Assembly (NCBI GenBank): GCA_039811685.1
Contig: JBDHZC010000002.1
Span: forward strand, 608,001-672,000
Source: Armatimonadota bacterium
GTDB lineage: Bacteria; Armatimonadota; UBA5829; DSUL01
Direction of reading: 5' to 3'
Length of the DNA: 64,000 nt
The notes under the pieces are model-generated. The model searched no databases and was not told the DNA's origin. It saw nothing but the letters and a program-made list of their open reading frames with translations. The translations under genes were made by a program, and so were the position numbers. Of this stretch, positions 1-64,000 are shown piece by piece (positions within the stretch are counted from its first letter, which is position 1; each line of letters begins with the position of its first letter).

Positions 1-57
1 AGAACCAGCCTCAGCGCACGCGGCTACAACCGGTGAAGTGGAGACCAGCTGCAGGAA

Positions 58-1419
58 TCAGGCGCTGGCGCCGTAGCGGCGCTCGGCATCATGGAGTGCC
101 GCTTCCAGGAGACGCTCCAGAGTTTCCCGCTTATGTTGCTCGTGGCCGTTACCAGTGCGTTGTAAGGCGTTGCGGGTATCCACCACCAAGGCACAGCCTT
201 CCAGTTTCTCGTACGGCAGGTCAGAGTGGTCAGTGCAGATGAGAACGCAGTCTGACTGCTTCAGTTCATCATCTGTGAGATCGACAGAATCAAAGCGCCC
301 GCATCCGTTCTCGAAGCTGTAAACATGCGGATCGTGGTAGTGCACGCGCGCCCCACGGGCGACAAGGTTTTCGATGACCCGAATGGCGGGAGACTCGCGC
401 ACATCGTCAATATCTTTCTTGTACGCGACACCCAGAACCAGAAGGTTGGAGCCTTTGAGCGGCTTGCCCTGCTCGTCAAGCGCATAGGCGACCTTGTCCA
501 CGATCTTCTCCGGCATGTGTTCGTTAACATCGTTAGCCAGCTCGACAAAACGCAGGTTGAAGTTGTGCTGGCGGGCCTTGAAGAGCAGATACTGTGGGTC
601 AACCGGAATACAGTGCCCACCGACACCCGGCCCAGGATAGAACGGCATAAAACCGAACGGTTTGGTAGAGGCCGCCTGAATGACCTCCCAGATGTTGATG
701 CCCATCTTCTCGCACAGCATCGCCATTTCGTTGGCAAAGCCGATGTTGATGTGACGGAAGGTATTCTCGTAGAGCTTTGTCATCTCAGCGGTGCGCGGTG
801 AGCTGACGGTATGCACTTCTTCGGCGACAACGCTGTAGAAGGCTTCAGCCAGCGCAGTGGCTTCAGGAGTCGTGCCAGCGACGATCTTGGGAGTGTTGCG
901 CAGGGTAAACTCCGCGTTGCCAGGATCTATACGCTCCGGTGAAAAGGCCAGAAAGAAGTCCCGTCCCGCTTTGAGTCCGGACGTCTCCAGAATTGGTTGG
1001 AGAATCTCTTCGGTGGTGCCTGGAAAAGACGTGGACTCCAGAATAACCAGATGTCCCGGTTTGAGCTGCGAGGCCGCCATCTTCGCGGCAGCTTCTATGA
1101 AAGAGAGGTCCGGCTCGTTGCCGTGGCTGCACGGCGTGGGAACACAAATGGCGATAATGTCGGAAAGGTTCAGATACTTGGTGTTGGAGGTAGGTATGAA
1201 GCGCTCGCTGTTGATTATCTCAGCGACTGAGCCGGAGGAGACGTCTTTTATGTAGCTTTCGCCCGCCTGGAGCATCAGGAGCTTCTGGCCATCTATGTCC
1301 ACTCCTGCGACCTTCAGGCCAGCGCGAGCAAACTCCACTGCAAGAGGAAGCCCCACGTAACCCAGCCCGATCACTGCCAGCTTCGCCTGCCGCTTCGCTA
1401 TTTTCTCCAAAAGCACCAT
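58..1419 (-). CDS. Nucleotide-sugar dehydrogenase (UDP-glucose/GDP-mannose dehydrogenase family, WecC/WbpA-like)
   Basis: Rossmann VIGLGYVGLP, FSPERIDPGN, catalytic GPGVGGHCIPVDP, GVAYKKDIDDVRESP. Start moved to MVLLEK (1419); ORF track begins at 1464. Confidence 0.92.
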   Translation of the reverse strand: MVLLEKIAKRQAKLAVIGLGYVGLPLAVEFARAGLKVAGVDIDGQKLLMLQAGESYIKDVSSGSVAEIINSERFIPTSNTKYLNLSDIIAICVPTPCSHGNEPDLSFIEAAAKMAASQLKPGHLVILESTSFPGTTEEILQPILETSGLKAGRDFFLAFSPERIDPGNAEFTLRNTPKIVAGTTPEATALAEAFYSVVAEEVHTVSSPRTAEMTKLYENTFRHINIGFANEMAMLCEKMGINIWEVIQAASTKPFGFMPFYPGPGVGGHCIPVDPQYLLFKARQHNFNLRFVELANDVNEHMPEKIVDKVAYALDEQGKPLKGSNLLVLGVAYKKDIDDVRESPAIRVIENLVARGARVHYHDPHVYSFENGCGRFDSVDLTDDELKQSDCVLICTDHSDLPYEKLEGCALVVDTRNALQRTGNGHEQHKRETLERLLEAALHDAERRYGASA

Positions 1420-1811
1420 AAGAAAAAGTCGCGTCCTTTCTGCAGTCGTTAGACGAGGAGCCATACCGCCGTCTAAACAGCCAGTATCGACAGCCCGTTA
1501 GCACCGCCAGCCGGCAGTCGCGGCGGTGTATCGCTGTCTCGAGTCTGTGCCAGACTTCTGAAAGCCTGCCACACCCCGCCGGCCCGAGGAAAACGAGTGC
1601 CACACCCCTGCGTTTTGCGCTGACCGGCTGACCTATTGTATTGTGGCGTCCGCACGCCAAATCTGAACCTTTTCCTTCTGAAAAGCCAGATACTCAGAAG
1701 TCTATTTCAGATGTTTTTTCCCACTGTTGAGCCGAAGCATTCTATCTTTGGCACATAGAATTGTCAATTGTTGCACCATACCTGAACACAATTCAGCCGG
1801 TGCACGCGAAG

Positions 1812-4778
1812 CTACTTGGCAATCAACGCTGCAGCGATTGCGACGTTTCCGACAATGCGGGCAATCTCAGAGATGCCATCCCACCGGTTGCGCGGCGCGG
1901 TGAGGGCTTTTGCTGGAACGATGATGATGTCGCCAAGCTCCACCTCCCGCACGGAAGAGCGGGGAGCGATGTCTCCATTGGCGCGTACGACGACAACATT
2001 CTTCTTGTCTGCGTCGCGCGCATAGTTACCGACTCTCTTGACATAGTCGTCAATCCGCTGTCCCGGACGGTAAACAACCACAGAAGGGTTTATGACCGCG
2101 CCTGCGACACTGACCACCAGCGGTTTCTTCGGGACGACCAGTTTATCGCCAGCTTCCAGCGGAATGTCGTCCTCAGACCCGGGATGAGCCAGCGCGGAGG
2201 TAAGGTGAATTGTCAGACGGCTGGTCCTGGATACCTGCTCCACTGTGCGGGGTTGGTCCAGCATCACTTCCCCACGCGGGCCAGCCTGCGCCCCCCTGGA
2301 CTGGTCCGCAATGTTGGTGAGAACGGACGTGGCAGCCAAGGTCGTGTTCCCCGTGGAGACCGACGGTGTTGAAACGGCCGGCGCCCGGATGCCGTACTTC
2401 GCCAGTTCGAGTGTTCTGAGCTCATCGCTCAGCTTGTCGAGTCCCTGCTGAATGTCAGCGGCGATGTCAACCTGGCGCTCGGCCAGCACCACGCTGGTAT
2501 CTCGCGCAAAGATTGCGCCCTCCGCGAAGGCGTCTCCGGTCAGTCCACCAGCTCTGGCTATCAGGCTGGAGAGCTTCTCTCCGCGAGCCGTCAGAGCGTA
2601 TGGTCCGGGGTACTTCACTTCACCAGCCAGATAAACCACCTCGGCCTGAACCTGCGCATCCCGCCGGTTGCGCACGGAAACCTGATCCCGATCCTGCAGA
2701 ATGAGATTGTCCGTTTCAGCGCCGTCCATGGCTTTGGCAAGGTTGACGGTGAGCACCTGCAGTTGTCCGTTCTCCGCCGGATCAGCGCGGCCAATCTCAA
2801 CTACTCCGTAAGCCTCGGGTTTCGCCCCACCCGCAGCTATGATCAGGTCGCGCAGGCGCATGTTCTCTTTGCGCTCATAGACTCCTGGGCGGCTGACCTC
2901 ACCCTCAATGCCGACAGTGCGGTTCAGAGAGGCGGCTTCTTCAAGAGAGTAGATAATGACGCGGTCGCGCGGCTGAAGGGCGATATCCTGCGAAGCTTCA
3001 CGCGCCATCGCCCCCCTCAGGTTGGCGCTGAGAAGCTGCGTGCCGCCGTCCGGAGTCACGCGGATAACTGTGGCGCGGTCAAGGAAAATCTCGGTGTCAT
3101 CAAAGCCTTCGGCGCGCTGCACGAGAGCCGAGAGCGTCATAGCGTCGGAGAGCTCGTAGGCGCCCGGGCGCTTGACATGACCGATAATCTCCACCCGATT
3201 AGCGGCGTCGTCCAACACCGGACGAACCAGCACAGAGTCACCGTTCTGCAATGGAATCCGCCAGTCCGGCGCAGTTGGGGAGGACAGGGCTAGATCCATC
3301 ATGATCTTCTTTGTGGAGCCAACTACACGCTCAATGCGCACATCGCTGAGGGAAGCCAGACCGCTGGCGCCGCCAGCCATCCGCAGGACGTCGCCCACGT
3401 CGGTAGGGCCGTTTATCTCATATATCGCAGGGCGGCGCACTTCTCCCAGCACAGTTACGGTGGGACCAAGTGCAGGCACAAACACACTGTCTCCGCTTTG
3501 CAGTGTCAGGTCCTTTGAGCGGTCTCCCTTGAGAAGGATGTCGTACAGATCAACGGTGGCCAGAGTCTGTTTGTTGCGCTCAACGCGGATGGTGCGCAAA
3601 GAGCCGGTCATGCTGGGGCCACCGGCGCTGTACAGAGCGTTCAAGAGCGTGGACAGTCCCGGAAGAACATAGGAACCCGGCTTCTTGACTTCGCCGATAA
3701 CGAACACTTGAATGGGGCGGATCGAGCTCAGAGCCACCTGCGTCATCAGAGCCGGAAACTTGGCCCGCACCTGACCTGCGATGGCCTGCTGAGCGCCCAG
3801 GACCGTCATCCCGCTGACTTTGATGAGGCCGACATTGGGAATCTGCACGCGCCCAAGGGCGTCCACCAGAAGCTGCAGATTCGTCTCCTGGCCAACAGGG
3901 CTCGTGAGGATGACACGGACGTAATCCCCCGGACCGAGCGGGTACTCGGCCGGAGCGGGAAGATTTGGAATGGGTTGAAATCCTTCACTGCCCGCATTGA
4001 AGAAGTCGTAGCCAAAGGGCGTGACCTGGAGACCCTGCGGCCCGGGGGGCAGCAGGACTGGCGAACTCAGAACCGGCGCTTGCTGCGGCTGCGGCTGTGG
4101 TTGAGGAGGCTGGACAGAGGGCGTGACCGAAGGCGCGGATACTTGCGTCTGTGGAGGCTGCGAAGGCTGCAACAACCCGGGCTGAAGGGCGCCTGGCGCA
4201 GAAAGTGGTTGCGCGCCAGTCGAGACGGCGGGCGGATAGATGGGCAACGGCTGCGGCTGGGGCGGCTGTCCGGCAGTGCTTTGAGACGGCGAGGTGGCTG
4301 ATGCTCCTGGTTGTGAAGGCTGCAGCGCAAACGGAGACGGCGGCTGCGGCGCTGGATAGCTAACCTGAGGAACAGCAGGTGGTGCGATGGAACCTGAAGG
4401 AGCCGGCGCGGGAACTCCATAGCTTCCTGGTGGAGCTATGGCAGCCGGCGGATAGACGAAATAGTACTGCGGGCCGCTGTAATACTGCGGAGGGAGAAAC
4501 TGCGGTGTCGCTGAGGCGGGCGGATAGCTGTTGACACCGGGCGCGGGGTATTGCCACGGCTGCCCGGTATACCTCACAGGCGGCATTGCGTACGGCGGTG
4601 GGTAACCAGGGCTGTAGGTGTACCCATAATAGTTGTAGCCGTAGCCGGGGTTGGAATAGGCTGGGCTTTGCGTCTGCGCGTTCGCGACAGAGAGCAGTGC
4701 CAGAAATACTCCCAGCGATACCGAAGCGCACCGTACCTTTGCGCCGAATCTCAAGAGTCTGTTGTAGGGGTTAGGCAT
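1812..4778 (-). CDS. Polysaccharide export protein with multiple SLBB domains (Wza/KpsD-like) and a Pro/Gln/Tyr-rich N-terminus
   Basis: Signal peptide; PFGYDFF..YPLGPGD poly_export motif; repeated V.GEV..PG.Y / L...AGG SLBB units; GGAGG upstream of ATG 4778; next to the sugar dehydrogenase. Confidence 0.88.
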   Translation of the reverse strand: MPNPYNRLLRFGAKVRCASVSLGVFLALLSVANAQTQSPAYSNPGYGYNYYGYTYSPGYPPPYAMPPVRYTGQPWQYPAPGVNSYPPASATPQFLPPQYYSGPQYYFVYPPAAIAPPGSYGVPAPAPSGSIAPPAVPQVSYPAPQPPSPFALQPSQPGASATSPSQSTAGQPPQPQPLPIYPPAVSTGAQPLSAPGALQPGLLQPSQPPQTQVSAPSVTPSVQPPQPQPQPQQAPVLSSPVLLPPGPQGLQVTPFGYDFFNAGSEGFQPIPNLPAPAEYPLGPGDYVRVILTSPVGQETNLQLLVDALGRVQIPNVGLIKVSGMTVLGAQQAIAGQVRAKFPALMTQVALSSIRPIQVFVIGEVKKPGSYVLPGLSTLLNALYSAGGPSMTGSLRTIRVERNKQTLATVDLYDILLKGDRSKDLTLQSGDSVFVPALGPTVTVLGEVRRPAIYEINGPTDVGDVLRMAGGASGLASLSDVRIERVVGSTKKIMMDLALSSPTAPDWRIPLQNGDSVLVRPVLDDAANRVEIIGHVKRPGAYELSDAMTLSALVQRAEGFDDTEIFLDRATVIRVTPDGGTQLLSANLRGAMAREASQDIALQPRDRVIIYSLEEAASLNRTVGIEGEVSRPGVYERKENMRLRDLIIAAGGAKPEAYGVVEIGRADPAENGQLQVLTVNLAKAMDGAETDNLILQDRDQVSVRNRRDAQVQAEVVYLAGEVKYPGPYALTARGEKLSSLIARAGGLTGDAFAEGAIFARDTSVVLAERQVDIAADIQQGLDKLSDELRTLELAKYGIRAPAVSTPSVSTGNTTLAATSVLTNIADQSRGAQAGPRGEVMLDQPRTVEQVSRTSRLTIHLTSALAHPGSEDDIPLEAGDKLVVPKKPLVVSVAGAVINPSVVVYRPGQRIDDYVKRVGNYARDADKKNVVVVRANGDIAPRSSVREVELGDIIIVPAKALTAPRNRWDGISEIARIVGNVAIAAALIAK

Positions 4779-4961
4779 GCCTTTGATCCTCCAGACGGAG
4801 CCTGCAAACGTAGAGTGCGCCTTCCTTAGCTGCACTGACTGTCACCATACAACAAAGCCCGCCGCCGCAGCCGCTCTGACGGGTGGGTGAACGCCTCATC
4901 ATATACCACTGCAAGACTCCCGGCGTCAAGAATTCTTGAACTTATGGCTCAGTCTCAACTT

Positions 4962-6701
4962 TTACAGACGCTTCGGCGCAGCGTATGTGACACGCAGCCG
5001 GTACGGCAACGCCCGGCGTCCCGCTGGCAGACTGGAAGCCTGCAGGTCAAAGCTGTACCAGCCTGTGCGCAGAGCCGTAACTCTCAGCGCGGCAGTTCTC
5101 GATCCGCGGCGAACGAGTAACGCACCCAGTGTGCGTCCATCCGGTCCGAGCGCTCTCAGCCGCACGCGAGTGCGCACAGTCCAGTCTGTCCGGCTCAGAA
5201 AAAGCTCAGCTTTCATGGCTGTTAATCCGGTGGCAAAGACCCGCACCGGAGTCACTGGTTTGATGCCCACAGGTGGAATGTCGAGGTCCGCAGCGCCTTC
5301 GTAGACCTGGGTTACAGTGTAGGACGCAGGTGGTGGCACGATAAGTTTCCGGCCAGCGGGAGCATAGCAGACGTATCCGTGCCCGTCTGAGTTGGCTGGA
5401 ACAGTTAGCGTGATCACCCCGTAATCGCCTGTGGCTACATCCGGCGCATGACCTGTGTAGTCGTGGAGAATCACACCAGGCCCCCAGCCAGTGGCCGGGG
5501 TCACTGTCCTGCTGACGGATGGGCTGTCGTTCAGGCCTACCAGAAGAGCCGGCTGGCCGTCGCGCGTGCGCTCGTAAACAAAGACATCGTCATCTTTCCA
5601 GCGCTCGCGCGTAGCGGTAGCGTCAAAGGTGTTTCTAATCGCAATGAGACGGTCAATATCAGGTTTGAGGCCCAGACATCCGGGGCGAACACTGTAATCC
5701 TGGTAGAAGACGCACGGAGTGCCTTCGCTGGTCAATATGCAGGCGTAGGCGATGGCTTTGTTCGGCACAGGGTCTTCACGGATGGTGTCGTGGTTGTCAA
5801 CAAAGGTTACAGAGTGGGAGGCATCCCGGCCTGTGAAGCCGCCCCGGTGCAGACGCCGCATATCGAAGGAGCCGTTCGCCCTGCACATATCCCGCAGCAG
5901 ATAGCGCAGTGGAAAATCAAAAGCGCTTACGCAGCCAGCCATACAGCTCTGGACATAGTCCGCGACAGCCTTGTCATCGCCGTCCCAGAACTCCGCTACA
6001 GCGAACTTGTCCCTGCGACTACCCTCACGCAGCAAGCTCATCAGCCACGTGCAGGAGATGCCTTTGACGTAGTCCAACCGATAGCCCTGAACGTCCAGTG
6101 CCCGCGTCATCCAGTCCACAGAGTCCTTGAGTCCCTCGCCGATACGCGCGCCGTTGACATGCGCGACATCCCGTCCGAAAGAGGCGATATCCGCCGGGAC
6201 GTCAGGGTCCTGTGGCACGTTCGGGTGAAAGTCCTTCGCGCTCTTGGGAAAGCGCCCCGTGCCGGGTACCCCGCCAGCTCCGTTGTAAGCAAAAGTGTAG
6301 TTGCCTGGATCGCCGTTGCGGTGGTTCAGCACCAGGTCCACATAGACGGCCAGGCCGTTTGCGCGCATTACAGCGACGCTGCGCTCCAATTGCTCACGAG
6401 TCCCGTAGCGCGTTGGGACAGTTCCTCTCTGGTCTTTTGATCCGAGGTCGTAGTCGTCGAACGGGTCGTACCCGACCGAGAATCCGCCAGAGGCGCCCTT
6501 CAGCACGGGAGGAATCCAGACAGAAGTGAAGCCGCTGCGCCCAAGCTCTTCCGCTTCAGAGGCGAGCTGATCCCACCACCAGGGAGCCAGCTTGTCTCCA
6601 GCAGCGGGCGACGGCACATCCCAGTAGAAACCCTGCAGCATAACCGGCGCGCGCGCCAGCGCGACGCTTGAGCCGGCAATGAGCCACGCGCAGGCTACCA
6701 A
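4962..6701 (-). CDS. Secreted alpha-amylase (GH13)
   Basis: VMLQGFYW, GYDPFDDYDLG, DLVLNH, GYRLDYVKG (nucleophile), VAEFW, FVDNHD. Start uncertain; TTG 6701 chosen to avoid overlapping the fur gene. Confidence 0.88.
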   Translation of the reverse strand: MVACAWLIAGSSVALARAPVMLQGFYWDVPSPAAGDKLAPWWWDQLASEAEELGRSGFTSVWIPPVLKGASGGFSVGYDPFDDYDLGSKDQRGTVPTRYGTREQLERSVAVMRANGLAVYVDLVLNHRNGDPGNYTFAYNGAGGVPGTGRFPKSAKDFHPNVPQDPDVPADIASFGRDVAHVNGARIGEGLKDSVDWMTRALDVQGYRLDYVKGISCTWLMSLLREGSRRDKFAVAEFWDGDDKAVADYVQSCMAGCVSAFDFPLRYLLRDMCRANGSFDMRRLHRGGFTGRDASHSVTFVDNHDTIREDPVPNKAIAYACILTSEGTPCVFYQDYSVRPGCLGLKPDIDRLIAIRNTFDATATRERWKDDDVFVYERTRDGQPALLVGLNDSPSVSRTVTPATGWGPGVILHDYTGHAPDVATGDYGVITLTVPANSDGHGYVCYAPAGRKLIVPPPASYTVTQVYEGAADLDIPPVGIKPVTPVRVFATGLTAMKAELFLSRTDWTVRTRVRLRALGPDGRTLGALLVRRGSRTAALRVTALRTGWYSFDLQASSLPAGRRALPYRLRVTYAAPKRL

Positions 6702-6720
6702 TAGAAGGCGAACGAGTCTG

Positions 6721-7212
6721 TTATCTCTTCTTCTGGCACTCAGGGCAGTAGCCGCCCACCTCGCAGCGAGCCATCTCAATGGTGTAGCCGGTCTGAGCCT
6801 GAATCTCACGCTCAACGTCTGCCCAGGCTTGCGGACTGGCTTCACGCACCTGGCCGCACCCTGTACAGACAATATGCAGGTGCATTTTGTCTGGCGCAAG
6901 CTCGTAGAAGTGTCCGTCGTGACGGAAGTGCAGCAAATCCAGCTCGTCTATCAGGCCAAGCTGCCGCAAACGCCGGATGGTGCGGTAAACAGTGGTTTTA
7001 TCAATGTCAGGAACCCGCCGCTTTGCCTGCTCCAGAAGCTTCTTGGCGTCCAGGTGGTCGGCTGCGTTGTCCAGAAGGTCAACGATAGCCACCCTCTGAC
7101 GCGTCATCCGGATTCCCTTTTCCCGGCACGCCTGCTTCAACGCCCCGCGTGGCCGCGCTGGCGCCGTGCGTTCACGCGTTGATTTTTGATCGGAGTCACT
7201 CACATGAGGCAT
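6721..7212 (-). CDS. Fur family transcriptional regulator
   Basis: RMTRQRVAI, TTVYRTI, HLHIVCTGCG, GYCPEC. Confidence 0.9.
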   Translation of the reverse strand: MPHVSDSDQKSTRERTAPARPRGALKQACREKGIRMTRQRVAIVDLLDNAADHLDAKKLLEQAKRRVPDIDKTTVYRTIRRLRQLGLIDELDLLHFRHDGHFYELAPDKMHLHIVCTGCGQVREASPQAWADVEREIQAQTGYTIEMARCEVGGYCPECQKKR

Positions 7213-7472
7213 GGTGCGACTTTGAGCAGATCTTGTCAATGCCCGGACAGCGCACGTCTCCGAAGGAGATACACTCCTCTGGCGATAAGGAGTTAGCGAG
7301 TTGGACTGCTCAGCGAAAGAGGTCTGCAGGCCGCCTGAGCGCCGCGACCCCGTGAGTATCTGATACGCGTTTTTGAGAAGTGTTGCGCCGGATTACCCCG
7401 CATGCAGCGCAGAGCGCGAAGCCTGCGTCAACTTGTGGACCCGGCCTGAGTGTCAACTGGGAGCTTGGAGCA

Positions 7473-8861
7473 ATGGAACTGATAACGCCAGAGATCACCC
7501 CGCCGCTGGAAGACAGCTATCGACCGGCGGTCCTTGCCAACCGTTCTTTTTGCAGTGCGGTGAATGAGTCCGGCGGAGGACTGCCGCTGCGGATTCTGCT
7601 GGAGCGAGGCGGCGGGGCGACGTCAGTCTTTGACACGTACGTCTTTGCCGCAGGTCATCCGCGGGAACAGGAAAATCTGAGGTACGTGGAGCGGCTTGTC
7701 AAATTCCTGCTGTGGCAGCGGGGCGGCTGGCGAGTGGTAATCGGAGGGCCGCAGGCTATTGCCGAGCATATAAAACAGGTGTACAGCCCTGGCGGCGCTC
7801 GCGCGTTTGACTATGAGTTTATGGGCAATGTTTACGGCCACCGCTTTACGGTGGAGGCCTGCGGTGCAGACGAGATCGAAGACCCCAAGGAAACGGCCGT
7901 GGCTGTGGGCCGGCATACGGACGGCTGCCGGATCGGCTTTGACGCCGGGGCAAGTGACTGGAAGGTCGCTGCGGTCATTGACGGGGAGAGCGTCTTCAGT
8001 ACAGAAACTCCCTGGGACCCGCGCAACAACAGCGACTGGCGCTATCACTACGGACACATTAACAACGCGCTGAAACTGGCGGCGTCCAAAATGCCCCACC
8101 TGGATGGAATCGGAGTCAGCTCGGCAGGAATCTATATCGACAATCAGGCGATGGCGGCATCGCTGTTCAGGGGAGTTCCCAAAGCGGATTTCGAAGAGCA
8201 CGTCAAACCGATCTTCCTCAATATCCAAAAGGAGTGGGGAGTACCTCTGGAGGTAGCCAACGACGGCGATGTGACAGCGCTGGCCGGGTCTATGTCGCTG
8301 GGAGTCAACCGCGTGCTGGGCATTGCAATGGGCTCCAGTGAGGCCGCTGGCTACGTTGACGCAAGTGGAAACATCACTGGCTGGTTGAACGAACTCGCCT
8401 TTGCGCCGGTGGATTACAGCCCTTCCGCGCCTGTAGATGAATGGTCTGGCGACAGTGGCGTGGGGGCGCTTTATTTCTCCCAGCAGGCAGCCATTCGTCT
8501 GGCGCCAAAGGCGGGCATAGCGCTTAAGGAAGGCTCCATGCCCGGCGACAAGCTGGCGGAAGTACAGCAGATGATGAAGGCCGGAGATGAGCGCGCGGCG
8601 GCAATTTTTGAGAGCATTGGCGTCTATCTGGGCTATACAGTCGCTGAGTACGCGAGCTTCTACGATCTTGCCCACGTGCTGGTGCTCGGCCGGGTGACCT
8701 CCGGAGAGGGTGGGCACATCATTCTGGACACGGCCAAGCGAGTGCTGGAGAAGCAGTTCCCGGACCTGGACGACATCAGCGTGAACCTACCGGATGAGAA
8801 GAGCCGGCGGGTTGGCCAGGCGGTCGCGGCGGCCAGCCTTCCAGAGGTTGCAACCGCCTAG
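7473..8861 (+). CDS. ROK family protein (sugar kinase-like)
   Basis: IGFDAGAS, LEVANDGDVTALA, GIAMGSSEAAG; N-terminal extension. Confidence 0.8.
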   Translation: MELITPEITPPLEDSYRPAVLANRSFCSAVNESGGGLPLRILLERGGGATSVFDTYVFAAGHPREQENLRYVERLVKFLLWQRGGWRVVIGGPQAIAEHIKQVYSPGGARAFDYEFMGNVYGHRFTVEACGADEIEDPKETAVAVGRHTDGCRIGFDAGASDWKVAAVIDGESVFSTETPWDPRNNSDWRYHYGHINNALKLAASKMPHLDGIGVSSAGIYIDNQAMAASLFRGVPKADFEEHVKPIFLNIQKEWGVPLEVANDGDVTALAGSMSLGVNRVLGIAMGSSEAAGYVDASGNITGWLNELAFAPVDYSPSAPVDEWSGDSGVGALYFSQQAAIRLAPKAGIALKEGSMPGDKLAEVQQMMKAGDERAAAIFESIGVYLGYTVAEYASFYDLAHVLVLGRVTSGEGGHIILDTAKRVLEKQFPDLDDISVNLPDEKSRRVGQAVAAASLPEVATA

Positions 8862-8995
8862 GCGGCAGGCCGGGTGGGTACGTGAAAACCTATGAATCCT
8901 GAGGCGCACGAAAGGCGGCGCTTGCACAAGGGAATGGTGAAGTCCTGAACGAACCTTCAAGAGACTTCATTCCCAATCTATCCTAGAGGTTATCA

Positions 8996-10000
8996 ATGGC
9001 AAAAGACACTGGCATCCGCGTTGGCGTTATCGGGTACGGCGGCGCGTTCAATATGGGCAAGGGACATCTGTCCCACTGTCAGGCGGCGGGAATGATACCG
9101 TCTGCGGTGTGCGATCTCGACCCGGCCCGCACAGAAGTGGCCAAAGCGGACTTTCCCGGTATCGCGACGTACAACAACGTTGAGGAGTTTCTGACCAAAG
9201 CGCCAGTGGACCTGGTCATTGTTATTACACCGCACAACACACATGCTGATCTGTGCATCCAGGCTTCCAACGCCGGCAAGCATGTGATTACTGAAAAGCC
9301 ATTCAGCATCACCGTCGCCGAAGCCACCGCGATGATTGAGGCGGCCAAGAAGGCTGGAAAGATGCTCAGCGTCTATCACAACCGGCGCTGGGACGGGGAC
9401 TTTATGGCCATCCGTCAGACTATAGAGGCGGGACTCATCGGCGACGTGTTCTCCATTGAGATGGGGATGGGCGGCTACGGGCACCCCGGAACCTGGTGGC
9501 GGGCGGACAAGAAGATATCCGGTGGCAACTTCTACGACTGGGGCGCTCACATCATTGACTGGATGCTCCACATTGTGAACAAGCCCATGGTGGACGTGAC
9601 CGGCATCTTCCAGAAGCGCGTCTGGATGGACGTCACCAACGAGGACCATACACAGGCCATTGTGCGCTTTGAGGACAACGTCTGGGCGAATGTAGAGATG
9701 TCGCAGATTGCGGCGGTTTCAAAGCCGCGCTACCGCATTCTGGGCACAAAGGGCGGCATTCTGGACCGATGGGAAGGGCATTTCACCCTTTTCAGCGACA
9801 TCGCGGGCTTGCGGGCAGAATCGAAGGTACCCTATTTGAAGGACGACTGGGCGGCGTACTACGGCAATATTGCCGCGCATCTGAGTGAGGGAGCGCCGCT
9901 GGCCGTGACACCTGAGTCAGCGCGAAGGATCATCTCTGTCATTGAGACAGCGGAGCGTTCCGCTGAGGCTGGTAAAGCGCTGGCGCCACCCTTCCGGTAG
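8996..10000 (+). CDS. Gfo/Idh/MocA family oxidoreductase
   Basis: VGVIGYG, HVITEKP, HNRRWD, GGNFYDWGAH. Confidence 0.92.
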   Translation: MAKDTGIRVGVIGYGGAFNMGKGHLSHCQAAGMIPSAVCDLDPARTEVAKADFPGIATYNNVEEFLTKAPVDLVIVITPHNTHADLCIQASNAGKHVITEKPFSITVAEATAMIEAAKKAGKMLSVYHNRRWDGDFMAIRQTIEAGLIGDVFSIEMGMGGYGHPGTWWRADKKISGGNFYDWGAHIIDWMLHIVNKPMVDVTGIFQKRVWMDVTNEDHTQAIVRFEDNVWANVEMSQIAAVSKPRYRILGTKGGILDRWEGHFTLFSDIAGLRAESKVPYLKDDWAAYYGNIAAHLSEGAPLAVTPESARRIISVIETAERSAEAGKALAPPFR

Positions 10001-10089
10001 ATCGCGAGAGACCGCCGGCGGATTGCGGCAGTGTAGCAGATACCGCCGGCGTGTTGCGGCACCGTAACAGATACCGTAACACATACCGC

Positions 10090-10389
10090 CGGCGGTTGAA
10101 ACCGCGCCTGCGCAAACAAAGCCTGCCTGCGCAGGCTCAACTCCCGCAGTGTCCGCAGGGACACTTCGTACGGTAGGCGCGACTTCAGCCGCCGAGAACC
10201 CCCAGATTATCCCGCAGGCGGTTGAAACCGCGCCTGCGCAAACAAAGCCTGCCTGCGCAGGCTCAACTCCCACAGTGTCCGCAGGGACACTTCGTACGTA
10301 GGCGCGACTTCAGCCGCCGAGAACCCCCAGATTATCCCTCCGGCGGTTGAAACCGTGCCTACGCAAACAAAGCCTGCCTCCGCAGGCTC
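10090..10389. repeat. Tandem ~125-bp palindromic units (about 2.4 copies), GTAG-type REP/BIME-like
   Basis: ggcggttgaaaccg recurs at 10091, 10217 and 10342. Units hold gtaggcgcgacttcagccgccg, its near reverse complement cggcggttgaaaccg(c/t)gcct(g/a)c, and hairpins gcctgcctgcgcaggc and gtgtccgcagggacac. Confidence 0.85.
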
Positions 10390-10417
10390 TGCGTATGATT
10401 GTTCGATGGAGGACACG

Positions 10418-10449
10418 AAAAAAAAGCCCGCTGAGATTCCTCAGCAGGC
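10418..10449 (-). terminator. Intrinsic terminator
   Basis: Minus strand gcctgctgag-gaat-ctcagcgggc followed by 8 T. Confidence 0.65.
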
Positions 10450-10675
10450 GTAGTGTCAAAATATATGACAGAAGGAGAAAAAGATGATTTTTGGTTTCCA
10501 CTTATTAATACTGCAAGAAGCGTGCCAATGTTCCCGTTCCCAGTATAAATACTGGTAGAAAATGTCCATTTTTCGCTGCCTCGCCTTCTGAGGGAAGCTG
10601 GATGATCTAACCTCAGACCTCTACGGCGAGCGAGAACGCAGGCTAGCAGAATTTTTCCCGTATTCAGAAAAACTC

Positions 10676-10736
10676 TTGACAACAAGTGCCGTCTGTGAGA
10701 ATATTTAGGCGTATATCTAATTAGGCACATGCCTAA
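10676..10736 (+). promoter_or_regulatory. Sigma70-type promoter with two tandem palindromic operators (probable SdpR autorepression sites)
   Basis: TTGACA at 10676; ttaggcgtatatctaa (10705-10720) and ttaggca-ca-tgcctaa (10721-10736) directly before the regulator start. Confidence 0.7.
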
Positions 10737-10746
10737 GAGCAGTGCA

Positions 10747-11061
10747 ATGTCGACTAACAGCGTATTCAAAGCTCTGGCTGATCCAACGCGGAGGGAGATT
10801 CTCCGGCTGCTTGGGCATGGCGAGATGACGGCGGGTGAGCTGGCCGGGCGCTTCGACGTATCCTGGCCCTCCATGTCACATCACTTTGCCGTTCTGAAGA
10901 AGGCCTCTCTGATCGAGGGACGAAGAGACGGTCAGACAATTTACTATTCGCTGAATACGACAGTGCTGCAGGAGCTGCTGGCGTGGGCTTTTGATCTGGT
11001 TCCGAAGCTCAAAGCGGAGTCATCCGGACACGCCAGGGACGAATCCTCGGAGAAATCATAA
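10747..11061 (+). CDS. sdpR: ArsR-family autorepressor, SdpR-like
   Basis: VFKALADPTRREIL, SMSHHFAVLK, GQTIYYSLNTTV; immediately upstream of an SdpI-family gene. Confidence 0.8.
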   Translation: MSTNSVFKALADPTRREILRLLGHGEMTAGELAGRFDVSWPSMSHHFAVLKKASLIEGRRDGQTIYYSLNTTVLQELLAWAFDLVPKLKAESSGHARDESSEKS

Positions 11062-11708
11062 ATGAACAACAGATGGTTCTGGTATTCGGTCGCGCTGAGC
11101 GCGGCTGTGTTCGCCGTAACGATTGTTCTGTATCCGCGCCTGCCGCAGATGATGCCCATCCACTGGAATATTCAGGGACAGGCGGACAACTACGCTCCAA
11201 AGTGGCCGGGGGCATTCCTGATTGCGTTTATGATGGCGGGATGGTGCGTGTGCTTCTGGCTGCTGCGCTGGCTCTCTCCGCGTGACTACGATACCGAGCG
11301 CTTTCGCGAGACGTTTTCCTACATCCTGTTCTGTGTTGCGGCGCTGTTGGCGTACATTCACGCGCTGACGCTGTACTTTGTCTTTGGCCGCATAGATTTT
11401 TCGCGGTGGATGATGGGGGGATTGTTCCTGTTCTTTGCGCTGCTTGGCAACGTCCTGGGGCGCGTGAAGCGCAACTTCTGGGTGGGCGTGCGCACTCCGT
11501 GGACTCTGGCGGATGAAGGGGTTGGAACGCGACGCACCGTCTCGCCGGACGCCTGTGGGTCGCCGGTGGCATAGCGGGGCTGATTCTCACAGTGCTCGGG
11601 GTTGGTTACGTGTGGCTGATAGCCTTCTTTCTGGTTGTTGTGATACTTCCCGCTCCTTATTCGCTTTATCTCTCAAAGAAACCGTCGGCGAATGGCGCGG
11701 CGCATTGA
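11062..11708 (+). pseudogene. sdpI: SdpI/YhfL-family membrane immunity protein with a frameshift near 11522
   Basis: PIHWNIQGQAD and NFWVGVRTPWTLADE in one frame; the conserved continuation WNATHRLAGRLWVAGG...YSLYL runs in another frame to TGA 11706-11708. Confidence 0.75.
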
Positions 11709-11774
11709 GCGCACGGCAGGGAGCCGGTGTCTGGCGCCAGGAAACCGGGGCGGCAGATACAGCGGGAGGTGAGG

Positions 11775-14153
11775 CTACGGGCCGGAGATTCGCCAGTTCA
11801 TATCGGTGACCCGGTCAGGGCTCAGCGTACCACCGGAGAGAAAGTGCGTGCCGTCCATACTCCATGCGGCAAGGCTTCCGAGAGTCACATGCTGCCAGAT
11901 GAGGTCTGTTTTTCCATCACCTGAGATATCGTAGGCGGAGGCGATCGTCCAGTTGGGGTCTGGCACGAGATTCGGCGAAAGCTGGGTTCCCGACACAAAC
12001 TGTGTTCCGTTCATCAGCCAGGCTGCCAGGGCGCCCACCGTCTGGTGCCGCCAGATGAGGTCCGGCTTGCCGTCCTGGTTAATGTCCCGGACAGCGACAA
12101 CCCACCACCGGGGATCGCCAACCTGCGCCGGTGTCAACGGAGTTGAGCCTATGTGTGTTGCGCCATCCATCAGCCATACGAGAAGCGAGCCGTCAGAGGT
12201 GTTCTGCCACAGGATATCGTTGTGGCCGTCTGCGTTGAAGTCGCCGACACCGCCGATGCGCCAGCGCACGTCCGCCATCTGACCGACGGTGGCCGCTGAG
12301 GAGCGTGTGACGCCGTTCATAAACCAGATCGCGACTGAGCCCACCCCCTGGTGGCGCCAGAGCAGATCGGGCTTACCGTCACCGTTCATGTCCGGTGTGC
12401 CGACGACCCACCAGCGCGTGTCAGGAACCTGACTGGGGGTGAGAACACTGGAGCCGATGCGCTGACGGCCGTTCATGAACCAGACGCACAGACTGCCAAC
12501 TCCCCTGTGATGCCAGAGCAGATCCGTCTTTCCGTCTCCGTTGAAATCTCCGACAACCGGGCTGGAAGGGGCGGGCGGCGGTGTCTGAGCCTGAGCCGCG
12601 AAGTTGGCAGAAATTCGCAGGCTTCCGCTGCCTGAAGCGTAACCCCCGACGAGCAGCAGATAGCTCACTCCGCCAGCCACATTGTAGGACAGCCGACTCG
12701 TGGTAGTAACGCCGGAAACGTCATCGTCGTTACATGCCAGCGTCTGCCAGTTCCCACACACTCCACTGAGAAGACCGAGCACCGTATCGTAAGAACTGCC
12801 GGCCGTCGTAACAGTGAGCGTACCGTTAGACGGCGCCGTGTACCGGAACCATACGACTTTTCCAATCCCGACACCGCAAAGCGAGGCCGGGTCTGCGTCT
12901 GAGGTCGCAGTGCTGGTGGACTGGGTAATCACTGCTCCCGAGGTCAGGTTGGTCGCCCCGGCGCACTGGTCGTTGGCGGGAGCCGGCGGCGCGGGTGGCG
13001 GTGTCGCGGACTTTGGCATGTAAAGCGACTGAATGCCCTGGATATCGTCCGAATGCAGACCGCTTACCCGCTTGTAGTACGCGTACATCACCGCGTTGGT
13101 GTCACTGGAGTGGTTCAGACCCAAGCCATGCCCCAGCTCGTGGAGGGCGACAGAGAACAGGTCAATGTCTGAGCCGATGTTCCAGTTTTCATCTGCGTCA
13201 AAATGCAGATCCCCGGCAATGGATTCTGGATTGGGTGGCGATGGGAAGAAACAGTGCGCCAGAACTGTCCCCGGACCGTCGAACGCATATCCATCTCCAT
13301 GATCTCTGCTGTAGAAGCCAATTTCCAGACAGCGCGCCAATCCAGGCTGAGAGGTTTCCGTGAAGCTGAGTGCCGCATACCTGGCCCATTCCGCAAGAGC
13401 GCGCTCGATCTCGGCTTTCTGGTCGGCAGCGCTCAGGCGGCTCGTGAAGTTGCGAAAGCTGTACGTGAGAGAGGCGGAGCCCAGGCCCGGGCCGTCCCAC
13501 CCATCTCCGGTTGCGACGTAGTTTGGAACCGGACCCATTCGCGTAGAGGCGCCGGCACAGTAGTACATGCTTTGTCCGGCTGTCATACCTTCTGGCGCCT
13601 GACCCACCCATGCCACACAGTCCTCCCGCGCTATGGCTGAGGCGGACGCGACGTCCGCAAAGACGGCCAACGCGACATGATCCGGAAGCGACGGCGCCGG
13701 CACGATGCTGCCGCCGTGGGCAACAATGACAGCGCGCGCATTATCTGGTGTGGTATCCGGGAAGAACTCCACGACGGCCTGCTGAGCGGCGGAGGCGTCC
13801 AGCTTGTCCAGCGGACCAAAAGAACCTACCCAGCGCACTCCACGGACAGTCTGCGGGTTGAAACCGGCTGGAATCAGCGCTGCAACCGTGTAGTCCGGGA
13901 TGAAGTGTTCAATCCGGACTCCCTTCGCCTTCAAAGTTGCAGCAGCAGAGTCCATGGCTCCGGCTTCAAACTGAATGAGACCGTGCCAGTCACGGGCTCT
14001 GACCGACTGGGCGCCCACTGCGGAGGGCGAAGGCGTGAAGGAGCGTGACTTGAAGTGGAGGGTGTAGTCCGCAGAATCGCTGGCGCTGGCGCCACCAGCG
14101 ATAACGGCGCAGGCTATGAAGGCAAAAAGAGAAGTGGTAAGTCGGTCAATCAT
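11775..14153 (-). CDS. Secreted M10 (matrixin-like) zinc metalloprotease with C-terminal FG-GAP/VCBS repeats
   Basis: HGDGYAFDG, AHCFFP, GDLHFDADE, HELGHGLGLNHS, Met-turn AVMYAYY; five D(F/M/I)(N/S)xDGxxD(L/I)xW repeats; signal peptide. Confidence 0.88.
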   Translation of the reverse strand: MIDRLTTSLFAFIACAVIAGGASASDSADYTLHFKSRSFTPSPSAVGAQSVRARDWHGLIQFEAGAMDSAAATLKAKGVRIEHFIPDYTVAALIPAGFNPQTVRGVRWVGSFGPLDKLDASAAQQAVVEFFPDTTPDNARAVIVAHGGSIVPAPSLPDHVALAVFADVASASAIAREDCVAWVGQAPEGMTAGQSMYYCAGASTRMGPVPNYVATGDGWDGPGLGSASLTYSFRNFTSRLSAADQKAEIERALAEWARYAALSFTETSQPGLARCLEIGFYSRDHGDGYAFDGPGTVLAHCFFPSPPNPESIAGDLHFDADENWNIGSDIDLFSVALHELGHGLGLNHSSDTNAVMYAYYKRVSGLHSDDIQGIQSLYMPKSATPPPAPPAPANDQCAGATNLTSGAVITQSTSTATSDADPASLCGVGIGKVVWFRYTAPSNGTLTVTTAGSSYDTVLGLLSGVCGNWQTLACNDDDVSGVTTTSRLSYNVAGGVSYLLLVGGYASGSGSLRISANFAAQAQTPPPAPSSPVVGDFNGDGKTDLLWHHRGVGSLCVWFMNGRQRIGSSVLTPSQVPDTRWWVVGTPDMNGDGKPDLLWRHQGVGSVAIWFMNGVTRSSAATVGQMADVRWRIGGVGDFNADGHNDILWQNTSDGSLLVWLMDGATHIGSTPLTPAQVGDPRWWVVAVRDINQDGKPDLIWRHQTVGALAAWLMNGTQFVSGTQLSPNLVPDPNWTIASAYDISGDGKTDLIWQHVTLGSLAAWSMDGTHFLSGGTLSPDRVTDMNWRISGP

Positions 14154-14406
14154 GGTCGGTCATCAGGGGCGAACTGTTGCGGGACAAGGACAAGCGCGAG
14201 GCGTAGCGCACGGGCGCAGGCTGCGCATTTGAGAGGTCAGTGTGCGCTCGCCGGTACGAAAGGCGTTTTGCACCCATAGAGAATATTCCACAGTTTGAAC
14301 CGTTGGCTGTCGCCTGGTTTGACAAAGCATCTGAGATGGCCGCTTCGACCTCTGACAACTGTCAGCTTATCCGCAGGCAGCCGCACACGCAAGAGCAAAG
14401 ATTTGT

Positions 14407-14435
14407 TTGACCAAACCTGTGGTGTGAGGTACAAT
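14407..14435 (+). promoter_or_regulatory. Sigma70-type promoter
   Basis: TTGACC-17 nt-TACAAT. Confidence 0.65.
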
Positions 14436-14441
14436 AGCTGT

Positions 14442-14667
14442 ACCGACTACTCACAGGAGGTGATGGCCATATGGACTATTCTTTACGAGGTGATGAGCAG
14501 GGCTGACGTTTTAGCCTTGTAGAGCAAGCTGGACGGGCGCGTCCGGTAAGCCTCTAAGGGTTATGAACTCGGCCCTGGGCGGAAAACGCATCCGCCAGCA
14601 GGAGCAATCTTGCTTTCGTTCGAGTTCATCTCAAAAATGCGGCCGGAGCCTCCGGGCTTCGGCCGCA
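14442..14667 (+). ncRNA. Candidate structured ncRNA or small-ORF transcript (family unknown)
   Basis: Downstream of a near-consensus promoter, no long ORF, a run of hairpins and a three-way junction closed by atgaactcg/cgagttcat, ending in a GC-rich hairpin. Confidence 0.4.
14633..14667 (-). terminator. Intrinsic terminator (possibly bidirectional)
   Basis: tgcggccggagcc-tccg-ggcttcggccgca preceded by aaaaa (a T-run on the minus strand), downstream of the response regulator. Confidence 0.7.
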
Positions 14668-14738
14668 ACTCGTTTGAGCCAGAGCTACTCCGCGCTTTTG
14701 AACCGCCTGGCACAGTCAAGCGTGGCGTACTAGAAGAG

Positions 14739-15179
14739 CTACATCCCCAGATCTCTGCGAATGCTGTCTGCGCGCCGCACTGTGCCCAGTGAAGATCGCC
14801 GCCGATCCAGCGCCTGTCCAACCTTGATGCTCAGCAGATCGTACACGTCCACCCCGGGAATATTTTTCTCTACGTAATCGAAAGCGCCCAGCTTCATGCA
14901 CTCCACAGCATTCGCCACGTTGCCATAGGCGGTGAGTACGATGACTTCTGTGAATATGTCGCGCGCAACCGCAGCCTTGAGAACACTCACACCCGCCTGC
15001 TCACTGTTCATCACCATGTCCGTCACCACAACGTCGTAGCTGGGCTGAGTTTCGAGGATCATTTGCTCGGCAGCTTCCTCATTCTCTGCTTCGTCCACCT
15101 GATAGCCATCGCGCGAAAGCCGCCTCTTCACAGCCGCGCGCACGGATTCTTCGTCATCAACAATAAGTAGTTTTGTCAC
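14739..15179 (-). CDS. Receiver-only response regulator
   Basis: LLIVDDE, VVVTDMVM, VIVLTAYG, GAFDYVEK; no output domain. Confidence 0.9.
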   Translation of the reverse strand: MTKLLIVDDEESVRAAVKRRLSRDGYQVDEAENEEAAEQMILETQPSYDVVVTDMVMNSEQAGVSVLKAAVARDIFTEVIVLTAYGNVANAVECMKLGAFDYVEKNIPGVDVYDLLSIKVGQALDRRRSSLGTVRRADSIRRDLGM

Positions 15180-15242
15180 GTGTCAGCGTTTCCTCATTCA
15201 TCCGAAGACTCGGTTCATCAGCCGTTTGTCAAAGCTCTGTGG

Positions 15243-16970
15243 TCAGGCTGAGGCCACAGGCAACAGGATTTCAAAGCGAGCGCCCTTGCCTTCTTCGCCA
15301 GTTTCTGTGATCTCTCCCCTGTGCGCATCTATTATGCCCTTCACGATAGAGAGTCCAAGTCCCATGCCCTTGGAGCGCGTTGAGAAGAACGGGCGGAAAA
15401 TCTGTTTCTTTACATCCCTCGGAATGCCGGGCCCACGGTCTTCGAAGGTGACGCGTATCTGCTCCGGTTGGTGGGGCACAGGTTCTGTTCGCACACGCAC
15501 AAGCCCGCCTTCCTGCTGGAAATTGAAGCTGTTTTCGATAAGCTCGGAGAAGCAGCGGCGCAGCTTGGATGGGTCAGCTTCCACCGGTGGTAGATCCGGC
15601 GCGAACTCCAGCTCCAGCTTCACGGGCGTATTGCGCGGGAAGGCCTCAGTTACGGCTTCCTGTAACAGCTCGTTAATGGAGATGCGGCTGGTTTGCAGCT
15701 TGGTGGCGACGACAAATTCCCGGAACTCTGAGAGAATCTCTTCAAGGCGGAAGATCCCTCTCTCAAGGCTGGTGATGAGGGGCATAATCTTCTCTCGGTC
15801 GCAGCACTCTTCGCACACGTGGCGCAGTTCGTTTAGATCGCCTTTGATGGCAAAGACGCGGTTGCCGATCATGTGCGCGGAGCGCGCCGACATCTCACCC
15901 CATGCCGCCATTCTCTCGGCGGCGACTAGCCTCTTGACGAGGTTGACGCTGTCGATGACTGCTCCCAGAATGCTGGCGATCGCCACGACCAGCCCCTCAT
16001 CCTCATCCGTAAAATCGTTTGGCACCCAGGCGTAGGCGCTGCGCCTTCTCAGGATGCGCAGCACCCCCAGCAGATGGTCGTAGCCCTGAATGGGCGCTGC
16101 GATGAGGCCGCCCACTTCTTCCGGCGGCAGCTCTTCGTGCCGTCCCCGCCAGCGCGGGTCTTTGCGCGGGTCTCCCACGCGCGCCGGCTGTCCGTGCTCA
16201 GCCACCCAGCCGGTGATGCCCTCACCCAGGCTGTAGCGCGCCTCATGAACCTTCTCCCCCAGCGATCCTCTCGAAGCTTCGAGCACGAGGGCGGTGTTGT
16301 CTTTGTCCAGCAAAAAGATGGAGCAGTCTTCAAACTGGATTGCTCCGGCCACCAGGTCTATGACGCGGTTATAGAGGTCAACGGAGCGCGCAAAGCGGCC
16401 GATCTCGCGCCCCAGTGAGACCAGGGCCGCCTGTCTCTTGCGCTGCTCGTCCGCCACAATGCGCAGCGCGATGAGATTGGCTACGGCTACCAGAAAATCT
16501 TCGTGCTCTTCAGTGAAGGCATTCAGCGCAACGCTCTCGACGTTGATAACTCCCTGCGTCCTTCCGTCCGCGTCAAGGATGGGCACAGCGAGTTCGCTCC
16601 TGGCATCCGCGAAGTGGCGCACATAGTACCTGTCACTTGACACATCGCCGGTGCGGTAGGGAGCGCCAGTAGCCGCGACGTGGCTGGTGATACCACGCCC
16701 TGTCTCCTGCGACATCTTCAACCGCAGCCGCGCGCTCATCTCACTCCAGCCCGCCCCCGCCGTGTAGCGCACAGCGAGCTCACCGTGCTCATAGTCCACC
16801 ATAGCGATGAACGCGCGGTGAGCATTGAGGGCGTGCATGGACTCTGTGAGGATGGCGTCAATGATGTGATCCAACTGGGCATCGTTGGAGACCAGCAGAC
16901 GAGAGATCCGTCCAAACACCGAGGCGTGAAGATAGGCGCTTCTTGTAGCCTTGTTCCCAGCGTTACTCAT
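15243..16970 (-). CDS. GAF-GAF sensor histidine kinase
   Basis: Two GAF domains (GITSHVA..SELAVP; GITGWVA), H-box SAHMIGN, ELIENS, DRGPGI, FFSTRSKGMGLGL. Confidence 0.9.
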   Translation of the reverse strand: MSNAGNKATRSAYLHASVFGRISRLLVSNDAQLDHIIDAILTESMHALNAHRAFIAMVDYEHGELAVRYTAGAGWSEMSARLRLKMSQETGRGITSHVAATGAPYRTGDVSSDRYYVRHFADARSELAVPILDADGRTQGVINVESVALNAFTEEHEDFLVAVANLIALRIVADEQRKRQAALVSLGREIGRFARSVDLYNRVIDLVAGAIQFEDCSIFLLDKDNTALVLEASRGSLGEKVHEARYSLGEGITGWVAEHGQPARVGDPRKDPRWRGRHEELPPEEVGGLIAAPIQGYDHLLGVLRILRRRSAYAWVPNDFTDEDEGLVVAIASILGAVIDSVNLVKRLVAAERMAAWGEMSARSAHMIGNRVFAIKGDLNELRHVCEECCDREKIMPLITSLERGIFRLEEILSEFREFVVATKLQTSRISINELLQEAVTEAFPRNTPVKLELEFAPDLPPVEADPSKLRRCFSELIENSFNFQQEGGLVRVRTEPVPHQPEQIRVTFEDRGPGIPRDVKKQIFRPFFSTRSKGMGLGLSIVKGIIDAHRGEITETGEEGKGARFEILLPVASA

Positions 16971-17143
16971 GTCGCATACTATTTAGCCGGAAACGGCGCA
17001 GTATGCCTCCGCAAGACAGTACAAACCGCGCCAGATGAGCTTGTGTGGCACTGGCGCAGGAGTCGTTGCTCAGCGCGAAGAAACAGCTTCCAGGCTTGCG
17101 GGTATTGTTCCGCCGCGCCGCTTTTCTTCGTCTCACACTCTCT

Positions 17144-18052
17144 ATGGCCACAGTCGCGCCCATATTCTCCACGTTTTTACTGTTGCTGGTCGGTTTCGCC
17201 CTGCGCAAAGGACGCATCCTGAAGCAGGGTGAGACGGACACGCTCAACGCCGTGATTATCTTCGCGACCGTGCCGGCCCTGGCTTTCACCATCATGTACG
17301 GTCAGAAGCTGAGCTGGAGCGCGGCGGCAGTTGTGGTCGGCGGGAACCTGGCCAATCTGGTCAGCCTTGCAGTTGCATGGAGTATCGCGCGCGCATTGAA
17401 GCTCAGCCGGCCGCGAACCGGGGCGTTTATGATAGCCGCAACCTTCGGCAACACGACTTTTATGGGAATTCCGATTATCGCGGCGGCCTTTCACGGAAGC
17501 AAGCATGCGCTCTTGTACGGGATTGTGTATGGCGAGCTGGCGATGTCGCTACCGGTATATACGCTGGGATTGTGGGTGGCTTCGCACTTTGGCGGCGCGC
17601 AGGCGCATATGCGGGAGCTTCTGTCCATCAAGCGGCTGCCAGCAATACCGGCGCTTTTTGCTGGACTCGTGTTGTCCGGAGTGACAGTGCCTGGGGCGTT
17701 GATGGACGTCATCAAGAGCCTTGGCGCCTGCACGCTGCCGCTTTCGATGATCTCGGTGGGCGTTATGCTGAGCGGCCGGAGCTTTCGCGGAAACGGAGCG
17801 CTCATCGTGTGTACGGGCATTTTGAAGTTGTTTTGCATGCCGCTGATTGTGTATGCCATACTGACTCTGTTCGGAGTTGGGGGGCTCACGAGGCAGGTGG
17901 CGACTTTGCAGGCGGCGATGCCGAACTCAATCATCTCCAATATTATGACCGTCCAGGGCGGCTCGGATGGCAATCTGGTTTCCAGCGCTACGCTGGCCAC
18001 GACCATCGCCAGCGTAGCGACGCTGCCGCTTGTGCTGATGGCGCTTCGCTGA
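17144..18052 (+). CDS. AEC (auxin efflux carrier/malate permease) family transporter
   Basis: About 10 TM segments, FGNTTFMGIP, LSMISVG, LKLFCMP, QAAMP. Confidence 0.85.
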   Translation: MATVAPIFSTFLLLLVGFALRKGRILKQGETDTLNAVIIFATVPALAFTIMYGQKLSWSAAAVVVGGNLANLVSLAVAWSIARALKLSRPRTGAFMIAATFGNTTFMGIPIIAAAFHGSKHALLYGIVYGELAMSLPVYTLGLWVASHFGGAQAHMRELLSIKRLPAIPALFAGLVLSGVTVPGALMDVIKSLGACTLPLSMISVGVMLSGRSFRGNGALIVCTGILKLFCMPLIVYAILTLFGVGGLTRQVATLQAAMPNSIISNIMTVQGGSDGNLVSSATLATTIASVATLPLVLMALR

Positions 18053-18166
18053 GCGCAGACTCTGGCGGCGTAAAGCGAATTGATACCCGGGACGGCCTGA
18101 CCGCAGCAGACGATAAGCCGTCTTGCGCCTGCGGTAAGGCCTGGCAGATTTCACGGCTCACTATTT

Positions 18167-20404
18167 ATGGATTTTCTACAGGGACTGAACGAATCACAAA
18201 AAGAGGCTGTCTCCCACGAAGGGGGGCCGCTGCTGGTTTTTGCGGGCGCGGGATCCGGCAAGACCCGGGTGCTGACGCACCGCATTGCCTGGCTGATTGA
18301 CCAGGGCAAAGCGCAGCCCTATCAGATACTCGCTGTCACCTTCACCAACAAAGCCGCCAGAGAGATGAAGACGCGCATCGAAGATCTGCTGGGGGCGCAG
18401 GCGGCATCAGAAGTGTGGGCAGGCACGTTCCACTCCGTGTGCGCGAAAATCCTGCGCATTTCAGGGGAGAAGATCGGGCTGGACCGCAACTTTGTGATTG
18501 TGGACGATGACGATCAGATATCGCTGATCAAGGAGTGTCTGCACGAGCTCAATATCAGCGAAAAGAACTATCCGGCGCGCGGCGTTCTTTCCCAAATCAG
18601 CCACGGCAAGGAGCAGCTTCTGGACCCGGAGTCTTTTCTGCGCAAGAATACGGGCCGGCAGGAAGAGACAGTAGCGACTATCTGGCGGCTCTACGCAAAG
18701 AAGCTGCGCGATATGCGCGGGGTGGATTTCGACGACATCATCCTGTACGCGGTGCGTCTGCTGGAGGAGCGGGAGGATGTGCGGGACAACTACCAGCGCA
18801 AGTTCCGGCATGTGCTGGTGGATGAGTATCAAGACATCAACTTCAGTCAGTACCGTTTCGTGGAGCTGCTGGCGGAGAAGCATCGCAATATCACAGTGGT
18901 TGGCGATGACGATCAGTCCATCTATTCGTGGCGCGGCGCGGATATCAGTATCATCCTCAACTTTGAGCGCGATTTTCCGGACGCGAAGATTGTCAAGCTG
19001 GAGCAAAACTACCGCTCAACGCAGATCATTCTGGACGCAGCGCATGAGGTTGTGAGCTCCAACGAAAATCGCGCGGACAAGAAGCTGTGGACAGAAAATG
19101 GCGTTGGAAAGCTGATCACGATGTGGGAGGCGATGGATGAACTGCACGAGGCGGATCTGGTGGCGCAGTTCATCGAAGAGCAGGTCGCAGGGGGACGGCG
19201 CGCGTCTGACTTTGCCATCCTCTACCGGACCAACGCGCAGTCACGTCCCTTTGAAGAGGTCTTTTTGCACCACAAGCTGCCTTACCGCATTATCGGGGGC
19301 GTTCGCTTCTGGGCGCGAAAGGAGATCAAGGACGCCATTGCCTACCTGCGCCTGATCGCCAACGACGCGGACAACGTGAGTTTCAGGCGCATCGTGAACG
19401 TTCCGACACGCGGCATTGGCGCAACGACAATCGAGCGCCTGGAAGACTACGCGGCAGTGCACGACACCAACCTGTGGAACGCGGCGACTTCGAAAGACGT
19501 GCTGGAGCGCATCCAGCCCAAGGCCGGACGCGCTCTTCAGGGGTTCTCCGGCGCAATCTCGCTGTTGCGCGACAAAGCCAGGAATCTCCCCGTCAGTGAT
19601 CTGCTGAAGGAAACGCTTGAGGAGAGCGGCTATCTGAAGACACTTGAGCAGGAGCGCACGATGGAAGCGCAGGGACGCCTCGAAAACTTGCAGGAGCTTG
19701 TTTCGGTGGCGACTCTGTTTGACACGCAGGCGGAAGATACGTCGCTGGAGGCGTTTCTGGCGCAGGTGGCGCTGGTTTCAGACGTGGACGCTTTAGAGGA
19801 CGACGCGCAGGCTGTCGTGCTGATGACGCTGCACGCAGCCAAGGGTCTGGAGTTCCCGGTCGTCATTATGACGGGGCTTGAGGAGGGGATTTTCCCGCAC
19901 TCGCGTTCGCTGTACGACTCCAGGCAGCTTGAGGAGGAGCGCCGGCTGTGTTATGTGGGCATGACGCGGGCAAAAGAGGAGCTTTACTTCACCTATGCGT
20001 TTCGCAGGATGCACTACGGGGCGTCAAACCGGTCCAGCCTGTCGCGCTTTGTCAAAGACATCCCCTCACAATACTTTGACAACCCGCCGAAGGCTGAACC
20101 CACTGCCTGGAACACATCCGCAGTCCTGACTTCGCGCGCGCCGGTTTCAAACACGGGCTCTCAGTTCCGCGAGGGTGACAGGGTGGCGCATGCAAAGTTT
20201 GGTAAGGGCGTGGTCATCAACTCGACTGGTTCGGGTGATGAAGAACAGGTCACGGTGATGTTTGCGGGCGGTGTTGGGCTGAAGAAGCTGCTGCTGGCGT
20301 ATGCGAAGCTGGAGCGGGCGACAAACGGAGCGCACGCAGGCAGCGATCCGGCGGGCGATAGTGAGGCCGTTGGAAGTGTCGAAGACCCGTTTTTCCGGGA
20401 CTGA
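18167..20404 (+). CDS. pcrA: ATP-dependent DNA helicase PcrA/UvrD
   Basis: AGAGSGKT, VDEYQD, VGDDDQSIYSWRGA, LEQNYRS, TLHAAKGLEF, EEERRLCYVGMTRA, C-terminal H.KFG.G domain. Confidence 0.96.
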   Translation: MDFLQGLNESQKEAVSHEGGPLLVFAGAGSGKTRVLTHRIAWLIDQGKAQPYQILAVTFTNKAAREMKTRIEDLLGAQAASEVWAGTFHSVCAKILRISGEKIGLDRNFVIVDDDDQISLIKECLHELNISEKNYPARGVLSQISHGKEQLLDPESFLRKNTGRQEETVATIWRLYAKKLRDMRGVDFDDIILYAVRLLEEREDVRDNYQRKFRHVLVDEYQDINFSQYRFVELLAEKHRNITVVGDDDQSIYSWRGADISIILNFERDFPDAKIVKLEQNYRSTQIILDAAHEVVSSNENRADKKLWTENGVGKLITMWEAMDELHEADLVAQFIEEQVAGGRRASDFAILYRTNAQSRPFEEVFLHHKLPYRIIGGVRFWARKEIKDAIAYLRLIANDADNVSFRRIVNVPTRGIGATTIERLEDYAAVHDTNLWNAATSKDVLERIQPKAGRALQGFSGAISLLRDKARNLPVSDLLKETLEESGYLKTLEQERTMEAQGRLENLQELVSVATLFDTQAEDTSLEAFLAQVALVSDVDALEDDAQAVVLMTLHAAKGLEFPVVIMTGLEEGIFPHSRSLYDSRQLEEERRLCYVGMTRAKEELYFTYAFRRMHYGASNRSSLSRFVKDIPSQYFDNPPKAEPTAWNTSAVLTSRAPVSNTGSQFREGDRVAHAKFGKGVVINSTGSGDEEQVTVMFAGGVGLKKLLLAYAKLERATNGAHAGSDPAGDSEAVGSVEDPFFRD

Positions 20405-20740
20405 AGCGTCTGGAATCCAGAGCCCTTTGAAGTGAGATCTCTCAGCTAAGGGACATCGGAAGCCTCTGAGGAATTGCGGGCGTCTTTGACTGGCCGCATC
20501 TGTCCGGCGACGGCCAACGCGTGTAACTTTCTGATGATAATCGTGAGACTGCAGCGCGATAATATGTGACAGAGTTCTGGGAAGTGGCGGCTCCTGACGG
20601 TACACAAGTAAACGCCAGCCCCGGAGGAGCTGGCGTCTGAGAAGGAAGCGTCTCGAGACTGCTGAGTGCCGAGTGGATCAGAAGCTGTTGCAGAAGCCTT
20701 CAACTCCTGATCCGCCCCTCACTCACGAATCATCTTCGGG

Positions 20741-21211
20741 CTACCTGGTAGCGCAGGCCTCACAGTAGCCGGCGACATCAATCTTCAGTGACTCCACGCT
20801 AAAGCCCATCTCTTCGGCCACTTTGTCCCGCAGCCGCCGCGCGTAGTCGGTCTGAAACTCGATGATATTTCCGCACGAAAGGCAGCGAATGTGGTGGTGC
20901 TGATAGCCGTTGCCCCTCTTGAACTCATAGCAGCGGCGGTCGTCTTCAAAAATCAGCTCATCCACCAGACTCGCTTCCTTAAGCAGCGAGATAGTGCGAT
21001 AGACCGTGGACAGACTGACACGGGAATCGATGTCCCTGGCCCGCCTGTAGAGATCCTCAACGCTCAGATGGTCGTTGGATGATTTCAGAATGTCATAGAT
21101 CAGCTTGCGCTGCCTGGTCGAACGCTGCCCAAGAACTGGCGGGACCGTCTCTTCTGCAGGATGCTCGACATTGTGGTTGTTATCCGCAATACAAAACTCT
21201 GGGGAACTCAT
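20741..21211 (-). CDS. Fur family transcriptional regulator
   Basis: STRQRKLI, STVYRTI, HHHIRCLSCG, GYCEAC; upstream TTGACG-17-TAGCAT promoter. Confidence 0.9.
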   Translation of the reverse strand: MSSPEFCIADNNHNVEHPAEETVPPVLGQRSTRQRKLIYDILKSSNDHLSVEDLYRRARDIDSRVSLSTVYRTISLLKEASLVDELIFEDDRRCYEFKRGNGYQHHHIRCLSCGNIIEFQTDYARRLRDKVAEEMGFSVESLKIDVAGYCEACATR

Positions 21212-21396
21212 GTCAATCTAGATGCTACTCACTTTCAAGCATTACGTCAACATATATTAAACAATCTGTCATTCCATAAACACGCAGCATACACACGCGA
21301 GAGTGCGTCACATTTCCGATACAGATTGCGTCGCGAGCGGGCGGTGTGTGTTTGATCTGTGTCTGCGCCGGAGGACAGAACGCAGGATAGCCTGGT

Positions 21397-21888
21397 TCAC
21401 TCTCCGCCATGCGGCACGCCTGCGTGACAACTGGAGCACGCTTTGCCTTTGGCCATGGCAGCGTGCTGGGGCTGCGCTTTGGGGTCCAGCCGGTCAGAAT
21501 GACAGCGGATGCAATTGTCATTGATGACTTTCAGAGTATCCGGGCGCGCTTTGATGTTTTTGTGGTTGTGATCCGTGAGATAGACAAAGCTGTGACGCAG
21601 CCCGGAGCGCGACTTGAAGACGTAGCCTGCAAAGGCTGATGAGTGCGGCGTGTGGCAGTCCATGCAGTTGGTCACGCTGGCATGGGGTGAGGCCTTCCAC
21701 GAGTCATACATAGGCTGCATAATGTGGCAGTTGAGGCAAGCTTTCGGGTCGTCTGAAAGATAGGACGCGGCGTTCGTGGATTTCAGGGCGTAGGCGCCGG
21801 CGCCGAACAGGACTGCGCACGCTGCGAACGCAACAATCCGGTACTGTCTTGTCATTGTGTGAAAACGGGGAATCCGCGGCATAGTCAT
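21397..21888 (-). CDS. nrfH: Tetraheme cytochrome c, NapC/NirT family (NrfH-like)
   Basis: N-terminal TM helix, SYLSDDPKACLNCHIM, four CxxCH motifs, VPHG end. Start could be 21855. Confidence 0.85.
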   Translation of the reverse strand: MTMPRIPRFHTMTRQYRIVAFAACAVLFGAGAYALKSTNAASYLSDDPKACLNCHIMQPMYDSWKASPHASVTNCMDCHTPHSSAFAGYVFKSRSGLRHSFVYLTDHNHKNIKARPDTLKVINDNCIRCHSDRLDPKAQPQHAAMAKGKACSSCHAGVPHGGE

Positions 21889-22144
21889 TCACCTTGGGCG
21901 GCGCGTCGCAATGGCAGCGCGTTATGTTATGAACGAAACACGGACAGGGGTGAGCAAGACCCGGGCGGCGTCGCAGACTGTGCCCGCCGCGGGCGCACGC
22001 GCGGACACTGGTTCCCAGACAACTCAGAGAACAAACAGACACACGATAGATTGTGCGTCTCCGTACAAAGACTTCGCGGAGGAGCGGAAAGTTTCCTTCC
22101 GCGACACCCAGGGGACAAAATGCCAGGGTGCGGACTGCTGAGCA

Positions 22145-22915
22145 ATGAACAACCCTACTGTCAATACCAAAACGTGGGATGAGCGCGAGTTTACATCAGC
22201 TTTGCAGGCAGCGCTGAAAAAGCTGGCTCTCAAGCTGTCCGCAGAGCAAGAGACCCGGATGGGCGCATTCGCGCGTCTGCTTTTTGAAACCAACCAGCGC
22301 CTCAACCTCACCCGCATCACCGATCCGCAGGAGGTGGCGGTCAAGCACTTTGCAGACTCACTGACGGTGTTGTCTGTTGGGGTGGAAGAGAGAGCGGGCG
22401 CAGTGGATGTGGGCTCGGGAGGAGGTCTTCCGGGGATACCGCTGGCGATCGCCCGCCCGGACCTGCGGGTGACGATGCTTGAGGCGACGGGGCGCAAGGC
22501 GGCTTTTCTGAGTGAAGCTGTCGCCTCTCTCGGTCTTGATAATGCTGAGGTGCTGTGCGGACGCGTTGAGGAGCTGGCTCACGAGCGCCAGATCCGGCAG
22601 CGCTTCGACATCGCCGTGTGGCGCGGGCTGGGCGATCTGGCGCTGGGAGCAGAGGTCTGTGTGCCTCTGGTGCGCACTGGCGGACGCGCGGTTGCGATGA
22701 AGGGTCCGAAGCTGGAAGAGGAGCTGGCCGCAGCGAGAGCGCTCATCGGGCAGCTTGGGGGCAGGGTAGAGAAGATAGTGGAGGCTGCACTGCCTGGCGA
22801 TATTCGCCACCGCCTTCTGGTTATAGAGAAAATCCGCCAGACCCCGCCTCAGTTCCCGCGCGCCTGGAAGCGAATCAAGAACAGCCAGACGCACGCGGCA
22901 AGCGAGCGCGAGTGA
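22145..22915 (+). CDS. rsmG: 16S rRNA m7G527 methyltransferase
   Basis: NLTRI, HFADSL, DVGSGGGLPGIPLAI, GRVEE, MKG, TPPQFPR. Confidence 0.93.
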   Translation: MNNPTVNTKTWDEREFTSALQAALKKLALKLSAEQETRMGAFARLLFETNQRLNLTRITDPQEVAVKHFADSLTVLSVGVEERAGAVDVGSGGGLPGIPLAIARPDLRVTMLEATGRKAAFLSEAVASLGLDNAEVLCGRVEELAHERQIRQRFDIAVWRGLGDLALGAEVCVPLVRTGGRAVAMKGPKLEEELAAARALIGQLGGRVEKIVEAALPGDIRHRLLVIEKIRQTPPQFPRAWKRIKNSQTHAASERE

Positions 22916-22988
22916 CGGTTGCGCCCGCGCTCAGGCAGGGCTGGGCTCTGTTTCAATCGAAGAGGGCGCAAGAGAAGGAGTGTTTTGA

Positions 22989-24851
22989 ATGGCAAGCGCG
23001 CAAACCCCGGTTACGGCGGCTGAAAAGGCCGATCAATTCCTGACAGAATCCACTCAGTTCCGGCTCGGGTCGCTGTTGACGGAGAGTCCGCATCCGCGCT
23101 CGCGTACGCTGAGCGACGTTGCCCGCGCAAGCGCCGCGGACGGGCTGGCGATGCTTTTCGATGTGGACCGCGACGTGGTGAAGAAATTTCGAGACTTCGC
23201 TATGAGCGGCCGTCCGCAAAAGATTGCGCAAACTGTGGTGGATGCTTTGCAGGCAGGCGGGCGCATCTTCTGCACAGGGTGCGGCGCGACCGGGCGGCTG
23301 AGCATTCAGATGGACTCCATCTGGCGGGACTTCTGGCAGAGGCGGCGCGTGGCCGGAGCGCTGGAGCCCGACCCTGACGAGTGGGAAGAGCGCACTTTCA
23401 GCGTAATGGCAGGCGGTGACTTTGCGCTGATCAAGAGCGTGGAAGGCTTTGAGGATTTCACGCAGTTCGGGCGTCAGCAGATTGCCGATCTGAATATCAG
23501 CGATCGCGACGTTGTCTTTGCGATTACGGAAGGCGGGGAGACGTCGTTCGTCATTGGGACCGCCTGGCAGGGTGTGGATGTTGGCGCAAAGGTCTACTTT
23601 GTCTACAACAACCCGGATGAAGTGTTGCGGGAGCACGTCATCCGAAGCCGCGAGGTGATTGACGACGGACGAATTGAGACCGTAAATCTCACCACCGGCC
23701 CGATGGCCATTACCGGATCCACGCGCATGCAGGCCACCAGCATTCAGCTTTGCGCCATGCTGTTGATCTGGGAGATCGTTCTCAGAGAAATTACAGGACA
23801 GGGGAGCGTGGAAGCGATCGCTTCGGAAGTATGCGCAGAGTTTGCCGCATCGCTGGAAGCTGTTCATGCGACTCTTCAGTCGGAGGAGCTACGCTGTGAA
23901 CTCGGCGCTTTGGTGGAACGAGAGGAGCGGGTTTACCGCGCAGGCAAACGCAACAGCTACTTCGCCGACCGTCTGTCCATAGATGTTCTGACAGACACCA
24001 CCGAGAGAAGCCCCACTTTCTGCATCCCGGCGTTTCGCAAGTTTGACGACGAACAGGCTGCGGAATCCTGGTCGTTTCTATTTTTGCCGGAGGAGAGCGC
24101 GCAGCTTGCATGGCGGCGTCTGCTGAGAAGAGACCCGCGACCGGTAGAGTGGAGTGAAGAGCAAGTGCGCCGGATGATTGGCCCGGAGCTTGCGCCGCGA
24201 CAGCACGCTATTATGAAGACTATCGGGCTGCAGGAAATCTACCGCTTCAAGATCGGGCTGGACGGGTTGGCGTATCGAAGGTTTCAGCAGGGCGACACGG
24301 CGACAGCAATTACGACTGAGCAGGAGCTGGGAGAACTCCGGGAGGACGGTTTCTATCAGAGGATGCTCTGGCAGGCGCATGCGAACGGAGCTGAGACGAG
24401 CCTGGTGTTTCTGGGGACTGAGGAGGCGCTCAAAGACGCGCGAGCGCTTGTGAAGGAATCTTTGCCTGCTGGCACGTTTCTGGTCGCTTTGAAGCTGCCG
24501 GAGGAGTCCGGTCTACTTGAGTTTGCTTCCAGAATCGGCGTTAAGATGATGTTGAACGCCCTGTCCACGTGTACGCTGGTGCGTATGGGACGGGTGATGG
24601 GCAACGTGATGATCTGGGTTGTTCCGAGCAACTTGAAGCTTATTGACCGCTCAACGCGCTACATTTCACAGCTTGTTGGTGTCCCTTATGAGCAGGCCTG
24701 CCACATGCTCTTTGACGTTATCGAGTATGTCTCGCCGCGGATGCGCGCCGGACAGGTGTATCCGGCTCCGGTGGGCGTGTCCGTCATGCGTCTGCGGCAC
24801 GGACTGGACAACGAGCAGGCGGAAAAGCGGCTCTATGAGGAGCTGGGGTAG
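22989..24851 (+). CDS. Long SIS-domain protein (MurQ/glucokinase-regulator-like)
   Basis: GCGATGRLS, KSVEGFED, GPMAITGSTRMQAT, KMMLNALST..MGRVMGNVM..PSNLKLIDR. Confidence 0.75.
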   Translation: MASAQTPVTAAEKADQFLTESTQFRLGSLLTESPHPRSRTLSDVARASAADGLAMLFDVDRDVVKKFRDFAMSGRPQKIAQTVVDALQAGGRIFCTGCGATGRLSIQMDSIWRDFWQRRRVAGALEPDPDEWEERTFSVMAGGDFALIKSVEGFEDFTQFGRQQIADLNISDRDVVFAITEGGETSFVIGTAWQGVDVGAKVYFVYNNPDEVLREHVIRSREVIDDGRIETVNLTTGPMAITGSTRMQATSIQLCAMLLIWEIVLREITGQGSVEAIASEVCAEFAASLEAVHATLQSEELRCELGALVEREERVYRAGKRNSYFADRLSIDVLTDTTERSPTFCIPAFRKFDDEQAAESWSFLFLPEESAQLAWRRLLRRDPRPVEWSEEQVRRMIGPELAPRQHAIMKTIGLQEIYRFKIGLDGLAYRRFQQGDTATAITTEQELGELREDGFYQRMLWQAHANGAETSLVFLGTEEALKDARALVKESLPAGTFLVALKLPEESGLLEFASRIGVKMMLNALSTCTLVRMGRVMGNVMIWVVPSNLKLIDRSTRYISQLVGVPYEQACHMLFDVIEYVSPRMRAGQVYPAPVGVSVMRLRHGLDNEQAEKRLYEELG

Positions 24852-24853
24852 CA

Positions 24854-25642
24854 ATGCCGGAGTCGTTCGACAGATTTGTTGAGATTGTCGCGGCTCTGCG
24901 CGCTCCCGGGGGCTGTCCGTGGGACCGCAAACAGACGCATGAGTCGCTGAAGCGCTACTTCGTGGAGGAGACCTACGAGGCGCTGCAGGCGATTGACGAT
25001 CAGGACGACGCGGGGCTTTCGGAAGAGCTTGGCGACGTACTGCTTCAGATCGGGTTGCATGCGCAGATCGCCAGTGAGCGCGGCAGTTTTGAGATTGACG
25101 ACGTCGTGCAGGGCATTAACGAGAAGCTGATCCGACGCCATCCACACGTCTTTGCGGAAGTCGAGGTGGATAGCGCGGAGGAGGTGCTGGTCAACTGGGA
25201 GGCGATCAAACGCCAGGAGAAGAACGCATCTGAACTGGACAGCGCGCTGTCGGGAGTGCCGCAGGCGCTTCCGGCGCTGCTTCTGGCGATGGAGGTGTCG
25301 AAGAAGGCAGCCAAGCAGGGCTTTGAATGGCCGGATATGCAGGGCGTTGTGGCCAAGATGCGCGAGGAGGTGGAGGAGCTGGACGCAGAACTCCGCGCGC
25401 CCTCTCTGGATAGCCAACGCATTGCGGATGAGCTGGGAGACCTGCTCTTCACTGTTGTGAATGTAGCGCGATGGGCGAAGGTGGACCCGGAAGATGCGCT
25501 GCGGCGAATGGTGCGCCGCTTTACCGAGCGCTTCAAAGCGATGGAAGAGCGCGCCCGAGCCGCTGGTCTGGCCCTGCAAAAGCTGACGCCGGAGGAGTGG
25601 GAGGACCTGTGGCAAAGCTCCAAACGCGCTGAGAAGGTTTGA
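24854..25642 (+). CDS. mazG: Nucleoside triphosphate pyrophosphohydrolase MazG
   Basis: GCPWDRKQTHESL, EETYE, EELGDVLLQ, KLIRRHPHVF, ELGDLLF. Confidence 0.95.
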   Translation: MPESFDRFVEIVAALRAPGGCPWDRKQTHESLKRYFVEETYEALQAIDDQDDAGLSEELGDVLLQIGLHAQIASERGSFEIDDVVQGINEKLIRRHPHVFAEVEVDSAEEVLVNWEAIKRQEKNASELDSALSGVPQALPALLLAMEVSKKAAKQGFEWPDMQGVVAKMREEVEELDAELRAPSLDSQRIADELGDLLFTVVNVARWAKVDPEDALRRMVRRFTERFKAMEERARAAGLALQKLTPEEWEDLWQSSKRAEKV

Positions 25643-25739
25643 GATACAGCTAACGACCTCAGACGGTCGAAGAAGGGTTGTGCGCGGTGAGGCGTGAGAA
25701 GGCAGTGGTGAAGCGGAGCAACCTCAAAAACTTGCCTCT

Positions 25740-28700
25740 TTAGTTGACCATCCGCACGGTCTGGCGGGCCAGCTTTGCGGGCATGGAGTAGCGCAGACGA
25801 AAGACGAAGCTGATCGGGCGCGCGCCCTGGTGGCTCACGTAGTCGGCGGGACCCAGGTAGAAGTACGGGTTTGCGAGACCGGAGGTCGCCCTGTTCTCGC
25901 GCACAAAAAGCAGGATAGTGTGCCCGGTTTCGCGGTGATGGATATAGCGTTGGCCTACCGGGCTTTCGGGCGTGGTAGTGCTTTGAGACTGCCAGTGAAA
26001 CAGCTCCGGACTGATGGCGTAGTCCTCGTACATGGTAGTTGGGGAGTAGTCAGTTTCAGTCTTATTGAGGGTGATGAAAAAGAGGTCCGCCTTCTGTTCG
26101 CGCAGGTAGAGAACGCCTTCCCGCATGGACGGCTGGGCCTCCAGAGTCCAATGGCCAACGCCAGCCAGAATCTCATCGCGTGTGTACTGGCAATGCAAAT
26201 CCAGCGGGCAGAAGAATGGAAGCTCCGGGCGTTTGCGTACGCTGTCAATCTGCTCCTTGCGATAGTCCAGCAGCTCCAACAGCTCACCCATGTGCGCTGG
26301 GTTCTGGCGCAACCGCGCATCACAAGCTCTCAGGTCCCCTGGCAAGGCGTCTCTTGACCACAGCGACATGTGCATCATCGTCAGAAGTCTGGCGCATTCT
26401 TCAGAGTAGGTCGTCTGAGGATGGGTCGCAGCGTTGTGGACACAGGCGATAACTGACGGGCTATCCGTGTGTTGGAGCCGCCGCAAACCACGCGCGAGCA
26501 GTGGCTCATCTGGCTCGCTCAGGCCGGGTAGCCATCCCGCTTCATGGCAAAGTCGCGTGTACGTAACCTTTCGGCGATAGATGTCATCTGACTGGAGCTG
26601 GGCATAACTCAGGAACTGAGCGAGGGATGGACGCCCTCCGATGCTGTCGCCTGCAGCCCGCACTTCGTCTGCAAGCGATGCTGTGTTGCGCTGGATGTTT
26701 TGCCGAATGTTGTCCAGCACGTACTTGCGAGCAAACCGTTCTAGCTGGATCGTGCAGCCCGCGGGCAGATGAGGAAATCCCCGGCTGACCTGAGTCGCTA
26801 CACTTTGAGTCGCGTCACCCATCAACGCCCGGAAGCGCAGGTCGTAGCGGAAGTTTTTGTGCGCGTGACCGATGAAGTCCAGCACAGTAAGGCACTCTTT
26901 GTCATCCTGAAGACGCAGGCCACGGCCAAGCTGCTGGAGAAAGACGGTCAGGCTCTCAGTGGGTCGAAGAAACAGAACCGTGTCAACCTCAGGTATGTCC
27001 ACACCTTCGTTATAGAGGTCTACGGTACAGATAAAATTGATCTTCCGCTCGCGAAGCTGGCCTTGAACTGCCCGGCGCTCATCCCTTGGAGAATCCGCCG
27101 ACAGCGCAATCGCGGGAATACCGGCCAGCCGGAGTTGTTCCGCCATAAACTGCGCATGTCGGATGCTAGCGCAAAACGCAAGCCCTCTCGCCTCGCAAGG
27201 ATCGAGAAGAATCTTGTGCATGCTTCTAATCACGAGACCCGCTCGCTCTGTCTGCGATAGCAACGCGGTAAGCTCGTTCAGGTCGTAGCCCCCGCGCTGC
27301 CAGCGCAACCCGCTCAGGTCCACCTCATCACTGATTCCGAAATACTGAAACGGGCACAGCAGCTTGCGGTTGATGGCATCTGGCAGCCGTATCTCGGAGG
27401 TGATATGGCCGCCAAAGTAGTGCAGGATATCTTCCTGATCTGTGCGCTCAGGTGTTGCAGTCAGGCCCAGTAGCACCTTTGGACGCACATGACTCAGAAG
27501 CCGCTCATAGGTAGGAGCGGCGGAATGATGAAACTCATCTACCACGACGTAGTCGTAGAAATCCGGCGGAAGTTGATCCATCTCCTGGGAGTTCCACGAC
27601 TGAATCGAGCAGAAAAGATGCTCATCCTGCCCTGGCCGGGCGCCGCCTACCAGCTTATCCCCGAAGTTATTGTTGCGTAGCACAGCGCGAAAGGTGTGCA
27701 AGCTCTGATTCAGGATCTCCTCGCGGTGAGCAATGAAGAGGAGCCGCTTCCGTGCTGCGCTTTCGCACCAGCGACGGTAGTCAAAAGCTGCGATCATGGT
27801 TTTTCCTGTTCCCGTCGCCGCCACTACAAGTTGACGCTCACGGCCGCTAACGTCGCGCTCCGCCTGAAGTTTGTCCAGAATCTCCTGCTGGAAGGGATAA
27901 GGTCTCAGATCAAAAAACGTGTCGACAGTGCCGGCGTCGCGCGTCTGCTCGTGGCGCAACGCGACCTGCAGGCGCTCCCGCTGCTCCGGAGAATAGAGCA
28001 CAAACTCCGGGTCTTGCCAGTAGGTCTCGAAGGTCCCGCTGATCTTTTCCCAGAGCCCGGGGCTCTCATACTGGCTGACCTTCACACTCCACTCCAGGCC
28101 ATCTGTTATGGCGGGGCGCGTCAGGTTCGCCGAGCCGATGTAGGAGGTCCCGAAACCGGTTTCCCGGTGAAAGGTGTAAGACTTGGCGTGGAGACGAGTC
28201 CGCTCGGTGTCGAAGGTCAGCCTGACCTGTGTGTTTGGTAGCTCCGCGAGAAAGTCAACGGCTTTCAGATCCGTTGCGCCCATATAACTGGTGGTGATCA
28301 CGCGCAGGCGCGTGTGTTCCCGCTCGGTGAATCGGACAAGCTCATTCTCCATCGTGCGGATGCCGCTCCACTTGATGAAGGAGCAGAGGATGTCCAGACG
28401 ATCTGCGCTCTCCAGCTCCTTGCTGAGTTGGGAGAGCAGGCTTGGATCCAGACGGGTCCCTGTCAGCAGACATGCGGTGGTAAGGGGGGTATCCGGCCTG
28501 AGCCGCTGCGGCCCCTTCTGACGCTTGATCTCAAGGAGTTTGCGCGCCGGTCGCGCCAGATCGTTGCCCTCTGCGCCCTGCAAAAGGCCGATGATTTGAT
28601 TGCAGAGAGCTATCTGCGCATCCAGCTTCTTGCCGGCGCCCTCCGCAGCGATCTGGAGGGCTTGGCCGATGGCGTGCTTCAGATGCTGCGCCAGCACCTG

Positions 28701-28820
28701 GTGGCTGTCCCCGACTTCCAGTTCCATGCACTGGGCTTCCAGAAGCGGGTTCAGGGCTTCAAGCTCGCCTGCTAGCGCGAGGGTTACAACCTGTTCGTAG
28801 AGTCCTTCTTTAAGAGGCAT
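25740..28820 (-). CDS. PLD nuclease-SF2 helicase-DUF3427 protein (SauUSI-like putative type IV restriction enzyme)
   Basis: LHAKSY..IGSANLT, ATGTGKT, DEFHH, GLTATPER, QQLGRGLR, C-terminal YEDYAISPELFHWQSQS. Confidence 0.85.
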   Translation of the reverse strand: MPLKEGLYEQVVTLALAGELEALNPLLEAQCMELEVGDSHQVLAQHLKHAIGQALQIAAEGAGKKLDAQIALCNQIIGLLQGAEGNDLARPARKLLEIKRQKGPQRLRPDTPLTTACLLTGTRLDPSLLSQLSKELESADRLDILCSFIKWSGIRTMENELVRFTEREHTRLRVITTSYMGATDLKAVDFLAELPNTQVRLTFDTERTRLHAKSYTFHRETGFGTSYIGSANLTRPAITDGLEWSVKVSQYESPGLWEKISGTFETYWQDPEFVLYSPEQRERLQVALRHEQTRDAGTVDTFFDLRPYPFQQEILDKLQAERDVSGRERQLVVAATGTGKTMIAAFDYRRWCESAARKRLLFIAHREEILNQSLHTFRAVLRNNNFGDKLVGGARPGQDEHLFCSIQSWNSQEMDQLPPDFYDYVVVDEFHHSAAPTYERLLSHVRPKVLLGLTATPERTDQEDILHYFGGHITSEIRLPDAINRKLLCPFQYFGISDEVDLSGLRWQRGGYDLNELTALLSQTERAGLVIRSMHKILLDPCEARGLAFCASIRHAQFMAEQLRLAGIPAIALSADSPRDERRAVQGQLRERKINFICTVDLYNEGVDIPEVDTVLFLRPTESLTVFLQQLGRGLRLQDDKECLTVLDFIGHAHKNFRYDLRFRALMGDATQSVATQVSRGFPHLPAGCTIQLERFARKYVLDNIRQNIQRNTASLADEVRAAGDSIGGRPSLAQFLSYAQLQSDDIYRRKVTYTRLCHEAGWLPGLSEPDEPLLARGLRRLQHTDSPSVIACVHNAATHPQTTYSEECARLLTMMHMSLWSRDALPGDLRACDARLRQNPAHMGELLELLDYRKEQIDSVRKRPELPFFCPLDLHCQYTRDEILAGVGHWTLEAQPSMREGVLYLREQKADLFFITLNKTETDYSPTTMYEDYAISPELFHWQSQSTTTPESPVGQRYIHHRETGHTILLFVRENRATSGLANPYFYLGPADYVSHQGARPISFVFRLRYSMPAKLARQTVRMVN

Positions 28821-28888
28821 GGGCCAATTTTACCAGGCGAAGGCCGGAAACGGAAGGTTGGGCGCAAACGGGCGTACCAATTCTAGCC

Positions 28889-28968
28889 GGTCAGAGGGCG
28901 GGAATGAGGAAGTCGTTTGTGGCGTCGGAGGCGGATACGGTTATACGCAGGCGGCTGTGGGGCTCGGA
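28889..28968. repeat. Left copy of an 80-bp imperfect direct repeat
   Basis: 75/80 identical to 44609-44688; first 40 bp identical. Confidence 0.92.
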
Positions 28969-28985
28969 TCGCACTTTGCCTCGAA

Positions 28986-30294
28986 GTTTCAATCCACACC
29001 GCCCCCGAAGGGGCGATGCAACTAGCGCTGCCGCCCAGGTGCAGCCGATCGACGCGTTTCAATCCACACCGCCCCCGAAGGGGCGATGCAACGATGTTTA
29101 CGCATTTTGATTGCAGGGTAGGCAAGTTTCAATCCACACCGCCCCCGAAGGGGCGATGCAACAGGTGCCGGTCGAGACTGTCTGTAGTTGAAAACAGTTT
29201 CAATCCACACCGCCCCCGAAGGGGCGATGCAACAGTCGAGGCCAACCGGAAGGGATAGGGAGAACGAGTTTCAATCCACACCGCCCCCGAAGGGGCGATG
29301 CAACAGGAAGCGGAAAACATGCTTCCTTTAGCGCGCGTTTCAATCCACACCGCCCCCGAAGGGGCGATGCAACCACTGCCCCGTCCCCATCTCGGGTGGG
29401 GCATTACGTTTCAATCCACACCGCCCCCGAAGGGGCGATGCAACCACCTTCAGACGGTCTCGTGTCCGATTGTCATAGTTTCAATCCACACCGCCCCCGA
29501 AGGGGCGATGCAACAATGTAGCATACAGCTGCAGAGTGTACAGGGTTGTTTCAATCCACACCGCCCCCGAAGGGGCGATGCAACACAGCACCAATACGAA
29601 GAAAGAGGAAAACCCATGTTTCAATCCACACCGCCCCCGAAGGGGCGATGCAACCGAACCCTTCTCTGAAGCAGTCGCAGTCGAATACGTTTCAATCCAC
29701 ACCGCCCCCGAAGGGGCGATGCAACGGAGTCCGAGCTTTCAAGCTCGTATCCACAGCGGTCGTTTCAATCCACACCGCCCCCGAAGGGGCGATGCAACGA
29801 CGTCAGAGAGCAGTTGAGCCATGGTGACGAAGTTTCAATCCACACCGCCCCCGAAGGGGCGATGCAACGTTACGCGGCCGAGTTCTACGTCTACGATTCG
29901 CTGTTTCAATCCACACCGCCCCCGAAGGGGCGATGCAACGGTCGCGGCGCACTGTTCCGGTGTTCTGTCTGCGGGTGTTTCAATCCACACCGCCCCCGAA
30001 GGGGCGATGCAACCCGTCCCGCTAACTAGCTTGCCGATCCGCTTGGTTTCAATCCACACCGCCCCCGAAGGGGCGATGCAACCACTGTCGCTCCGCGGCA
30101 TCGTCGTACCGATGCGTTTCAATCCACACCGCCCCCGAAGGGGCGATGCAACTCGACTTACTTGCCCTCCGATGCGGTGGATGCTGTTTCAATCCACACC
30201 GCCCCCGAAGGGGCGATGCAACATGCCTGTTCAAGACTTGCCTTTTCCGCCTCTATCGTTTCAATCCACACCGCCCCCGAAGGGGCGATGCAAC
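28986..30294 (-). CRISPR. CRISPR array: 19 identical 37-bp repeats (GTTGCATCGCCCCTTCGGGGGCGGTGTGGATTGAAAC) and 18 spacers of 32-37 bp
   Basis: Repeats counted directly; hairpin ATCGCCCC-TTCG-GGGGCGGT; ATTGAAAC 3' end and leader next to cas2 give the minus orientation. Confidence 0.98.
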
Positions 30295-30480
30295 GCGCCC
30301 AAATTCACCCAAAAACGGGCAATCTGAGCACGAAATGACCTTCTCCAGCTGTCTTCAGGCGCCCTCCATAATTTTCAACTTTTTGCAGCCGCTCGCTTAG
30401 CTCACGCACGAATCACCCCAAAAATGTCTGCGAACCTCGTGCTCAAGGCTCCGGAGCTTGGGGTTCGCACAGCCGCCTGC
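30295..30480 (-). promoter_or_regulatory. CRISPR leader
   Basis: Non-coding region between cas2 and the first repeat, with inverted repeat tgcgaacc...ggttcgca and AT-rich patches. Confidence 0.8.
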
Positions 30481-30777
30481 TTAGGTGATCAGCGGTTCGG
30501 TGAAGTCCACATACTTATCGACGCCAAAGGTTTCCACGCACCGCTTTCTTCCGCCCGGCAGACTGTAGATTCGCAGGCTATCCTTATCGGCGTCAATAAT
30601 CTGCAGCAGCCGGTGTCTCAACTCCTCCAGCTCCACATCCGTCAGAGACAACTCAAACACGGAGTACTGAACCCGCGTGCCGTAGTTAACACACTGCTTT
30701 GAAGCCTTGCGAAGCCTTTTGCGCCCCGCGGCGTCCTCGGTATTTACGTCGTAGCTGATCAGGTAGTCTGCACGCAC
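30481..30777 (-). CDS. cas2: CRISPR-associated endonuclease Cas2
   Basis: LISYDV, RLRK, YGTRVQYSVFE, DSLRIY. Confidence 0.95.
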   Translation of the reverse strand: MRADYLISYDVNTEDAAGRKRLRKASKQCVNYGTRVQYSVFELSLTDVELEELRHRLLQIIDADKDSLRIYSLPGGRKRCVETFGVDKYVDFTEPLIT

Positions 30778-30788
30778 GCATGGATCTC

Positions 30789-31823
30789 CTATCCTGGAAT
30801 GAAGGGGGCGTAGGAGGGAATCTCTCCCCGCAGATGCCGCGCCAGAATCCGCGCCTGCAGATGCGGAACCAGGCCAAGTGGAACTTTCTTCTTGAGCAAT
30901 GGGTGGCTGATCTCGCGCTGTTTACGCTTCTGATACGCCACGATCACCTTCTTGCGCCCTTCGTCGGTCAACAGGAAAGACGGCCCCGGACGCTCTTGAA
31001 AGTCGTCCGCATCAATCTGCTTGAGATTGACCAGACTGAGCGCAAGGCGATCCGCCAGAGGAGCGCGAAACTCCTCCACCAGGTCAAGGCAGAGTTCTGG
31101 CCGACCAGAACGGATCGAGTGCAGAAAGCCAAACTGAGGATCCAGACCCACGCCCTCCAACGCCGTGCGGCAATCAGTCGAGGCAAGCGCATACAGAAAG
31201 GAGAGAAGGCAGTTCATGCGGTCCCGCGGTGGGCGGCGGCTGCGGCCTGCAAAGCGGAAGTGCGTGCGCTGTTGAGTGATCATGACGTCAAAGGCATCAA
31301 AGTAAGCCGAGGCGCCATGACCTTCAATGCCCCGAAGCGTTTCCAGTGAGGCCGCCAGCCCGAGCTCACGCAGCAGGTTCTCCATTTGAGCAATTGACGC
31401 TTGAAGGACCGGTGAACTATCTCCCGCGCCACCTTCGCGCAGAGCGCGGCGCAGGACTGCGCGACTGTTCTGCAGCTTACCCGCTACAAACTGCCGGGCG
31501 ATTGTCAGGGTGCGCGCAGGGGAGGAAAACGCCTCATAGTGGGCCTTGCGCAACAGCACATTTCCACTGGTCGCACCTACCATCCGGGCAAGATAGCGCC
31601 CATTCATATCAAGATAGGTGATGCTACGCCCATCCTCCGCACACCGCTGGACCAGGTACGGGCTGACTCCCACCTGCCCGAAGAGCACGATTCCTCCGAG
31701 ATGCAAGAGCGGGGTCTGCGTCAACCTGGATCCCTCGGCTTCGACCTTGACAGTCTCTCCGTCCAGCCGAACGTAAGCGCCCTGCGTCATCACAAACAAT
31801 GTGTTCAGAAGCTCGGCGTTCAA
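30789..31823 (-). CDS. cas1: CRISPR-associated endonuclease Cas1, type I-C
   Basis: LLNTLFVMTQGAY, SGNVLLR, LRGIEG, RRPPRDRMNCLLSFLY, GFLH, LDLVEEFR. Confidence 0.96.
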   Translation of the reverse strand: MNAELLNTLFVMTQGAYVRLDGETVKVEAEGSRLTQTPLLHLGGIVLFGQVGVSPYLVQRCAEDGRSITYLDMNGRYLARMVGATSGNVLLRKAHYEAFSSPARTLTIARQFVAGKLQNSRAVLRRALREGGAGDSSPVLQASIAQMENLLRELGLAASLETLRGIEGHGASAYFDAFDVMITQQRTHFRFAGRSRRPPRDRMNCLLSFLYALASTDCRTALEGVGLDPQFGFLHSIRSGRPELCLDLVEEFRAPLADRLALSLVNLKQIDADDFQERPGPSFLLTDEGRKKVIVAYQKRKQREISHPLLKKKVPLGLVPHLQARILARHLRGEIPSYAPFIPG

Positions 31824-31838
31824 CGGCTGCCTCGCATG

Positions 31839-32498
31839 TCACTCCAGCCCGAGGCCGTCGACCGGCACGAACCGGGCTTCTTCCCGATCTACCGAAAGCT
31901 CAGCCAGAAGCGACGGCTGGCACGCCTCGATAAGCGAGCATCTGGGGCAACGGCTGTCATTGACTGGCGCTGGCACCCTCTCGCGAAGCAGCATCTCCCT
32001 CACCCCTTCGATGGCGTCCTCCGTCGCCCGGCGAAGTTCGCGCGTGAAGTTCACTTCGCGGCGGCGACGCGCCTTTTGATAGAATAGCGCGCCACGCGTT
32101 ACACAGCATCCTAACATCTCTTCCAGACACAACGCCTGAGCGCAAACCTGCACCTCGTCATGCAACTTCTGGCCCGGAGGCCCATGTTTGTACTCCACGG
32201 GAAACACGGCGCCATCAGGCCACGGCGGCCCATCGGAACGGAATTCAACAGCGTCCGCTTTTCCAAAGATACCAAGACGCTCGCAGACCAGTGGCAGGGC
32301 AAACTCCACACGGACCGAAGCCTCCGCGCAGCCCGTATCTGAGTGTACTCGCTCGTGTTCCCGCCGCCCACGCAGCGTGTAGATGTTCTCGTCAAAGGTA
32401 TGCTCCAGGTGGATCAGCCCACACTGACGAGGACAGTACACCCAGTGCTCCAGCGCCGAAATCATCACCCAGGCGTCGTCGGGAGCGGTGTCAGTCAC
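31839..32498 (-). CDS. cas4: CRISPR-associated exonuclease Cas4
   Basis: ISALEHWVYCPRQ, GKADAVE, PVEYKHG, QVCAQALCLEEM, CPRCSLIEAC. Confidence 0.95.
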   Translation of the reverse strand: MTDTAPDDAWVMISALEHWVYCPRQCGLIHLEHTFDENIYTLRGRREHERVHSDTGCAEASVRVEFALPLVCERLGIFGKADAVEFRSDGPPWPDGAVFPVEYKHGPPGQKLHDEVQVCAQALCLEEMLGCCVTRGALFYQKARRRREVNFTRELRRATEDAIEGVREMLLRERVPAPVNDSRCPRCSLIEACQPSLLAELSVDREEARFVPVDGLGLE

Positions 32499-33627
32499 GC
32501 CAGTCGTTGTAGAGCTCGGTGACTGTCACCCCGATGGCCGTACCGTCGCGAGTCAGACGGCCATCCGGGGCGGTCCAGATTCCATTTTTCTCCCAGGCAA
32601 GCTCGACGGCGTAGTCCCTGTAGTGTCGGGCAGGTGGCGTGTTCTCGTCTTCCTTCATCGTACGAAGACGACCGTCCGATGGACGTATCACGCACAGCTC
32701 AAAGAGCTTGTGGACGGGGTAGTTGCCGAGCTTGTGATCATGAGAGAAAACCCAGGCCGCCAGTGCCTTCATGCTACCGGCAGGACGAGCGTCGGAAACG
32801 GAGAACTGAAACATCTGCCGTAGCCCATTCCACAGGACGGCCAAATCGTCTTTGGTTACCTGTCCGAACCGGTCCAGTGTGGGGAAGTACTGCCCGGTAC
32901 CTCGATAAAGCCCATAGGGCATTCCCGCCGTACTTCCGGGCATTGAAGACACTGCTTTGTCCTGCTCGATAGACTCCTTGGGATTGTCCGTACGCGCTGT
33001 TCTAACAATCGACATCAGCCCTGGAACGATCTCTTCGACCGTTTCGGCCATGCCGATACTGACACATCCCACGCACTGCCCCCCATTAAGGATGTCCTCT
33101 TTCTTGACCTGACCCGTCTGCTTGAGCTTTTTCGGAGACGGCGTTTCACCTTCGACTCCAGCGTCACTCGAGCTTTCTAAATCCGCAGACGCCGGGTCAT
33201 CCTTACCTACGGTCAAGACACCGCCAAACATCCGGATATCCCAGAAGAAGTCCCGCATGTTCTTCTGGTTCTCCTCGGTGGTGCCTCTGCCGTGCTTCTT
33301 TCGTACCGACTGGTGCTCATTCTTCAGCAGGCCTCTATGTTTGACGTAGAGATTCATTCGTCCCTTATCATCGTTGACATCTGACGTGCCGTATAGATCG
33401 GCCATGAAATCACGCAGCTTGCGCTTAAGCGAACCCGATGAGACAAGGCCCTGGCCAGTCTCGAAATCCTGCCTTGGCATATTGTCTGAGTCAGGATCGC
33501 CGTTGGGATTACACCGGGTAGCGTCAAAGATGAAGAAAAAGTCATGTCTCTTTGTGGGATCAAGCACCAGATGACCTTCACATAGACTGAGTGCGTAGCC
33601 TAACCTGTCGCTAAGATGTACGTTCAT
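32491..33627 (-). CDS. cas7: Cas7 (Csd2-like), type I-C, divergent and lengthened
   Basis: NPNGDPDSDNMPRQD, LKRKLRD, FWDIRMFGGV, PYGLYR, SDARPAGSM, WVFSHDHKLGN; start at MNVHL after a purine-rich RBS. Confidence 0.88.
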   Translation of the reverse strand: MNVHLSDRLGYALSLCEGHLVLDPTKRHDFFFIFDATRCNPNGDPDSDNMPRQDFETGQGLVSSGSLKRKLRDFMADLYGTSDVNDDKGRMNLYVKHRGLLKNEHQSVRKKHGRGTTEENQKNMRDFFWDIRMFGGVLTVGKDDPASADLESSSDAGVEGETPSPKKLKQTGQVKKEDILNGGQCVGCVSIGMAETVEEIVPGLMSIVRTARTDNPKESIEQDKAVSSMPGSTAGMPYGLYRGTGQYFPTLDRFGQVTKDDLAVLWNGLRQMFQFSVSDARPAGSMKALAAWVFSHDHKLGNYPVHKLFELCVIRPSDGRLRTMKEDENTPPARHYRDYAVELAWEKNGIWTAPDGRLTRDGTAIGVTVTELYNDWRD

Positions 33628-33964
33628 TTTTTCCCTCTTCAGAACGATGGTGATAGAAGCCTTTCCAGAACCAGCCTTGCTCCTCGATGTTATGGGCTTT
33701 CGCAAAGACAGTCGTCCCAAGCAGACGACTGATCTGCGTATGGATGTAGCTTGCTCCAGTTGGATTGTCGCGCCGTAGTTTTGGCATATAGATCTGATTC
33801 AACCTTGTAATCAGCTCTCCAAGAACTTGATTCGGCCTAGTCGCAGCGAGTCGTGCATTGGAAGCCAAGAGCGTCTTGCCTGATTCGCCGACCGCTAATC
33901 GTTGTGCGTAGCAGATAAGACTAAACACGCGCCCCGCGTTGTAAGCATTGCGCTGTCGTTCCAT
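33611..33964 (-). CDS. cas11: Putative Cas11c small subunit translated from an internal in-frame start in cas8c (117 aa)
   Basis: GAGGTG-9 nt-ATG in frame just before the Cas11-like C-terminal domain (MERQRNAYNAGRVF...). Confidence 0.55.
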   Translation of the reverse strand: MERQRNAYNAGRVFSLICYAQRLAVGESGKTLLASNARLAATRPNQVLGELITRLNQIYMPKLRRDNPTGASYIHTQISRLLGTTVFAKAHNIEEQGWFWKGFYHHRSEEGKNERTS

Positions 33965-35527
33965 CAGTCTGTTCACCTCAACTTTCTCCAGATTGTTCAA
34001 CGAGCACAAACAAATGTTGAGAAGGACCAGCCTGTCCAGTGGGAAGCAGGCGGTATTCGTTACCATGCCTTTGCTTTGCTTCGGCCTTGCTCGGGGCGTG
34101 AACGTGGGCTCCCACCCCGCTTCCAACTCAGTCGCCAATCGTCCCACCACGGCGCTCAGTACCGTCAAAGGTACACGGCCAACGCCTAGGCTGACCGCCA
34201 GCAGGCGTCGCCACAGGACTCTCTCGCCACTTGTCATTGTGTTGAGACGTCCGTCCGCCAAATGCACCTTCTCAAACCACCGAGAACGGGGACGCAAGGC
34301 CATGATCAACTCAGTCAGATTGTAGACCTCTGTCTGCTGATCACCAAGTACAGCCTGCCACTTCCACCACCTTAGAATTGCCGTGCCGGCGGCCTCCGCC
34401 TCCTTTTTCAGCCAGCAAGTGACAAAGGCCGTGGCTTTGTGGGCTCCGAGCCCCAGAACGCTTACACCTTCGGGTGCGATACCCGCTTTCTGCCCAGTTC
34501 TCACGCTATTCAGCAGAGCTCTCCAAACCTGCGGATCAACAGCCTGCTCACCCCACGGCTTGAGTACCGTGTCCCCCCAAAATCCGAGCACCTCGTCGTC
34601 AAGAAGCAGCCGCGAGCTGTCAGACTCCAACAGGCTGTTCCACTCTTTCGCTGCCCGGTCAGCACATTGTGTACAGATAGGGGCGTTGTAAGCCTGCCGT
34701 CGGCCCCGCGAGGCGTACGCAGCGCAATTGAAGGACGTAAAACGATGCTTTCTAGGCACAATCTTGACACCGTCCTTTAAGCGTTCGAGCCCGTCAAAAC
34801 CGGGAATCAGGCGCTCGACCACGTCCTTCTGCCCACAAACCAGACACTGCGCTCTCACTAGCGGCGGAAGCGACAAATCTGCAGCGTCTGGAACGATCGC
34901 GACCGACCCATCTGACCGTGCGGTTTTTGCCTTCCGCGTTCCGCGGGCGGCAGCTTCGCTCAGTGCTCGTCCTTGCGAACACCAGAAGCTCACTACCTCA
35001 GAGTCCTGCCACCATGCCTGCTCGTCCACATAGATCGCAGCATACAAATTAGACGTCAAGGGAGGCTTCGAGGCTTGAGATTTGATCTGACTGTCTATCT
35101 CGCGCGTCATTCCGGCAGTGTCATTAGTGTTGAGAAAACTGCACCAAGCGCTAACTTGCTGCGAATTCGGTAGCGCAAGAGCAACTTTTGCTGCGAAATC
35201 CCGGAGATTACGCGCCTTGGATGCGCAGTTTCTATCCGTCGCTAAAGAGACGCTCCACGCGTGCTTCATGCCTTGGACGACGAATTTTCTGCCCAAGAGA
35301 TGTTCCAGCTTATGCACTCCCATGCTGGGCTTCCCAGAATTAGTCGGGTCGAGAAAAGGAAACCAACGTCGTGGGAGCTGCGAGTCTTTAGCCAGCTTGT
35401 GGATGACGATGCCCCGGAGCACCCCGGAGCCATCAATGTGGATGTCAGCGGCGACTTCCTGTTTCCAGCACCCGACAGGCGGAAGTGTTTTGCGCTCCGC
35501 CAAACGACACAGCTCTTGCAGGATCAT
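33611..35527 (-). CDS. cas8c: Cas8c (Csd1-like) large subunit, divergent
   Basis: MILQEL start overlapping the cas5 stop (ATGA); CLVCG, SFN..AY.S.G..QAYNAPICTQC; C-terminal YNAGRVFS and EEQGWFWKGFYH. Confidence 0.82.
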   Translation of the reverse strand: MILQELCRLAERKTLPPVGCWKQEVAADIHIDGSGVLRGIVIHKLAKDSQLPRRWFPFLDPTNSGKPSMGVHKLEHLLGRKFVVQGMKHAWSVSLATDRNCASKARNLRDFAAKVALALPNSQQVSAWCSFLNTNDTAGMTREIDSQIKSQASKPPLTSNLYAAIYVDEQAWWQDSEVVSFWCSQGRALSEAAARGTRKAKTARSDGSVAIVPDAADLSLPPLVRAQCLVCGQKDVVERLIPGFDGLERLKDGVKIVPRKHRFTSFNCAAYASRGRRQAYNAPICTQCADRAAKEWNSLLESDSSRLLLDDEVLGFWGDTVLKPWGEQAVDPQVWRALLNSVRTGQKAGIAPEGVSVLGLGAHKATAFVTCWLKKEAEAAGTAILRWWKWQAVLGDQQTEVYNLTELIMALRPRSRWFEKVHLADGRLNTMTSGERVLWRRLLAVSLGVGRVPLTVLSAVVGRLATELEAGWEPTFTPRARPKQSKGMVTNTACFPLDRLVLLNICLCSLNNLEKVEVNRLMERQRNAYNAGRVFSLICYAQRLAVGESGKTLLASNARLAATRPNQVLGELITRLNQIYMPKLRRDNPTGASYIHTQISRLLGTTVFAKAHNIEEQGWFWKGFYHHRSEEGKNERTS

Positions 35528-36180
35528 CTGAAGGTCTCCTCCATTACCGGGCGGAGCCAACCGTTCCCTTGCACCAGCTTACAGAAACGGTATTGGACCT
35601 CGGTCGCCCCTTCCGGTAGCACTGCGCTGTGGACGATATACCCCAAGTTGGAAAAATCGAGCGTGCTGACCGGATCGGTATCTAGCACGCCAAAGAAGGC
35701 GCCCAGCTCCCGAAGGCCCAAGTACGGCTGGTGATAGCATTGGCCCTGTCTCACTCTGTGGTTAAACTGGCGCGCGATGGAAGCAGGGTTCGTTGAACTC
35801 GCAAAGATGCGGGCACGAGCGCGAATGGCATAGCAGGGCCAACGAAGGATTTGGCATGTGCGTTGTACGCGGTGTTGTTTAATGTTGTAACCGTCTCTCG
35901 GGTGCGTCTCGCCCTGTGACGCAAGCTCATTCAACGTCATCGACATGTAGTTTTCCCAATCTATGTGTCCGCCGCGGTCAGGGTGGGGCAGCAGCCCGAG
36001 CCCCGTTACTTCCCATCGGAACTCTGGCTTCCAATAGATCGATTCTAGAATCCCTACAGCTGCACTAGGCGTGATGATTGGGTAGCTCACGCGTTCGACC
36101 TTATTCTCCGGCCGGGTGAAGCACGCATAGCGCCCCCAAACCTTTACCTCAATGAGATGGTTTTGTGAGTGGTCAAACAC
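35524..36180 (-). CDS. cas5: Cas5c (Cas5d), type I-C
   Basis: VWGRYACFTRPENKVERVSYPIITPSAAVGILESIYWKP, GQCYHQPYLGLRE; GTG start after AGGAGG. Confidence 0.92.
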   Translation of the reverse strand: MFDHSQNHLIEVKVWGRYACFTRPENKVERVSYPIITPSAAVGILESIYWKPEFRWEVTGLGLLPHPDRGGHIDWENYMSMTLNELASQGETHPRDGYNIKQHRVQRTCQILRWPCYAIRARARIFASSTNPASIARQFNHRVRQGQCYHQPYLGLRELGAFFGVLDTDPVSTLDFSNLGYIVHSAVLPEGATEVQYRFCKLVQGNGWLRPVMEETFR

Positions 36181-38377
36181 AGCAATCCTCCTGAGCCATC
36201 TCGACAGTTTCACCCAACCCGAGATAAGGATGGTAAGAGCCTGTCCAAAGATGTAACCCTCCAATCCAGTTCTCCACAAGGTAAGACTCCGAGAGCCGTA
36301 GGACATCAACGTGCCTCATGCACACGGAGATCCGCTGCAGTTGCTGCCACTCCGCATCCTCAGCGAAGCCCTTAGATCGGATGCGCTCGAGGTCGTTTTT
36401 GGTTAGCCCGGCGTGGCTGATCTCGCTCCACACAAGTACCGGGAACGTCTCGTCTGCGATCATCCTGTATTCTCTCGCTACAGCTGGATAATCGAAGTGC
36501 TCGCGGCGCTCCTGGATTCTCCTACCCGTGTCCGCTACGCTCTGGTAAAAGAGCCGAAAGAAGCTTTCGTAGAGCTCCGGGTCATGAAGATCCGCGTCCC
36601 TGTCCTGCAGTTTGACCTGCGCTGCCTGCATCGCCTGCCGGTACACACCAGGTGGTGCGCTTGCGTCCGTGATCCGAAATATGTGGACATCTCCAAATGG
36701 CGGCGTATTCGGCTGACCATTACGATTGCAGCGCCCGGCTGCCTGAACAATTCGATCCAACGGACCGAATTCACGGTAAACTACGGGAAAGTCAAGGTCC
36801 ACGCCCGCCTCAACAACTTGCGTAGATATCACAATGACCCTGCGTTGAAGCGGAGGTTTGATCCTTTCCAATGTCTTCTTCCGGTGCTGAGGGTGAAGGA
36901 GAGTCGATAAATGCAGTACTTCGACGTCGTCTATCGTCTGCTGCCGGACTTTCTTCCAGAGCACCACCGCCAGTCGCTTGGTATTCGTGATCACTAATAC
37001 CGATTCCTTGTGGTGTCGAACTATCCGGCGTGCGATTTCCTCCGCCTCAGCCTCCTGCGGCTCGAAGTGGTAACAAACGCGTTTGGCCTGGCGAAACAGC
37101 TCTTTCACATTGCCCAGTATTGGTCGTGCTTGCGGGAGCGAGACAGCAAAATTCATGTTCTGCTCGAGCGCGGGTTGGGTAGCAGTGCAGAGAAGAATAG
37201 TACACCCGTAACATTCATGAACGAGTGCACGCAGCATATCCAGGGTGGGTTCCAGCAAATGCGGCGGCAGAGTCTGTACTTCGTCAAGAATTATGACGCT
37301 TCGAAGGATGTTACGAAGTTTTCGACATCGACTGCGCTTATTCGAGAACAGACTTTCGAACAGCTGAACGGTAGTTGTCACAATGATTGGAGCTTCCCAG
37401 CGGTCAGCCACATCGCGCTGACGGCGCGCGATCAACGTCTGCTCCTCCGTATCCGGCGGCTCCAGACCGCTGTGGTGCTCAATTACGGCGTCGACAGGAA
37501 GAAACTCTCGATACACTTTGGCCGTCTGGTCTATGATTGAGGTATATGGCGCCGCATATATCACTCGTCGCAGACACGTGTGAGCGCCTATATGCGCAAG
37601 TGCAAACGCCAAGGTTGCCAACGTCTTTCCCGAGCCTGTCGGGGCCGTGAGAGTGAAAAGTCCGGGATGGTCTTTCGCCTTCTCCAAGCACTCAGAATAC
37701 ACCTTTGCTCTCAACCGATCAATGGATGAGGCCGCTCTGGTGAATCTCTTCCCGTAGGTATCAAAGAAATACTTGCGACACTCAGCCACGCTGGGATAGC
37801 TTTTCCGCAGCCAGGTATGCTCGTGCTGAGCGCTATCGTAACTGTCGGCTTCGACCAGGCAAGAATAGAGGAATCGCAAGAATGGCTCTACCAACCATTT
37901 CTCACGACTCAGGAACTTGGGAAACGTAAGTGGTCGGCGGTGGGCCTCCAAGAATTTGCGGGATTTACAATCGGCAGAGTATTTGTTTCTTAGCTCTGCT
38001 AGTTGAGTTTCGTTAAGCTGGTAGATGCCACTGTGATGACCAGCGATAACGGGCCACAGGAACTCCAAGTCTTCTGTGCATAGCAGCGCGCCGTAAGGGG
38101 AATGCACTACCTCTCCACGGCGAACAGAGTTAGGCGTGTCCACGCAGCGCTTCAAATACTCCTGGAACTCTGGCCGAAACTTTCCGACGTCGTGTAGCAG
38201 CCCGGCCATGTAGCCGTAATCCCTGCCACCAAACCCTGCGGCCAACGCACCTGTAAGTCGAGCCACGCGCAGAAGATGAGGTTCAAGCTCCTGCCATTTC
38301 CCATCAGCATTGGGGGTATGTGCGTAGCACTTCTCTGTGCCTGTGTCGTCCACTACCAGCTTCTCCTGCTTGCTCAT
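36173..38377 (-). CDS. cas3: Cas3 HD nuclease-helicase
   Basis: YAHT..HL, LLHDVGK, IAGHH, APTGSGKT, LDEVQ, TATQP, STQVVEAGVDLDF, QAAGRCNR. Confidence 0.95.
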   Translation of the reverse strand: MSKQEKLVVDDTGTEKCYAHTPNADGKWQELEPHLLRVARLTGALAAGFGGRDYGYMAGLLHDVGKFRPEFQEYLKRCVDTPNSVRRGEVVHSPYGALLCTEDLEFLWPVIAGHHSGIYQLNETQLAELRNKYSADCKSRKFLEAHRRPLTFPKFLSREKWLVEPFLRFLYSCLVEADSYDSAQHEHTWLRKSYPSVAECRKYFFDTYGKRFTRAASSIDRLRAKVYSECLEKAKDHPGLFTLTAPTGSGKTLATLAFALAHIGAHTCLRRVIYAAPYTSIIDQTAKVYREFLPVDAVIEHHSGLEPPDTEEQTLIARRQRDVADRWEAPIIVTTTVQLFESLFSNKRSRCRKLRNILRSVIILDEVQTLPPHLLEPTLDMLRALVHECYGCTILLCTATQPALEQNMNFAVSLPQARPILGNVKELFRQAKRVCYHFEPQEAEAEEIARRIVRHHKESVLVITNTKRLAVVLWKKVRQQTIDDVEVLHLSTLLHPQHRKKTLERIKPPLQRRVIVISTQVVEAGVDLDFPVVYREFGPLDRIVQAAGRCNRNGQPNTPPFGDVHIFRITDASAPPGVYRQAMQAAQVKLQDRDADLHDPELYESFFRLFYQSVADTGRRIQERREHFDYPAVAREYRMIADETFPVLVWSEISHAGLTKNDLERIRSKGFAEDAEWQQLQRISVCMRHVDVLRLSESYLVENWIGGLHLWTGSYHPYLGLGETVEMAQEDCCV

Positions 38378-38461
38378 TTCTCTGCGGCGCCGTCCCTCCC
38401 CTGCCCGGTAGCCGTGTTTATCGCCTGAGCCGGACAGGGCGCCGGTGACTTCCTGACGCAC

Positions 38462-38496
38462 AGTGTACAGCTCACCACTGTCATTTTCTGTCAGTG
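38462..38496 (-). promoter_or_regulatory. Putative cas operon promoter with an overlapping imperfect palindrome
   Basis: Minus strand cactgaca-gaaaa-tgacagtg, then TGACAG-N10-TACACT. Confidence 0.5.
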
Positions 38497-38682
38497 AAGC
38501 ACAGATCGAATGAGTTGTTGTGGGTTGTGACGGAGCTTAGTTGTCCGACGCTTGCCCTCCAAGCGGAGTGAGAAGGGGTGGAAGGCCGCGCCAACTATCA
38601 GATGACCACGTGGGGCGCGTAAGTTGACACGAGGCGAGAGCAGGTGGTGGTAAAGTGGACAGGCGGGGTGGCCTTATCGAAA

Positions 38683-40866
38683 TCAGCCTACTGGTGTTCC
38701 GGAACCGGCTAGCTCAACCAGCTCTTTCGGTCCCCAGAGCTTGACGCCGTTGGCTCGCGCAAATGCCGTGGCCTCTGAAGAGAAACCTCCAGGCGCTGCG
38801 ACGACCGGCGTCGTGCCGGGGACCCGGTCTGGGACCACGCCACGCAACTCGCGCACCACACTAACTCCGACAGGTGAAGTCGTATTCTTACACTGGATAA
38901 TCAGCTTTGCTTCAATTTGGAGGTCATCAAGACGAACAGCTGTCAGATCAATTCCGCCGTCGTTTGACCGCGGTGTGCTTTGAACGGTAAAACCCATAGC
39001 GGTTAGGCGCTCGGCAAGCCACTGTTCAAATTGTTCGCCAGTCATCGCTGTGAAGTTCGCGGCATCTCGCTGGATATCGGTTACGGCTGAGCGAGGAGGA
39101 GCTAGTCCGAAGAGCCCGAACAGGTCTTCTTCGTTCAGCATTACGCTCAAATCAACGCTAACGTCGTCAACGATGTCGCGAAACAGTTGGCGTTTTTGCT
39201 GCAGCCTCTGCTGAATGCGCTCTTCGATTGTGTCGGTGCATATATAGCGATAGACGGTTACCGGGCAAGCTTGGCCTATCCGATGACTGCGACTGTCCGC
39301 CTGATCCTCGATCGCCGGGTTCCACCAACGGTCAAGATGGAACACATAAGAAGCGGTCTGGAGGTTCAGGCCGACTCCTCCTGCCCGAAGCGAAAGAACA
39401 AGCACCTTATGAGCTGTGTCCAGCGTGAAGGCTTCCACTGCAGCAGCTTTCTGAGACTGACTCATCGCTCCTGTGTAGGCCAGTGGGGAGTACTTAGCCA
39501 GTCGCTTCCGAACCAGCTCGACTCCAAAGGCGTCATCTGTGAACTGAGTGAAAAGGAGGGCACGATGTCCTTCTTCAACAAGAGTCTGAAGCCGTTCCTG
39601 GATGTCAAGCAGCTTGCTGGACTCGCCGGTCGTGGGGTCACAGTTGCAGATCTGCTTCAAACGGGAGATCAGCTCCAGAATATGCGTTACGGTTATCTCG
39701 GATCCCTGCTCCTTGAGACGTATTAGACCTTGGCGCTCCGCGCGCTCATAGGCCTCCCGCTGCCGTGGAAGAAGATCAATCGACAACTCACTGGTGAGCT
39801 TTGGCGGCAGATCCTTGAGGACATCCGCTTTCTTGCGCCGAAGCTGGTGAGACGGTAGCATCGCTATGGCCTGTTGCGGATAGATGACAGGGCGGGTTTC
39901 TCCGCTCTCCCAGACTAGAAACTCGAGGATAGAGGCGACATCGTCAACGCGGTTTTCGAGAGGCGTTCCTGTTAGCGCCCAACGACGGTCTCTTTGGAGT
40001 CGTTTGCATGCAACGGCTATGCCCGTATCACGGTTCTTTATACGGGATGCTTCATCAAGGACAACCACATCCCACGCCTGTCTGAATGGCACGCTCTCGG
40101 TAACCTGCATTTCGGAACGCAGTGTTTCGTAGCTTACGATCTTGACATGAGAAGGCAATCGCCACAGAGCTGCTCTGTCAGAAACTGGGCCGCCGAGGGT
40201 CACTGATCTAAGCTCAGGAGACCAAAGAGCAAGCTCTTTTCGCCACTGCGTGAGCAGGCTTGCCGGACAGACAATCAACGCGTTTGCGATTTCACGCCGT
40301 ACGAACAATACACGCAAGGCTGCAATTGTCTGAATTGTCTTGCCAAGCCCCATATCATCGGCCAACAGCAATGACTGTGAGTTGAGCAGAGCCTTTACCC
40401 CGTCCCTCTGGAACGGCAGAAGCTCTGACGGCCACTCCAAGACGCTATCTGAACCCAGAATTGACTCCAGCGGTGGTTGCAGCACGGCAGCCAAACGCTT
40501 CATCATATCCTGGTCAGATGTAGAATCAACAGCTACCGGCGGCTCTGACGGCTTCACTGGAGTCACTCCAGATTGCGGCGTGTGGGTGCGGCCGGAGACA
40601 AGATCGAACCATCCGATCTGATGGGAGCGAGCTGTCGGCCGCTCGAAATCAGGGATAGCTAGCCCGGCGACGCGGGGCTTGGAAACTGACGGAAGTGTCA
40701 GTGTCTTGACGGAAGACAGGACGAGCGCGCCTGTCGCCGAGACAATGCGGGGCTGGACCTTGGGTTCCCAATCCCGCGGAAGACCCAGGAACCGGAACCG
40801 TGGAGCTACAGAACGAGGTTGTCTACGAATCCGCCAACCTGACGGTCGAGTCTGGCCATCCGGCAT
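38683..40866 (-). CDS. SNF2-family ATPase fused to a C-terminal Mrr-like restriction endonuclease domain
   Basis: LLADDMGLGKT, LDEASRIKN, LTGTPLEN, GGVGLNL, WWNPAIEDQA..R.HRIGQ; C-terminal FEQ.LA..GF..DGGIDL..IQCKN. Confidence 0.88.
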   Translation of the reverse strand: MPDGQTRPSGWRIRRQPRSVAPRFRFLGLPRDWEPKVQPRIVSATGALVLSSVKTLTLPSVSKPRVAGLAIPDFERPTARSHQIGWFDLVSGRTHTPQSGVTPVKPSEPPVAVDSTSDQDMMKRLAAVLQPPLESILGSDSVLEWPSELLPFQRDGVKALLNSQSLLLADDMGLGKTIQTIAALRVLFVRREIANALIVCPASLLTQWRKELALWSPELRSVTLGGPVSDRAALWRLPSHVKIVSYETLRSEMQVTESVPFRQAWDVVVLDEASRIKNRDTGIAVACKRLQRDRRWALTGTPLENRVDDVASILEFLVWESGETRPVIYPQQAIAMLPSHQLRRKKADVLKDLPPKLTSELSIDLLPRQREAYERAERQGLIRLKEQGSEITVTHILELISRLKQICNCDPTTGESSKLLDIQERLQTLVEEGHRALLFTQFTDDAFGVELVRKRLAKYSPLAYTGAMSQSQKAAAVEAFTLDTAHKVLVLSLRAGGVGLNLQTASYVFHLDRWWNPAIEDQADSRSHRIGQACPVTVYRYICTDTIEERIQQRLQQKRQLFRDIVDDVSVDLSVMLNEEDLFGLFGLAPPRSAVTDIQRDAANFTAMTGEQFEQWLAERLTAMGFTVQSTPRSNDGGIDLTAVRLDDLQIEAKLIIQCKNTTSPVGVSVVRELRGVVPDRVPGTTPVVAAPGGFSSEATAFARANGVKLWGPKELVELAGSGTPVG

Positions 40867-41365
40867 CTGGATATAACTCCTCTAGACCTCTTTGAATTCT
40901 CTCGAACGGTTCTGTTAGAAAACCTCGATTCACCAGTTCTTCAGCCAGATGATGGGCTTTCATTTGGTGCGACGGGCGCTCGTTGATCCAGATCAACTCT
41001 GCTGGCTCAGCCGATGCTGAAGGTCTGGCCATTGCAAATGGGATACTTGGCGCCAGTTCTTCCCTGCAAAAACTCATATCTCCGAGATCGGGTTCACAGA
41101 GCAGAATGTCCGGCACACGTGTACAGGCCTCAAAAAGCGCATGGCATATTTCGCTGGCGCTAATATTGCGCACAGTTGCTTCAGGCCACAGAAAGCCAGC
41201 CGGCGCCGACAAACTGGCATGCACGAACTCTAGCGGCTGTCCTCTGTTGTCGACAACTAGGAGGCCTCCAAGAACTTCACGGTTATCTTTGAGAAAGATG
41301 AGCCGAACGTACGCCGCAGCACTGCCAGCAACTGAGCGTGGAGATGGCCGGTAGGGTATTCCCAC
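40823..41365 (-). CDS. Hypothetical protein (180 aa) in the candidate defence operon
   Basis: ORF starting 3 bp after the upstream stop and overlapping the SNF2 start; preceded by GAGGT. Confidence 0.65.
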   Translation of the reverse strand: MGIPYRPSPRSVAGSAAAYVRLIFLKDNREVLGGLLVVDNRGQPLEFVHASLSAPAGFLWPEATVRNISASEICHALFEACTRVPDILLCEPDLGDMSFCREELAPSIPFAMARPSASAEPAELIWINERPSHQMKAHHLAEELVNRGFLTEPFERIQRGLEELYPDAGWPDSTVRLADS

Positions 41366-41368
41366 CTC

Positions 41369-42586
41369 TCAACCGCCTGCCTCTTCACCGCTGGGAAGAT
41401 CTTCATCCGATATTTCGGTGGTGTCAAACTCAATGTTGCCCACATCTACATCCGGGTCGTGCTGGGGATAATAGCGATGCATATCCCAGAGTGTTACCCA
41501 TCTACGAATGTCCGATCTCATAGTCGTGCTTGCCGCTAGCGTTTTCAGATCAGGCAGACTGAGGCCGTAAGCCTCTTCGTAGATTGCCTTTATCCGGTAT
41601 TTCACCTGTTCCTTCTCTTCCGTCGTAGGCTCCGACAGATGAATGGGCTGTTTTAGAAACTCGATTCCACGCTGTCCTCGATTATCAGGTTCAGCATCCA
41701 GAATTCCAAGCGTACCGGAGAAATACCGCAGCTCGTCAGAAGCGCCCCCGGTTATTGTCTCTTCCACAAAGCCTCGCGTAAGCGTGAAAACTGGAATAAT
41801 TCTGGAGCCACTCTGCGCCGCAATATCAATCCACCATCCAACTTCGTCATACGCCGCAAACCGTTGTTTCCTCGAAAACTGTGCCAATCTTTCGAGCTCA
41901 TCAAACAGCACAACGATTCCATTGCACCCACACGCGTGAAGAAGTTGAGCCATCACACGGATACGATCGTGAGCGAGAAGGAAATTCCTTGGGCCCCGAA
42001 GATCGTATCCAGCGAGTTGTCCCATCTCCCTCAGCTTCTGGCGCAATACGGTGAGGATCAGCGGCTTTCCTTCGAAATCACCCAGAATTTGCATCCGGAG
42101 CTCGTCGTCGTGTGTCTCCTCGAAAACGTGCAGAAGCGCACGAAACCGGTCGTAAATGTTTGCATCGCGAGCCCAAAGCCTGAGGTCAGCAAAAGCTGAT
42201 CCGCTAGTTCTCAAGTCGGGGGACATTGCGCGAAGGGCCTTGCCGGTCCTCCCTGGCGCCCGTGCGTTCTCTGCGAGAGCTTTCAACACAACGTGAGGAT
42301 TTCCCAACGGGATTTCGGGGCTCACGGTCAGATAGCTTGTTGCGAAATTCTTCTTCTCCGCAAGTATCTGGAGATAGTTGAGGAGATGCGACTTGCCCGC
42401 GCCAAAATTGGCGTCAATCACCATTGGTTCAGCGCACTGGCCGTCTGCCACCAGATCAAGAGAGCGTTCAAAGAGTTCTGCGACATCGCTTCTAGTGATC
42501 CCAAGTCGCTCTACGGCGTGTTTGCTCGGCACTCCAGACCGAAGCGCTTCAATGGCGCTGCGAGCTATCATGACTCTGTGCTCCAT
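41369..42586 (-). CDS. P-loop ATPase, BrxD/DUF2791-like
   Basis: AIEALRSGVP N-terminus, Walker A ANFGAGKSH, Walker B VVLFDELE. Confidence 0.75.
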   Translation of the reverse strand: MEHRVMIARSAIEALRSGVPSKHAVERLGITRSDVAELFERSLDLVADGQCAEPMVIDANFGAGKSHLLNYLQILAEKKNFATSYLTVSPEIPLGNPHVVLKALAENARAPGRTGKALRAMSPDLRTSGSAFADLRLWARDANIYDRFRALLHVFEETHDDELRMQILGDFEGKPLILTVLRQKLREMGQLAGYDLRGPRNFLLAHDRIRVMAQLLHACGCNGIVVLFDELERLAQFSRKQRFAAYDEVGWWIDIAAQSGSRIIPVFTLTRGFVEETITGGASDELRYFSGTLGILDAEPDNRGQRGIEFLKQPIHLSEPTTEEKEQVKYRIKAIYEEAYGLSLPDLKTLAASTTMRSDIRRWVTLWDMHRYYPQHDPDVDVGNIEFDTTEISDEDLPSGEEAGG

Positions 42587-43690
42587 TTACTCAACCTCCA
42601 GGTGGACTAGCGCCGCTGCCGGATTCGGACGATCGCGATCTCGCACTTCCAGCCCTATTCGCGTCTGCAAAGCGTCGTAGTCCGTATAGCGGCGCGGAGA
42701 AAGCGGTTCGTAGAAAGCTGGAGAAGTCAGGACCACCAGCAACAAACCTTCAAACTGATCAATCTCGTCAATAAAGCGGCGCATCATCGAGAGCATCTGC
42801 ATGTAGGCGGCCTTTGAATAGAACAGGCGATTTTCGACAGGGGTGTGCTCTGCCATCAGACCTTCTAAGTCTTGATGCGATGCGCCGGCAGCAATGGCGC
42901 GCTTCACCTGATCAAGTATAATGCGGTCGCGCTGAGCCTTGGAAATCTTCACACTCTCATAGGGTCGAAAGTCGAGGCAGATGACGCTTCCGTTGTACCT
43001 CATCTTTCTAACCCAACGCAGAAAAGACATTAGCATGTAGCGCGCATTCGTTTGGTTAATACGTTCGTAAATCTGAAGGCGCTTTAGCGCGTTTGCTTGC
43101 CCCGTCGCCGTTTGTCCAGAAAGCCAGTGCAATAATATATCTGTGGTCGATGGCGTATAGGAATCAGGAACCAGTTGCGCACGTTGCAGCGCCAGCAGGG
43201 CAGTCCGAAATTCAATGGCCATCTCGTGATCTCGAATCTGCGGTGTTGCGAGCTCTCTCTGATATTCATTCACGAGGTCATTCGCATCCCTGCCGTTGTC
43301 GGAGGCAATGCCTTCTAAATCATCGAGAGCGCGTCCGCGAATTTCGATTCCTTTGGAAGCAAGGAATCCCTGAACCTGCTGGATTGCCAAGTCCACCCAA
43401 GGAACAGACGCAGTTATTGCGAAAAATAACTTGTCAATTCGATGCAGGTCAGGTCTCTTACCATTTGCATCGAACTCATCGGTCCTGGGCGCAACATAAT
43501 ACAAGCCCGTTTCTTCTGCCACGGCGCTAAGTTGCGCTTGTATCTTTGCAAGACACTCGTCATTTCCGCTGACGACTTTGACCGCAGATCCGCCCGCAGG
43601 CAGGTATTCGTGCAGATATTCCGCCGTGATAACATGCATCCATGCGTCTGCGCTCATCTCCTGGCGCTCAGAAGATCGAAATATTCCCAT
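42587..43690 (-). CDS. DUF2791/BrxD-like protein with degenerate NTP-binding motifs
   Basis: EYL..YLPAGGSAVKVVSG, IN..NAR.ML.SF.RW, MRRFIDEID, YDALQTRI; no GxGKS/T visible. Confidence 0.55.
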   Translation of the reverse strand: MGIFRSSERQEMSADAWMHVITAEYLHEYLPAGGSAVKVVSGNDECLAKIQAQLSAVAEETGLYYVAPRTDEFDANGKRPDLHRIDKLFFAITASVPWVDLAIQQVQGFLASKGIEIRGRALDDLEGIASDNGRDANDLVNEYQRELATPQIRDHEMAIEFRTALLALQRAQLVPDSYTPSTTDILLHWLSGQTATGQANALKRLQIYERINQTNARYMLMSFLRWVRKMRYNGSVICLDFRPYESVKISKAQRDRIILDQVKRAIAAGASHQDLEGLMAEHTPVENRLFYSKAAYMQMLSMMRRFIDEIDQFEGLLLVVLTSPAFYEPLSPRRYTDYDALQTRIGLEVRDRDRPNPAAALVHLEVE

Positions 43691-43699
43691 GGTCTTGTT

Positions 43700-44530
43700 C
43701 TACCTGAAAGTGATTCCGTAGTATCTAAGCGGTCTACCGTCTTCAGACACGACCTCAAAGATGTCAGATTCCTTCGCGCTACTGGAGGGGTACTCGAAGT
43801 CGTAACGCTTCCCAGCTTTGGTGGCGCTGATACCGGAGCGGTGTAGGGCATAAATTTCCTGTCCAAAAGCGGACTTGGGGTTATCCTTCTTGTAGCCCGG
43901 AGACAGACAAAACAGATCGTAAAGGCCCCGAAATTTGGCAAAAAACGCGCCTGAATCTTTACTAAGATATTCAACGCCCCCGTATAAAAACTCTAAGAAC
44001 TGTTGTTGGCCACCCGTATTGGCTTTGTCTCGTAGCCTTTTCAATTCTGCGGCCACGACCTTCGGACGAATAGAGCGAAATAACTTCTTGCCAATCTGAA
44101 GAATGCCGCGCGACGGCAACGCCTGCAATAGAACCGGGGACGAGATGGCCATGTTTCCCTCTAGCAGGATACGCAGACCGAACTTCTCGCCACTGGCCAA
44201 AGTCCTCAACTCGTGCTGCCACGCGCTGGAGCTGAGATACGCGTAGACGTCAAACTGCCAGGCGGCTGCCGTTTCTGATGTTCCGCCTGGCAGCGCTTGC
44301 GCGGCTTCCATTGCTTGATCGGCTGCCTTCTGCCGTGCCGCAATATCTCCCTTGGCTACAGCCTTTTTCCACGACTTCAAGGCTGACAAATACTTGCTAC
44401 CTGCCCGGATTAAAGCGTCCACTTGGGCTTCATGAGTAGCTAGAGCTTCCTCCAGAGAAGCGTCATTGTCTGGACGTCCTGGTGCTGTATTGTCGCTTGT
44501 CATGTCCAGACTAAGGTCTTGTGACTCCAT
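43700..44530 (-). CDS. Hypothetical protein (276 aa), first gene of the candidate defence operon
   Basis: Long ORF with strong RBS GAGGAGGT; 9 bp from the next gene. Confidence 0.7.
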   Translation of the reverse strand: MESQDLSLDMTSDNTAPGRPDNDASLEEALATHEAQVDALIRAGSKYLSALKSWKKAVAKGDIAARQKAADQAMEAAQALPGGTSETAAAWQFDVYAYLSSSAWQHELRTLASGEKFGLRILLEGNMAISSPVLLQALPSRGILQIGKKLFRSIRPKVVAAELKRLRDKANTGGQQQFLEFLYGGVEYLSKDSGAFFAKFRGLYDLFCLSPGYKKDNPKSAFGQEIYALHRSGISATKAGKRYDFEYPSSSAKESDIFEVVSEDGRPLRYYGITFR

Positions 44531-44608
44531 TGGCCTTACCTCCTCGCTGCCCGATTACTACTGCGAAATTGCGTCTCTTTCCTGAATCGGAGACTGCATA
44601 TTTGCTAG

Positions 44609-44688
44609 GGTCAGAGGGCGGGAATGAGGAAGTCGTTTGTGGCGTCGGCGGAGGATACGGTTAGGCGCAGGCGGCTGTGAGGCTCGGA
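44609..44688. repeat. Right copy of the 80-bp imperfect direct repeat
   Basis: 75/80 identical to 28889-28968; on the minus strand encodes ..EPHSRLRLTVSSADATNDFLIPAL-stop. Confidence 0.92.
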
Positions 44689-44889
44689 GTTTGCGTGGAG
44701 CCGAGTTTGGGGCAATGGCTTCCGACCGGCTTCAAAGAGGGTGACGGCAACAGTGCGCGCCCCGCGCACGCCTTCCGTCAACAAGCCCCGCAAGCCTGCT
44801 ACTGTGACCATCTTGAGCGAAGCTTGATTCACAAACTCGAGTACGTCCAGTTGTTCAGATGACTTACGAGGTCCCTGTTCATCCACCAT
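44611..44889 (-). other. Short ORF or gene remnant whose 3' end forms the direct repeat
   Basis: 92-aa ORF; its last ~25 codons recur with conservative changes at 28891-28968. No family recognised. Confidence 0.3.
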
Positions 44890-44970
44890 GAGGGTGTCAC
44901 GGAAGACGCCTTGCGCATGGACGCTTGGAAATCCTTGCGCGTCAAACGGGTTGCCGGAGTGTCCGCGCTT

Positions 44971-45789
44971 TCACGGGAGAGGTTTGGTCGCCCGCACGAA
45001 GCCGCTATAGAGATTGTGCGCCACCTGCGCCGCCGCATCTGCTGAGATCGTTCGGGCGGTGGAGGATTTTGAGGCCAGGAGCGCCTGAGCTTCCTCCGCA
45101 GAATAGGTGCGCACCGGCTCAATGCTCGCGCTCTCGAACCCGGCGGCATGAAGCCGGAAAATATAGTCACTTTCCACAAGCGCGCCAGAAACGCAGCCCG
45201 TCCAGAAGTCAATCTCTGAGGTTATCTCCGGAGGAAGCGGTGCCTTCGTGACAATATCTGCTATCGCGAGGCGCCCGCCGGGTTTGATCACACGGAAGCA
45301 TTCTCTAAACACGGCGTCTTTGTCGGCGGAGAGGTTGATGACACAGTTGCTGATAATGACATCAACGCTTTCGTCTGGAAGAGGGATGCTTTCGATCTCA
45401 CCCTGCAGGAACTCAACGTTCGTCGCACCAGCCCTGGCCTGATTCGCGCGCGCAAGCTCGAGCATGTCGTCTGTCATGTCAAGTCCGCAGGCTTTGCCCC
45501 GCGGCCCCACGCGCTTTGCAGACAAGAGAACGTCAACACCGCCGCCCGAGCCCAAATCCAAAACCGTTTCACCCTCTCCCAGCTCGGCAAGCGCGGTGGG
45601 GTTTCCGCATCCCAGCGAGGCCAGCAGCGCAGCCTCGGGCAGATCTCGAGACTGAGCCTGATCGTACAGCTCTATGCTGATAGGGTCCTTTTTGCCGGAA
45701 CAGCAGCGCGCTGGCTTGCCTTGCAGCACTTCCCTTGCAGCACCCGCATAGCGCTCTCGAACCGATTTTTGAGTTTGCCTGTCTTTCAC
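44971..45789 (-). CDS. arsM: Arsenite methyltransferase
   Basis: ARCCSG, SLGCGNP, VLDLGSGGG.D, ISNCVINLS.DK, WTGCVSGAL. Confidence 0.93.
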   Translation of the reverse strand: MKDRQTQKSVRERYAGAAREVLQGKPARCCSGKKDPISIELYDQAQSRDLPEAALLASLGCGNPTALAELGEGETVLDLGSGGGVDVLLSAKRVGPRGKACGLDMTDDMLELARANQARAGATNVEFLQGEIESIPLPDESVDVIISNCVINLSADKDAVFRECFRVIKPGGRLAIADIVTKAPLPPEITSEIDFWTGCVSGALVESDYIFRLHAAGFESASIEPVRTYSAEEAQALLASKSSTARTISADAAAQVAHNLYSGFVRATKPLP

Positions 45790-46151
45790 CGTACCGTCTC
45801 CACTCTTGCCGTTTGCGTTGTCTGGCGAAGAAAGCCTGCCAACTCGCCCAACACCTGCTCATCAGCAGTCACAAAGACCCATCGCCCGCGTTTTTCCAGA
45901 TGGATCAGACCCGCCGCTCGCAGCTCTTTCAGATGGTGCGACACAGTGGAGGCGGCGACCTCGAACCGGCAGCAGATGTCACCCACACAGGTTTGGGCGA
46001 CCTGACAGTCGTCGAGACTGTCGCCCTCCATCTCCACGTTGGCGCCGCAGCAGCGTATGAACTCGAATATTGCCAGTCGCGTTGGGTCTCCAAGCGCTTT
46101 GAAAGCCCGCGCGACGTCGCCAAGTTCCCGAGCTGACATTTCTATATCCAT
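45786..46151 (-). CDS. arsR: ArsR family metalloregulator (Cys-rich)
   Basis: FKALGDPTRLAI, CVGDICC, STVSHHLKELRAAGLI; overlaps the arsM start (GTGA). Confidence 0.88.
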   Translation of the reverse strand: MDIEMSARELGDVARAFKALGDPTRLAIFEFIRCCGANVEMEGDSLDDCQVAQTCVGDICCRFEVAASTVSHHLKELRAAGLIHLEKRGRWVFVTADEQVLGELAGFLRQTTQTARVETVR

Positions 46152-46200
46152 CGAAGTATTAATACCACACTTAGTTCGATATGTCTACATTCATCGAAAT
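46138..46200 (-). promoter_or_regulatory. Probable ArsR operator pair
   Basis: Two related imperfect palindromes, atttctatatccatcgaagt (46138) and atgtctacattcatcgaaat (46181). Confidence 0.55.
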
Positions 46201-46404
46201 ATTTTTCGCCGCAGTGCCAGACCTTGCCGCTACGCGTCACTCAGCCTCGACGGCCGGTAAGTGTCATGGAGCTCTGCGCCTCCCCAGCGGCCTCCGGCTA
46301 CGGACCCGGACAAGAGCGCTGCCGGGTGCGCGAGCGGCCGTGGGCATGTGGACTGACCGGGTATTCCCGCAGCGCCGCGTCTGAGGCGTCAAAGGCCGCT
46401 GCGA

Positions 46405-48384
46405 TCAAGGAGCCGCTAGCGTTTTTTCCTCTGCGGGCGGTGCGTTGGGGTCCTCAGATTTGTTTTTCTTCTGCAGGTCATCACCCATCTTCCGCATCCT
46501 CTCCCGCATTCTCTTCATCTGCGCGGCGTCTGGCAGCATGACAGCCACCTGGAAGGTGCGGGGCTTGTCGTCGGTGGTAGTGAGCACTGAGCACTCAAAG
46601 CGAACGATTGCGGGTTGCTGGGCGGGCTCGTCCGGCCAGGTTTTGTCCTTGACGATCCTTACGAAGCCGTCGGCGATCTCAACCCCTCCCAACCGCTCGA
46701 TCATAAGGTCGGCAAGGCGCTGATACTGGCCGTCATTCAGGTCGGCGAATGTCAGGCCGCGCTCACCGGACAGGGCTTTTTTCTGCTGAGGTGTCAACGC
46801 CCCGTAGAGGCGCAGGAGATCACCAGGTCCGCCCATTTCAGAACTGAGATTTCCGGCCATAAACACAAAGTCCGGGTCAGCCATGAGCGTACGGTGTATC
46901 TGGCCGTCGGACAGCTCTGCCGCCATGTCAGCAAGCTCATCCAGCGTCAGCGAGCCATTCGTCTGGATCTTGTTGCGGTAGTACTCCAGCCAGCTTTCCC
47001 GAATCTCACAGGATCGCCTCACGCTCCAGTCTTCGGGGCGCAGCGTCAGTGTGTCGCCCTTCAGATCCCACTCATATCCAGCTTTCTCAAACGCAATTAC
47101 CATCTTCGCGAGCGCCTGCTTGCCCGGCGAAATGAAGGCGCCCGGAAGCATCATCCTCAGGTAAGACTCAAGAATCACCGGACCACCCGTGGCTTTAGCC
47201 AAAAGATCGAGCGTCTTTTTTTCGTCCGAGTGGTCGACATCCAGGCTCATTTCCTGAATTCCCGGCATCTTTTTGACCTCCACCTCTTTGAGCAGCGGCC
47301 CGGCCACCGGGGGAGCGTCTTCAGTCGGCGACTTGTGCGCAAGCAGGGACTGTACAGCGCCGGAATCTCTGAAATCCTCCATCAGCTTCTTTTGAGCGTC
47401 CTGCGGGGCCACACCGTCCTCCAGCATCCACATAAGGCGGCCAAAGAGATGGCCCATCACTGTTCCTTCGCCGGTAATGGGGAGAATACCCATCGGCATT
47501 CCATCCGTCAGATCGCCAGCGCCTCCTGCGGGCCAATCGCTGGAACGTCCCATAATCATGATCATTCCGCCAAATCCCCAGCTGTGTTGCACGCCATCGG
47601 CGCTCTCCTGCAGCGGCATCACGGTGAGGCTAGAGGGTCGCATAGACTTCCATGGGTCGTGTTGCGGATTTTCGATCAGACCACGGAACATGCTTGTCTC
47701 AGTGGCCTGGCGAGCAGCTTCGCGCATCTGGACAGGCGCCTGATTCAGGTCTATGGTGGCGCGGCGGCCACGCAGAAGCAGGTCCTTCACGTCTGGATAG
47801 CTGGCAGTTATACCTTTCAGGAGCTGTGCGTACGCACGCCCGGTGGGCGTTGCGCCCAGGTACGAGAGCCACGGGTCCTTATCCCGCAGCTTGCGGGCGT
47901 CAGCCTCGGACATCGTCAGCGCCCGGTCAGAAAGCTCGAAAGCCGCCTGGCGCTGCTCACGGGTACGCTCGGCGTCCGCCGCCTTCTGAGCGGTGAGCAT
48001 TTCGGCTTCCAGATCTCGCTGGTTTTTGTCCTGCCACCAGAGGTAGGTGAACTGGCCGTCGCGCTTTCCGCGCGCAAGGCGGTAGTGGACGAGGTTGGAG
48101 ATGTTATCCAGAAGATCGCCCAGGCGCACATCCTTCGCACGTACGCTGATATGGCGCTCGCGCACCCGCCAGTCACGCTCACTGCTGCCCGCCCGGATGG
48201 AGACCCCGGACTGCTTGCTGAGCAGCTCCGCAACGTCGGAGAGCTTCGCATACGTGACGTCAAGAGACACTTTCTGGTCCAGTCGCGGATCAACGGCCTT
48301 TTCATCCGTCTGCTGGGCCAGCGCCGCTGTGGACAGCAGCAAAGCTGCAACAACTGTCAGAGCAGGTACTCGCAGATATATCAC
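46405..48384 (-). CDS. Hypothetical secreted protein with a secretin/TonB N-terminal-like first domain
   Basis: Signal peptide; DPRLDQKVSL..LSDVAELLSKQSGVSI; GTG start after GAGG. Confidence 0.65.
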   Translation of the reverse strand: MIYLRVPALTVVAALLLSTAALAQQTDEKAVDPRLDQKVSLDVTYAKLSDVAELLSKQSGVSIRAGSSERDWRVRERHISVRAKDVRLGDLLDNISNLVHYRLARGKRDGQFTYLWWQDKNQRDLEAEMLTAQKAADAERTREQRQAAFELSDRALTMSEADARKLRDKDPWLSYLGATPTGRAYAQLLKGITASYPDVKDLLLRGRRATIDLNQAPVQMREAARQATETSMFRGLIENPQHDPWKSMRPSSLTVMPLQESADGVQHSWGFGGMIMIMGRSSDWPAGGAGDLTDGMPMGILPITGEGTVMGHLFGRLMWMLEDGVAPQDAQKKLMEDFRDSGAVQSLLAHKSPTEDAPPVAGPLLKEVEVKKMPGIQEMSLDVDHSDEKKTLDLLAKATGGPVILESYLRMMLPGAFISPGKQALAKMVIAFEKAGYEWDLKGDTLTLRPEDWSVRRSCEIRESWLEYYRNKIQTNGSLTLDELADMAAELSDGQIHRTLMADPDFVFMAGNLSSEMGGPGDLLRLYGALTPQQKKALSGERGLTFADLNDGQYQRLADLMIERLGGVEIADGFVRIVKDKTWPDEPAQQPAIVRFECSVLTTTDDKPRTFQVAVMLPDAAQMKRMRERMRKMGDDLQKKNKSEDPNAPPAEEKTLAAP

Positions 48385-48585
48385 TCGATCCTCTTTTCCC
48401 GGCGCGCATGCGCAGTATAGCACCTGCTGAGTGCGCGGAAAAGAGATTTGGAGAGGAATGGTTCAAATTGAGCGCTGCTGAGACGCGTTATGTGGAGAAA
48501 AGAGGAGTCAGGCCAGAGGGCCGAGCGCGCGTGGGGCACGGCCAGGCTGAGATGCCTTCACTCTTGGAACGAATCCCTCGCGGGT

Positions 48586-48693
48586 TACTCTCGTGACGAT
48601 ACGATTGAGGCGCGACAGCACGTTCGCCGGTTCAGCATCCTCGTATGCGAGCGCGCGCAGAGTGTGCTTAACGAGCGCTGTCCTCGCAGCGGC
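48586..48693 (-). pseudogene. Fragment of a SpoIIE/PP2C-type phosphatase gene
   Basis: AAARTALVKHTLRALAYEDAEPANVLSRLNRIV resembles the SpoIIE core, without the flanking catalytic motifs. Confidence 0.5.
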
Positions 48694-48904
48694 GGGCCTC
48701 CGCGCTATTGACGAGATGGCGGAGGCGGACGCTGTCAGAGTTGTCATAGAAGAGGGGCAGTGGAAGAGCAAGGGCCTAGCCTCTGAGCTTCTGATGAGTA
48801 CGCTCGTAGGACGCTAGCCCTTAGCAAGGCCTCCCTGCGATCCGGAGAACTCAGGCCCCGAAACGGGCTCCGGGAGGAACACTACCCACCTCGAGTCTGA
48901 GATG

Positions 48905-50056
48905 TCAATACACCACGCCTTTCTCGTCCAGCCATTTTCGCAGCCGTTCATCCGTATCTCCGTCCTCGAAACCATAGAAAACGTCGAGAAGGGCCATCTC
49001 TCCCTCCTCTTGCTTGAGCAGCCACTCCAAAACCGGGATGTCGTCTTTGTCTGCCGAGTTTGCGCCCCAGGCAACTTCCCGAAGCACCTCCGGATTGTTC
49101 GTACGGGCCACGACCCACTCCAGAACCGGGATGCCTCTCTTGCCAACCCGGCTTGCGCCATACGCAGCCTCCCGATAAACCTCCGGATCGTTCCTCTTTG
49201 CCACGATCCACTCCAGAACCGGAATGCCAGCCTTGCCTGACTTGCCCGCACCCTTCGCAGCAGCTGGTAGCACATTCAAGTTGTTTGTCTTGGCGACAAT
49301 CTGTTTAAGAACTGGGATGCCGGCCTTACCTGCCCTACCGGCGCTCGACGCCACCATCCTAAGCGCCTCCAGGTTGTTTGTTTTTGCGACAATCTGTTTA
49401 AAAACCGAGATCGAGAGACTAGCGACGGGTTGGTCGAGTGTACTCCACGCAGCGGTACGCAGGATCTGCGGATCGTTCGTTTGGGCGACGACCCACGCCA
49501 AAACCGCAATACCAGAAACGCCTGCTTTACTTGCGCCCAGCGCAGCCTGGTCAAGCACCTCTGGGTCGTTCGTCTTCGCGAATATCTCTTTCAGAAGCGG
49601 GACGCCAGCGTCGCCTGCCTTGCCAGCCTCGTAGGCCACCATTCGAAGCACTTCTCCGTCATTCGTCTTTTCTACGATCCACGCTAGAACCGGCAAACCC
49701 CTCTTGCCAGCCCTGCCTGCGCCCCACACAGCATTTTGAAGCACCTCTAAGTCATTGGTATTTGCCATGACCCATGCCAAAACCGGGATGCCATCAGGGC
49801 CTGAGGAGCCTGCGTGCAGCGCAGCGTCCCGAAGCGCCTCCGGATCGTCTGTCTTTTTCACAACCTGCGCTAGAACTTGGATGCCAGCCGTGCCCATAGT
49901 AGCTGCGCGCTTCACAACGTCTTGAAGCACGCCATAATCATCGTAATCGTCCGTGTTTTCCACGATCTTCGCCATAAGTGCGGTGATGACCTCACACGCC
50001 TCACCGGCAGCTTCCGTTGCCGCACTAGGCGTGTCCGAAGCGACTCCCTTTTTCAT
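48905..50056 (-). CDS. Alpha-helical tandem-repeat protein, about ten 31-aa HEAT/PBS-like units
   Basis: Unit consensus KTN(D/N)PEVLRxAAxGAGxAGKxGIPVLxWxVA; GGAG upstream of MKKG. Confidence 0.75.
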   Translation of the reverse strand: MKKGVASDTPSAATEAAGEACEVITALMAKIVENTDDYDDYGVLQDVVKRAATMGTAGIQVLAQVVKKTDDPEALRDAALHAGSSGPDGIPVLAWVMANTNDLEVLQNAVWGAGRAGKRGLPVLAWIVEKTNDGEVLRMVAYEAGKAGDAGVPLLKEIFAKTNDPEVLDQAALGASKAGVSGIAVLAWVVAQTNDPQILRTAAWSTLDQPVASLSISVFKQIVAKTNNLEALRMVASSAGRAGKAGIPVLKQIVAKTNNLNVLPAAAKGAGKSGKAGIPVLEWIVAKRNDPEVYREAAYGASRVGKRGIPVLEWVVARTNNPEVLREVAWGANSADKDDIPVLEWLLKQEEGEMALLDVFYGFEDGDTDERLRKWLDEKGVVY

Positions 50057-50096
50057 AATTCTCTCCGGAACCAGGACAGCTTTCTTGCGATACAAT

Positions 50097-50173
<77 letters not shown>

Positions 50174-50188
50174 TCGCCTTAATCTTTT

Positions 50189-50216
50189 ATATTACTGCAT
50201 TCTGGGGCAGCGTCAA
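50189..50216 (-). promoter_or_regulatory. tRNA promoter
   Basis: TTGACG-16 nt-TAATAT. Confidence 0.6.
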
Positions 50217-50312
50217 GAGCTATGTGTAGATGGACGGGTTTGCGTGCATTGATGTTTTCTTCTCCTCGATCTCGCCTCAAGCTGCATTGCCATTAGTGTG
50301 CCTCCCTATGCG

Positions 50313-51005
50313 CTAATAAGAAAAGCTGTCCACTTTCCATTTCCGGGTCCAGTTGTCTCGGTGCACGACCATCCTGAAGTTCGTCGTTGCATGCCCGCCG
50401 AATCTGTTTTCTATCCACGCTTCGCCCGTGACCTGAAGGCTTTTGCTGCTAAGCGCTTTGTAGCGCGTGCGGCCGATCCCACCAAATGTGGCGCCGCGGC
50501 CAAACCTTGCCGCTGGCAAGTTTTTCATGCGCTCCGCCACAAGTGCTTCGCATTCGTGAGGATAGAGGTAATCGCTGTCGTTGAGGTTCTGGACGTAAGC
50601 GATACGGTCGTCATCTGACACGCGCATGGCAGATCCAGTGGCGTCCATCGGAACCTCCACGTCTTTGCCGTCAACCTTGAAGATTTGCACAAGTCCGTGC
50701 AATCCCTGACGTATGGCGATCAACTCCGGTTCGGCCTTTGTGGCTTCCGCTTTCGGCGGTTTCTCCGAACCTCTCAACTCTTTGGCTTTGGCCAGCATCT
50801 TGCGTGTGTGCTCGCTCGAAGGCTTGAGCTTCAGCGTCAGCTCCCACTCTTCGATAGCGGCGGCGTAGTCTTTGGCCTGGAAGGCTTTCTCGCCTGCGAG
50901 GTAGTGCTGGCGAGCGCCAGCCTCATCCACCGGCGCTGTGGCCTCCTGGGCAAAGCCAGGCGCGCCGAGTAGCAACAACACTGTTACACAAAACAACGCT
51001 CTCAT
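50313..51005 (-). CDS. Secreted protein with an N-terminal TPR motif
   Basis: Signal peptide; ARQHYLAGEKAFQAKDYAAAIEEWELTLKLKP; RBS GAGGAG. Confidence 0.7.
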   Translation of the reverse strand: MRALFCVTVLLLLGAPGFAQEATAPVDEAGARQHYLAGEKAFQAKDYAAAIEEWELTLKLKPSSEHTRKMLAKAKELRGSEKPPKAEATKAEPELIAIRQGLHGLVQIFKVDGKDVEVPMDATGSAMRVSDDDRIAYVQNLNDSDYLYPHECEALVAERMKNLPAARFGRGATFGGIGRTRYKALSSKSLQVTGEAWIENRFGGHATTNFRMVVHRDNWTRKWKVDSFSY

Positions 51006-51332
51006 GACCTCTCCTCTTCGCCGCATTCTGGGCGGCGATCCTCTTAGACGATCTCCGGCTTGAGCAGTCTCACGCCTGTAAGGCGTTCATACAAACGCAC
51101 AATGGCGAGCCTGCCTTCGTGATTCATCACGCCGCCGTCGGTAGATACAAAGCGCACAGGCGCGCTGACCAGTGGCTTTTGTAGCTGGCGCACCCAGTTG
51201 CGTAGCAGACTATTGTTACCATTCCAAAGATGGCAACCGTAATGGTGACTCACTTGAGCCTTCCGCAGAAAACTCGACACACCTCGCGAAAACGGTTCAC
51301 CTCTATATGGCCTGTGTATTCAATGATACCAC

Positions 51333-51366
51333 GTCTCAATCCTCACCACCAAAGAGGCGATGCAAA
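51333..51366 (-). CRISPR. Solitary degenerate copy of the type I-C repeat (possible mini-array)
   Basis: gtctcaatcctcaccaccaaagaggcgatgcaaa matches the array repeat at 28 of 34 aligned positions plus a 3-nt gap; 14-bp leader motif cagccgctcgctta at 51399-51412 is identical to 30386-30399. Confidence 0.7.
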
Positions 51367-51425
51367 GTGCCAGTTTTTGCATCCTACTGAGCCCAGCACA
51401 GCCGCTCGCTTAATTTATCAGCGGC

Positions 51426-52385
51426 TCATGGGCATGCGTCGTAGCGGGTGGCTAATCGGCTGGCGTGGGCTTTCATCCACTCCCGGAACTCAAGGGGGTT
51501 CAGGACTTCCGCCGCGCCGCCGAAGCTGAGCGTCCACCAGCCGATCTCGGCAAAGCCGGCCACCTCTGCAGTGAAGATGACCGAACCATCGTCACGCTGG
51601 TGCGTCTCCTGGGTGGGGTGGCGCTGGGTCTCCATCACCAGACGGGCGACTTCAGCGTCAAAGAGAATCTCCACGCGCACGGGTTCGCCGGTCAGCACTT
51701 CCCAGCTTGACTCGTAGAAGGCATCCACCGAGAAGCTCTCCGGCCGCTGGAAGGTGCGCTGAGTCTCGCGGGCTGAGGTGATGCGCCCGGCTTTGAGCTG
51801 AATAACCATCCTGCGCTCATGGCAGAGGCCAATGAGATACCAGGTGTGGCGGCGGTACACAAGCGCGTAAGGGTCAAAGTCGCGCGGGCGGGGCTTTTGA
51901 GACTGGAGGGAGCGGTAGTTGAGCGCAAGGGTTTTCTGCTGGATCACGGCAGACTCCAGAAGCGACAGCAGGGCTTCGCTGATACTCTGGGTCTCGTGTC
52001 CGGTGGCGCTCCAGGTGACGCGTCCCGCAACAGCCTGGCTCAGCTTGAAGGACGCCTCGGACATGGCGGCTTCCACCTTGCGCAGGGCGCTGGTGGCGTG
52101 TCTGTTGAGCGGCTCGGTGCGGCGGATCGGACCTGCGCTGAGCGCCAGGCGCAAGGCAATGGCCTCTTCTTCGCTGAAGTTGATGGGAGCGAGCCTCGGG
52201 CGTCCCGCGACCTTGTAGCCGTCTTCAAAATAGACCGGCACAGACAGATCCAGCGAGAGCGCCTGAAGGTAGCGGTAGATTGTGCGTTCGGAGCGTCCCA
52301 GCTCACGCGCCAAGTCCCCGGCGTTCAGCGTTGGGTCGCTCTTCAGCAGATCCAGCAACTGCAACAGCAGAACAGATTTACTCAT
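51426..52385 (-). CDS. HTH-WYL-WCX transcriptional regulator (PafB/PafC/YafY-like)
   Basis: LARELGRSERTIYRYL, FSEEEAIAL, PYALVYRRHTWYLIG, FGGAAEVLNP. Confidence 0.92.
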   Translation of the reverse strand: MSKSVLLLQLLDLLKSDPTLNAGDLARELGRSERTIYRYLQALSLDLSVPVYFEDGYKVAGRPRLAPINFSEEEAIALRLALSAGPIRRTEPLNRHATSALRKVEAAMSEASFKLSQAVAGRVTWSATGHETQSISEALLSLLESAVIQQKTLALNYRSLQSQKPRPRDFDPYALVYRRHTWYLIGLCHERRMVIQLKAGRITSARETQRTFQRPESFSVDAFYESSWEVLTGEPVRVEILFDAEVARLVMETQRHPTQETHQRDDGSVIFTAEVAGFAEIGWWTLSFGGAAEVLNPLEFREWMKAHASRLATRYDACP

Positions 52386-52690
52386 TGATCTCAATCTCCG
52401 TCAGTTTTCGTCTCAACAGGAAAGCCTCTCGCGGAACAAGTTGATGGGAGCGTCTTTGAAGGACTGCGCCGCCGCAGTTTTCCTGAAAAAGCGCCCACCT
52501 TTTATTGCCATGGATGGCGCCGGAAAGAGCACGACAGCAGCCCTTGTCAGGGTCACCAACGCTGTGCCTGCTCCGGTCGTCTCGGATATTGCGAACCCCT
52601 GTCCGCCACAAAACGATGGAAAGCATCCACAGTTTGACCTGCGGGTGTGGAACCATTTTAACAGCGGCGAACAGGGAAAGGAGACATGGA

Positions 52691-52948
52691 ATGTCGTCTG
52701 TCGGAGTTCCTGTTGTTCACGAGGAACGGTCTATCAAGCTCACGAAGCGCGAGGTAGAAGTTCTGACGCTGGTAATTGAGGGGAAATCCAGCAAAGACAT
52801 CGCAGACGCCCTGTACGTAAGCAAAAGGACGGTGGACTTCCATCTGGCGAACATCTACGAGAAGCTCCAGGTTTCAAACCGGGTCCAGGCCTTCCGGCGA
52901 GCCACTCGCCTCGGGCTGATTCCGATTGAGACTGTACTGGCCGGCTGA
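52691..52948 (+). CDS. Stand-alone LuxR-type HTH regulator
   Basis: LTKREVEVL..GKSSKDIADALYVSKRTVDFHLANIYEKL.V.NR. Confidence 0.9.
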   Translation: MSSVGVPVVHEERSIKLTKREVEVLTLVIEGKSSKDIADALYVSKRTVDFHLANIYEKLQVSNRVQAFRRATRLGLIPIETVLAG

Positions 52949-53110
52949 TCGGATGACAGACCAGCGAAGCGTCCGGCGTGTCCTCAACTCGCCAGGCGCG
53001 TACTGGTCCGCCCTACAGAGATAACCACCTCTGGCATCTTCCTCAGGAGCCAGGCAGGTCCGCAAAGAGAAGAGCCAGACGATCCTTTATAACACGTAAG
53101 TTGCGTTGCA

Positions 53111-53143
53111 AGCCGTACCCGGTCCGGGTGCGGCTTTTTCTTT
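53111..53143 (+). terminator. Intrinsic terminator
   Basis: agccgtaccc-ggtcc-gggtgcggct followed by ttttcttt. Confidence 0.75.
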
Positions 53144-53175
53144 GCGCCGGCCACGGTGAGCGGGCGGGCGCGTGT

Positions 53176-53205
53176 TTGACATGGCTCTTTGCGCTTAGCT
53201 ATAGT
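53176..53205 (+). promoter_or_regulatory. Sigma70-type promoter of the Lrp-aminotransferase operon
   Basis: TTGACA-18 nt-TATAGT. Confidence 0.6.
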
Positions 53206-53250
53206 GAGACAGCTTACGACCCTGGAACCAGCATGCGAAAGTAGCTCACT

Positions 53251-53739
53251 TTGAACGACCTGCACGACATTCTCAAAATCCTGGAAAAGGACGGGCGAAT
53301 AACCTCCTCCCAGATAGCCGATATGCTCCAGAAGCCTCTGGAGGACGTGGAAAGGGTTATCGCGGGAGCGGAGGCTTCAGGAGTCATCCGGCGCTACAAG
53401 GCTGTGGTGGACTGGGAGAAGGCCGGCGACCACAGAGTTGCGGCTTTTATTGACGTGAAGGTGACCCCGACTCGCGGCGTTGGCTTTGACGACGTGGCGG
53501 AGCGCATCTACAACTTTCGCGAAGTTGTCAGCGTCTATCTGGTGAGCGGAGAATACGATCTGCGCGTTGTGGTGGAAGGCTCTACGATGCAGGAGGTCGC
53601 GAACTTCGTGTCTCAGAAGCTGGCGACTGTTGACCGCGTTCAATCCACGGCGTCTCACTTTGTTTTGAAGAGATACAAAGAGGACCGAGAGATATTCGCC
53701 GACGCGCCACCCGACCATCGGCTGGCCGTGACGCCTTAG
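53251..53739 (+). CDS. Lrp/AsnC family regulator (YugG/AlaR-like)
   Basis: ILKILEKDGR, VIRRYKAVVDWEK, GFDDVAERIY, VYLVSGEYDL, HFVLKRYK. Confidence 0.9.
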   Translation: MNDLHDILKILEKDGRITSSQIADMLQKPLEDVERVIAGAEASGVIRRYKAVVDWEKAGDHRVAAFIDVKVTPTRGVGFDDVAERIYNFREVVSVYLVSGEYDLRVVVEGSTMQEVANFVSQKLATVDRVQSTASHFVLKRYKEDREIFADAPPDHRLAVTP

Positions 53740-53892
53740 GCCAGAGGTGAGCCGCATCTGCCGGCGAAGCTCTGCTCCTGGTGTAGGCGCGGCGGGGGTT
53801 TCCGGCGGCCTGCACGGCGCTGGCGCACCCGAGATGCGGTATCCACCGGCTTCCTGGCCTCGTCTCCCCGAAAAGAACAGACATCTACTCCT

Positions 53893-55068
53893 ATGACTTC
53901 TATCTCAAAAAACGTGCAGTCCGTGTCCGCCTCTGGCATTCGCAAGTTTTTCGATATTGTCGCTGAGATGAAGGACGTCATCTCGCTGGGCGTGGGGGAG
54001 CCGGACTTCGTCACGCCGTGGCGCATGCGCGAGGCGTGCATCTACTCTCTGGAGCAGGGCCGGACCAACTACACCTCCAACTGGGGCCTGCTGGAGCTGC
54101 GCCAGCTCATCGCGCAGCACCTGCAGAATCTGTACAAGGTCAGCTACACGCCCGAGAATGAGATTCTGGTGACGGTCGGCGTTTCGGAGGCGCTGGATCT
54201 GGCATTGCGGGCGATTGTGGACCCTGGCGATGAAGTCATCCTCTTTGAGCCGTGCTATGTGTCCTATGCGCCGTGTGTCACTTTCGCCGGAGGTGTTCCG
54301 GTGACGGTCGAAACTTCGGCTGAGACCGGGTTTGTCCCGAGTCTGGAGGCGGTTAGGAAGGCGATTACGCCGCGCACCAAGGCCATTATGCTCTCCTATC
54401 CGTCCAACCCGACCGGCGCCACAGCCGACCGCAAATCACTTCAGGATATTGTCAATCTGGCGCGCGAAGCAGACATCTTTATCATCTCGGATGAGATTTA
54501 CGACCGCCTGACGTACGTAGGAGAGCACGTGTGCGTATCTTCTCTGGAAGGCGCCAGAGAGCGGACGATCCTGTTGAACGGCTTTTCCAAAGCGTACGCG
54601 ATGACTGGCTGGCGCATCGGGTATGCGTGCGCGCCGCCGGAAGTGGCGGAATCTATGATGAAGATTCACCAGTACGTGGCGCTGTGCGCTCCCATTACAG
54701 CGCAGGAGACGGCCATTGAGGCCCTGAGTGCGGGTGAGCAGAGCGTGCAGGATATGCGCGCGGAGTACAACATGCGCCGCAGGCTGATTGTGAAACGCTT
54801 TAACGACTGCGGGCTGAGCTGTTCGGAGCCGCGCGGCGCCTTTTACGCCTTTCCATCCGTCAAAAAGACCGGACTGTCCTCGGAGGAGTTTTCCGAGCGC
54901 CTGCTCCACAGCAAGCACGTGGTGGTTGTTCCGGGCAACGCCTTCGGCGCGTCTGGAGAGGGCTACGTGCGGGCGGCCTATGCGACAAGTTTTGAGAAGA
55001 TAGAGGAAGCCATGCAGCGCATTGGAGAATTTGTAGAGAGCTTGCCTCAAGCTGTCGGCGCACTATGA
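53893..55068 (+). CDS. Class I/II PLP-dependent aminotransferase (YugH/AlaT-like)
   Basis: SGIRKFFD, LGVGEPDF, YPSNPTG, SDEIYD, NGFSKAYAMTGWRIG. Confidence 0.93.
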   Translation: MTSISKNVQSVSASGIRKFFDIVAEMKDVISLGVGEPDFVTPWRMREACIYSLEQGRTNYTSNWGLLELRQLIAQHLQNLYKVSYTPENEILVTVGVSEALDLALRAIVDPGDEVILFEPCYVSYAPCVTFAGGVPVTVETSAETGFVPSLEAVRKAITPRTKAIMLSYPSNPTGATADRKSLQDIVNLAREADIFIISDEIYDRLTYVGEHVCVSSLEGARERTILLNGFSKAYAMTGWRIGYACAPPEVAESMMKIHQYVALCAPITAQETAIEALSAGEQSVQDMRAEYNMRRRLIVKRFNDCGLSCSEPRGAFYAFPSVKKTGLSSEEFSERLLHSKHVVVVPGNAFGASGEGYVRAAYATSFEKIEEAMQRIGEFVESLPQAVGAL

Positions 55069-58000
55069 CAAAAACCAATCACTTTTTGCACTTTGCGGCG
55101 GTCTGTGTCGCAGTTATCGCGGGTGCAGGCTGGCCTGCGGTATGCTCCGCCAAAGCCCGGACCGACACTGTCCGCATCAACACGACATGGGACGCAAACT
55201 ACTTCTACGCTTCCTTTGACGTCAACGATCAGGACATTCAGGGGACCACGCGCGGCCCTAATCAGGTGGTGGGCGACGATGACGCTGTCGCTGTCTATTT
55301 TCAGAGCGACCGTTCCAAGGGCTCCCAGATCGGCCCACATTCGTTCCGGATGATGGTCAGCGCGGCAGGCGGCGCTGAGTGGGCGGTCGGGGACAACGGA
55401 AAGTGGGTGAAAAAGGATATTGTCACCTTCAAGTACGCCGTGCGCCGCGAAGGTACGCTGAATCAGGATCAGGACGACGACACGGGTTATCAGGTGGAGC
55501 TGGCGATTCCGTGGTCTGAGATGGGCGTCAAAGGCGAAGTGGGCACGATTGTAGGCTTCAATGCAGCCGTTCAGATGAAGGGTGAGCACACGGGCTTTCT
55601 GAGTATTACGCCCGACATCAAGACCGAAGCCGATCTGGACAACCCTTCCAAGTGGCAGGAGTTGTGGCTGAGGGGCCCGGTGCAGCCCCTGGTGGTCAAT
55701 GTGCCTGGCCGCGTGCTGTGCAATCGCGCCGTCAATACTCCCACTGTGGACGGGCGCCTGCTACCGTCTGAGTACGCGCTTAAGACAGCTTTTGAACTCG
55801 TCAAGCCGGCCGTCTCTTCGGCTCGGCACATTCTGCGCGACTTCCCAATTGAAAATCTGATTCTCAGCTCTTACTACTATGACCTGGCGAAAGCGGGCAA
55901 TCCGGCAGCTTTTATCAACAAACCTTTTTACGGTTTTGGCCCGTGGTTTTCGGGTGAGCGCATTGAGTGGCACCGTCAGCAGCTCAGGGATGCGCGCAGA
56001 GCGGGAATTGACGTGCTGCTGGGCGTTCAGAACGTAGCTGGAGGACCTCCCGACACAGCGACGCTGGCGCTTGTTGGCGCGCTTAAGGAGATGGATGCCG
56101 CTGGCGAAGACCACCCACTTCTGGGTGTAGCGCTGGAAGGTCTGGGCGATTCCTCGGACGTTGAGGCGTTGTGGAAGGCCATCAGCGGCTTTTTCAACCT
56201 GACGCCGCCAGAGTACAGAGCGGAGGTGCGGCTGCCGCAGTCCAGAGGTGGTCAGACAGCGCTGATTGCATTCCTGCGCGGTGGCGCGGCTGTATCCAAA
56301 GAGGCAGTGGAGGAGTTGAACAAGCGAGCTCTGGCAGCTTACGGACAGCGCATCGCTCTTATCTCTGCGGAGAATGTGGGGGGTGAGGCGGACGGGTTTA
56401 CAGCAGAGATCGGCGCGGAAGGGTGGAGCTACAGCGACAAGGGCTGGATAAAGATCGCTTCCGTCACTCCCGGGTTCATACGTGAGGGACAGACGCTGCC
56501 ACGGCGCGCCGGGCAGACTTACGGCCAGGCATGGGGCGCTGTGGACGGCAAGAACCCTGACTGGGTTTTTGTGGACAGTTGGAACAGGTGGCAGGACGGC
56601 TCCGAGATTGCCACTTCCACCGAGTACGGCCTGCTTTATGTGGACGCTACAGCGATACAGACGAGCCGGTTCAACGGCCGATCGGAGTGGGCGGCGAAGT
56701 ATCTGTCCTCTTCTGTTCCCAGCGTGATTTCGCCGTCCTATATGAGCCTTGCCCGCCTGAGCGTGCGCAACGTGGGTACAAGAGCGTGGCGGGTGACGGA
56801 TCGAGTCCGCCTGACTTATCGCTGGTACACAGGCGGGCGGCTCTACTCGCAGGGGCTGGTGACGGTCCCCGTGCAGAAGGACGTTCCCATTAACGGAATC
56901 TCCAACGTGGCGATAGGCGTGGTGGCTGTTGATAAAGACCGGGACCCGTTGCCGGCGGGGGACTGGACTGTGGTTTTTGATTTTACCGGCCCCGACGGCC
57001 TCCTTTTCTCAAGCTCGGGTGACCGCCCGCTGGCTGTTCCGGTGAAGGTAGGTGAGCCGGCTCCCCGCGCGTACACCGTGCTCGCATCCACACTCCCTGC
57101 TTATCTGATGGCCGGGCAAGTCTACTCTGCCACAGTCGCTATCCGAAACGAAGGCAGCGAAACGTGGAAAAAGGCTGGACCTCTGAACGTGCTGATTTCA
57201 GCGCACGGCGCACAGCAGCAGGAGCTCTCAGTCTGGACGGCTTCACTTCCTAAAGATGTGGAGCCGGGAGCTGTCGTAGAAGTCCCGGTTATCCTGGGTT
57301 TGAAGGATCCGCGGCTTTTGCAGGCGACTCGGCCAGTGTGGTTCCAGGTTACGCTGGCGGAGGGCCAGCGCAGTGTGAAAGCAGACTCCGGACACGCAGC
57401 CAGCTTCGCAGCGCTCCTAGGCGCCTCTGACTACGGGGCAAAGCTGACGCCACCTGCCAAACCCCTGCCGCCAGTTACCTTTGGCGCGCCGGCCAAGTTT
57501 CAGATTGAGGTGGCCAACACGGGTGTGCAGGAGTGGCGCGAGCAGACGCGGCTTGTGGCGCAGTGGTACTCACTCGACGGGCAGCCGCTGCTCAGTGAAG
57601 GAGGGGAGGCCAAGCTGCGCAAGGGCATAAAGCCGGGTGAGAACCTCACGGCCAACGCGGAGCTGAAGGCTCCACCGTACCCAGGGCAGTACGTCGTGCG
57701 CTGGACGCCGTTTGTCGGCTCGGCCGCGACTACGACGGACCCTCTGGGGGGACCGACAGACGGAGTGTTCACCCAGTATGTCACTGTCCAGGGACCTGCC
57801 GTAGCGGCGCTTGATCTGGCCCAGCTCTTTGACTCAAATGTTGAGATTGCTGAGACTCAGGGCGGCGGCGCCTTCGGGCCGCAGGGAGCGCTTCCCGCTG
57901 AGGCTGTCCCGCCACTCGTCATTCCAGCGACCTCTCCGTCCGGTCTCTTCCCATCCGGTCTTTACCAGAGCGCTGACGGCGGTCCGCAGTACGCAGGTGT

Positions 58001-58418
58001 TTCAAGCCGCCGCTGGATCAGCTTCCTCTGGCCGCCGAAAAGCGACAGTGGGCACAACGCCATCAGCGCCAATCGCCAGAGCGTTACAGTGCCCTCCGGC
58101 GCGTGGAGCCGGGTGCACGTTCTGGCAGCGAGCGCCTCAGAGGCAAAAAGCGCAGAGTTTACGCTGGTGTACGGGTCTTCTCCCAAGACTCAGAATGTCC
58201 GCGTCGGGAGCTGGCAGGCGCGCGGTGAGGGCGATGTGGTAGCCTACGAAGCGCCCTACACAGCGACAGAAAGTGGCGTTAAGGCCAGCCCAGCGTTCCT
58301 GTACGATGTCGTAATCAGTGTCGATCCCGCAGAAGGGCTCAGCGCTATCAAGCTGCCGCGCGACTCTGATATCAAAGTGCTAGGTATCTCGCTGGAAGCG
58401 GCTGAAGCCGCGCACTGA
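55065..58418 (+). CDS. Large secreted multidomain protein (CBM9-like, glycoside-hydrolase-like barrel, Ig-like repeats)
   Basis: Signal peptide; GYQVELAIPW; RQQLRDARRAGID and WVFVDSWNRWQDGSEI; repeated V.N.G...W Ig-like units. Confidence 0.6.
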   Translation: MTKTNHFLHFAAVCVAVIAGAGWPAVCSAKARTDTVRINTTWDANYFYASFDVNDQDIQGTTRGPNQVVGDDDAVAVYFQSDRSKGSQIGPHSFRMMVSAAGGAEWAVGDNGKWVKKDIVTFKYAVRREGTLNQDQDDDTGYQVELAIPWSEMGVKGEVGTIVGFNAAVQMKGEHTGFLSITPDIKTEADLDNPSKWQELWLRGPVQPLVVNVPGRVLCNRAVNTPTVDGRLLPSEYALKTAFELVKPAVSSARHILRDFPIENLILSSYYYDLAKAGNPAAFINKPFYGFGPWFSGERIEWHRQQLRDARRAGIDVLLGVQNVAGGPPDTATLALVGALKEMDAAGEDHPLLGVALEGLGDSSDVEALWKAISGFFNLTPPEYRAEVRLPQSRGGQTALIAFLRGGAAVSKEAVEELNKRALAAYGQRIALISAENVGGEADGFTAEIGAEGWSYSDKGWIKIASVTPGFIREGQTLPRRAGQTYGQAWGAVDGKNPDWVFVDSWNRWQDGSEIATSTEYGLLYVDATAIQTSRFNGRSEWAAKYLSSSVPSVISPSYMSLARLSVRNVGTRAWRVTDRVRLTYRWYTGGRLYSQGLVTVPVQKDVPINGISNVAIGVVAVDKDRDPLPAGDWTVVFDFTGPDGLLFSSSGDRPLAVPVKVGEPAPRAYTVLASTLPAYLMAGQVYSATVAIRNEGSETWKKAGPLNVLISAHGAQQQELSVWTASLPKDVEPGAVVEVPVILGLKDPRLLQATRPVWFQVTLAEGQRSVKADSGHAASFAALLGASDYGAKLTPPAKPLPPVTFGAPAKFQIEVANTGVQEWREQTRLVAQWYSLDGQPLLSEGGEAKLRKGIKPGENLTANAELKAPPYPGQYVVRWTPFVGSAATTTDPLGGPTDGVFTQYVTVQGPAVAALDLAQLFDSNVEIAETQGGGAFGPQGALPAEAVPPLVIPATSPSGLFPSGLYQSADGGPQYAGVSSRRWISFLWPPKSDSGHNAISANRQSVTVPSGAWSRVHVLAASASEAKSAEFTLVYGSSPKTQNVRVGSWQARGEGDVVAYEAPYTATESGVKASPAFLYDVVISVDPAEGLSAIKLPRDSDIKVLGISLEAAEAAH

Positions 58419-58592
58419 CGAGTCCCTGAGATGCGCATGGGGCACGGGGCAGGACTGAGAGCGCTGCTCTGAGTTCCCGCGTCTGCTGATACCTCCGCCA
58501 TTTTCCTCAAGAGCTGCATTGGAATGACCCGAATGCAGGGTATGTTGCTACTGAGTCAGAGAGTCTGGCGACTTGTGGCTCGTGGCACGGCA

Positions 58593-59120
58593 ATGGACTG
58601 TTTTGAAGCTCAAGAATTGTTGACGGACTACGTCTGCGGCGGGCTGACACTCACTCAGCGGCGCGCGATGGCCTACCACTTCTGCGCGTGTGAGCGGTGC
58701 AGACGGGACAAAGAGGTGGCGCGGCTACTGGTGAACTCGATGCGCGGTATCTCTGAGGAACGCCCGGTCCTGGCCGATGAAGATATCGAAGAGAGTCCGA
58801 TCGTCGCCCTTGCCAACCGCATCCTCTTTGACGCCATCAACCGCGGCGCAAGCGAAGTCCAGGTGCAGCCGCGAAAACGGGACGTGCGCGTACTGTATAG
58901 AGTAAACGGGTGGCTGCGCGAAGCGCGCACAGTGCCCAAATCACTCCAGAGCCCTCTGCTGATCCGTCTGAAGATCCTGGCCAGTCTGGATATTGCCTCA
59001 GACGTCGAAGACCAGCGCGGAGAGATCGCAGTCGTGCAGCAGGGGACTCAGTTCCGGCTTGACGTATGCGTGACGGGCGGCAAGTACGGCGAGGAGATAG
59101 TGCTGCGTCTGCGCGGCTGA
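58593..59120 (+). CDS. zf-HC2 zinc finger fused to a PilB/GspE N-terminal-like domain, no ATPase
   Basis: C..AQELL.DY..G.L..H..C.RC, then SPIV.LAN.IL.DAI.RGAS..RLKILA.LDIA..YGE.IVLRL. Confidence 0.65.
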   Translation: MDCFEAQELLTDYVCGGLTLTQRRAMAYHFCACERCRRDKEVARLLVNSMRGISEERPVLADEDIEESPIVALANRILFDAINRGASEVQVQPRKRDVRVLYRVNGWLREARTVPKSLQSPLLIRLKILASLDIASDVEDQRGEIAVVQQGTQFRLDVCVTGGKYGEEIVLRLRG

Positions 59121-59167
59121 ATCTCAGCCCGGCGCCCTGACTTCTCCAGGAGACTGACCAGAGCTCC

Positions 59168-60049
59168 CTAGTAAGCCCAGTAGTAGGGCGGTAACGAAGG
59201 CCTGAAGATCACCGGCGCATTCGGCTGCATTGTGCGGAGTCGAGGCGGCCCCCAGACTGCGGCATTTCCAGGACGGATATAGGCCGGGGAGCTGCCCGTG
59301 ACGACCGGCGGGATAAACTCGGGCTCAACCAGCGGGGCGTACGTCGCGACCAGATCCTGCTGCGCCTGGCGAAGAACGCCCATAGCTTCTTCGGGACTCA
59401 GTTGTGAGAGCATACTACTGACCTTATCATAGGCCTGAGACGGAGTGGTTACAGGCTGGTTGTCAGTAGAGTCCGCAGAGGTGGCTGCGCTGGTCTCAGT
59501 CCCGGACGCGGACGTTTGAGTAGAGCTCGCTGCCGTGGTGGACTCAAGAGGCTTGACGACAACGCTGGTGGTCGGCGCGGACGGAGAATACACCCAGTAG
59601 ACTTCACGCAGACCCAGATCAGAGGCTGAACCCCAGAGCTTTTCCGCCGCGGCCCCGGAAAGGACCGCTGTTGCGGGTCTCGAACCAGTGGGCGCGACTA
59701 CGATGCTGGCGGTATCTACGCTGTCGGCGTCAGTGACCATCCTCTGCAGCTCTGTGCGTGTGATCCCGGGAGGCGCGAGCACCTTGCGCCACCGAAGATA
59801 GGCGGCGCGTGAGACTGCATCCAGCGCATCTTCCAGCGGGAGGTTAGCCAGCGCGAGGTCAACTGTCCCGGTCACCTCTGGTGCAGCCATGATCGTGGTG
59901 TCAGATTGGCGGGCCAAAACTGACAGGGCAGTTGTCACGTCCATATTCTGCCCGGTGACACTGACAAGCGGACCCTTATCGGCAGGCTGCGCTCTGACGC
60001 CTGCGGACAGCGCCACCATCACAAGTACTGCGATCAAGTTTCTCATCAT
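59168..60049 (-). CDS. Secreted protein with an STN/secretin N-terminal-like domain and Ser/Thr-rich linker
   Basis: Signal peptide; DVTTALSVLARQS..PEVTGTVDLALANLPLEDALDAV. Confidence 0.6.
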   Translation of the reverse strand: MMRNLIAVLVMVALSAGVRAQPADKGPLVSVTGQNMDVTTALSVLARQSDTTIMAAPEVTGTVDLALANLPLEDALDAVSRAAYLRWRKVLAPPGITRTELQRMVTDADSVDTASIVVAPTGSRPATAVLSGAAAEKLWGSASDLGLREVYWVYSPSAPTTSVVVKPLESTTAASSTQTSASGTETSAATSADSTDNQPVTTPSQAYDKVSSMLSQLSPEEAMGVLRQAQQDLVATYAPLVEPEFIPPVVTGSSPAYIRPGNAAVWGPPRLRTMQPNAPVIFRPSLPPYYWAY

Positions 60050-60154
60050 ACACTCCCGATAGCCCATCCTCATCAACAAGTGTCGTCTGTTTCAATTATA
60101 CCCCTGTTCGGGCTTCTGAAGATATGTGAGAGGAGATTGTGAGCAGAGCCAAAA

Positions 60155-61339
60155 TCAGCTCTTGAAGAGCATCGGGAGAAGCTGGGTTCCGTCGTCCACA
60201 AACGTCCTGGCGTCTTCCAGCGCACGCTCGTCAAAAGGCACGGAGTTGTCGCGGTGGCGTCGAGAGTCAAACAGCAGGAAGGGAACAGGCTCCTGCGAGT
60301 GACCGCCTGTGGAGATGGGCGTGGGGTGGTCTGGCAGGATGAGGATGCGAAAATCATCGTAGCGCTTCATGCGGTGCAGAATTGTGCCAAGGACAAGCTC
60401 GTCGCACTGCTCGATCGCAAATATCTTCTTTTCGGCGTCCTTTTCATGACCGGCCTCATCCGGAGCTTCCACATGGACGAACACGAAATCCATCTCGCGC
60501 AGCTCTTCGAAGGCGTATTCTCCCTTGCCGGCGTAGTTGGTGTCCACGTAGCCTGTCGCCCCCGGTACGTCCACAACGCGCAGCCCGGATATGCGTCCAA
60601 TGCCGCGAACCAGGTCCACGGCGGCGACGACAGACCCGCGCTTGCCGTATTTGGTCAGAAAGGATGGCAAGTCCGGCACGCGCCCCTGTCCCCAGAACCA
60701 CACCATGTTGGCCACCGGAAGGCCCTCATCCCTGCGGCGCTTGTTGACAGGGTGGTTGTCCAGAAGATCTACTGAGTCCCAGATCAGAGACCGCAGCTTC
60801 TCCTCCCCGTCACCCCTGGGCAGATGCTCGCTGACAGGCTCTCCAATAAACCGGTAAGGCTCATCGCAGTGGATGTCGTCCTTTCCGTCACGCCACACCA
60901 TCAGATGCCGGTAGGAAACTCCGGGATAAAACTGAACTGTGCGGCTGCCGAGCTTTTGCGCAACGCAGTCAATGAGTGGCCGGGCCTCTTCGGTGGAGAT
61001 ATGCCCCGCAGAGGAGTTGAGAATATGCTCCCCGTCTGTGGTGATGAGGTTGCAGCGGAAAGCGACGTCGGCGCGGTCCAGCGGGATGCCGACACTCGCG
61101 GCTTCCAGCGGGCCCCTGCCGCAGTAGTACCGGGCGGGGTCGTAGCCCAGAATGGACATGTTGCACACATCCGAACCCGCATACATCCCGTCCGGATGGT
61201 TTACGGTTTTACCGACCAGCCCTTTGCTGGCCAGATCGTCCATAAACGGTGTACGCGCCACCATAAGCGGCGTCTTGCCATCCAGCTCCGGGCCTGGAAT
61301 GTCAGCCATACCATCGAAAACAAGGAGGATGTACTTCAT
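60155..61339 (-). CDS. apgM: Cofactor-independent phosphoglycerate mutase, archaeal type (ApgM; proposed homoserine kinase subfamily)
   Basis: DGMAD..GKTPL, GSDVCNMSILGYDP, VAFRCN, HVEAPDEAGH, PDHPTP. Confidence 0.88.
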   Translation of the reverse strand: MKYILLVFDGMADIPGPELDGKTPLMVARTPFMDDLASKGLVGKTVNHPDGMYAGSDVCNMSILGYDPARYYCGRGPLEAASVGIPLDRADVAFRCNLITTDGEHILNSSAGHISTEEARPLIDCVAQKLGSRTVQFYPGVSYRHLMVWRDGKDDIHCDEPYRFIGEPVSEHLPRGDGEEKLRSLIWDSVDLLDNHPVNKRRRDEGLPVANMVWFWGQGRVPDLPSFLTKYGKRGSVVAAVDLVRGIGRISGLRVVDVPGATGYVDTNYAGKGEYAFEELREMDFVFVHVEAPDEAGHEKDAEKKIFAIEQCDELVLGTILHRMKRYDDFRILILPDHPTPISTGGHSQEPVPFLLFDSRRHRDNSVPFDERALEDARTFVDDGTQLLPMLFKS

Positions 61340-61400
61340 AGTTCAGATATGCCACGCAAACGCCCGGTACGTGAGAGCGTGAGACGCAATGTACGGTCGC

Positions 61401-62330
61401 CTACTCTATGTCTCGGCCGCTCAGACGCCTGTAAGCCTCCTGGTAACGGCGGGTTGTGCCTTCAACGACCTCCTGCGGAAGGGCGGGCGCGGGCGGCTGG
61501 CGATTCCACCCCTGTTTGAGCACCCAGTCTCTCACATACTGCTTGTCGAAGGCCTCCTGCGGCCGTCCCGGCTCATACGTTCCGGCATCCCAGAAGCGCG
61601 AAGAGTCCGGCGTGAGCGCTTCGTCAATGAGGATGATCTCGCTGTTGATCGCGCCAAACTCAAACTTTGTATCGGCAAGAATCATGCCGCGCTCAGAAGC
61701 GATTTTACTGGCCCGATCATAAATCTGCAGGCTCAGCTCCTCCAGACGGCAGATGACATCTTCACCCACAATCTGGGCGGCTTCAACGCTGCTGATATTC
61801 TCATCGTGCCCTGACTCGGCTTTGGTGGCAGGTGTGAAAACCGGTTCGGGAAGCCTGTCTGACTCCCGCAGGCCCGCTGGCAACACATGGCCATGAATGG
61901 TGGCGTGGCCTCCGGCGTCCTGGTACTCCTTCCACAGACTGCCGGCAATGTAGCCCCTCACAACGCATTCGACGGGAAACGGGCGCGTCTTTTGGACCAG
62001 CATTGACCGGCCTTCAAGCATCTGGCGGCTGCTCTGGAGGTCTGTAGCGCCTGCGGACTGGATGGCGCGCAAAATCTCTTCTATATCTGCGGTGATCAGG
62101 TGGTTGTCAACGATGCCGGAAAGCTGTTCCAGCCAGAACAGCGTCATCTGCGTGAGCACGCGGCCCTTGCCCGAAATCGGAGTTGGAAAGACGACATCGA
62201 AGGCGGAGAGGCGGTCTGTCGCGACAAACAGCAGACTGTCTCCCAGATCGTAGAGATCGCGCACTTTGCCTCTGCCGGTCAGCTCAACCCCGGGAATCTG
62301 GCTGTGAAAGACTGTGGTATCAGAGCTCAT
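61401..62330 (-). CDS. purC: SAICAR synthetase
   Basis: GKVRDLY, ATDRLSAFDVV, ECVVRGY, FTPATKA, DTKFEFG, TPDSSRFW, DKQYVRDW. Confidence 0.96.
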   Translation of the reverse strand: MSSDTTVFHSQIPGVELTGRGKVRDLYDLGDSLLFVATDRLSAFDVVFPTPISGKGRVLTQMTLFWLEQLSGIVDNHLITADIEEILRAIQSAGATDLQSSRQMLEGRSMLVQKTRPFPVECVVRGYIAGSLWKEYQDAGGHATIHGHVLPAGLRESDRLPEPVFTPATKAESGHDENISSVEAAQIVGEDVICRLEELSLQIYDRASKIASERGMILADTKFEFGAINSEIILIDEALTPDSSRFWDAGTYEPGRPQEAFDKQYVRDWVLKQGWNRQPPAPALPQEVVEGTTRRYQEAYRRLSGRDIE

Positions 62331-62345
62331 GAGAGACCGGCTTAC

Positions 62346-63428
62346 CTAAAACCCCAGCAGATCGAGGATGCGGCCCTTGTCAGGCGGCAACTCCACCAGC
62401 GGATCGGCGCAGCTTACGGCGCGGTTCGGGTCTTTCAGCCCGTGCCCGGTGAGAATGCAAACGGCTGTGGCGGGTTCGGAGAAGTAGCCGGATGCGGCCG
62501 TCTTACGCAAACCTGCCACGCTGGCCGCCGAAGCTGGCTCACAGAAGACGCCTTCCAGTCTGGCCAGCATTTTGTAAGCCTCCACGATCTCCTCATCCGT
62601 AACCATATCGATCATTCCGCCAGATTCATCGCGCGCGGCCTCAGCCTGCTTCCAACTTGCAGGATTTCCGATGCGGATAGCGGTCGCGAGAGTCTCAGGG
62701 TTTTCTATCGGATGGCCTTTGACAATGGGCGCCGAGCCTGCGGCCTGAAACCCCAGCATTTTTGGACGGCGGTCAATCCGGCCCGCGTTGAAGTACTCCG
62801 TGTAGCCTTTCCAGTACGCGGTGATGTTGCCCGCGTTACCCACAGGAATGCAGTGAAAATCCGGCGGCCCATCCAGCGCGTCGCAAATCTCAAAAGCGCC
62901 GGATTTCTGCCCTTCGATACGGTAGGGATTGAGCGAGTTTACAAGCTCGATGGGATACTCATCGGTGATCTCACGCACAAGGCGCAGAGCGTCGTCGAAG
63001 TTTCCGTCAATAGCGATGACGGTGGCTCCGTGCATCAGAGACTGCGAGACCTTCCCCAGAGCGACCTCTCCCGCCGGGAGCAACACGGCGCATTTGATGC
63101 CAGCCCTGGCCGAATACGCAGCGGCAGAAGCGGCGGTGTTGCCGGTGGAGGCGCAGATGACCGCCCTGGCCCCAGCTTCGACAGCTTTGGAGATGGCCAT
63201 TGTCATACCGCGGTCTTTGAAGGAACCCGTGGGGTTGAGCCCCTCATACTTCAGATAAATCTTCAGTTTAGAGTCAATTGCCGCAGCCAGCGCCGGTGCG
63301 GGAATGAGAGGCGTGTCTCCCTCAAAGAGGGTAATGACGGGTGTGGCGTCCGTCACCGGCATCCACTGCCGGTATCTCTGTATAATTCCTGAGCGCCGCA
63401 TTGCGGCCTCTGTGGCGACAGCCTCCAT
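62346..63428 (-). CDS. thrC: Threonine synthase
   Basis: EGDTPL, EGLNPTGSFKDRG, CASTGNT, PVGNAGN, EPASAA, TGHGLKDP. Confidence 0.95.
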   Translation of the reverse strand: MEAVATEAAMRRSGIIQRYRQWMPVTDATPVITLFEGDTPLIPAPALAAAIDSKLKIYLKYEGLNPTGSFKDRGMTMAISKAVEAGARAVICASTGNTAASAAAYSARAGIKCAVLLPAGEVALGKVSQSLMHGATVIAIDGNFDDALRLVREITDEYPIELVNSLNPYRIEGQKSGAFEICDALDGPPDFHCIPVGNAGNITAYWKGYTEYFNAGRIDRRPKMLGFQAAGSAPIVKGHPIENPETLATAIRIGNPASWKQAEAARDESGGMIDMVTDEEIVEAYKMLARLEGVFCEPASAASVAGLRKTAASGYFSEPATAVCILTGHGLKDPNRAVSCADPLVELPPDKGRILDLLGF

Positions 63429-63433
63429 CTCAG

Positions 63434-64000
63434 CTACTCCTCAACTCGTATGACCGAACAGATCTCGTCAACATCGTCCAACTGACGGATGCGCTCCAGC
63501 GCTTCCTGAATGTCGCGCTCTTTGACTTCGTGTGTCAGAAAGACAAGCTCCGCCACACCGTCTTCCGCCGTCTTTTGCACCATCGAAGCGATGGAAACAT
63601 CGCAGTCTCCAAACTGGGTGGCGATGGCGGCCAGAACGCCCGGGTGGTCTTCAACCCGCATGCGCGCATAGTAGCGGCAGACGATATCGCCCGTAGCCTG
63701 CACAGGCAGATCGCGGAACTCAAGGGTCTTGAGCCGTCCGTTTGATCCAGAGACAATATTGCGGCTGACTTCGACAATATCTCCGACGACGGCGCTGCCC
63801 GCGGCCATGCCGCCCGCTCCCGGCCCGTAAACCATTATGTCTCCGACAGCGTCTCCCGTGACAAATATGGCATTATTCACACCGGAAACAGAGGCTATCG
63901 GGTGTGAAAGCGGCACCAGAGCCGGATGGACCCGCGCCTCAATGCCGTCCGGAGTGCGCTTGGCGACAGCGAGCAGTTTGATGTTGTACCCAAGGTCTCG
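63434..64000 (-). CDS. hom: Homoserine dehydrogenase, C-terminal part with ACT domain (cut by the window edge)
   Basis: LGYNIKLLA..RVHPALVP..HPIASV..NAIFV.GDAVG..YGPGAG..SAVVGD, then ACT domain D.PGVLA. Confidence 0.92.
   Translation of the reverse strand, partial: RDLGYNIKLLAVAKRTPDGIEARVHPALVPLSHPIASVSGVNNAIFVTGDAVGDIMVYGPGAGGMAAGSAVVGDIVEVSRNIVSGSNGRLKTLEFRDLPVQATGDIVCRYYARMRVEDHPGVLAAIATQFGDCDVSIASMVQKTAEDGVAELVFLTHEVKERDIQEALERIRQLDDVDEICSVIRVEE

Follow-up and report, generated by a model that had tools for sequence, protein, structure and literature searches.

A conserved five-gene operon with BrxD-like ATPases and a SNF2 motor as a candidate undescribed anti-phage system

Directly upstream of cas3, in an island of an Armatimonadota genome that carries a type I-C CRISPR-Cas locus, lie five genes on one strand. 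What do they do? An earlier note on the window (the whole stretch of 64,000 nucleotides that was analysed) described them as a candidate defence system. We followed up that description for the five genes, here called A to E, through sequence profiles, predicted structures and comparison with related loci. The results suggest that the operon is an undescribed anti-phage or anti-plasmid system (probability about 0.6) in which A, B and C would sense or load, and D and E would act. The features, taken from the ORF list (with translations for A to E) and from repeat family D3, are as follows.

43700-44530, minus strand: gene A, 276 aa
42587-43690, minus strand: gene B, 367 aa
41369-42586, minus strand: gene C, 405 aa
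40823-41365, minus strand: gene D, 180 aa, GTG start
38683-40866, minus strand: gene E, 727 aa
36173-38461, minus strand: cas3
28889-28968: left direct-repeat copy, 80 nt
44609-44688: right direct-repeat copy, 80 nt, 79 nt upstream of gene A

The ORF list and translations bear out the tight coupling that had been claimed for these genes. With each ORF taken from its first start codon, the A-B, B-C and C-D spacings are 9, 0 and 3 nt, D and E overlap by 44 nt, and cas3 begins 221 nt downstream of E, so that the five genes (38683-44530) stand upstream of it on the same strand. Record P0277, 100% identical to C, is 400 aa long; C may therefore begin at Met6, in which case the B-C spacing would be 15 nt. 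The repeat-bounded island was likewise borne out: two copies of the 80-nt direct repeat, 94% identical and with sharp borders, enclose 15.7 kb in which the operon lies together with the CRISPR array and the type I-C cas genes. The right copy overlaps the 3' end of a 92-aa ORF (44611-44889). G+C content is 0.52-0.54 over 40-44 kb, compared with 0.58-0.60 outside. By sharing its island with type I-C CRISPR-Cas the operon has, in this genome, a defence-like context.

Both B and C match the BrxC_BrxD family PF10923 in a Pfam scan (B at 2.9e-9, residues 145-251; C at 7.7e-21), and these are the only PF10923 matches in the genome. Matches to PADLOC models agree (BrxD at 1.2e-9 for B; BrxD at 2.9e-14 and SngB at 2.6e-10 for C). 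Profile-profile comparison aligned B with C over 230 columns (probability 91.9%, E 6.9e-7), and GK[ST] is missing from B at the position where C has FGxGKS. B is a paralogue of C, BrxD/DUF2791-like (ORC/Cdc6-type AAA+) and without Walker A, and is presumed to be a pseudo-ATPase. The description of two BrxD/DUF2791-like proteins holds in that both match the family, but only C is intact. Invariant in 47 sequences of B are G33, G34, W189, G192, R217, R304, F306, I307, D308, D311, A340 and R344, and D240 is nearly so. C, in which the Walker A GKS that had been pointed out is present as GAGKS, shows invariant G62, G64, K65 and H67 (Walker A), D229 and E230 (Walker B), R242 and R357, again in 47 sequences. 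Its motifs identify it as a P-loop ATPase of the BrxD (ORC/Cdc6-type AAA+) kind with Walker A and Walker B intact.

Proteins A and D had both been put down as hypothetical. For A this stands: it belongs to no known family, with 0 families matched in Pfam, PADLOC and NCBIfam and no consistent Pfam match in any of 40 family members. The AlphaFold2 model (pLDDT 90.5) shows a disordered N-terminus, a long helical hairpin (residues 26-90) and an alpha/beta C-terminal part. Foldseek returned no PDB match at E<=1e-3, and the matches of a VIA wide search are confined to the hairpin, so residues 95-276 are barely covered. A profile search with the A family nevertheless retrieved 980 representative proteins at E<=1e-3, mostly of 250-280 aa, so that in public data the family amounts to about 980 clusters at 50% identity; where the source names these homologues, it calls them hypothetical proteins.

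For D the description has to be revised. D too lacks a sequence family in Pfam, PADLOC and NCBIfam, and 0 of 46 family members match a related Pfam family, but its model (pLDDT 89.8) gave 46 PDB matches in Foldseek at E<=1e-3, headed by the UvrC C-terminal half (2nrv, 8.8e-6) and endonuclease V (EndoV; 3hd0, 1.4e-5). VIA wide alignments to EndoV (3hd0, Z 10.1, rmsd 4.0, 143 aligned), AfAgo (6t5t, Z 9.8) and UvrC (8b0q, Z 8.7) have Z scores of 8.7-10.1 across 132-149 residues. The model thus predicts for D the RNase H-like fold common to endonuclease V, the UvrC C-terminal half and PIWI, proteins to which D has no sequence-level match. Invariant in 46 sequences are P44, W60, P85, P109, W126, E152, P153 and R156, and position 46 is E in 45 and D in one. 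Position 21, which by the offset between the VIA alignment ranges and by residue numbering, as opposed to a residue-level superposition, would correspond to the strand-1 catalytic Asp of EndoV, is D or E in only 25 of the 46 and R in this copy.

Gene E encodes three regions, whose boundaries were placed as follows.

40432-40866, minus strand: variable N-terminal region, residues 1-145, with weak conservation from residue 17 onwards
39145-40428, minus strand: predicted SNF2 ATPase core, about residues 147-574 (SNF2-rel_dom 8e-49, Helicase_C 1.8e-16)
38710-39048, minus strand: predicted Mrr-type PD-(D/E)xK nuclease domain, residues 607-719 (Mrr_cat PF04471, 1.4e-24)

From these matches E is predicted to be a SNF2 motor that in this copy also bears an Mrr-type nuclease domain with the D...QxK motif. 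The translation contains GLGKT and an intact D...QCK (GGIDL...IIQCK), together with the SNF2 DEAS motif; DEAS and the Mrr D..QxK had been listed beforehand. Its best PADLOC models are ZorD (3e-71, residues 342-719) and DpdE (2.6e-63), with further matches to DrmD models; judged by such matches, C and E would share their domains with known defence systems (BrxD and SngB for C; ZorD, DpdE and DrmD for E). Among 38 complete E proteins, motif II starts LDE in all 38, and motif I reads GLGK followed by T in 35, G in two and S in one. The Mrr domain, in contrast, occurs in 8 of the 38, with D...QxK intact in only six of these. The nuclease is a minority add-on in the E family, and the SNF2-Mrr fusion that the earlier note took for the defining partner is not borne out as such.

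Within the 38 systems where D and E are both complete, an acidic residue stands at position 21 of D in 1 of the 8 that carry Mrr and in 19 of the 30 that lack it, an association whose nominal p of 0.016 is overstated since the sequences are related. Neither feature is present in 11 of the 38; a nuclease output is therefore not evident across the family. A separate effector gene could lie 3' of E in Mrr-less loci: the next ORF is co-directional in 16 of 32 such loci, and the scan covered part of these ORFs.

The earlier note asked about co-occurrence in other genomes, and this is clear. Among the 37 related loci with sufficient flanking sequence, A-B-C-D-E stand in the same order in 28, four more have B-C-D-E with A undetected, and three have A-B-C without D-E. 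Median spacings across related loci are 14, -4, 12.5 and -4 nt. The five genes are a real, conserved unit that travels together. Named loci come from Armatimonadota, Planctomycetota, Chloroflexota, Vulcanimicrobiota, 'Deltaproteobacteria', Arenicellales and Moorellales MAGs. Of 401 genomes sampled in the phylum of the window, 71 have the B family, as do 57 of 300 high-quality ones; the distribution is patchy between taxonomic families (0/5 in the family to which the window belongs, 12/20 in f27, 0/15 in f26). Flanking genes vary from locus to locus, transposons are inserted within some operon copies, and one relative has two toxin-antitoxin pairs between C and D. Together the data show that the operon is a horizontally mobile, accessory and fairly widespread family. 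A defence or mobile gene (toxin-antitoxin, DarT-Macro, HEPN, DNA methylase-RAMA, M78-HTH or transposase) lies within three ORFs of the operon on one side or the other in 8 of 23 loci; the other 15 have none that close on either side. The nearest neighbours are mostly housekeeping genes.

We found no name for the five-gene set in PADLOC 2.0, NCBIfam or Pfam models, nor in the searchable literature, which agrees with what had been supposed. The absence of a BREX core, TerB and Lhr is also upheld, and no Zorya partner was detected either (Pfam and PADLOC; genome-wide for PglZ and TerB). Assignment to BREX types 2 and 6, Shango or Zorya was tried and failed. Every NCBIfam match of A to E is far under its curated cut-off, as for BrxD NF033438 (C 54.2 and B 36.9 bits, cut-off 350) and ZorD NF041790 (E 148 bits, cut-off 1500).

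According to PMC12839542, BrxD of type 2 (Pgl) and type 6 BREX has been proposed to load or activate a helicase on target DNA. A PF10923 ORC/Cdc6-type AAA+ ATPase is tightly linked to an SF2 helicase in BREX BrxD-BrxHI and here alike. In contrast to BREX, the ATPase is duplicated here as a predicted live/dead pair, the helicase is SNF2 whereas BrxHI is Ski2/Lhr-like, two extra proteins are present (A and the endonuclease V-like D), and PglZ, PglX, BrxC and PglW are all missing. PglZ (PF08665) had 0 matches in the whole genome (97.06% complete), the operon included, and BrxC models matched C at only 0.0086 and 0.059. Among the ORFs of 20.7-59.1 kb there is no DNA methylase family; a neighbouring 272-aa protein is a Methyltransf_31/UbiE-type enzyme, a relative of which occurs in 0 of 66 related loci.

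Shango, which we take to comprise the TerB-domain protein SngA, the DUF2791-type ATPase SngB and the helicase SngC, resembles the operon in being free-standing, in lacking a methyltransferase and in combining a helicase and a PF10923-type ATPase with a small partner protein. It has one ATPase where the operon has two paralogues, and the SNF2 helicase, in places fused to Mrr, and the additional endonuclease V-like gene set the operon apart. TerB (PF05099) had 0 matches in the whole genome, and A had no PADLOC match at E<=0.1, SngA included. The SngB model PDLC03959 matched C at 2.6e-10 with its best stretch at residues 7-91 only, BrxD scoring better, and SngC was not among the best 25 of 49 PADLOC models matching E, where ZorD and DpdE came on top.

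ZorD has been reported to be a recruited DNA-degrading effector, and in type I Zorya it joins SNF2 to an Mrr-like nuclease in the same fusion order as E. However, ZorA, ZorB and ZorC are missing here: no Zor model matched A, B, C or D at E<=0.1, and the operon has no MotA/MotB-like family. Furthermore, E has 727 aa compared with about 900-1200 positions in ZorD models, and its Mrr domain is optional. In the DUF499-centred 'BREX-related' systems set out in PMC12839542, a SNF2 helicase fused to a C-terminal PD-(D/E)xK nuclease likewise belongs to a restriction-like operon of several genes, but DUF499 and a methyltransferase are central to them, and neither is present here. With type IV restriction of the Mrr kind, E has the catalytic PD-(D/E)xK domain in common and matches that domain only; no domain reading modified DNA was recognised in A to E by Pfam, PADLOC or NCBIfam. 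The modification-dependent action suggested in the earlier note gains no support from these results.

If the operon is an immune system, A, B and C would form a sensor or loader, the live/dead AAA+ pair with its adaptor recognising foreign DNA or a replication intermediate, a role we assign by analogy with that proposed for BrxD and its helicase in type 2 BREX. The complex would recruit or switch on the D-E module, and E would translocate along DNA using ATP. Cutting may be carried out in this copy by the Mrr domain of E and, in most Mrr-less relatives, probably by D, which is acidic there at the expected catalytic Asp site. The system would need no methyltransferase and would operate independently of the neighbouring CRISPR-Cas. 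A bolder proposal, which we put forward tentatively and at less than even odds, is that the operon represents an unnamed immune family in which the live/dead BrxD pair and a new-fold adaptor load a SNF2 motor onto foreign DNA, the cutting module is swappable (D with its acidic site or, as in this copy, a fused Mrr when D has lost it), and A-B-C also serves other helicases in sister cassettes, as a general 'helicase loader' of prokaryotic immunity.

Could the genes instead maintain the genome? A repair module would consist of a lesion-binding D, a SNF2 translocase (RapA or Mfd-like) and ORC/Cdc6-like loaders acting on damaged DNA or on stalled replication or transcription. In its favour, D most closely resembles repair nucleases in structure (EndoV at Z 10.1 and the UvrC C-terminal half), most of the genes that flank the operon elsewhere are housekeeping genes, the operon sits directly after mfd in one relative, and no nuclease is obvious in 11 of 38 complete systems. 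The operon is nonetheless patchy (57/300 high-quality genomes of the phylum, and 0/5 in the family to which the window belongs), spreads between phyla with changing neighbourhoods, has toxin-antitoxin genes and transposons inserted in some copies, carries a fused Mrr-type nuclease in some and lies here beside CRISPR-Cas in an island of low G+C. Such features belong to accessory immunity genes and argue against core repair, which we regard as unlikely. Service to the mobile element itself, in replication initiation, partition or the exclusion of competing elements on an integrated island, seems quite unlikely. ORC/Cdc6-type ATPases are common in replication and transposition (PMC10853773), which favours it, as do the 80-nt repeats bounding the island and the movement of the operon between phyla. 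Yet the five genes are not accompanied by any integrase, relaxase or replication gene, the flanks differ among 23 loci, no integrase was seen within the local island, IMG/VR viral contigs and PLSDB plasmids yielded no member of the B family, and the exclusion of competing elements is defence in practice.

That the genes are a divergent or reduced form of a system already catalogued, be it a BREX type 2/6 remnant, Shango or type I Zorya, is very unlikely. The matches of C to BrxD and SngB models and of E to ZorD models are what one would expect of such a relative, but PglZ and TerB are lacking from a 97%-complete genome whose PF10923 matches are confined to this operon, the operon has no DNA methyltransferase, BrxC, ZorA/B/C or Lhr-type helicase, all NCBIfam equivalog scores are far under cut-off, A and D match no PADLOC model, and the five-gene make-up is itself conserved. 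Collaboration with the adjacent Cascade, which the earlier note entertained, was not borne out. An accessory module of type I-C CRISPR-Cas might be read from the position of the operon, 221 nt upstream of cas3 on the same strand and within the same island; a relative of this cas3, however, occurs in 0 of 66 related loci, and the 132 ORFs flanking 23 loci include no cas family. As far as gene association goes, this reading is rejected, and we hold it to be extremely improbable.

Should the operon prove to be an immune system, it would bring in a widespread family, with the B family in roughly one in five genomes of the phylum, and a third, more elaborate BrxD-plus-helicase module beside those of type 2 BREX and Shango, a kind of module that is poorly understood. 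The pairing of a live with a dead ATPase, the Mrr domain fused in some copies and the endonuclease V-like partner would offer handles on how ATPases of this type detect invaders and how they start a DNA motor, a question that concerns BREX too. As for individual neighbours, a PLD-helicase-DUF3427 gene adjoins the operon in the window, and in one relative the operon directly follows mfd.

The five genes, A to E, had been described in the earlier note as a tightly coupled minus-strand unit directly upstream of cas3, and the ORF list and translations bear this out. Intergenic distances, computed from the first start codon of every ORF, are 9, 0 and 3 nt, followed by a 44-nt overlap. C possibly starts five codons later, since a public record identical to it is 400 aa long. 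The cas3 gene lies on the same strand, 221 nt downstream. On the far side of the five genes from the cas genes are a 92-aa ORF and then the gene of a SAM methyltransferase of the UbiE type.

Features by window position and strand (A to E from the ORF list and translation)
43700-44530, minus: A, 276 aa
42587-43690, minus: B, 367 aa
41369-42586, minus: C, 405 aa
40823-41365, minus: D, 180 aa, GTG start
38683-40866, minus: E, 727 aa
30481-38461: type I-C cas2, cas1, cas4, cas7, cas8c, cas5 and cas3 (Pfam, cas7 excepted)
32491-33720: ORF named cas7 from its position
about 28986-30303: CRISPR array adjoining cas2, 19 repeats of about 37 nt, 69-74 nt apart
28889-28968 and 44609-44688: 80-nt direct repeat
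25740-28820, minus: 1026-aa protein with PLD-like nuclease, ResIII/helicase and DUF3427 domains (Pfam)

The two copies of the 80-nt repeat are 94% identical, have sharp borders and enclose a 15.7-kb island comprising the CRISPR array, the type I-C cas genes and A-E. The left copy sits just upstream of the PLD-helicase gene and the right copy reaches into the 3' end of the 92-aa ORF, so the segment may have been inserted between these two genes; no integrase was seen within it. G+C content is 0.52-0.54 across 40-44 kb, against 0.58-0.60 outside. Promoter and terminator consensus matches did not rise above shuffled sequence (4 for an expected 3.2, and 3 for 6.1). The PLD-helicase gene, which directly adjoins the island, is likely a separate single-gene defence candidate.

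Co-occurrence of the genes in other genomes, raised in the earlier note as a check, was found. Scanning one genome per species with an alignment of B yielded 66 loci, which include again five loci from a search with C that were not counted twice. Eleven loci (L068-L078) stand outside the counts: ten short or partial matches, and L072, a distant variant in which an unknown 394-aa protein accompanies two BrxD-like genes, both PF10923. Among the remaining 55 loci, 37 extended far enough on both sides of B (900 nt or more upstream, 4500 nt or more downstream), and 28 of these carry A-B-C-D-E in order, with median spacings from A to E of 14, -4, 12.5 and -4 nt. Four further loci have B-C-D-E with A undetected by tblastn, three have A-B-C alone, and two have A-B-C with a shortened E, D having given way to small ORFs and a transposase fragment. 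The search of 40 relatives with C was positive in six, one of them weakly (E 3.6e-4) and none from the window's own family. All five loci with a strong match have B and C side by side in the same order; four of them continue with D and E, and in three A could be detected.

Some copies are incomplete or interrupted. In two Arenicellales MAGs, L061 (11651-12468) and L064 (11695-13803), small ORFs take the place of D, in L061 including a DDE transposase fragment, and the shortened SNF2 gene encodes only 466 and 431 aa, respectively; both look like decaying copies. L008 (3410-4745, the same place as L047) carries two toxin-antitoxin pairs, Phd/YefM-PIN and Phd/YefM-ParE, between C and D. A-B-C without D-E was seen in L052 (11373-13185, the same place as L012), L036 and L067, followed in one case by two proteins (223 and 361 aa) that are co-directional and have no family, and in two cases by housekeeping genes. 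In L017 a complete five-gene operon is immediately preceded, on its own strand, by the gene (2126-7852) of a 1908-aa DEAD/Helicase_C protein.

The named loci of the B scan are mostly Armatimonadota MAGs; other labels are Planctomycetaceae or Pirellulaceae, Deltaproteobacteria, Vulcanimicrobiota, Chloroflexota or Dehalococcoidia, Arenicellales and Moorellales. Of 401 evenly sampled genomes of the window's phylum, 71 have the B family at E<=1e-10, the window's genome included (57 of the 300 of high quality), and its occurrence is strongly uneven between families (0/5, 12/32, 12/20, 3/47, 0/13 and 0/15). No member of the B family turned up among IMG/VR viral contigs or PLSDB plasmids. A profile of A retrieved 980 representative proteins among 1.84 billion at E<=1e-3, 710 at 1e-10 and 320 at 1e-30. 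We also scanned 132 ORFs flanking 23 loci, the three nearest on each side where available. These are in the main metabolic or housekeeping genes, and 8 of the 23 loci have a PIN, ParE, HEPN, DarT-Macro, Macro-DUF6000, N6_N4 methylase-RAMA, M78-HTH or transposase gene nearby.

The suggestion that A-E works with the adjacent Cascade did not hold, as relatives of the window's cas3 were found in none of the 66 homologous loci. Relatives of the 92-aa ORF and of the methyltransferase were likewise found in 0/66, indicating that these three neighbours do not travel with the operon. The methyltransferase, considered as a missing modification gene, is moreover of the small-molecule type and was rejected for that role. 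We are highly confident that A-E is one conserved, mobile five-gene operon independent of CRISPR-Cas.

C is a P-loop ATPase of the BrxD/DUF2791 type (PF10923 at 7.7e-21 in Pfam; BrxD at 2.9e-14 and SngB at 2.6e-10 among PADLOC models). Its Walker A residues G62, G64, K65 and H67 and Walker B residues D229 and E230 are invariant in 47 family members, and PF10923 occurs nowhere else in the window's genome outside the operon. Homologues of C, where public names were shown, are mostly called 'hypothetical protein', 'DUF2791 family P-loop domain-containing protein' or 'BREX system ATP-binding domain-containing protein'. Comparison by hhalign (probability 91.9%, E 6.9e-7) makes B a diverged C paralogue. 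Its Walker A position lacks GK[ST], and the Walker B position retains an Asp that is nearly invariant, a pattern that we read as a putative pseudo-ATPase. A has no match in Pfam, PADLOC or NCBIfam, its profile reached only E 0.074 against PDB sequences, and a Pfam scan of every family member gave no consistent family; its homologues, where named, are 'hypothetical protein'. The model of A (pLDDT 90.5) displays an alpha/beta part after a long helical hairpin and had no Foldseek match in the PDB at E<=1e-3. A wide VIA search was filled with helical-hairpin matches to residues 25-93 and so bears essentially on the N-terminal third; residues 95-276 matched only unnamed ESM Atlas clusters, with no usable named match. 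Co-folding of A residues 24-276 with B and C, each with an alignment, scored 0.00 in a run without controls, which gives no verdict either way.

D, too, is without a match in Pfam, PADLOC or NCBIfam, its best profile hit to PDB sequences is at E 0.39, and Pfam scans of all family members found no consistent family. Its model (pLDDT 89.8) has an RNase H-like fold, of the type shared by endonuclease V, the C-terminal part of UvrC and PIWI. Foldseek returned 46 PDB matches at E<=1e-3, the best at 8.8e-6 and 1.4e-5, and VIA aligned D with 3hd0 (Z 10.1, rmsd 4.0, 143 residues), an archaeal Argonaute (Z 9.8) and UvrC (Z 8.7). From the VIA alignment offset and the residue numbering of endonuclease V, we take position 21 in strand 1 to correspond to the catalytic Asp of that enzyme; 25 of 46 sequences carry Asp or Glu there, and the window copy has Arg.

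E consists of a variable N-terminal region of about 145 residues, a SNF2 ATPase core and an Mrr catalytic domain (Pfam), with the GLGKT, DEAS and D...QCK motifs all intact; its best defence-model matches are ZorD and DpdE (PADLOC). The earlier description of E as an SNF2-Mrr nuclease stands for the window copy and does not extend to the family: of 38 complete E proteins, no more than 8 have Mrr, namely the window's and 7 more, and the canonical D...QxK is found in 6 of the 8. In the remaining 30 the protein stops immediately behind the helicase core. In 32 Mrr-less loci the ORF after E is on the opposite strand in 16 and co-directional in 16; those of the latter that were scanned have no family, are a DNA ligase, or are the remainder of a broken E. 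Where both D and E are complete (38 systems), position 21 of D is acidic in 1/8 with Mrr against 19/30 without, which we treat as a pattern and not a test (nominal Fisher p 0.016) because the sequences are related; 11 of the 38 have neither feature.

As the earlier note had proposed, the make-up differs from that of the named systems compared here. Shango requires a TerB protein, and none was found in the window's genome. Zorya requires ZorA, ZorB and ZorC, none of which is present (Pfam, PADLOC), and E scores 148 bits on the ZorD equivalog against a cut-off of 1500 (NCBIfam). PglZ was not found in the whole of the 97%-complete genome, and neither a DNA methylase nor BrxC occurs in the operon or its surroundings (Pfam, PADLOC); C scores 54 bits on the BrxD equivalog against a cut-off of 350 (NCBIfam). 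BREX types 2 and 6 combine BrxD with the Ski2/Lhr-like helicase BrxHI, beside PglZ, PglX, BrxC and PglW. In PMC12839542 this BrxD is a standalone ORC/Cdc6-type AAA+ ATPase that may load the helicase. The same paper describes DUF499 'BREX-related' systems, which share an SNF2-REase helicase with A-E but are built on DUF499 and a methyltransferase. Within the papers searched and the PADLOC, NCBIfam and Pfam models used, the five-gene set was not described, and it may carry a recent name elsewhere; none of the PMC10853773 passages on Snf2, Cdc6 or 'five-gene' describes it.

The patchy distribution across phyla, neighbourhoods that differ from locus to locus, copies with insertions or in decay, the setting within an island in the window and the domain types argue for an immune system, a reading to which we give a probability of about 0.6. 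Its main rival is a role in repair or maintenance, suggested by the fold of D. In an immune system of this make-up, the sensor/loader would be A-B-C, with a live/dead AAA+ pair as its basis, and the effector would be D-E with SNF2 translocation, where cutting would be carried out by the Mrr domain in the window copy and probably by D in many Mrr-less relatives.

Elsewhere in the window, a 672-aa ORF (46405-48423, minus) is without a Pfam family, positions 51426-52394 encode a WYL-WCX HTH regulator, and a HEAT-repeat protein (48905-50095, minus) is encoded by a gene with seven diverged 93-nt tandem units.

Follow-up and report, generated by a model that had tools for sequence, protein, structure and literature searches.

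Probable relic of a lost type I-C CRISPR locus on the margin of a mosaic defence island

A short stretch beside the WYL regulator gene of this Armatimonadota bacterium is best read as the decaying cas2-leader-repeat stub of a lost CRISPR locus, a reading to which we assign a probability of roughly 70%. The stub was analysed within a window of 64,000 nucleotides, the whole stretch of DNA examined. It would comprise the last 18 nt of cas2, a leader cut by internal deletions to ~43 nt, one decayed repeat and, possibly, a former spacer, and it would form the outer end of a mosaic defence island of 25.8 kb lying between WYL and mazG. A relic of a lost array had been the fallback of the original prediction; the decayed cas2-leader-repeat order, the lack of a second repeat and the lack of a target make it the favoured reading.

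Remnants of cas2, leader and repeat

The genome carries the type I-C gene set (Cas8c/Csd1, Cas5d, Cas7, Cas3, Cas4, Cas1 and Cas2), in agreement with the subtype originally assigned. The reference array, on the minus strand at 30294..28986, contains 19 repeats of 37 nt and is preceded by a leader of 186 nt (30480..30295, minus strand). The cas3 gene (38461..36173) overlaps cas5 (36309..35524), with nothing in between. A second array, on contig C13, has a leader 88% identical to that of the first. Together, the two working arrays hold 29 repeats, 28 of which are identical; the terminal repeat on C13 differs at 2 bases.

A solitary repeat-like unit, psiR (TTTGCATCGCCTCTTTGGTGGTGAGGATTGAGAC), was located on the minus strand at 51366..51333, in a 400-nt gap between the WYL gene and a 237-aa ORF. 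This 34-nt degenerate copy of the type I-C repeat matched it at 28 of 34 bases, with 3 nt deleted, in a genome scan allowing one indel, and was the top-scoring non-array match on both strands of the whole genome. The next-best non-array matches in the scan were seven sites scoring 26 and spanning 37-40 nt. The local alignment score of psiR to the repeat was 19, a value reached by none of 2000 random genomic segments. Thus, the suggestion that equally good repeat matches might occur at random did not hold. The unit shares the orientation of the array, 21.0 kb away, and starts 32 nt past the leader 14-mer described below, as had been noted at the outset. Being similar to the genome's own repeat, outside arrays and intergenic, psiR belongs with the standalone CRISPR repeat-like sequences. 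An Rfam scan of 50000-53000 with E up to 1 returned a tRNA as the sole match and no CRISPR-DR family.

The RNA of psiR (minus strand, within 51333..51366) contains a 7-bp hairpin, CAUCGCC/GGUGGUG, directly followed by a handle-like 11 nt (AGGATTGAGAC; 51343..51333, minus strand). This tail is identical to the real 5′ handle, TGGATTGAAAC, at 9 of 11 positions and changed at the other two. The hairpin has a folding energy of -9.9 kcal/mol, versus -20 kcal/mol for the real repeat; one of its changes is C-to-T, which keeps a G-U pair. A hairpin running directly into a conserved 11-nt handle is the hallmark used for type I-C solitary repeat units, and psiR has this arrangement with a hairpin weaker than the real one. 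Retention of the hairpin and of 9 out of 11 handle bases makes processing by Cas5c conceivable from the sequence.

The WYL gene (51426-52394, minus strand) ends with a TGA at 51428..51426, where its stop had been placed. The 18 nt ahead of the leader motif (GAGCCGCTGATAAATTAA; 51410..51427, minus strand) are a remnant of the 3′ end of cas2, a component new to this analysis. They match the cas2 end (30498..30481) at 14 of 18 bases and read EPLIN-stop; intact cas2 ends in GAACCGCTGATCACCTAA and reads EPLIT-stop. The 32-nt block at 51427..51396 agrees with the cas2 stop and the adjoining leader start (30498..30467) at 26/32 bases (81%), and the local alignment score was 34, whereas none of 5000 null trials exceeded 26. 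The leader-start motif in this block (TAAGCGAGCGGCTGTGC; 51396..51412, minus strand) is shared with the CRISPR leaders and includes the 14-mer TAAGCGAGCGGCTG at 51412..51399. Identity of this 14-mer to the array leader, noted previously, was confirmed at 30399..30386; the 3.42-Mb genome contains exactly two copies, one in the stub and one in the array leader. A relaxed form, TAAGCNNGCGGCTG, occurs four times in the genome: twice in the array leader, once in the leader of the C13 array and once in the stub. The octamer TGCAAAAA, also put forward as a leader piece, is indeed present (51374..51381, minus strand), and its order matches that of CTGCAAAAAG after the second leader motif; with 77 copies genome-wide, it is weak alone and lends support solely through its order along the sequence.

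Three successive parts of the real junction are therefore matched in order and at similar identity: the cas2 end with the leader start (26/32), TGCAAAAA, and the repeat (28/34). The distance from the cas2-like stop to psiR is 43 nt, versus the 186 nt of the real leader. Even decay combined with deletions along the stub is the pattern expected of a relic; the repeats and leaders of the working arrays are far better kept. A working array has a full leader and at least two repeats around a spacer; the stub has a leader of ~43 nt and one repeat. When the entire stub was aligned with loose gapping to the leader and repeat together, the score was 94, versus 66 ± 7 for shuffles, one of which reached 95.75; this alignment is unreliable beyond the first block.

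The island junction and other CRISPR fragments

The defence island spans 25634..51440, with mazG (24854-25642, plus strand) on one side and WYL on the other, and psiR lies at its WYL edge. On contig L021, the closest relative found (WYL 85% identical), the island is absent and WYL and mazG abut. Homology to this contig runs out at 25633 and picks up again at 51441, at a distance of 13 nt from the cas2-like block. Comparison of these sequences indicates that the island was inserted between the core genes mazG and WYL, which is likewise new here. Since WYL abuts mazG in the closest relative, the adjacency of WYL and psiR is a by-product of the insertion and marks an island junction. In the same island but outside the cas locus proper, psiR lies 12.9 kb upstream of cas3, with ~10 unrelated genes intervening. 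No phage, plasmid, integrase or recombinase genes were found among the scanned island ORFs; an ArsR-like protein is encoded at 45786-46151.

A WYL homologue was present in 49 of 61 related genomes. At 20 WYL loci of relatives, no repeat-like sequence was found, the best score being 14 versus 19 here. When the DNA at 50900-51600 was compared with 61 genomes, the matches were the genome itself (G000) and G002, the latter to the coding end of WYL alone. In all, psiR was found in none of the 60 relatives or 20 WYL loci, a set that contains no member of its genus carrying this island; the one closer contig, L021, lacks the island. Synteny among the family relatives is too scrambled for dating the island. 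The supposed linkage of WYL and repeat in relatives was thus not seen (0 of 20 loci), and a Cas5c-processable RNA coupling the WYL regulator to Cascade finds no support, as WYL abuts mazG in the relative and no target was found. In a sister-genus genome, a perfect repeat is split off 5.9 kb from its array.

Related fragments occur elsewhere in the island. An inverted leader-start/repeat-start stub on the plus strand (28947..28985) abuts the trailer end of the array. Its alignment to the upstream part of the solitary unit scored 30, compared with at most 26 among 5000 null trials, and the two have the 13-mer GCAGGCGGCTGTG in common. The inverted stub is contained in the first copy (28889-28968) of an 80-nt element whose second copy (44609..44688, plus strand) is 94% identical. 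The genome has no further copies; as direct repeats 15.7 kb apart, the two bracket a 15.7-kb block that comprises the cas operon and the array together with the ZorD-like and BrxD-like genes, and each is upstream of a defence operon. The 13-mer has seven genomic copies, five of them CRISPR-linked: three leader starts (including that of the solitary unit), the inverted copy by the trailer and the 94% duplicate of the latter. The leader in the sister genus lacks most of the leader-start motif. Taken together, the inverted stub, its duplicate and the split repeat of the sister genus indicate that the CRISPR arrays of this group leave such debris.

Guide-like sequence, targets and competing readings

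Directly after the handle lies a spacer-like stretch of 31 nt, psiS (GTGGTATCATTGAATACACAGGCCATATAGA; 51302..51332, minus strand). A very weak second pseudo-repeat had been claimed beyond it (51265..51301, minus strand). Its best local score was 7, whereas the background averaged 6.8 and 52% of the 2000 segments drawn at random did as well. Of the observation as first made, the repeat and leader motif are thus real, and the second pseudo-repeat is background. There being no second repeat, psiR is a solitary repeat and not a mini-array of the CreA/CreR type, a candidate that is thereby ruled out. The only clear 3′ hairpin, of 8 bp (GAGUUUUC-UGCG-GAAGGCUC; 51256..51275, minus strand), begins 58 nt past the handle. 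Folds of RNA from the whole region did not stand out from those of shuffled sequence (z -0.66 and +0.62).

We searched for targets of psiS at several scales. Ten upstream regions in the island and its flanks gave a best match of 10/15, without a TTN/NTC-type PAM. In the window, searched with any PAM and with TTN/NTC PAMs, no site of at least 11/15 had a TTN or NTC PAM, which agrees with the original inspection by eye. The genome-wide search for a TTC PAM plus seed in promoters, which the original prediction had proposed, yielded no promoter target; the best TTC-PAM site matched 11 of the first 12 bases and lies inside a long ORF (C4:135040-136185). The partial complementarity expected of a type I-C solitary unit, ~16 bp with positions 6 and 12 left free, was likewise not found between psiS and any of the promoters searched that has a TTC/TTA PAM. 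A short-word BLAST search of the genome with a 43-nt query gave 11-13-mers only, with E at least 1.3. One 13-mer match, at C1:164006, has a TCA PAM and a chance expectation of ~0.1-1. Outside the genome, two patterns gave no protospacer match in IMG/VR, the best psiS match in a phage collection had E = 6, a plasmid collection had no match, and a query of handle plus seed had no match in species-representative genomes. Because the assembly consists of 15 contigs and is 97% complete, a target could fall into an assembly gap or be carried by a mobile element.

Most likely, an older or duplicated type I-C locus once stood at the WYL-side edge of the island. Recombination or deletion would have removed all but its cas2-leader-repeat junction, which would have become fused to the 3′ end of WYL, altering the last codons of that gene. 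The stub would have drifted afterwards, and its place beside WYL would be an accident of the island site. We infer this order of events, as we do the present lack of function of the stub. The single repeat, the half-strength hairpin, the absence of a target, the island-edge site and the absence from relatives support such a relic. Against it count the survival of the 7-bp hairpin running directly into 9 of 11 handle bases, the RNA-library contigs downstream (see below) and the potential for a target in an assembly gap or mobile element, as well as the location of psiR on the cas-operon strand inside a defence island, a setting that seems to resemble that of working type I-C solitary units. Apart from the potential target, these same features favour a working solitary repeat unit of the crlRNA type, as does a report that type I-C solitary units without a second repeat give crlRNAs of 48-50 nt (10.1101/2024.12.27.630466, in the portion available). 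Such a unit would be transcribed by read-through from WYL or from a local promoter and cut by Cas5c after the hairpin to give an 11-nt handle (AGGAUUGAGAC) and a 31-nt guide, with which Cascade would either act as a promoter repressor (of the crlRNA, CreR or CRISIS type) or attack some mobile element. We consider this unlikely though credible: no partial target with a TTC/TTA PAM was found in the genome, window or island promoters and no full protospacer in the collections searched; the unit was not found in the relatives examined (60 genomes; 20 WYL loci); and it has diverged as much as its non-functional flanks. Moreover, the known I-C units, as far as the available text describes them, lie between the regulated genes and cas5c, and a crlRNA of 48-50 nt would by our own reckoning put the loop of the 3′ hairpin ~37-39 nt past the handle, versus the 58 nt at which the hairpin begins here.

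A broader proposal, that the stub is alive as a one-guide unit while its leader-start motif ties arrays and defence modules into a recombining or co-regulated set, strikes us as rather unlikely. Here, read-through from WYL would be cut by Cas5c at 51344/51343 and loaded into Cascade; the target would lie outside the assembly, either carried by a mobile element in the sludge community or within genome sequence missing from the contigs; and the linking motif would be the one common to both leaders and to the 80-nt elements upstream of the two defence operons. Alternatively, the stub might act as DNA, the leader-start motif (GC[AG][AG]GCGGCTGTG and the following bases) serving for recombination or docking, or as an operator, so that island arrays and defence modules would be exchanged, recaptured or co-regulated through it. 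The five CRISPR-linked copies among the seven 13-mers, the 80-nt direct repeats around the cas/array/ZorD-like/BrxD-like block with a defence operon downstream of each, and a recapture role for remnant repeats suggested in the accessible part of PMC10120712 speak for this idea. We judge it distinctly improbable, as the scanned island ORFs include no recombinase or integrase, most of the motif is missing from the sister-genus leader, rearranged forms were not observed and passive recombination scars explain the stubs equally well. Chance resemblance would account for the small raw margin of psiR in the genome scan (28 matches versus 26 at seven sites). It is very unlikely given the combined evidence of order, strand and motif: the alignment score is beyond all 2000 random segments, and psiR follows by 32 nt a 14-mer found otherwise only in the array leader, with the cas2-end match adjoining.

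The relic reading places the stub in a known, common kind, which makes its significance modest. In the portion consulted, Shmakov et al. 2023 (PMC10120712) report a repeat-like sequence outside the array in 34% of 1206 type I-C loci, many of them partly degraded, describe a degenerate repeat and solitary unit left by a lost locus, and treat conservation in closely related loci as a criterion for a functional element. Like their standalone repeats, psiR is a part-degraded, intergenic copy outside the array in a genome with an active system; unlike those described there, it is 13 kb away from cas3 and a full 21 kb from the array, outside the cas locus at the edge of a larger island, and the stub retains the cas2 end and leader pieces that reveal its origin. 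As a relic, it would be one more leftover of the sort seen in about a third of the I-C loci of that survey. It would also mark a second cas2-leader-array junction once present at the island edge; together with the inverted trailer stub and its duplicate, it suggests that CRISPR pieces mark the seams of this mosaic island. As a caution, function is not readable from neighbourhood: WYL is the core gene at the insertion site, not a partner.

Among functional systems, the closest are the type I-C solitary units of Shu et al. 2024 (preprint, 10.1101/2024.12.27.630466), which according to the available text give crlRNAs controlling CRISIS, Nezha and Gabija and work in a comparable cas-strand, defence-island setting. 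The stub resembles them in subtype, in being a single unit with a hairpin, an 11-nt handle-like tail and no convincing second repeat, and in its defence island. It differs from them, as they are described there, in that psiS has no promoter target with a TTC/TTA PAM, the 3′ hairpin is off the expected distance, conservation was not seen and psiR, at 51366..51333, does not follow regulated genes or precede cas5c. If processing and a target proved true, type I-C crlRNA regulation would extend well beyond the cas operon, to a remote unit. The CreR/CreA mini-arrays (10.1101/2023.03.10.532045), described in the part consulted for types I-B, I-E and V-A as partly matching the promoter of a cas or toxin gene, likewise have a spacer-like stretch after a degenerate repeat, close to cas genes; the stub lacks their second repeat and any cas or toxin promoter match. 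Racrs are RNA anti-CRISPRs encoded in viral genomes (Camara-Wilpert et al. 2023, PMC10651486, as far as its available text goes). As a solitary unit that mimics the host repeat psiR is similar; it is, however, chromosomal, in an island between the host core genes mazG and WYL whose scanned ORFs include no phage, plasmid or integrase genes. The stub thus fits neither of the two systems cited in the original prediction, Racr and CreA/CreR.

Transcription and read coverage

Contigs from two RNA libraries, each of a different study, are identical to the DNA just downstream of psiR, at 50920-51306 (X17) and 50997-51249 (X18). The region downstream of psiR may therefore be transcribed, with DNA carry-over possible in those libraries; as library contigs, the data do not display RNA ends. 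No such contig covered 51307-51426, which holds psiR, and contig gaps are uninformative on transcription. A scan for sigma-70-like promoters found none upstream of psiR, its sole site being downstream at 51236..51209; it found none in the real leader either and is thus little informative for this organism. Apart from X1, the possible source sample, 13 other DNA runs contain at least half of the words sampled from the stretch. In the DNA run X14, contigs leave 51116-51381 uncovered, a gap that is uninformative on strain variation. One X14 contig of 273 nt was placed over 50930-51115 and continues with 87 letters off the window.

A degenerate repeat and cas2 end beside the WYL gene

A complete type I-C system is encoded on the minus strand of the window, running from cas3 to cas2, then a leader, then an array. 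The genes are cas3 (38461..36173), cas5 (36309..35524), cas8c (35560..33611), cas7 (33720..32491) and cas2 (30777..30481), with cas4 and cas1 between cas7 and cas2 in gene order. The leader, 186 nt, lies 3' of cas2, and the array (30294..28986) consists of 19 identical 37-nt repeats, GTTGCATCGCCCCTTCGGGGGCGGTGTGGATTGAAAC. The genome has another array, of 10 repeats, on contig C13 (C13:11016-11689, minus). Its leader is 88% identical to that of the window array over 190 nt and is adjoined by neither cas2 nor other cas genes; its last repeat ends in GAAGT.

Reading onward from the WYL stop codon (51428..51426, minus) bore out the predicted layout. On the minus strand are the 14-mer TAAGCGAGCGGCTG (51412..51399), TGCAAAAA (51381..51374) and, starting 32 nt after the 14-mer, the repeat-like unit TTTGCATCGCCTCTTTGGTGGTGAGGATTGAGAC (51366..51333), followed by 31 nt of AT-richer sequence. 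With one indel allowed, 28 of the 34 positions of this solitary unit matched the repeat, 3 nt being missing at the top of the stem. The only exact copies of the 14-mer in the genome are those in the array leader and ahead of the solitary unit; the relaxed motif TAAGCNNGCGGCTG is found at four places: two in the window leader, one in the C13 leader and the present one. The "very weak second pseudo-repeat" of the original prediction was indistinguishable from background: its best local score was 7 against a background mean of 6.8, and 52% of random segments equalled it.

Chance resemblance to the repeat has one point in its favor, the slim margin of 28 matches over the 26 found at seven runner-up sites of 37-40 nt. 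Nevertheless, no match outside the arrays equals the solitary unit anywhere in the 3.42-Mb genome, both strands counted, and the unit's local alignment score of 19 was reached by none of 2000 random genomic segments. Moreover, the motifs have the order and strand of a real leader-repeat junction, which excludes chance for practical purposes; we consider it scarcely credible.

The likeness to the array locus begins upstream of the 14-mer. Specifically, 32 nt (51427..51396) are 81% identical to 30498..30467, where the five final codons and stop of cas2 run into the start of the leader. Within this segment, GAGCCGCTGATAAATTAA translates to EPLIN-stop, and the intact cas2 ends in EPLIT-stop. The alignment score was 34; among 5000 random segments the highest was 26. 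The C13 leader, with no cas2 beside it, lacks this upstream part, so the solitary unit has a cas2-linked leader as its ancestor.

We favor, at a probability of roughly 0.7, the reading that the solitary unit is a vestigial cas2-leader-repeat junction. A relic of a lost array, the fallback of the original prediction, thus becomes the preferred reading, based on the cas2 end, the cut-down leader, the single repeat and the location at an island edge. An older or duplicated I-C locus would formerly have stood at this edge. Recombination or deletion would then have left only 18 nt of cas2, one repeat and a leader lacking at least 140 nt of its original length. What remained would have become fused to the WYL 3' end and drifted evenly since, with approximately 18-19% divergence in the repeat and in the non-functional flank alike. 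The survey of Shmakov et al. (PMC10120712) reports that 34% of 1206 I-C loci have repeat-like sequences outside arrays, many of them partly degraded, and describes what a lost locus left behind.

The island edge

On L021, a metagenome contig from a relative, the WYL protein is 85% identical to that of the window, and mazG and the WYL gene converge head-on with almost no gap. Homology between the window and this contig stops at 25633, at the 3' end of mazG (24854-25642), and picks up again at 51441, within the last WYL codons. Judged from this alignment, the 25.8 kb between (25634-51440) is an insertion relative to the relative. In coordinate order, the island contains a type IV restriction enzyme gene (28820..25740); the array and cas operon; a ZorD-like SNF2-Mrr gene with two BrxD-like ATPase genes; an ArsR-like regulator with a methyltransferase; two genes whose products have a hydrophobic, signal-peptide-like N-terminus, as judged by eye, with a HEAT-repeat gene; and a tRNA-Met (50097-50173, minus). 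The solitary unit is the outermost element, with 13 nt between its start and the breakpoint. The island ORFs scanned included no integrase. The tRNA-Met sits in the interior of this mosaic island.

Of 61 related genomes, 49 have a homologue of the WYL gene, which by this distribution is a conserved core gene. The proposed linkage of WYL to the repeat was absent in relatives: no repeat-like sequence was found at 20 WYL loci from relatives and metagenomes (best score 14, versus 19 here), the 450 nt downstream of WYL also being inspected by eye in nine relatives' loci. Searched against the 61 genomes, the DNA at 50900-51600 matched only the source genome and one other, the latter over the WYL coding end alone. 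With WYL a core gene in relatives and no repeat there, its adjacency to the repeat marks the seam of an insertion.

Two regulators also matched PADLOC models. The full length of the HTH-WYL-WCX regulator (51426-52394, minus) matches the N-terminal 318 positions of the "Cas3c" model (E = 6e-38), which seems to take in a WYL-Cas3 fusion. In the island, a 121-residue ArsR-type HTH protein (45786-46151, minus) matches models of Csa3, a CRISPR-associated regulator (E = 2e-17); it adjoins a SAM methyltransferase, and the two are probably an arsenic-type pair.

Guide function and transcription

Among described systems, the one nearest to a working guide is the I-C solitary repeat unit reported by Shu et al. 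(10.1101/2024.12.27.630466). In that system, a repeat-like hairpin and 11-nt handle precede a guide of which approximately 16 bases pair with a nearby promoter adjoining a TTC or TTA PAM; the unit sits between the regulated genes and cas5c, and its RNA, 48-50 nt, ends in a 3' hairpin. Our solitary unit retains a weakened version, with a 7-bp hairpin (predicted at -9.9 kcal/mol versus -20 for the real repeat) and a handle matching at 9 of 11 bases. It differs from the units described there in promoter pairing, placement and distance of the 3' hairpin. No window site next to a TTN or NTC PAM matched 11 or more of the 15 seed positions; among ten upstream regions in the island and flanks, the best match was 10 of 15, without such a PAM. 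The original prediction had proposed a genome-wide search for TTC-flanked partial matches in promoters. In the genome searched, 97% complete in 15 contigs, the best TTC-flanked seed (11 of 12 bases; an estimated 0.2 such sites expected by chance) falls within a long ORF, C4:135040-136185, rather than in a promoter. Further, cas3 and cas5 overlap, leaving no room for a unit between them, and the sole clear downstream hairpin starts 58 nt past the handle. Treated as an ordinary spacer, the 31 nt after the repeat-like part had no match in IMG/VR (two patterns), plasmids or species-representative genomes, and the best hit in the phage collection had E = 6. A working solitary guide with a target as yet unseen is accordingly unlikely, and we give still less weight to a DNA-level role of the leader-start motif in recombination or regulation.

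Part of the window is contained in 20 public runs from 12 studies, mostly of activated sludge. Contigs of two RNA libraries from different studies were identical to it at 50920-51306 and 50997-51249, although such contigs give neither ends nor strand and may reflect DNA carry-over. They span the start of a 237-residue gene with up to 280 nt of its upstream DNA, consistent with a long 5' untranslated region or read-through.

CRISPR pieces at other apparent module seams

An inverted stub, GCAGGCGGCTGTG-GGGCTCGGATC-GCACTTTGCCTCGAA, abuts the trailer end of the window array (28947-28985, plus). Aligned to the upstream part and repeat start of the solitary unit, it scored 30 (null maximum 26, 5000 trials). 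Unlike the real leader, both have GGGCTC directly after the motif, GCAC ahead of the repeat start, and T rather than G at repeat position 1. The stub is included in an 80-nt element (28889-28968) that carries, at its end toward the array, an inverted leader-start motif. A 94% identical copy lies at 44609-44688, and these are the only two in the genome. The copies are direct repeats flanking 15.7 kb with the cas operon, its array and the ZorD-like and BrxD-like genes. Each lies approximately 70-80 nt upstream of a defence operon, respectively the type IV restriction enzyme gene and a 276-codon ORF (44530..43700). The 13-mer GC[AG][AG]GCGGCTGTG has seven copies in the genome, five of them CRISPR-linked.

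In a sister genus, the repeat is related, GTTGCATCGGCCCTTCGGGGCCGGTGAGGATTGAAAC, with a compensated stem change; the leader keeps the hairpin after the motif and is missing most of the motif itself. A perfect lone repeat occurs in a sister-genus genome (contig G002:C73, 10656-10692), 5.9 kb from the array end. Coding-like DNA flanks it on both sides, including the 5.9 kb toward the array; the arrangement could stem from DNA inserted into the array or from a join made in assembly. Based on the inverted stub, its duplicate and this lone repeat, it seems usual in this group for CRISPR pieces to lie at module seams.

Approximately 190 nt past the C13 array trailer is an inverted GAACCGCTGAT, an 11-mer of the cas2 end with eight copies in the genome; GGCTCAG follows 23 nt on, the same spacing as in the solitary unit. 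Elsewhere in the window, intergenic tandem repeats (10007-10423) comprise 2.3 copies of a 31-nt unit, then 2.4 copies of a 125-nt unit (95% matches).
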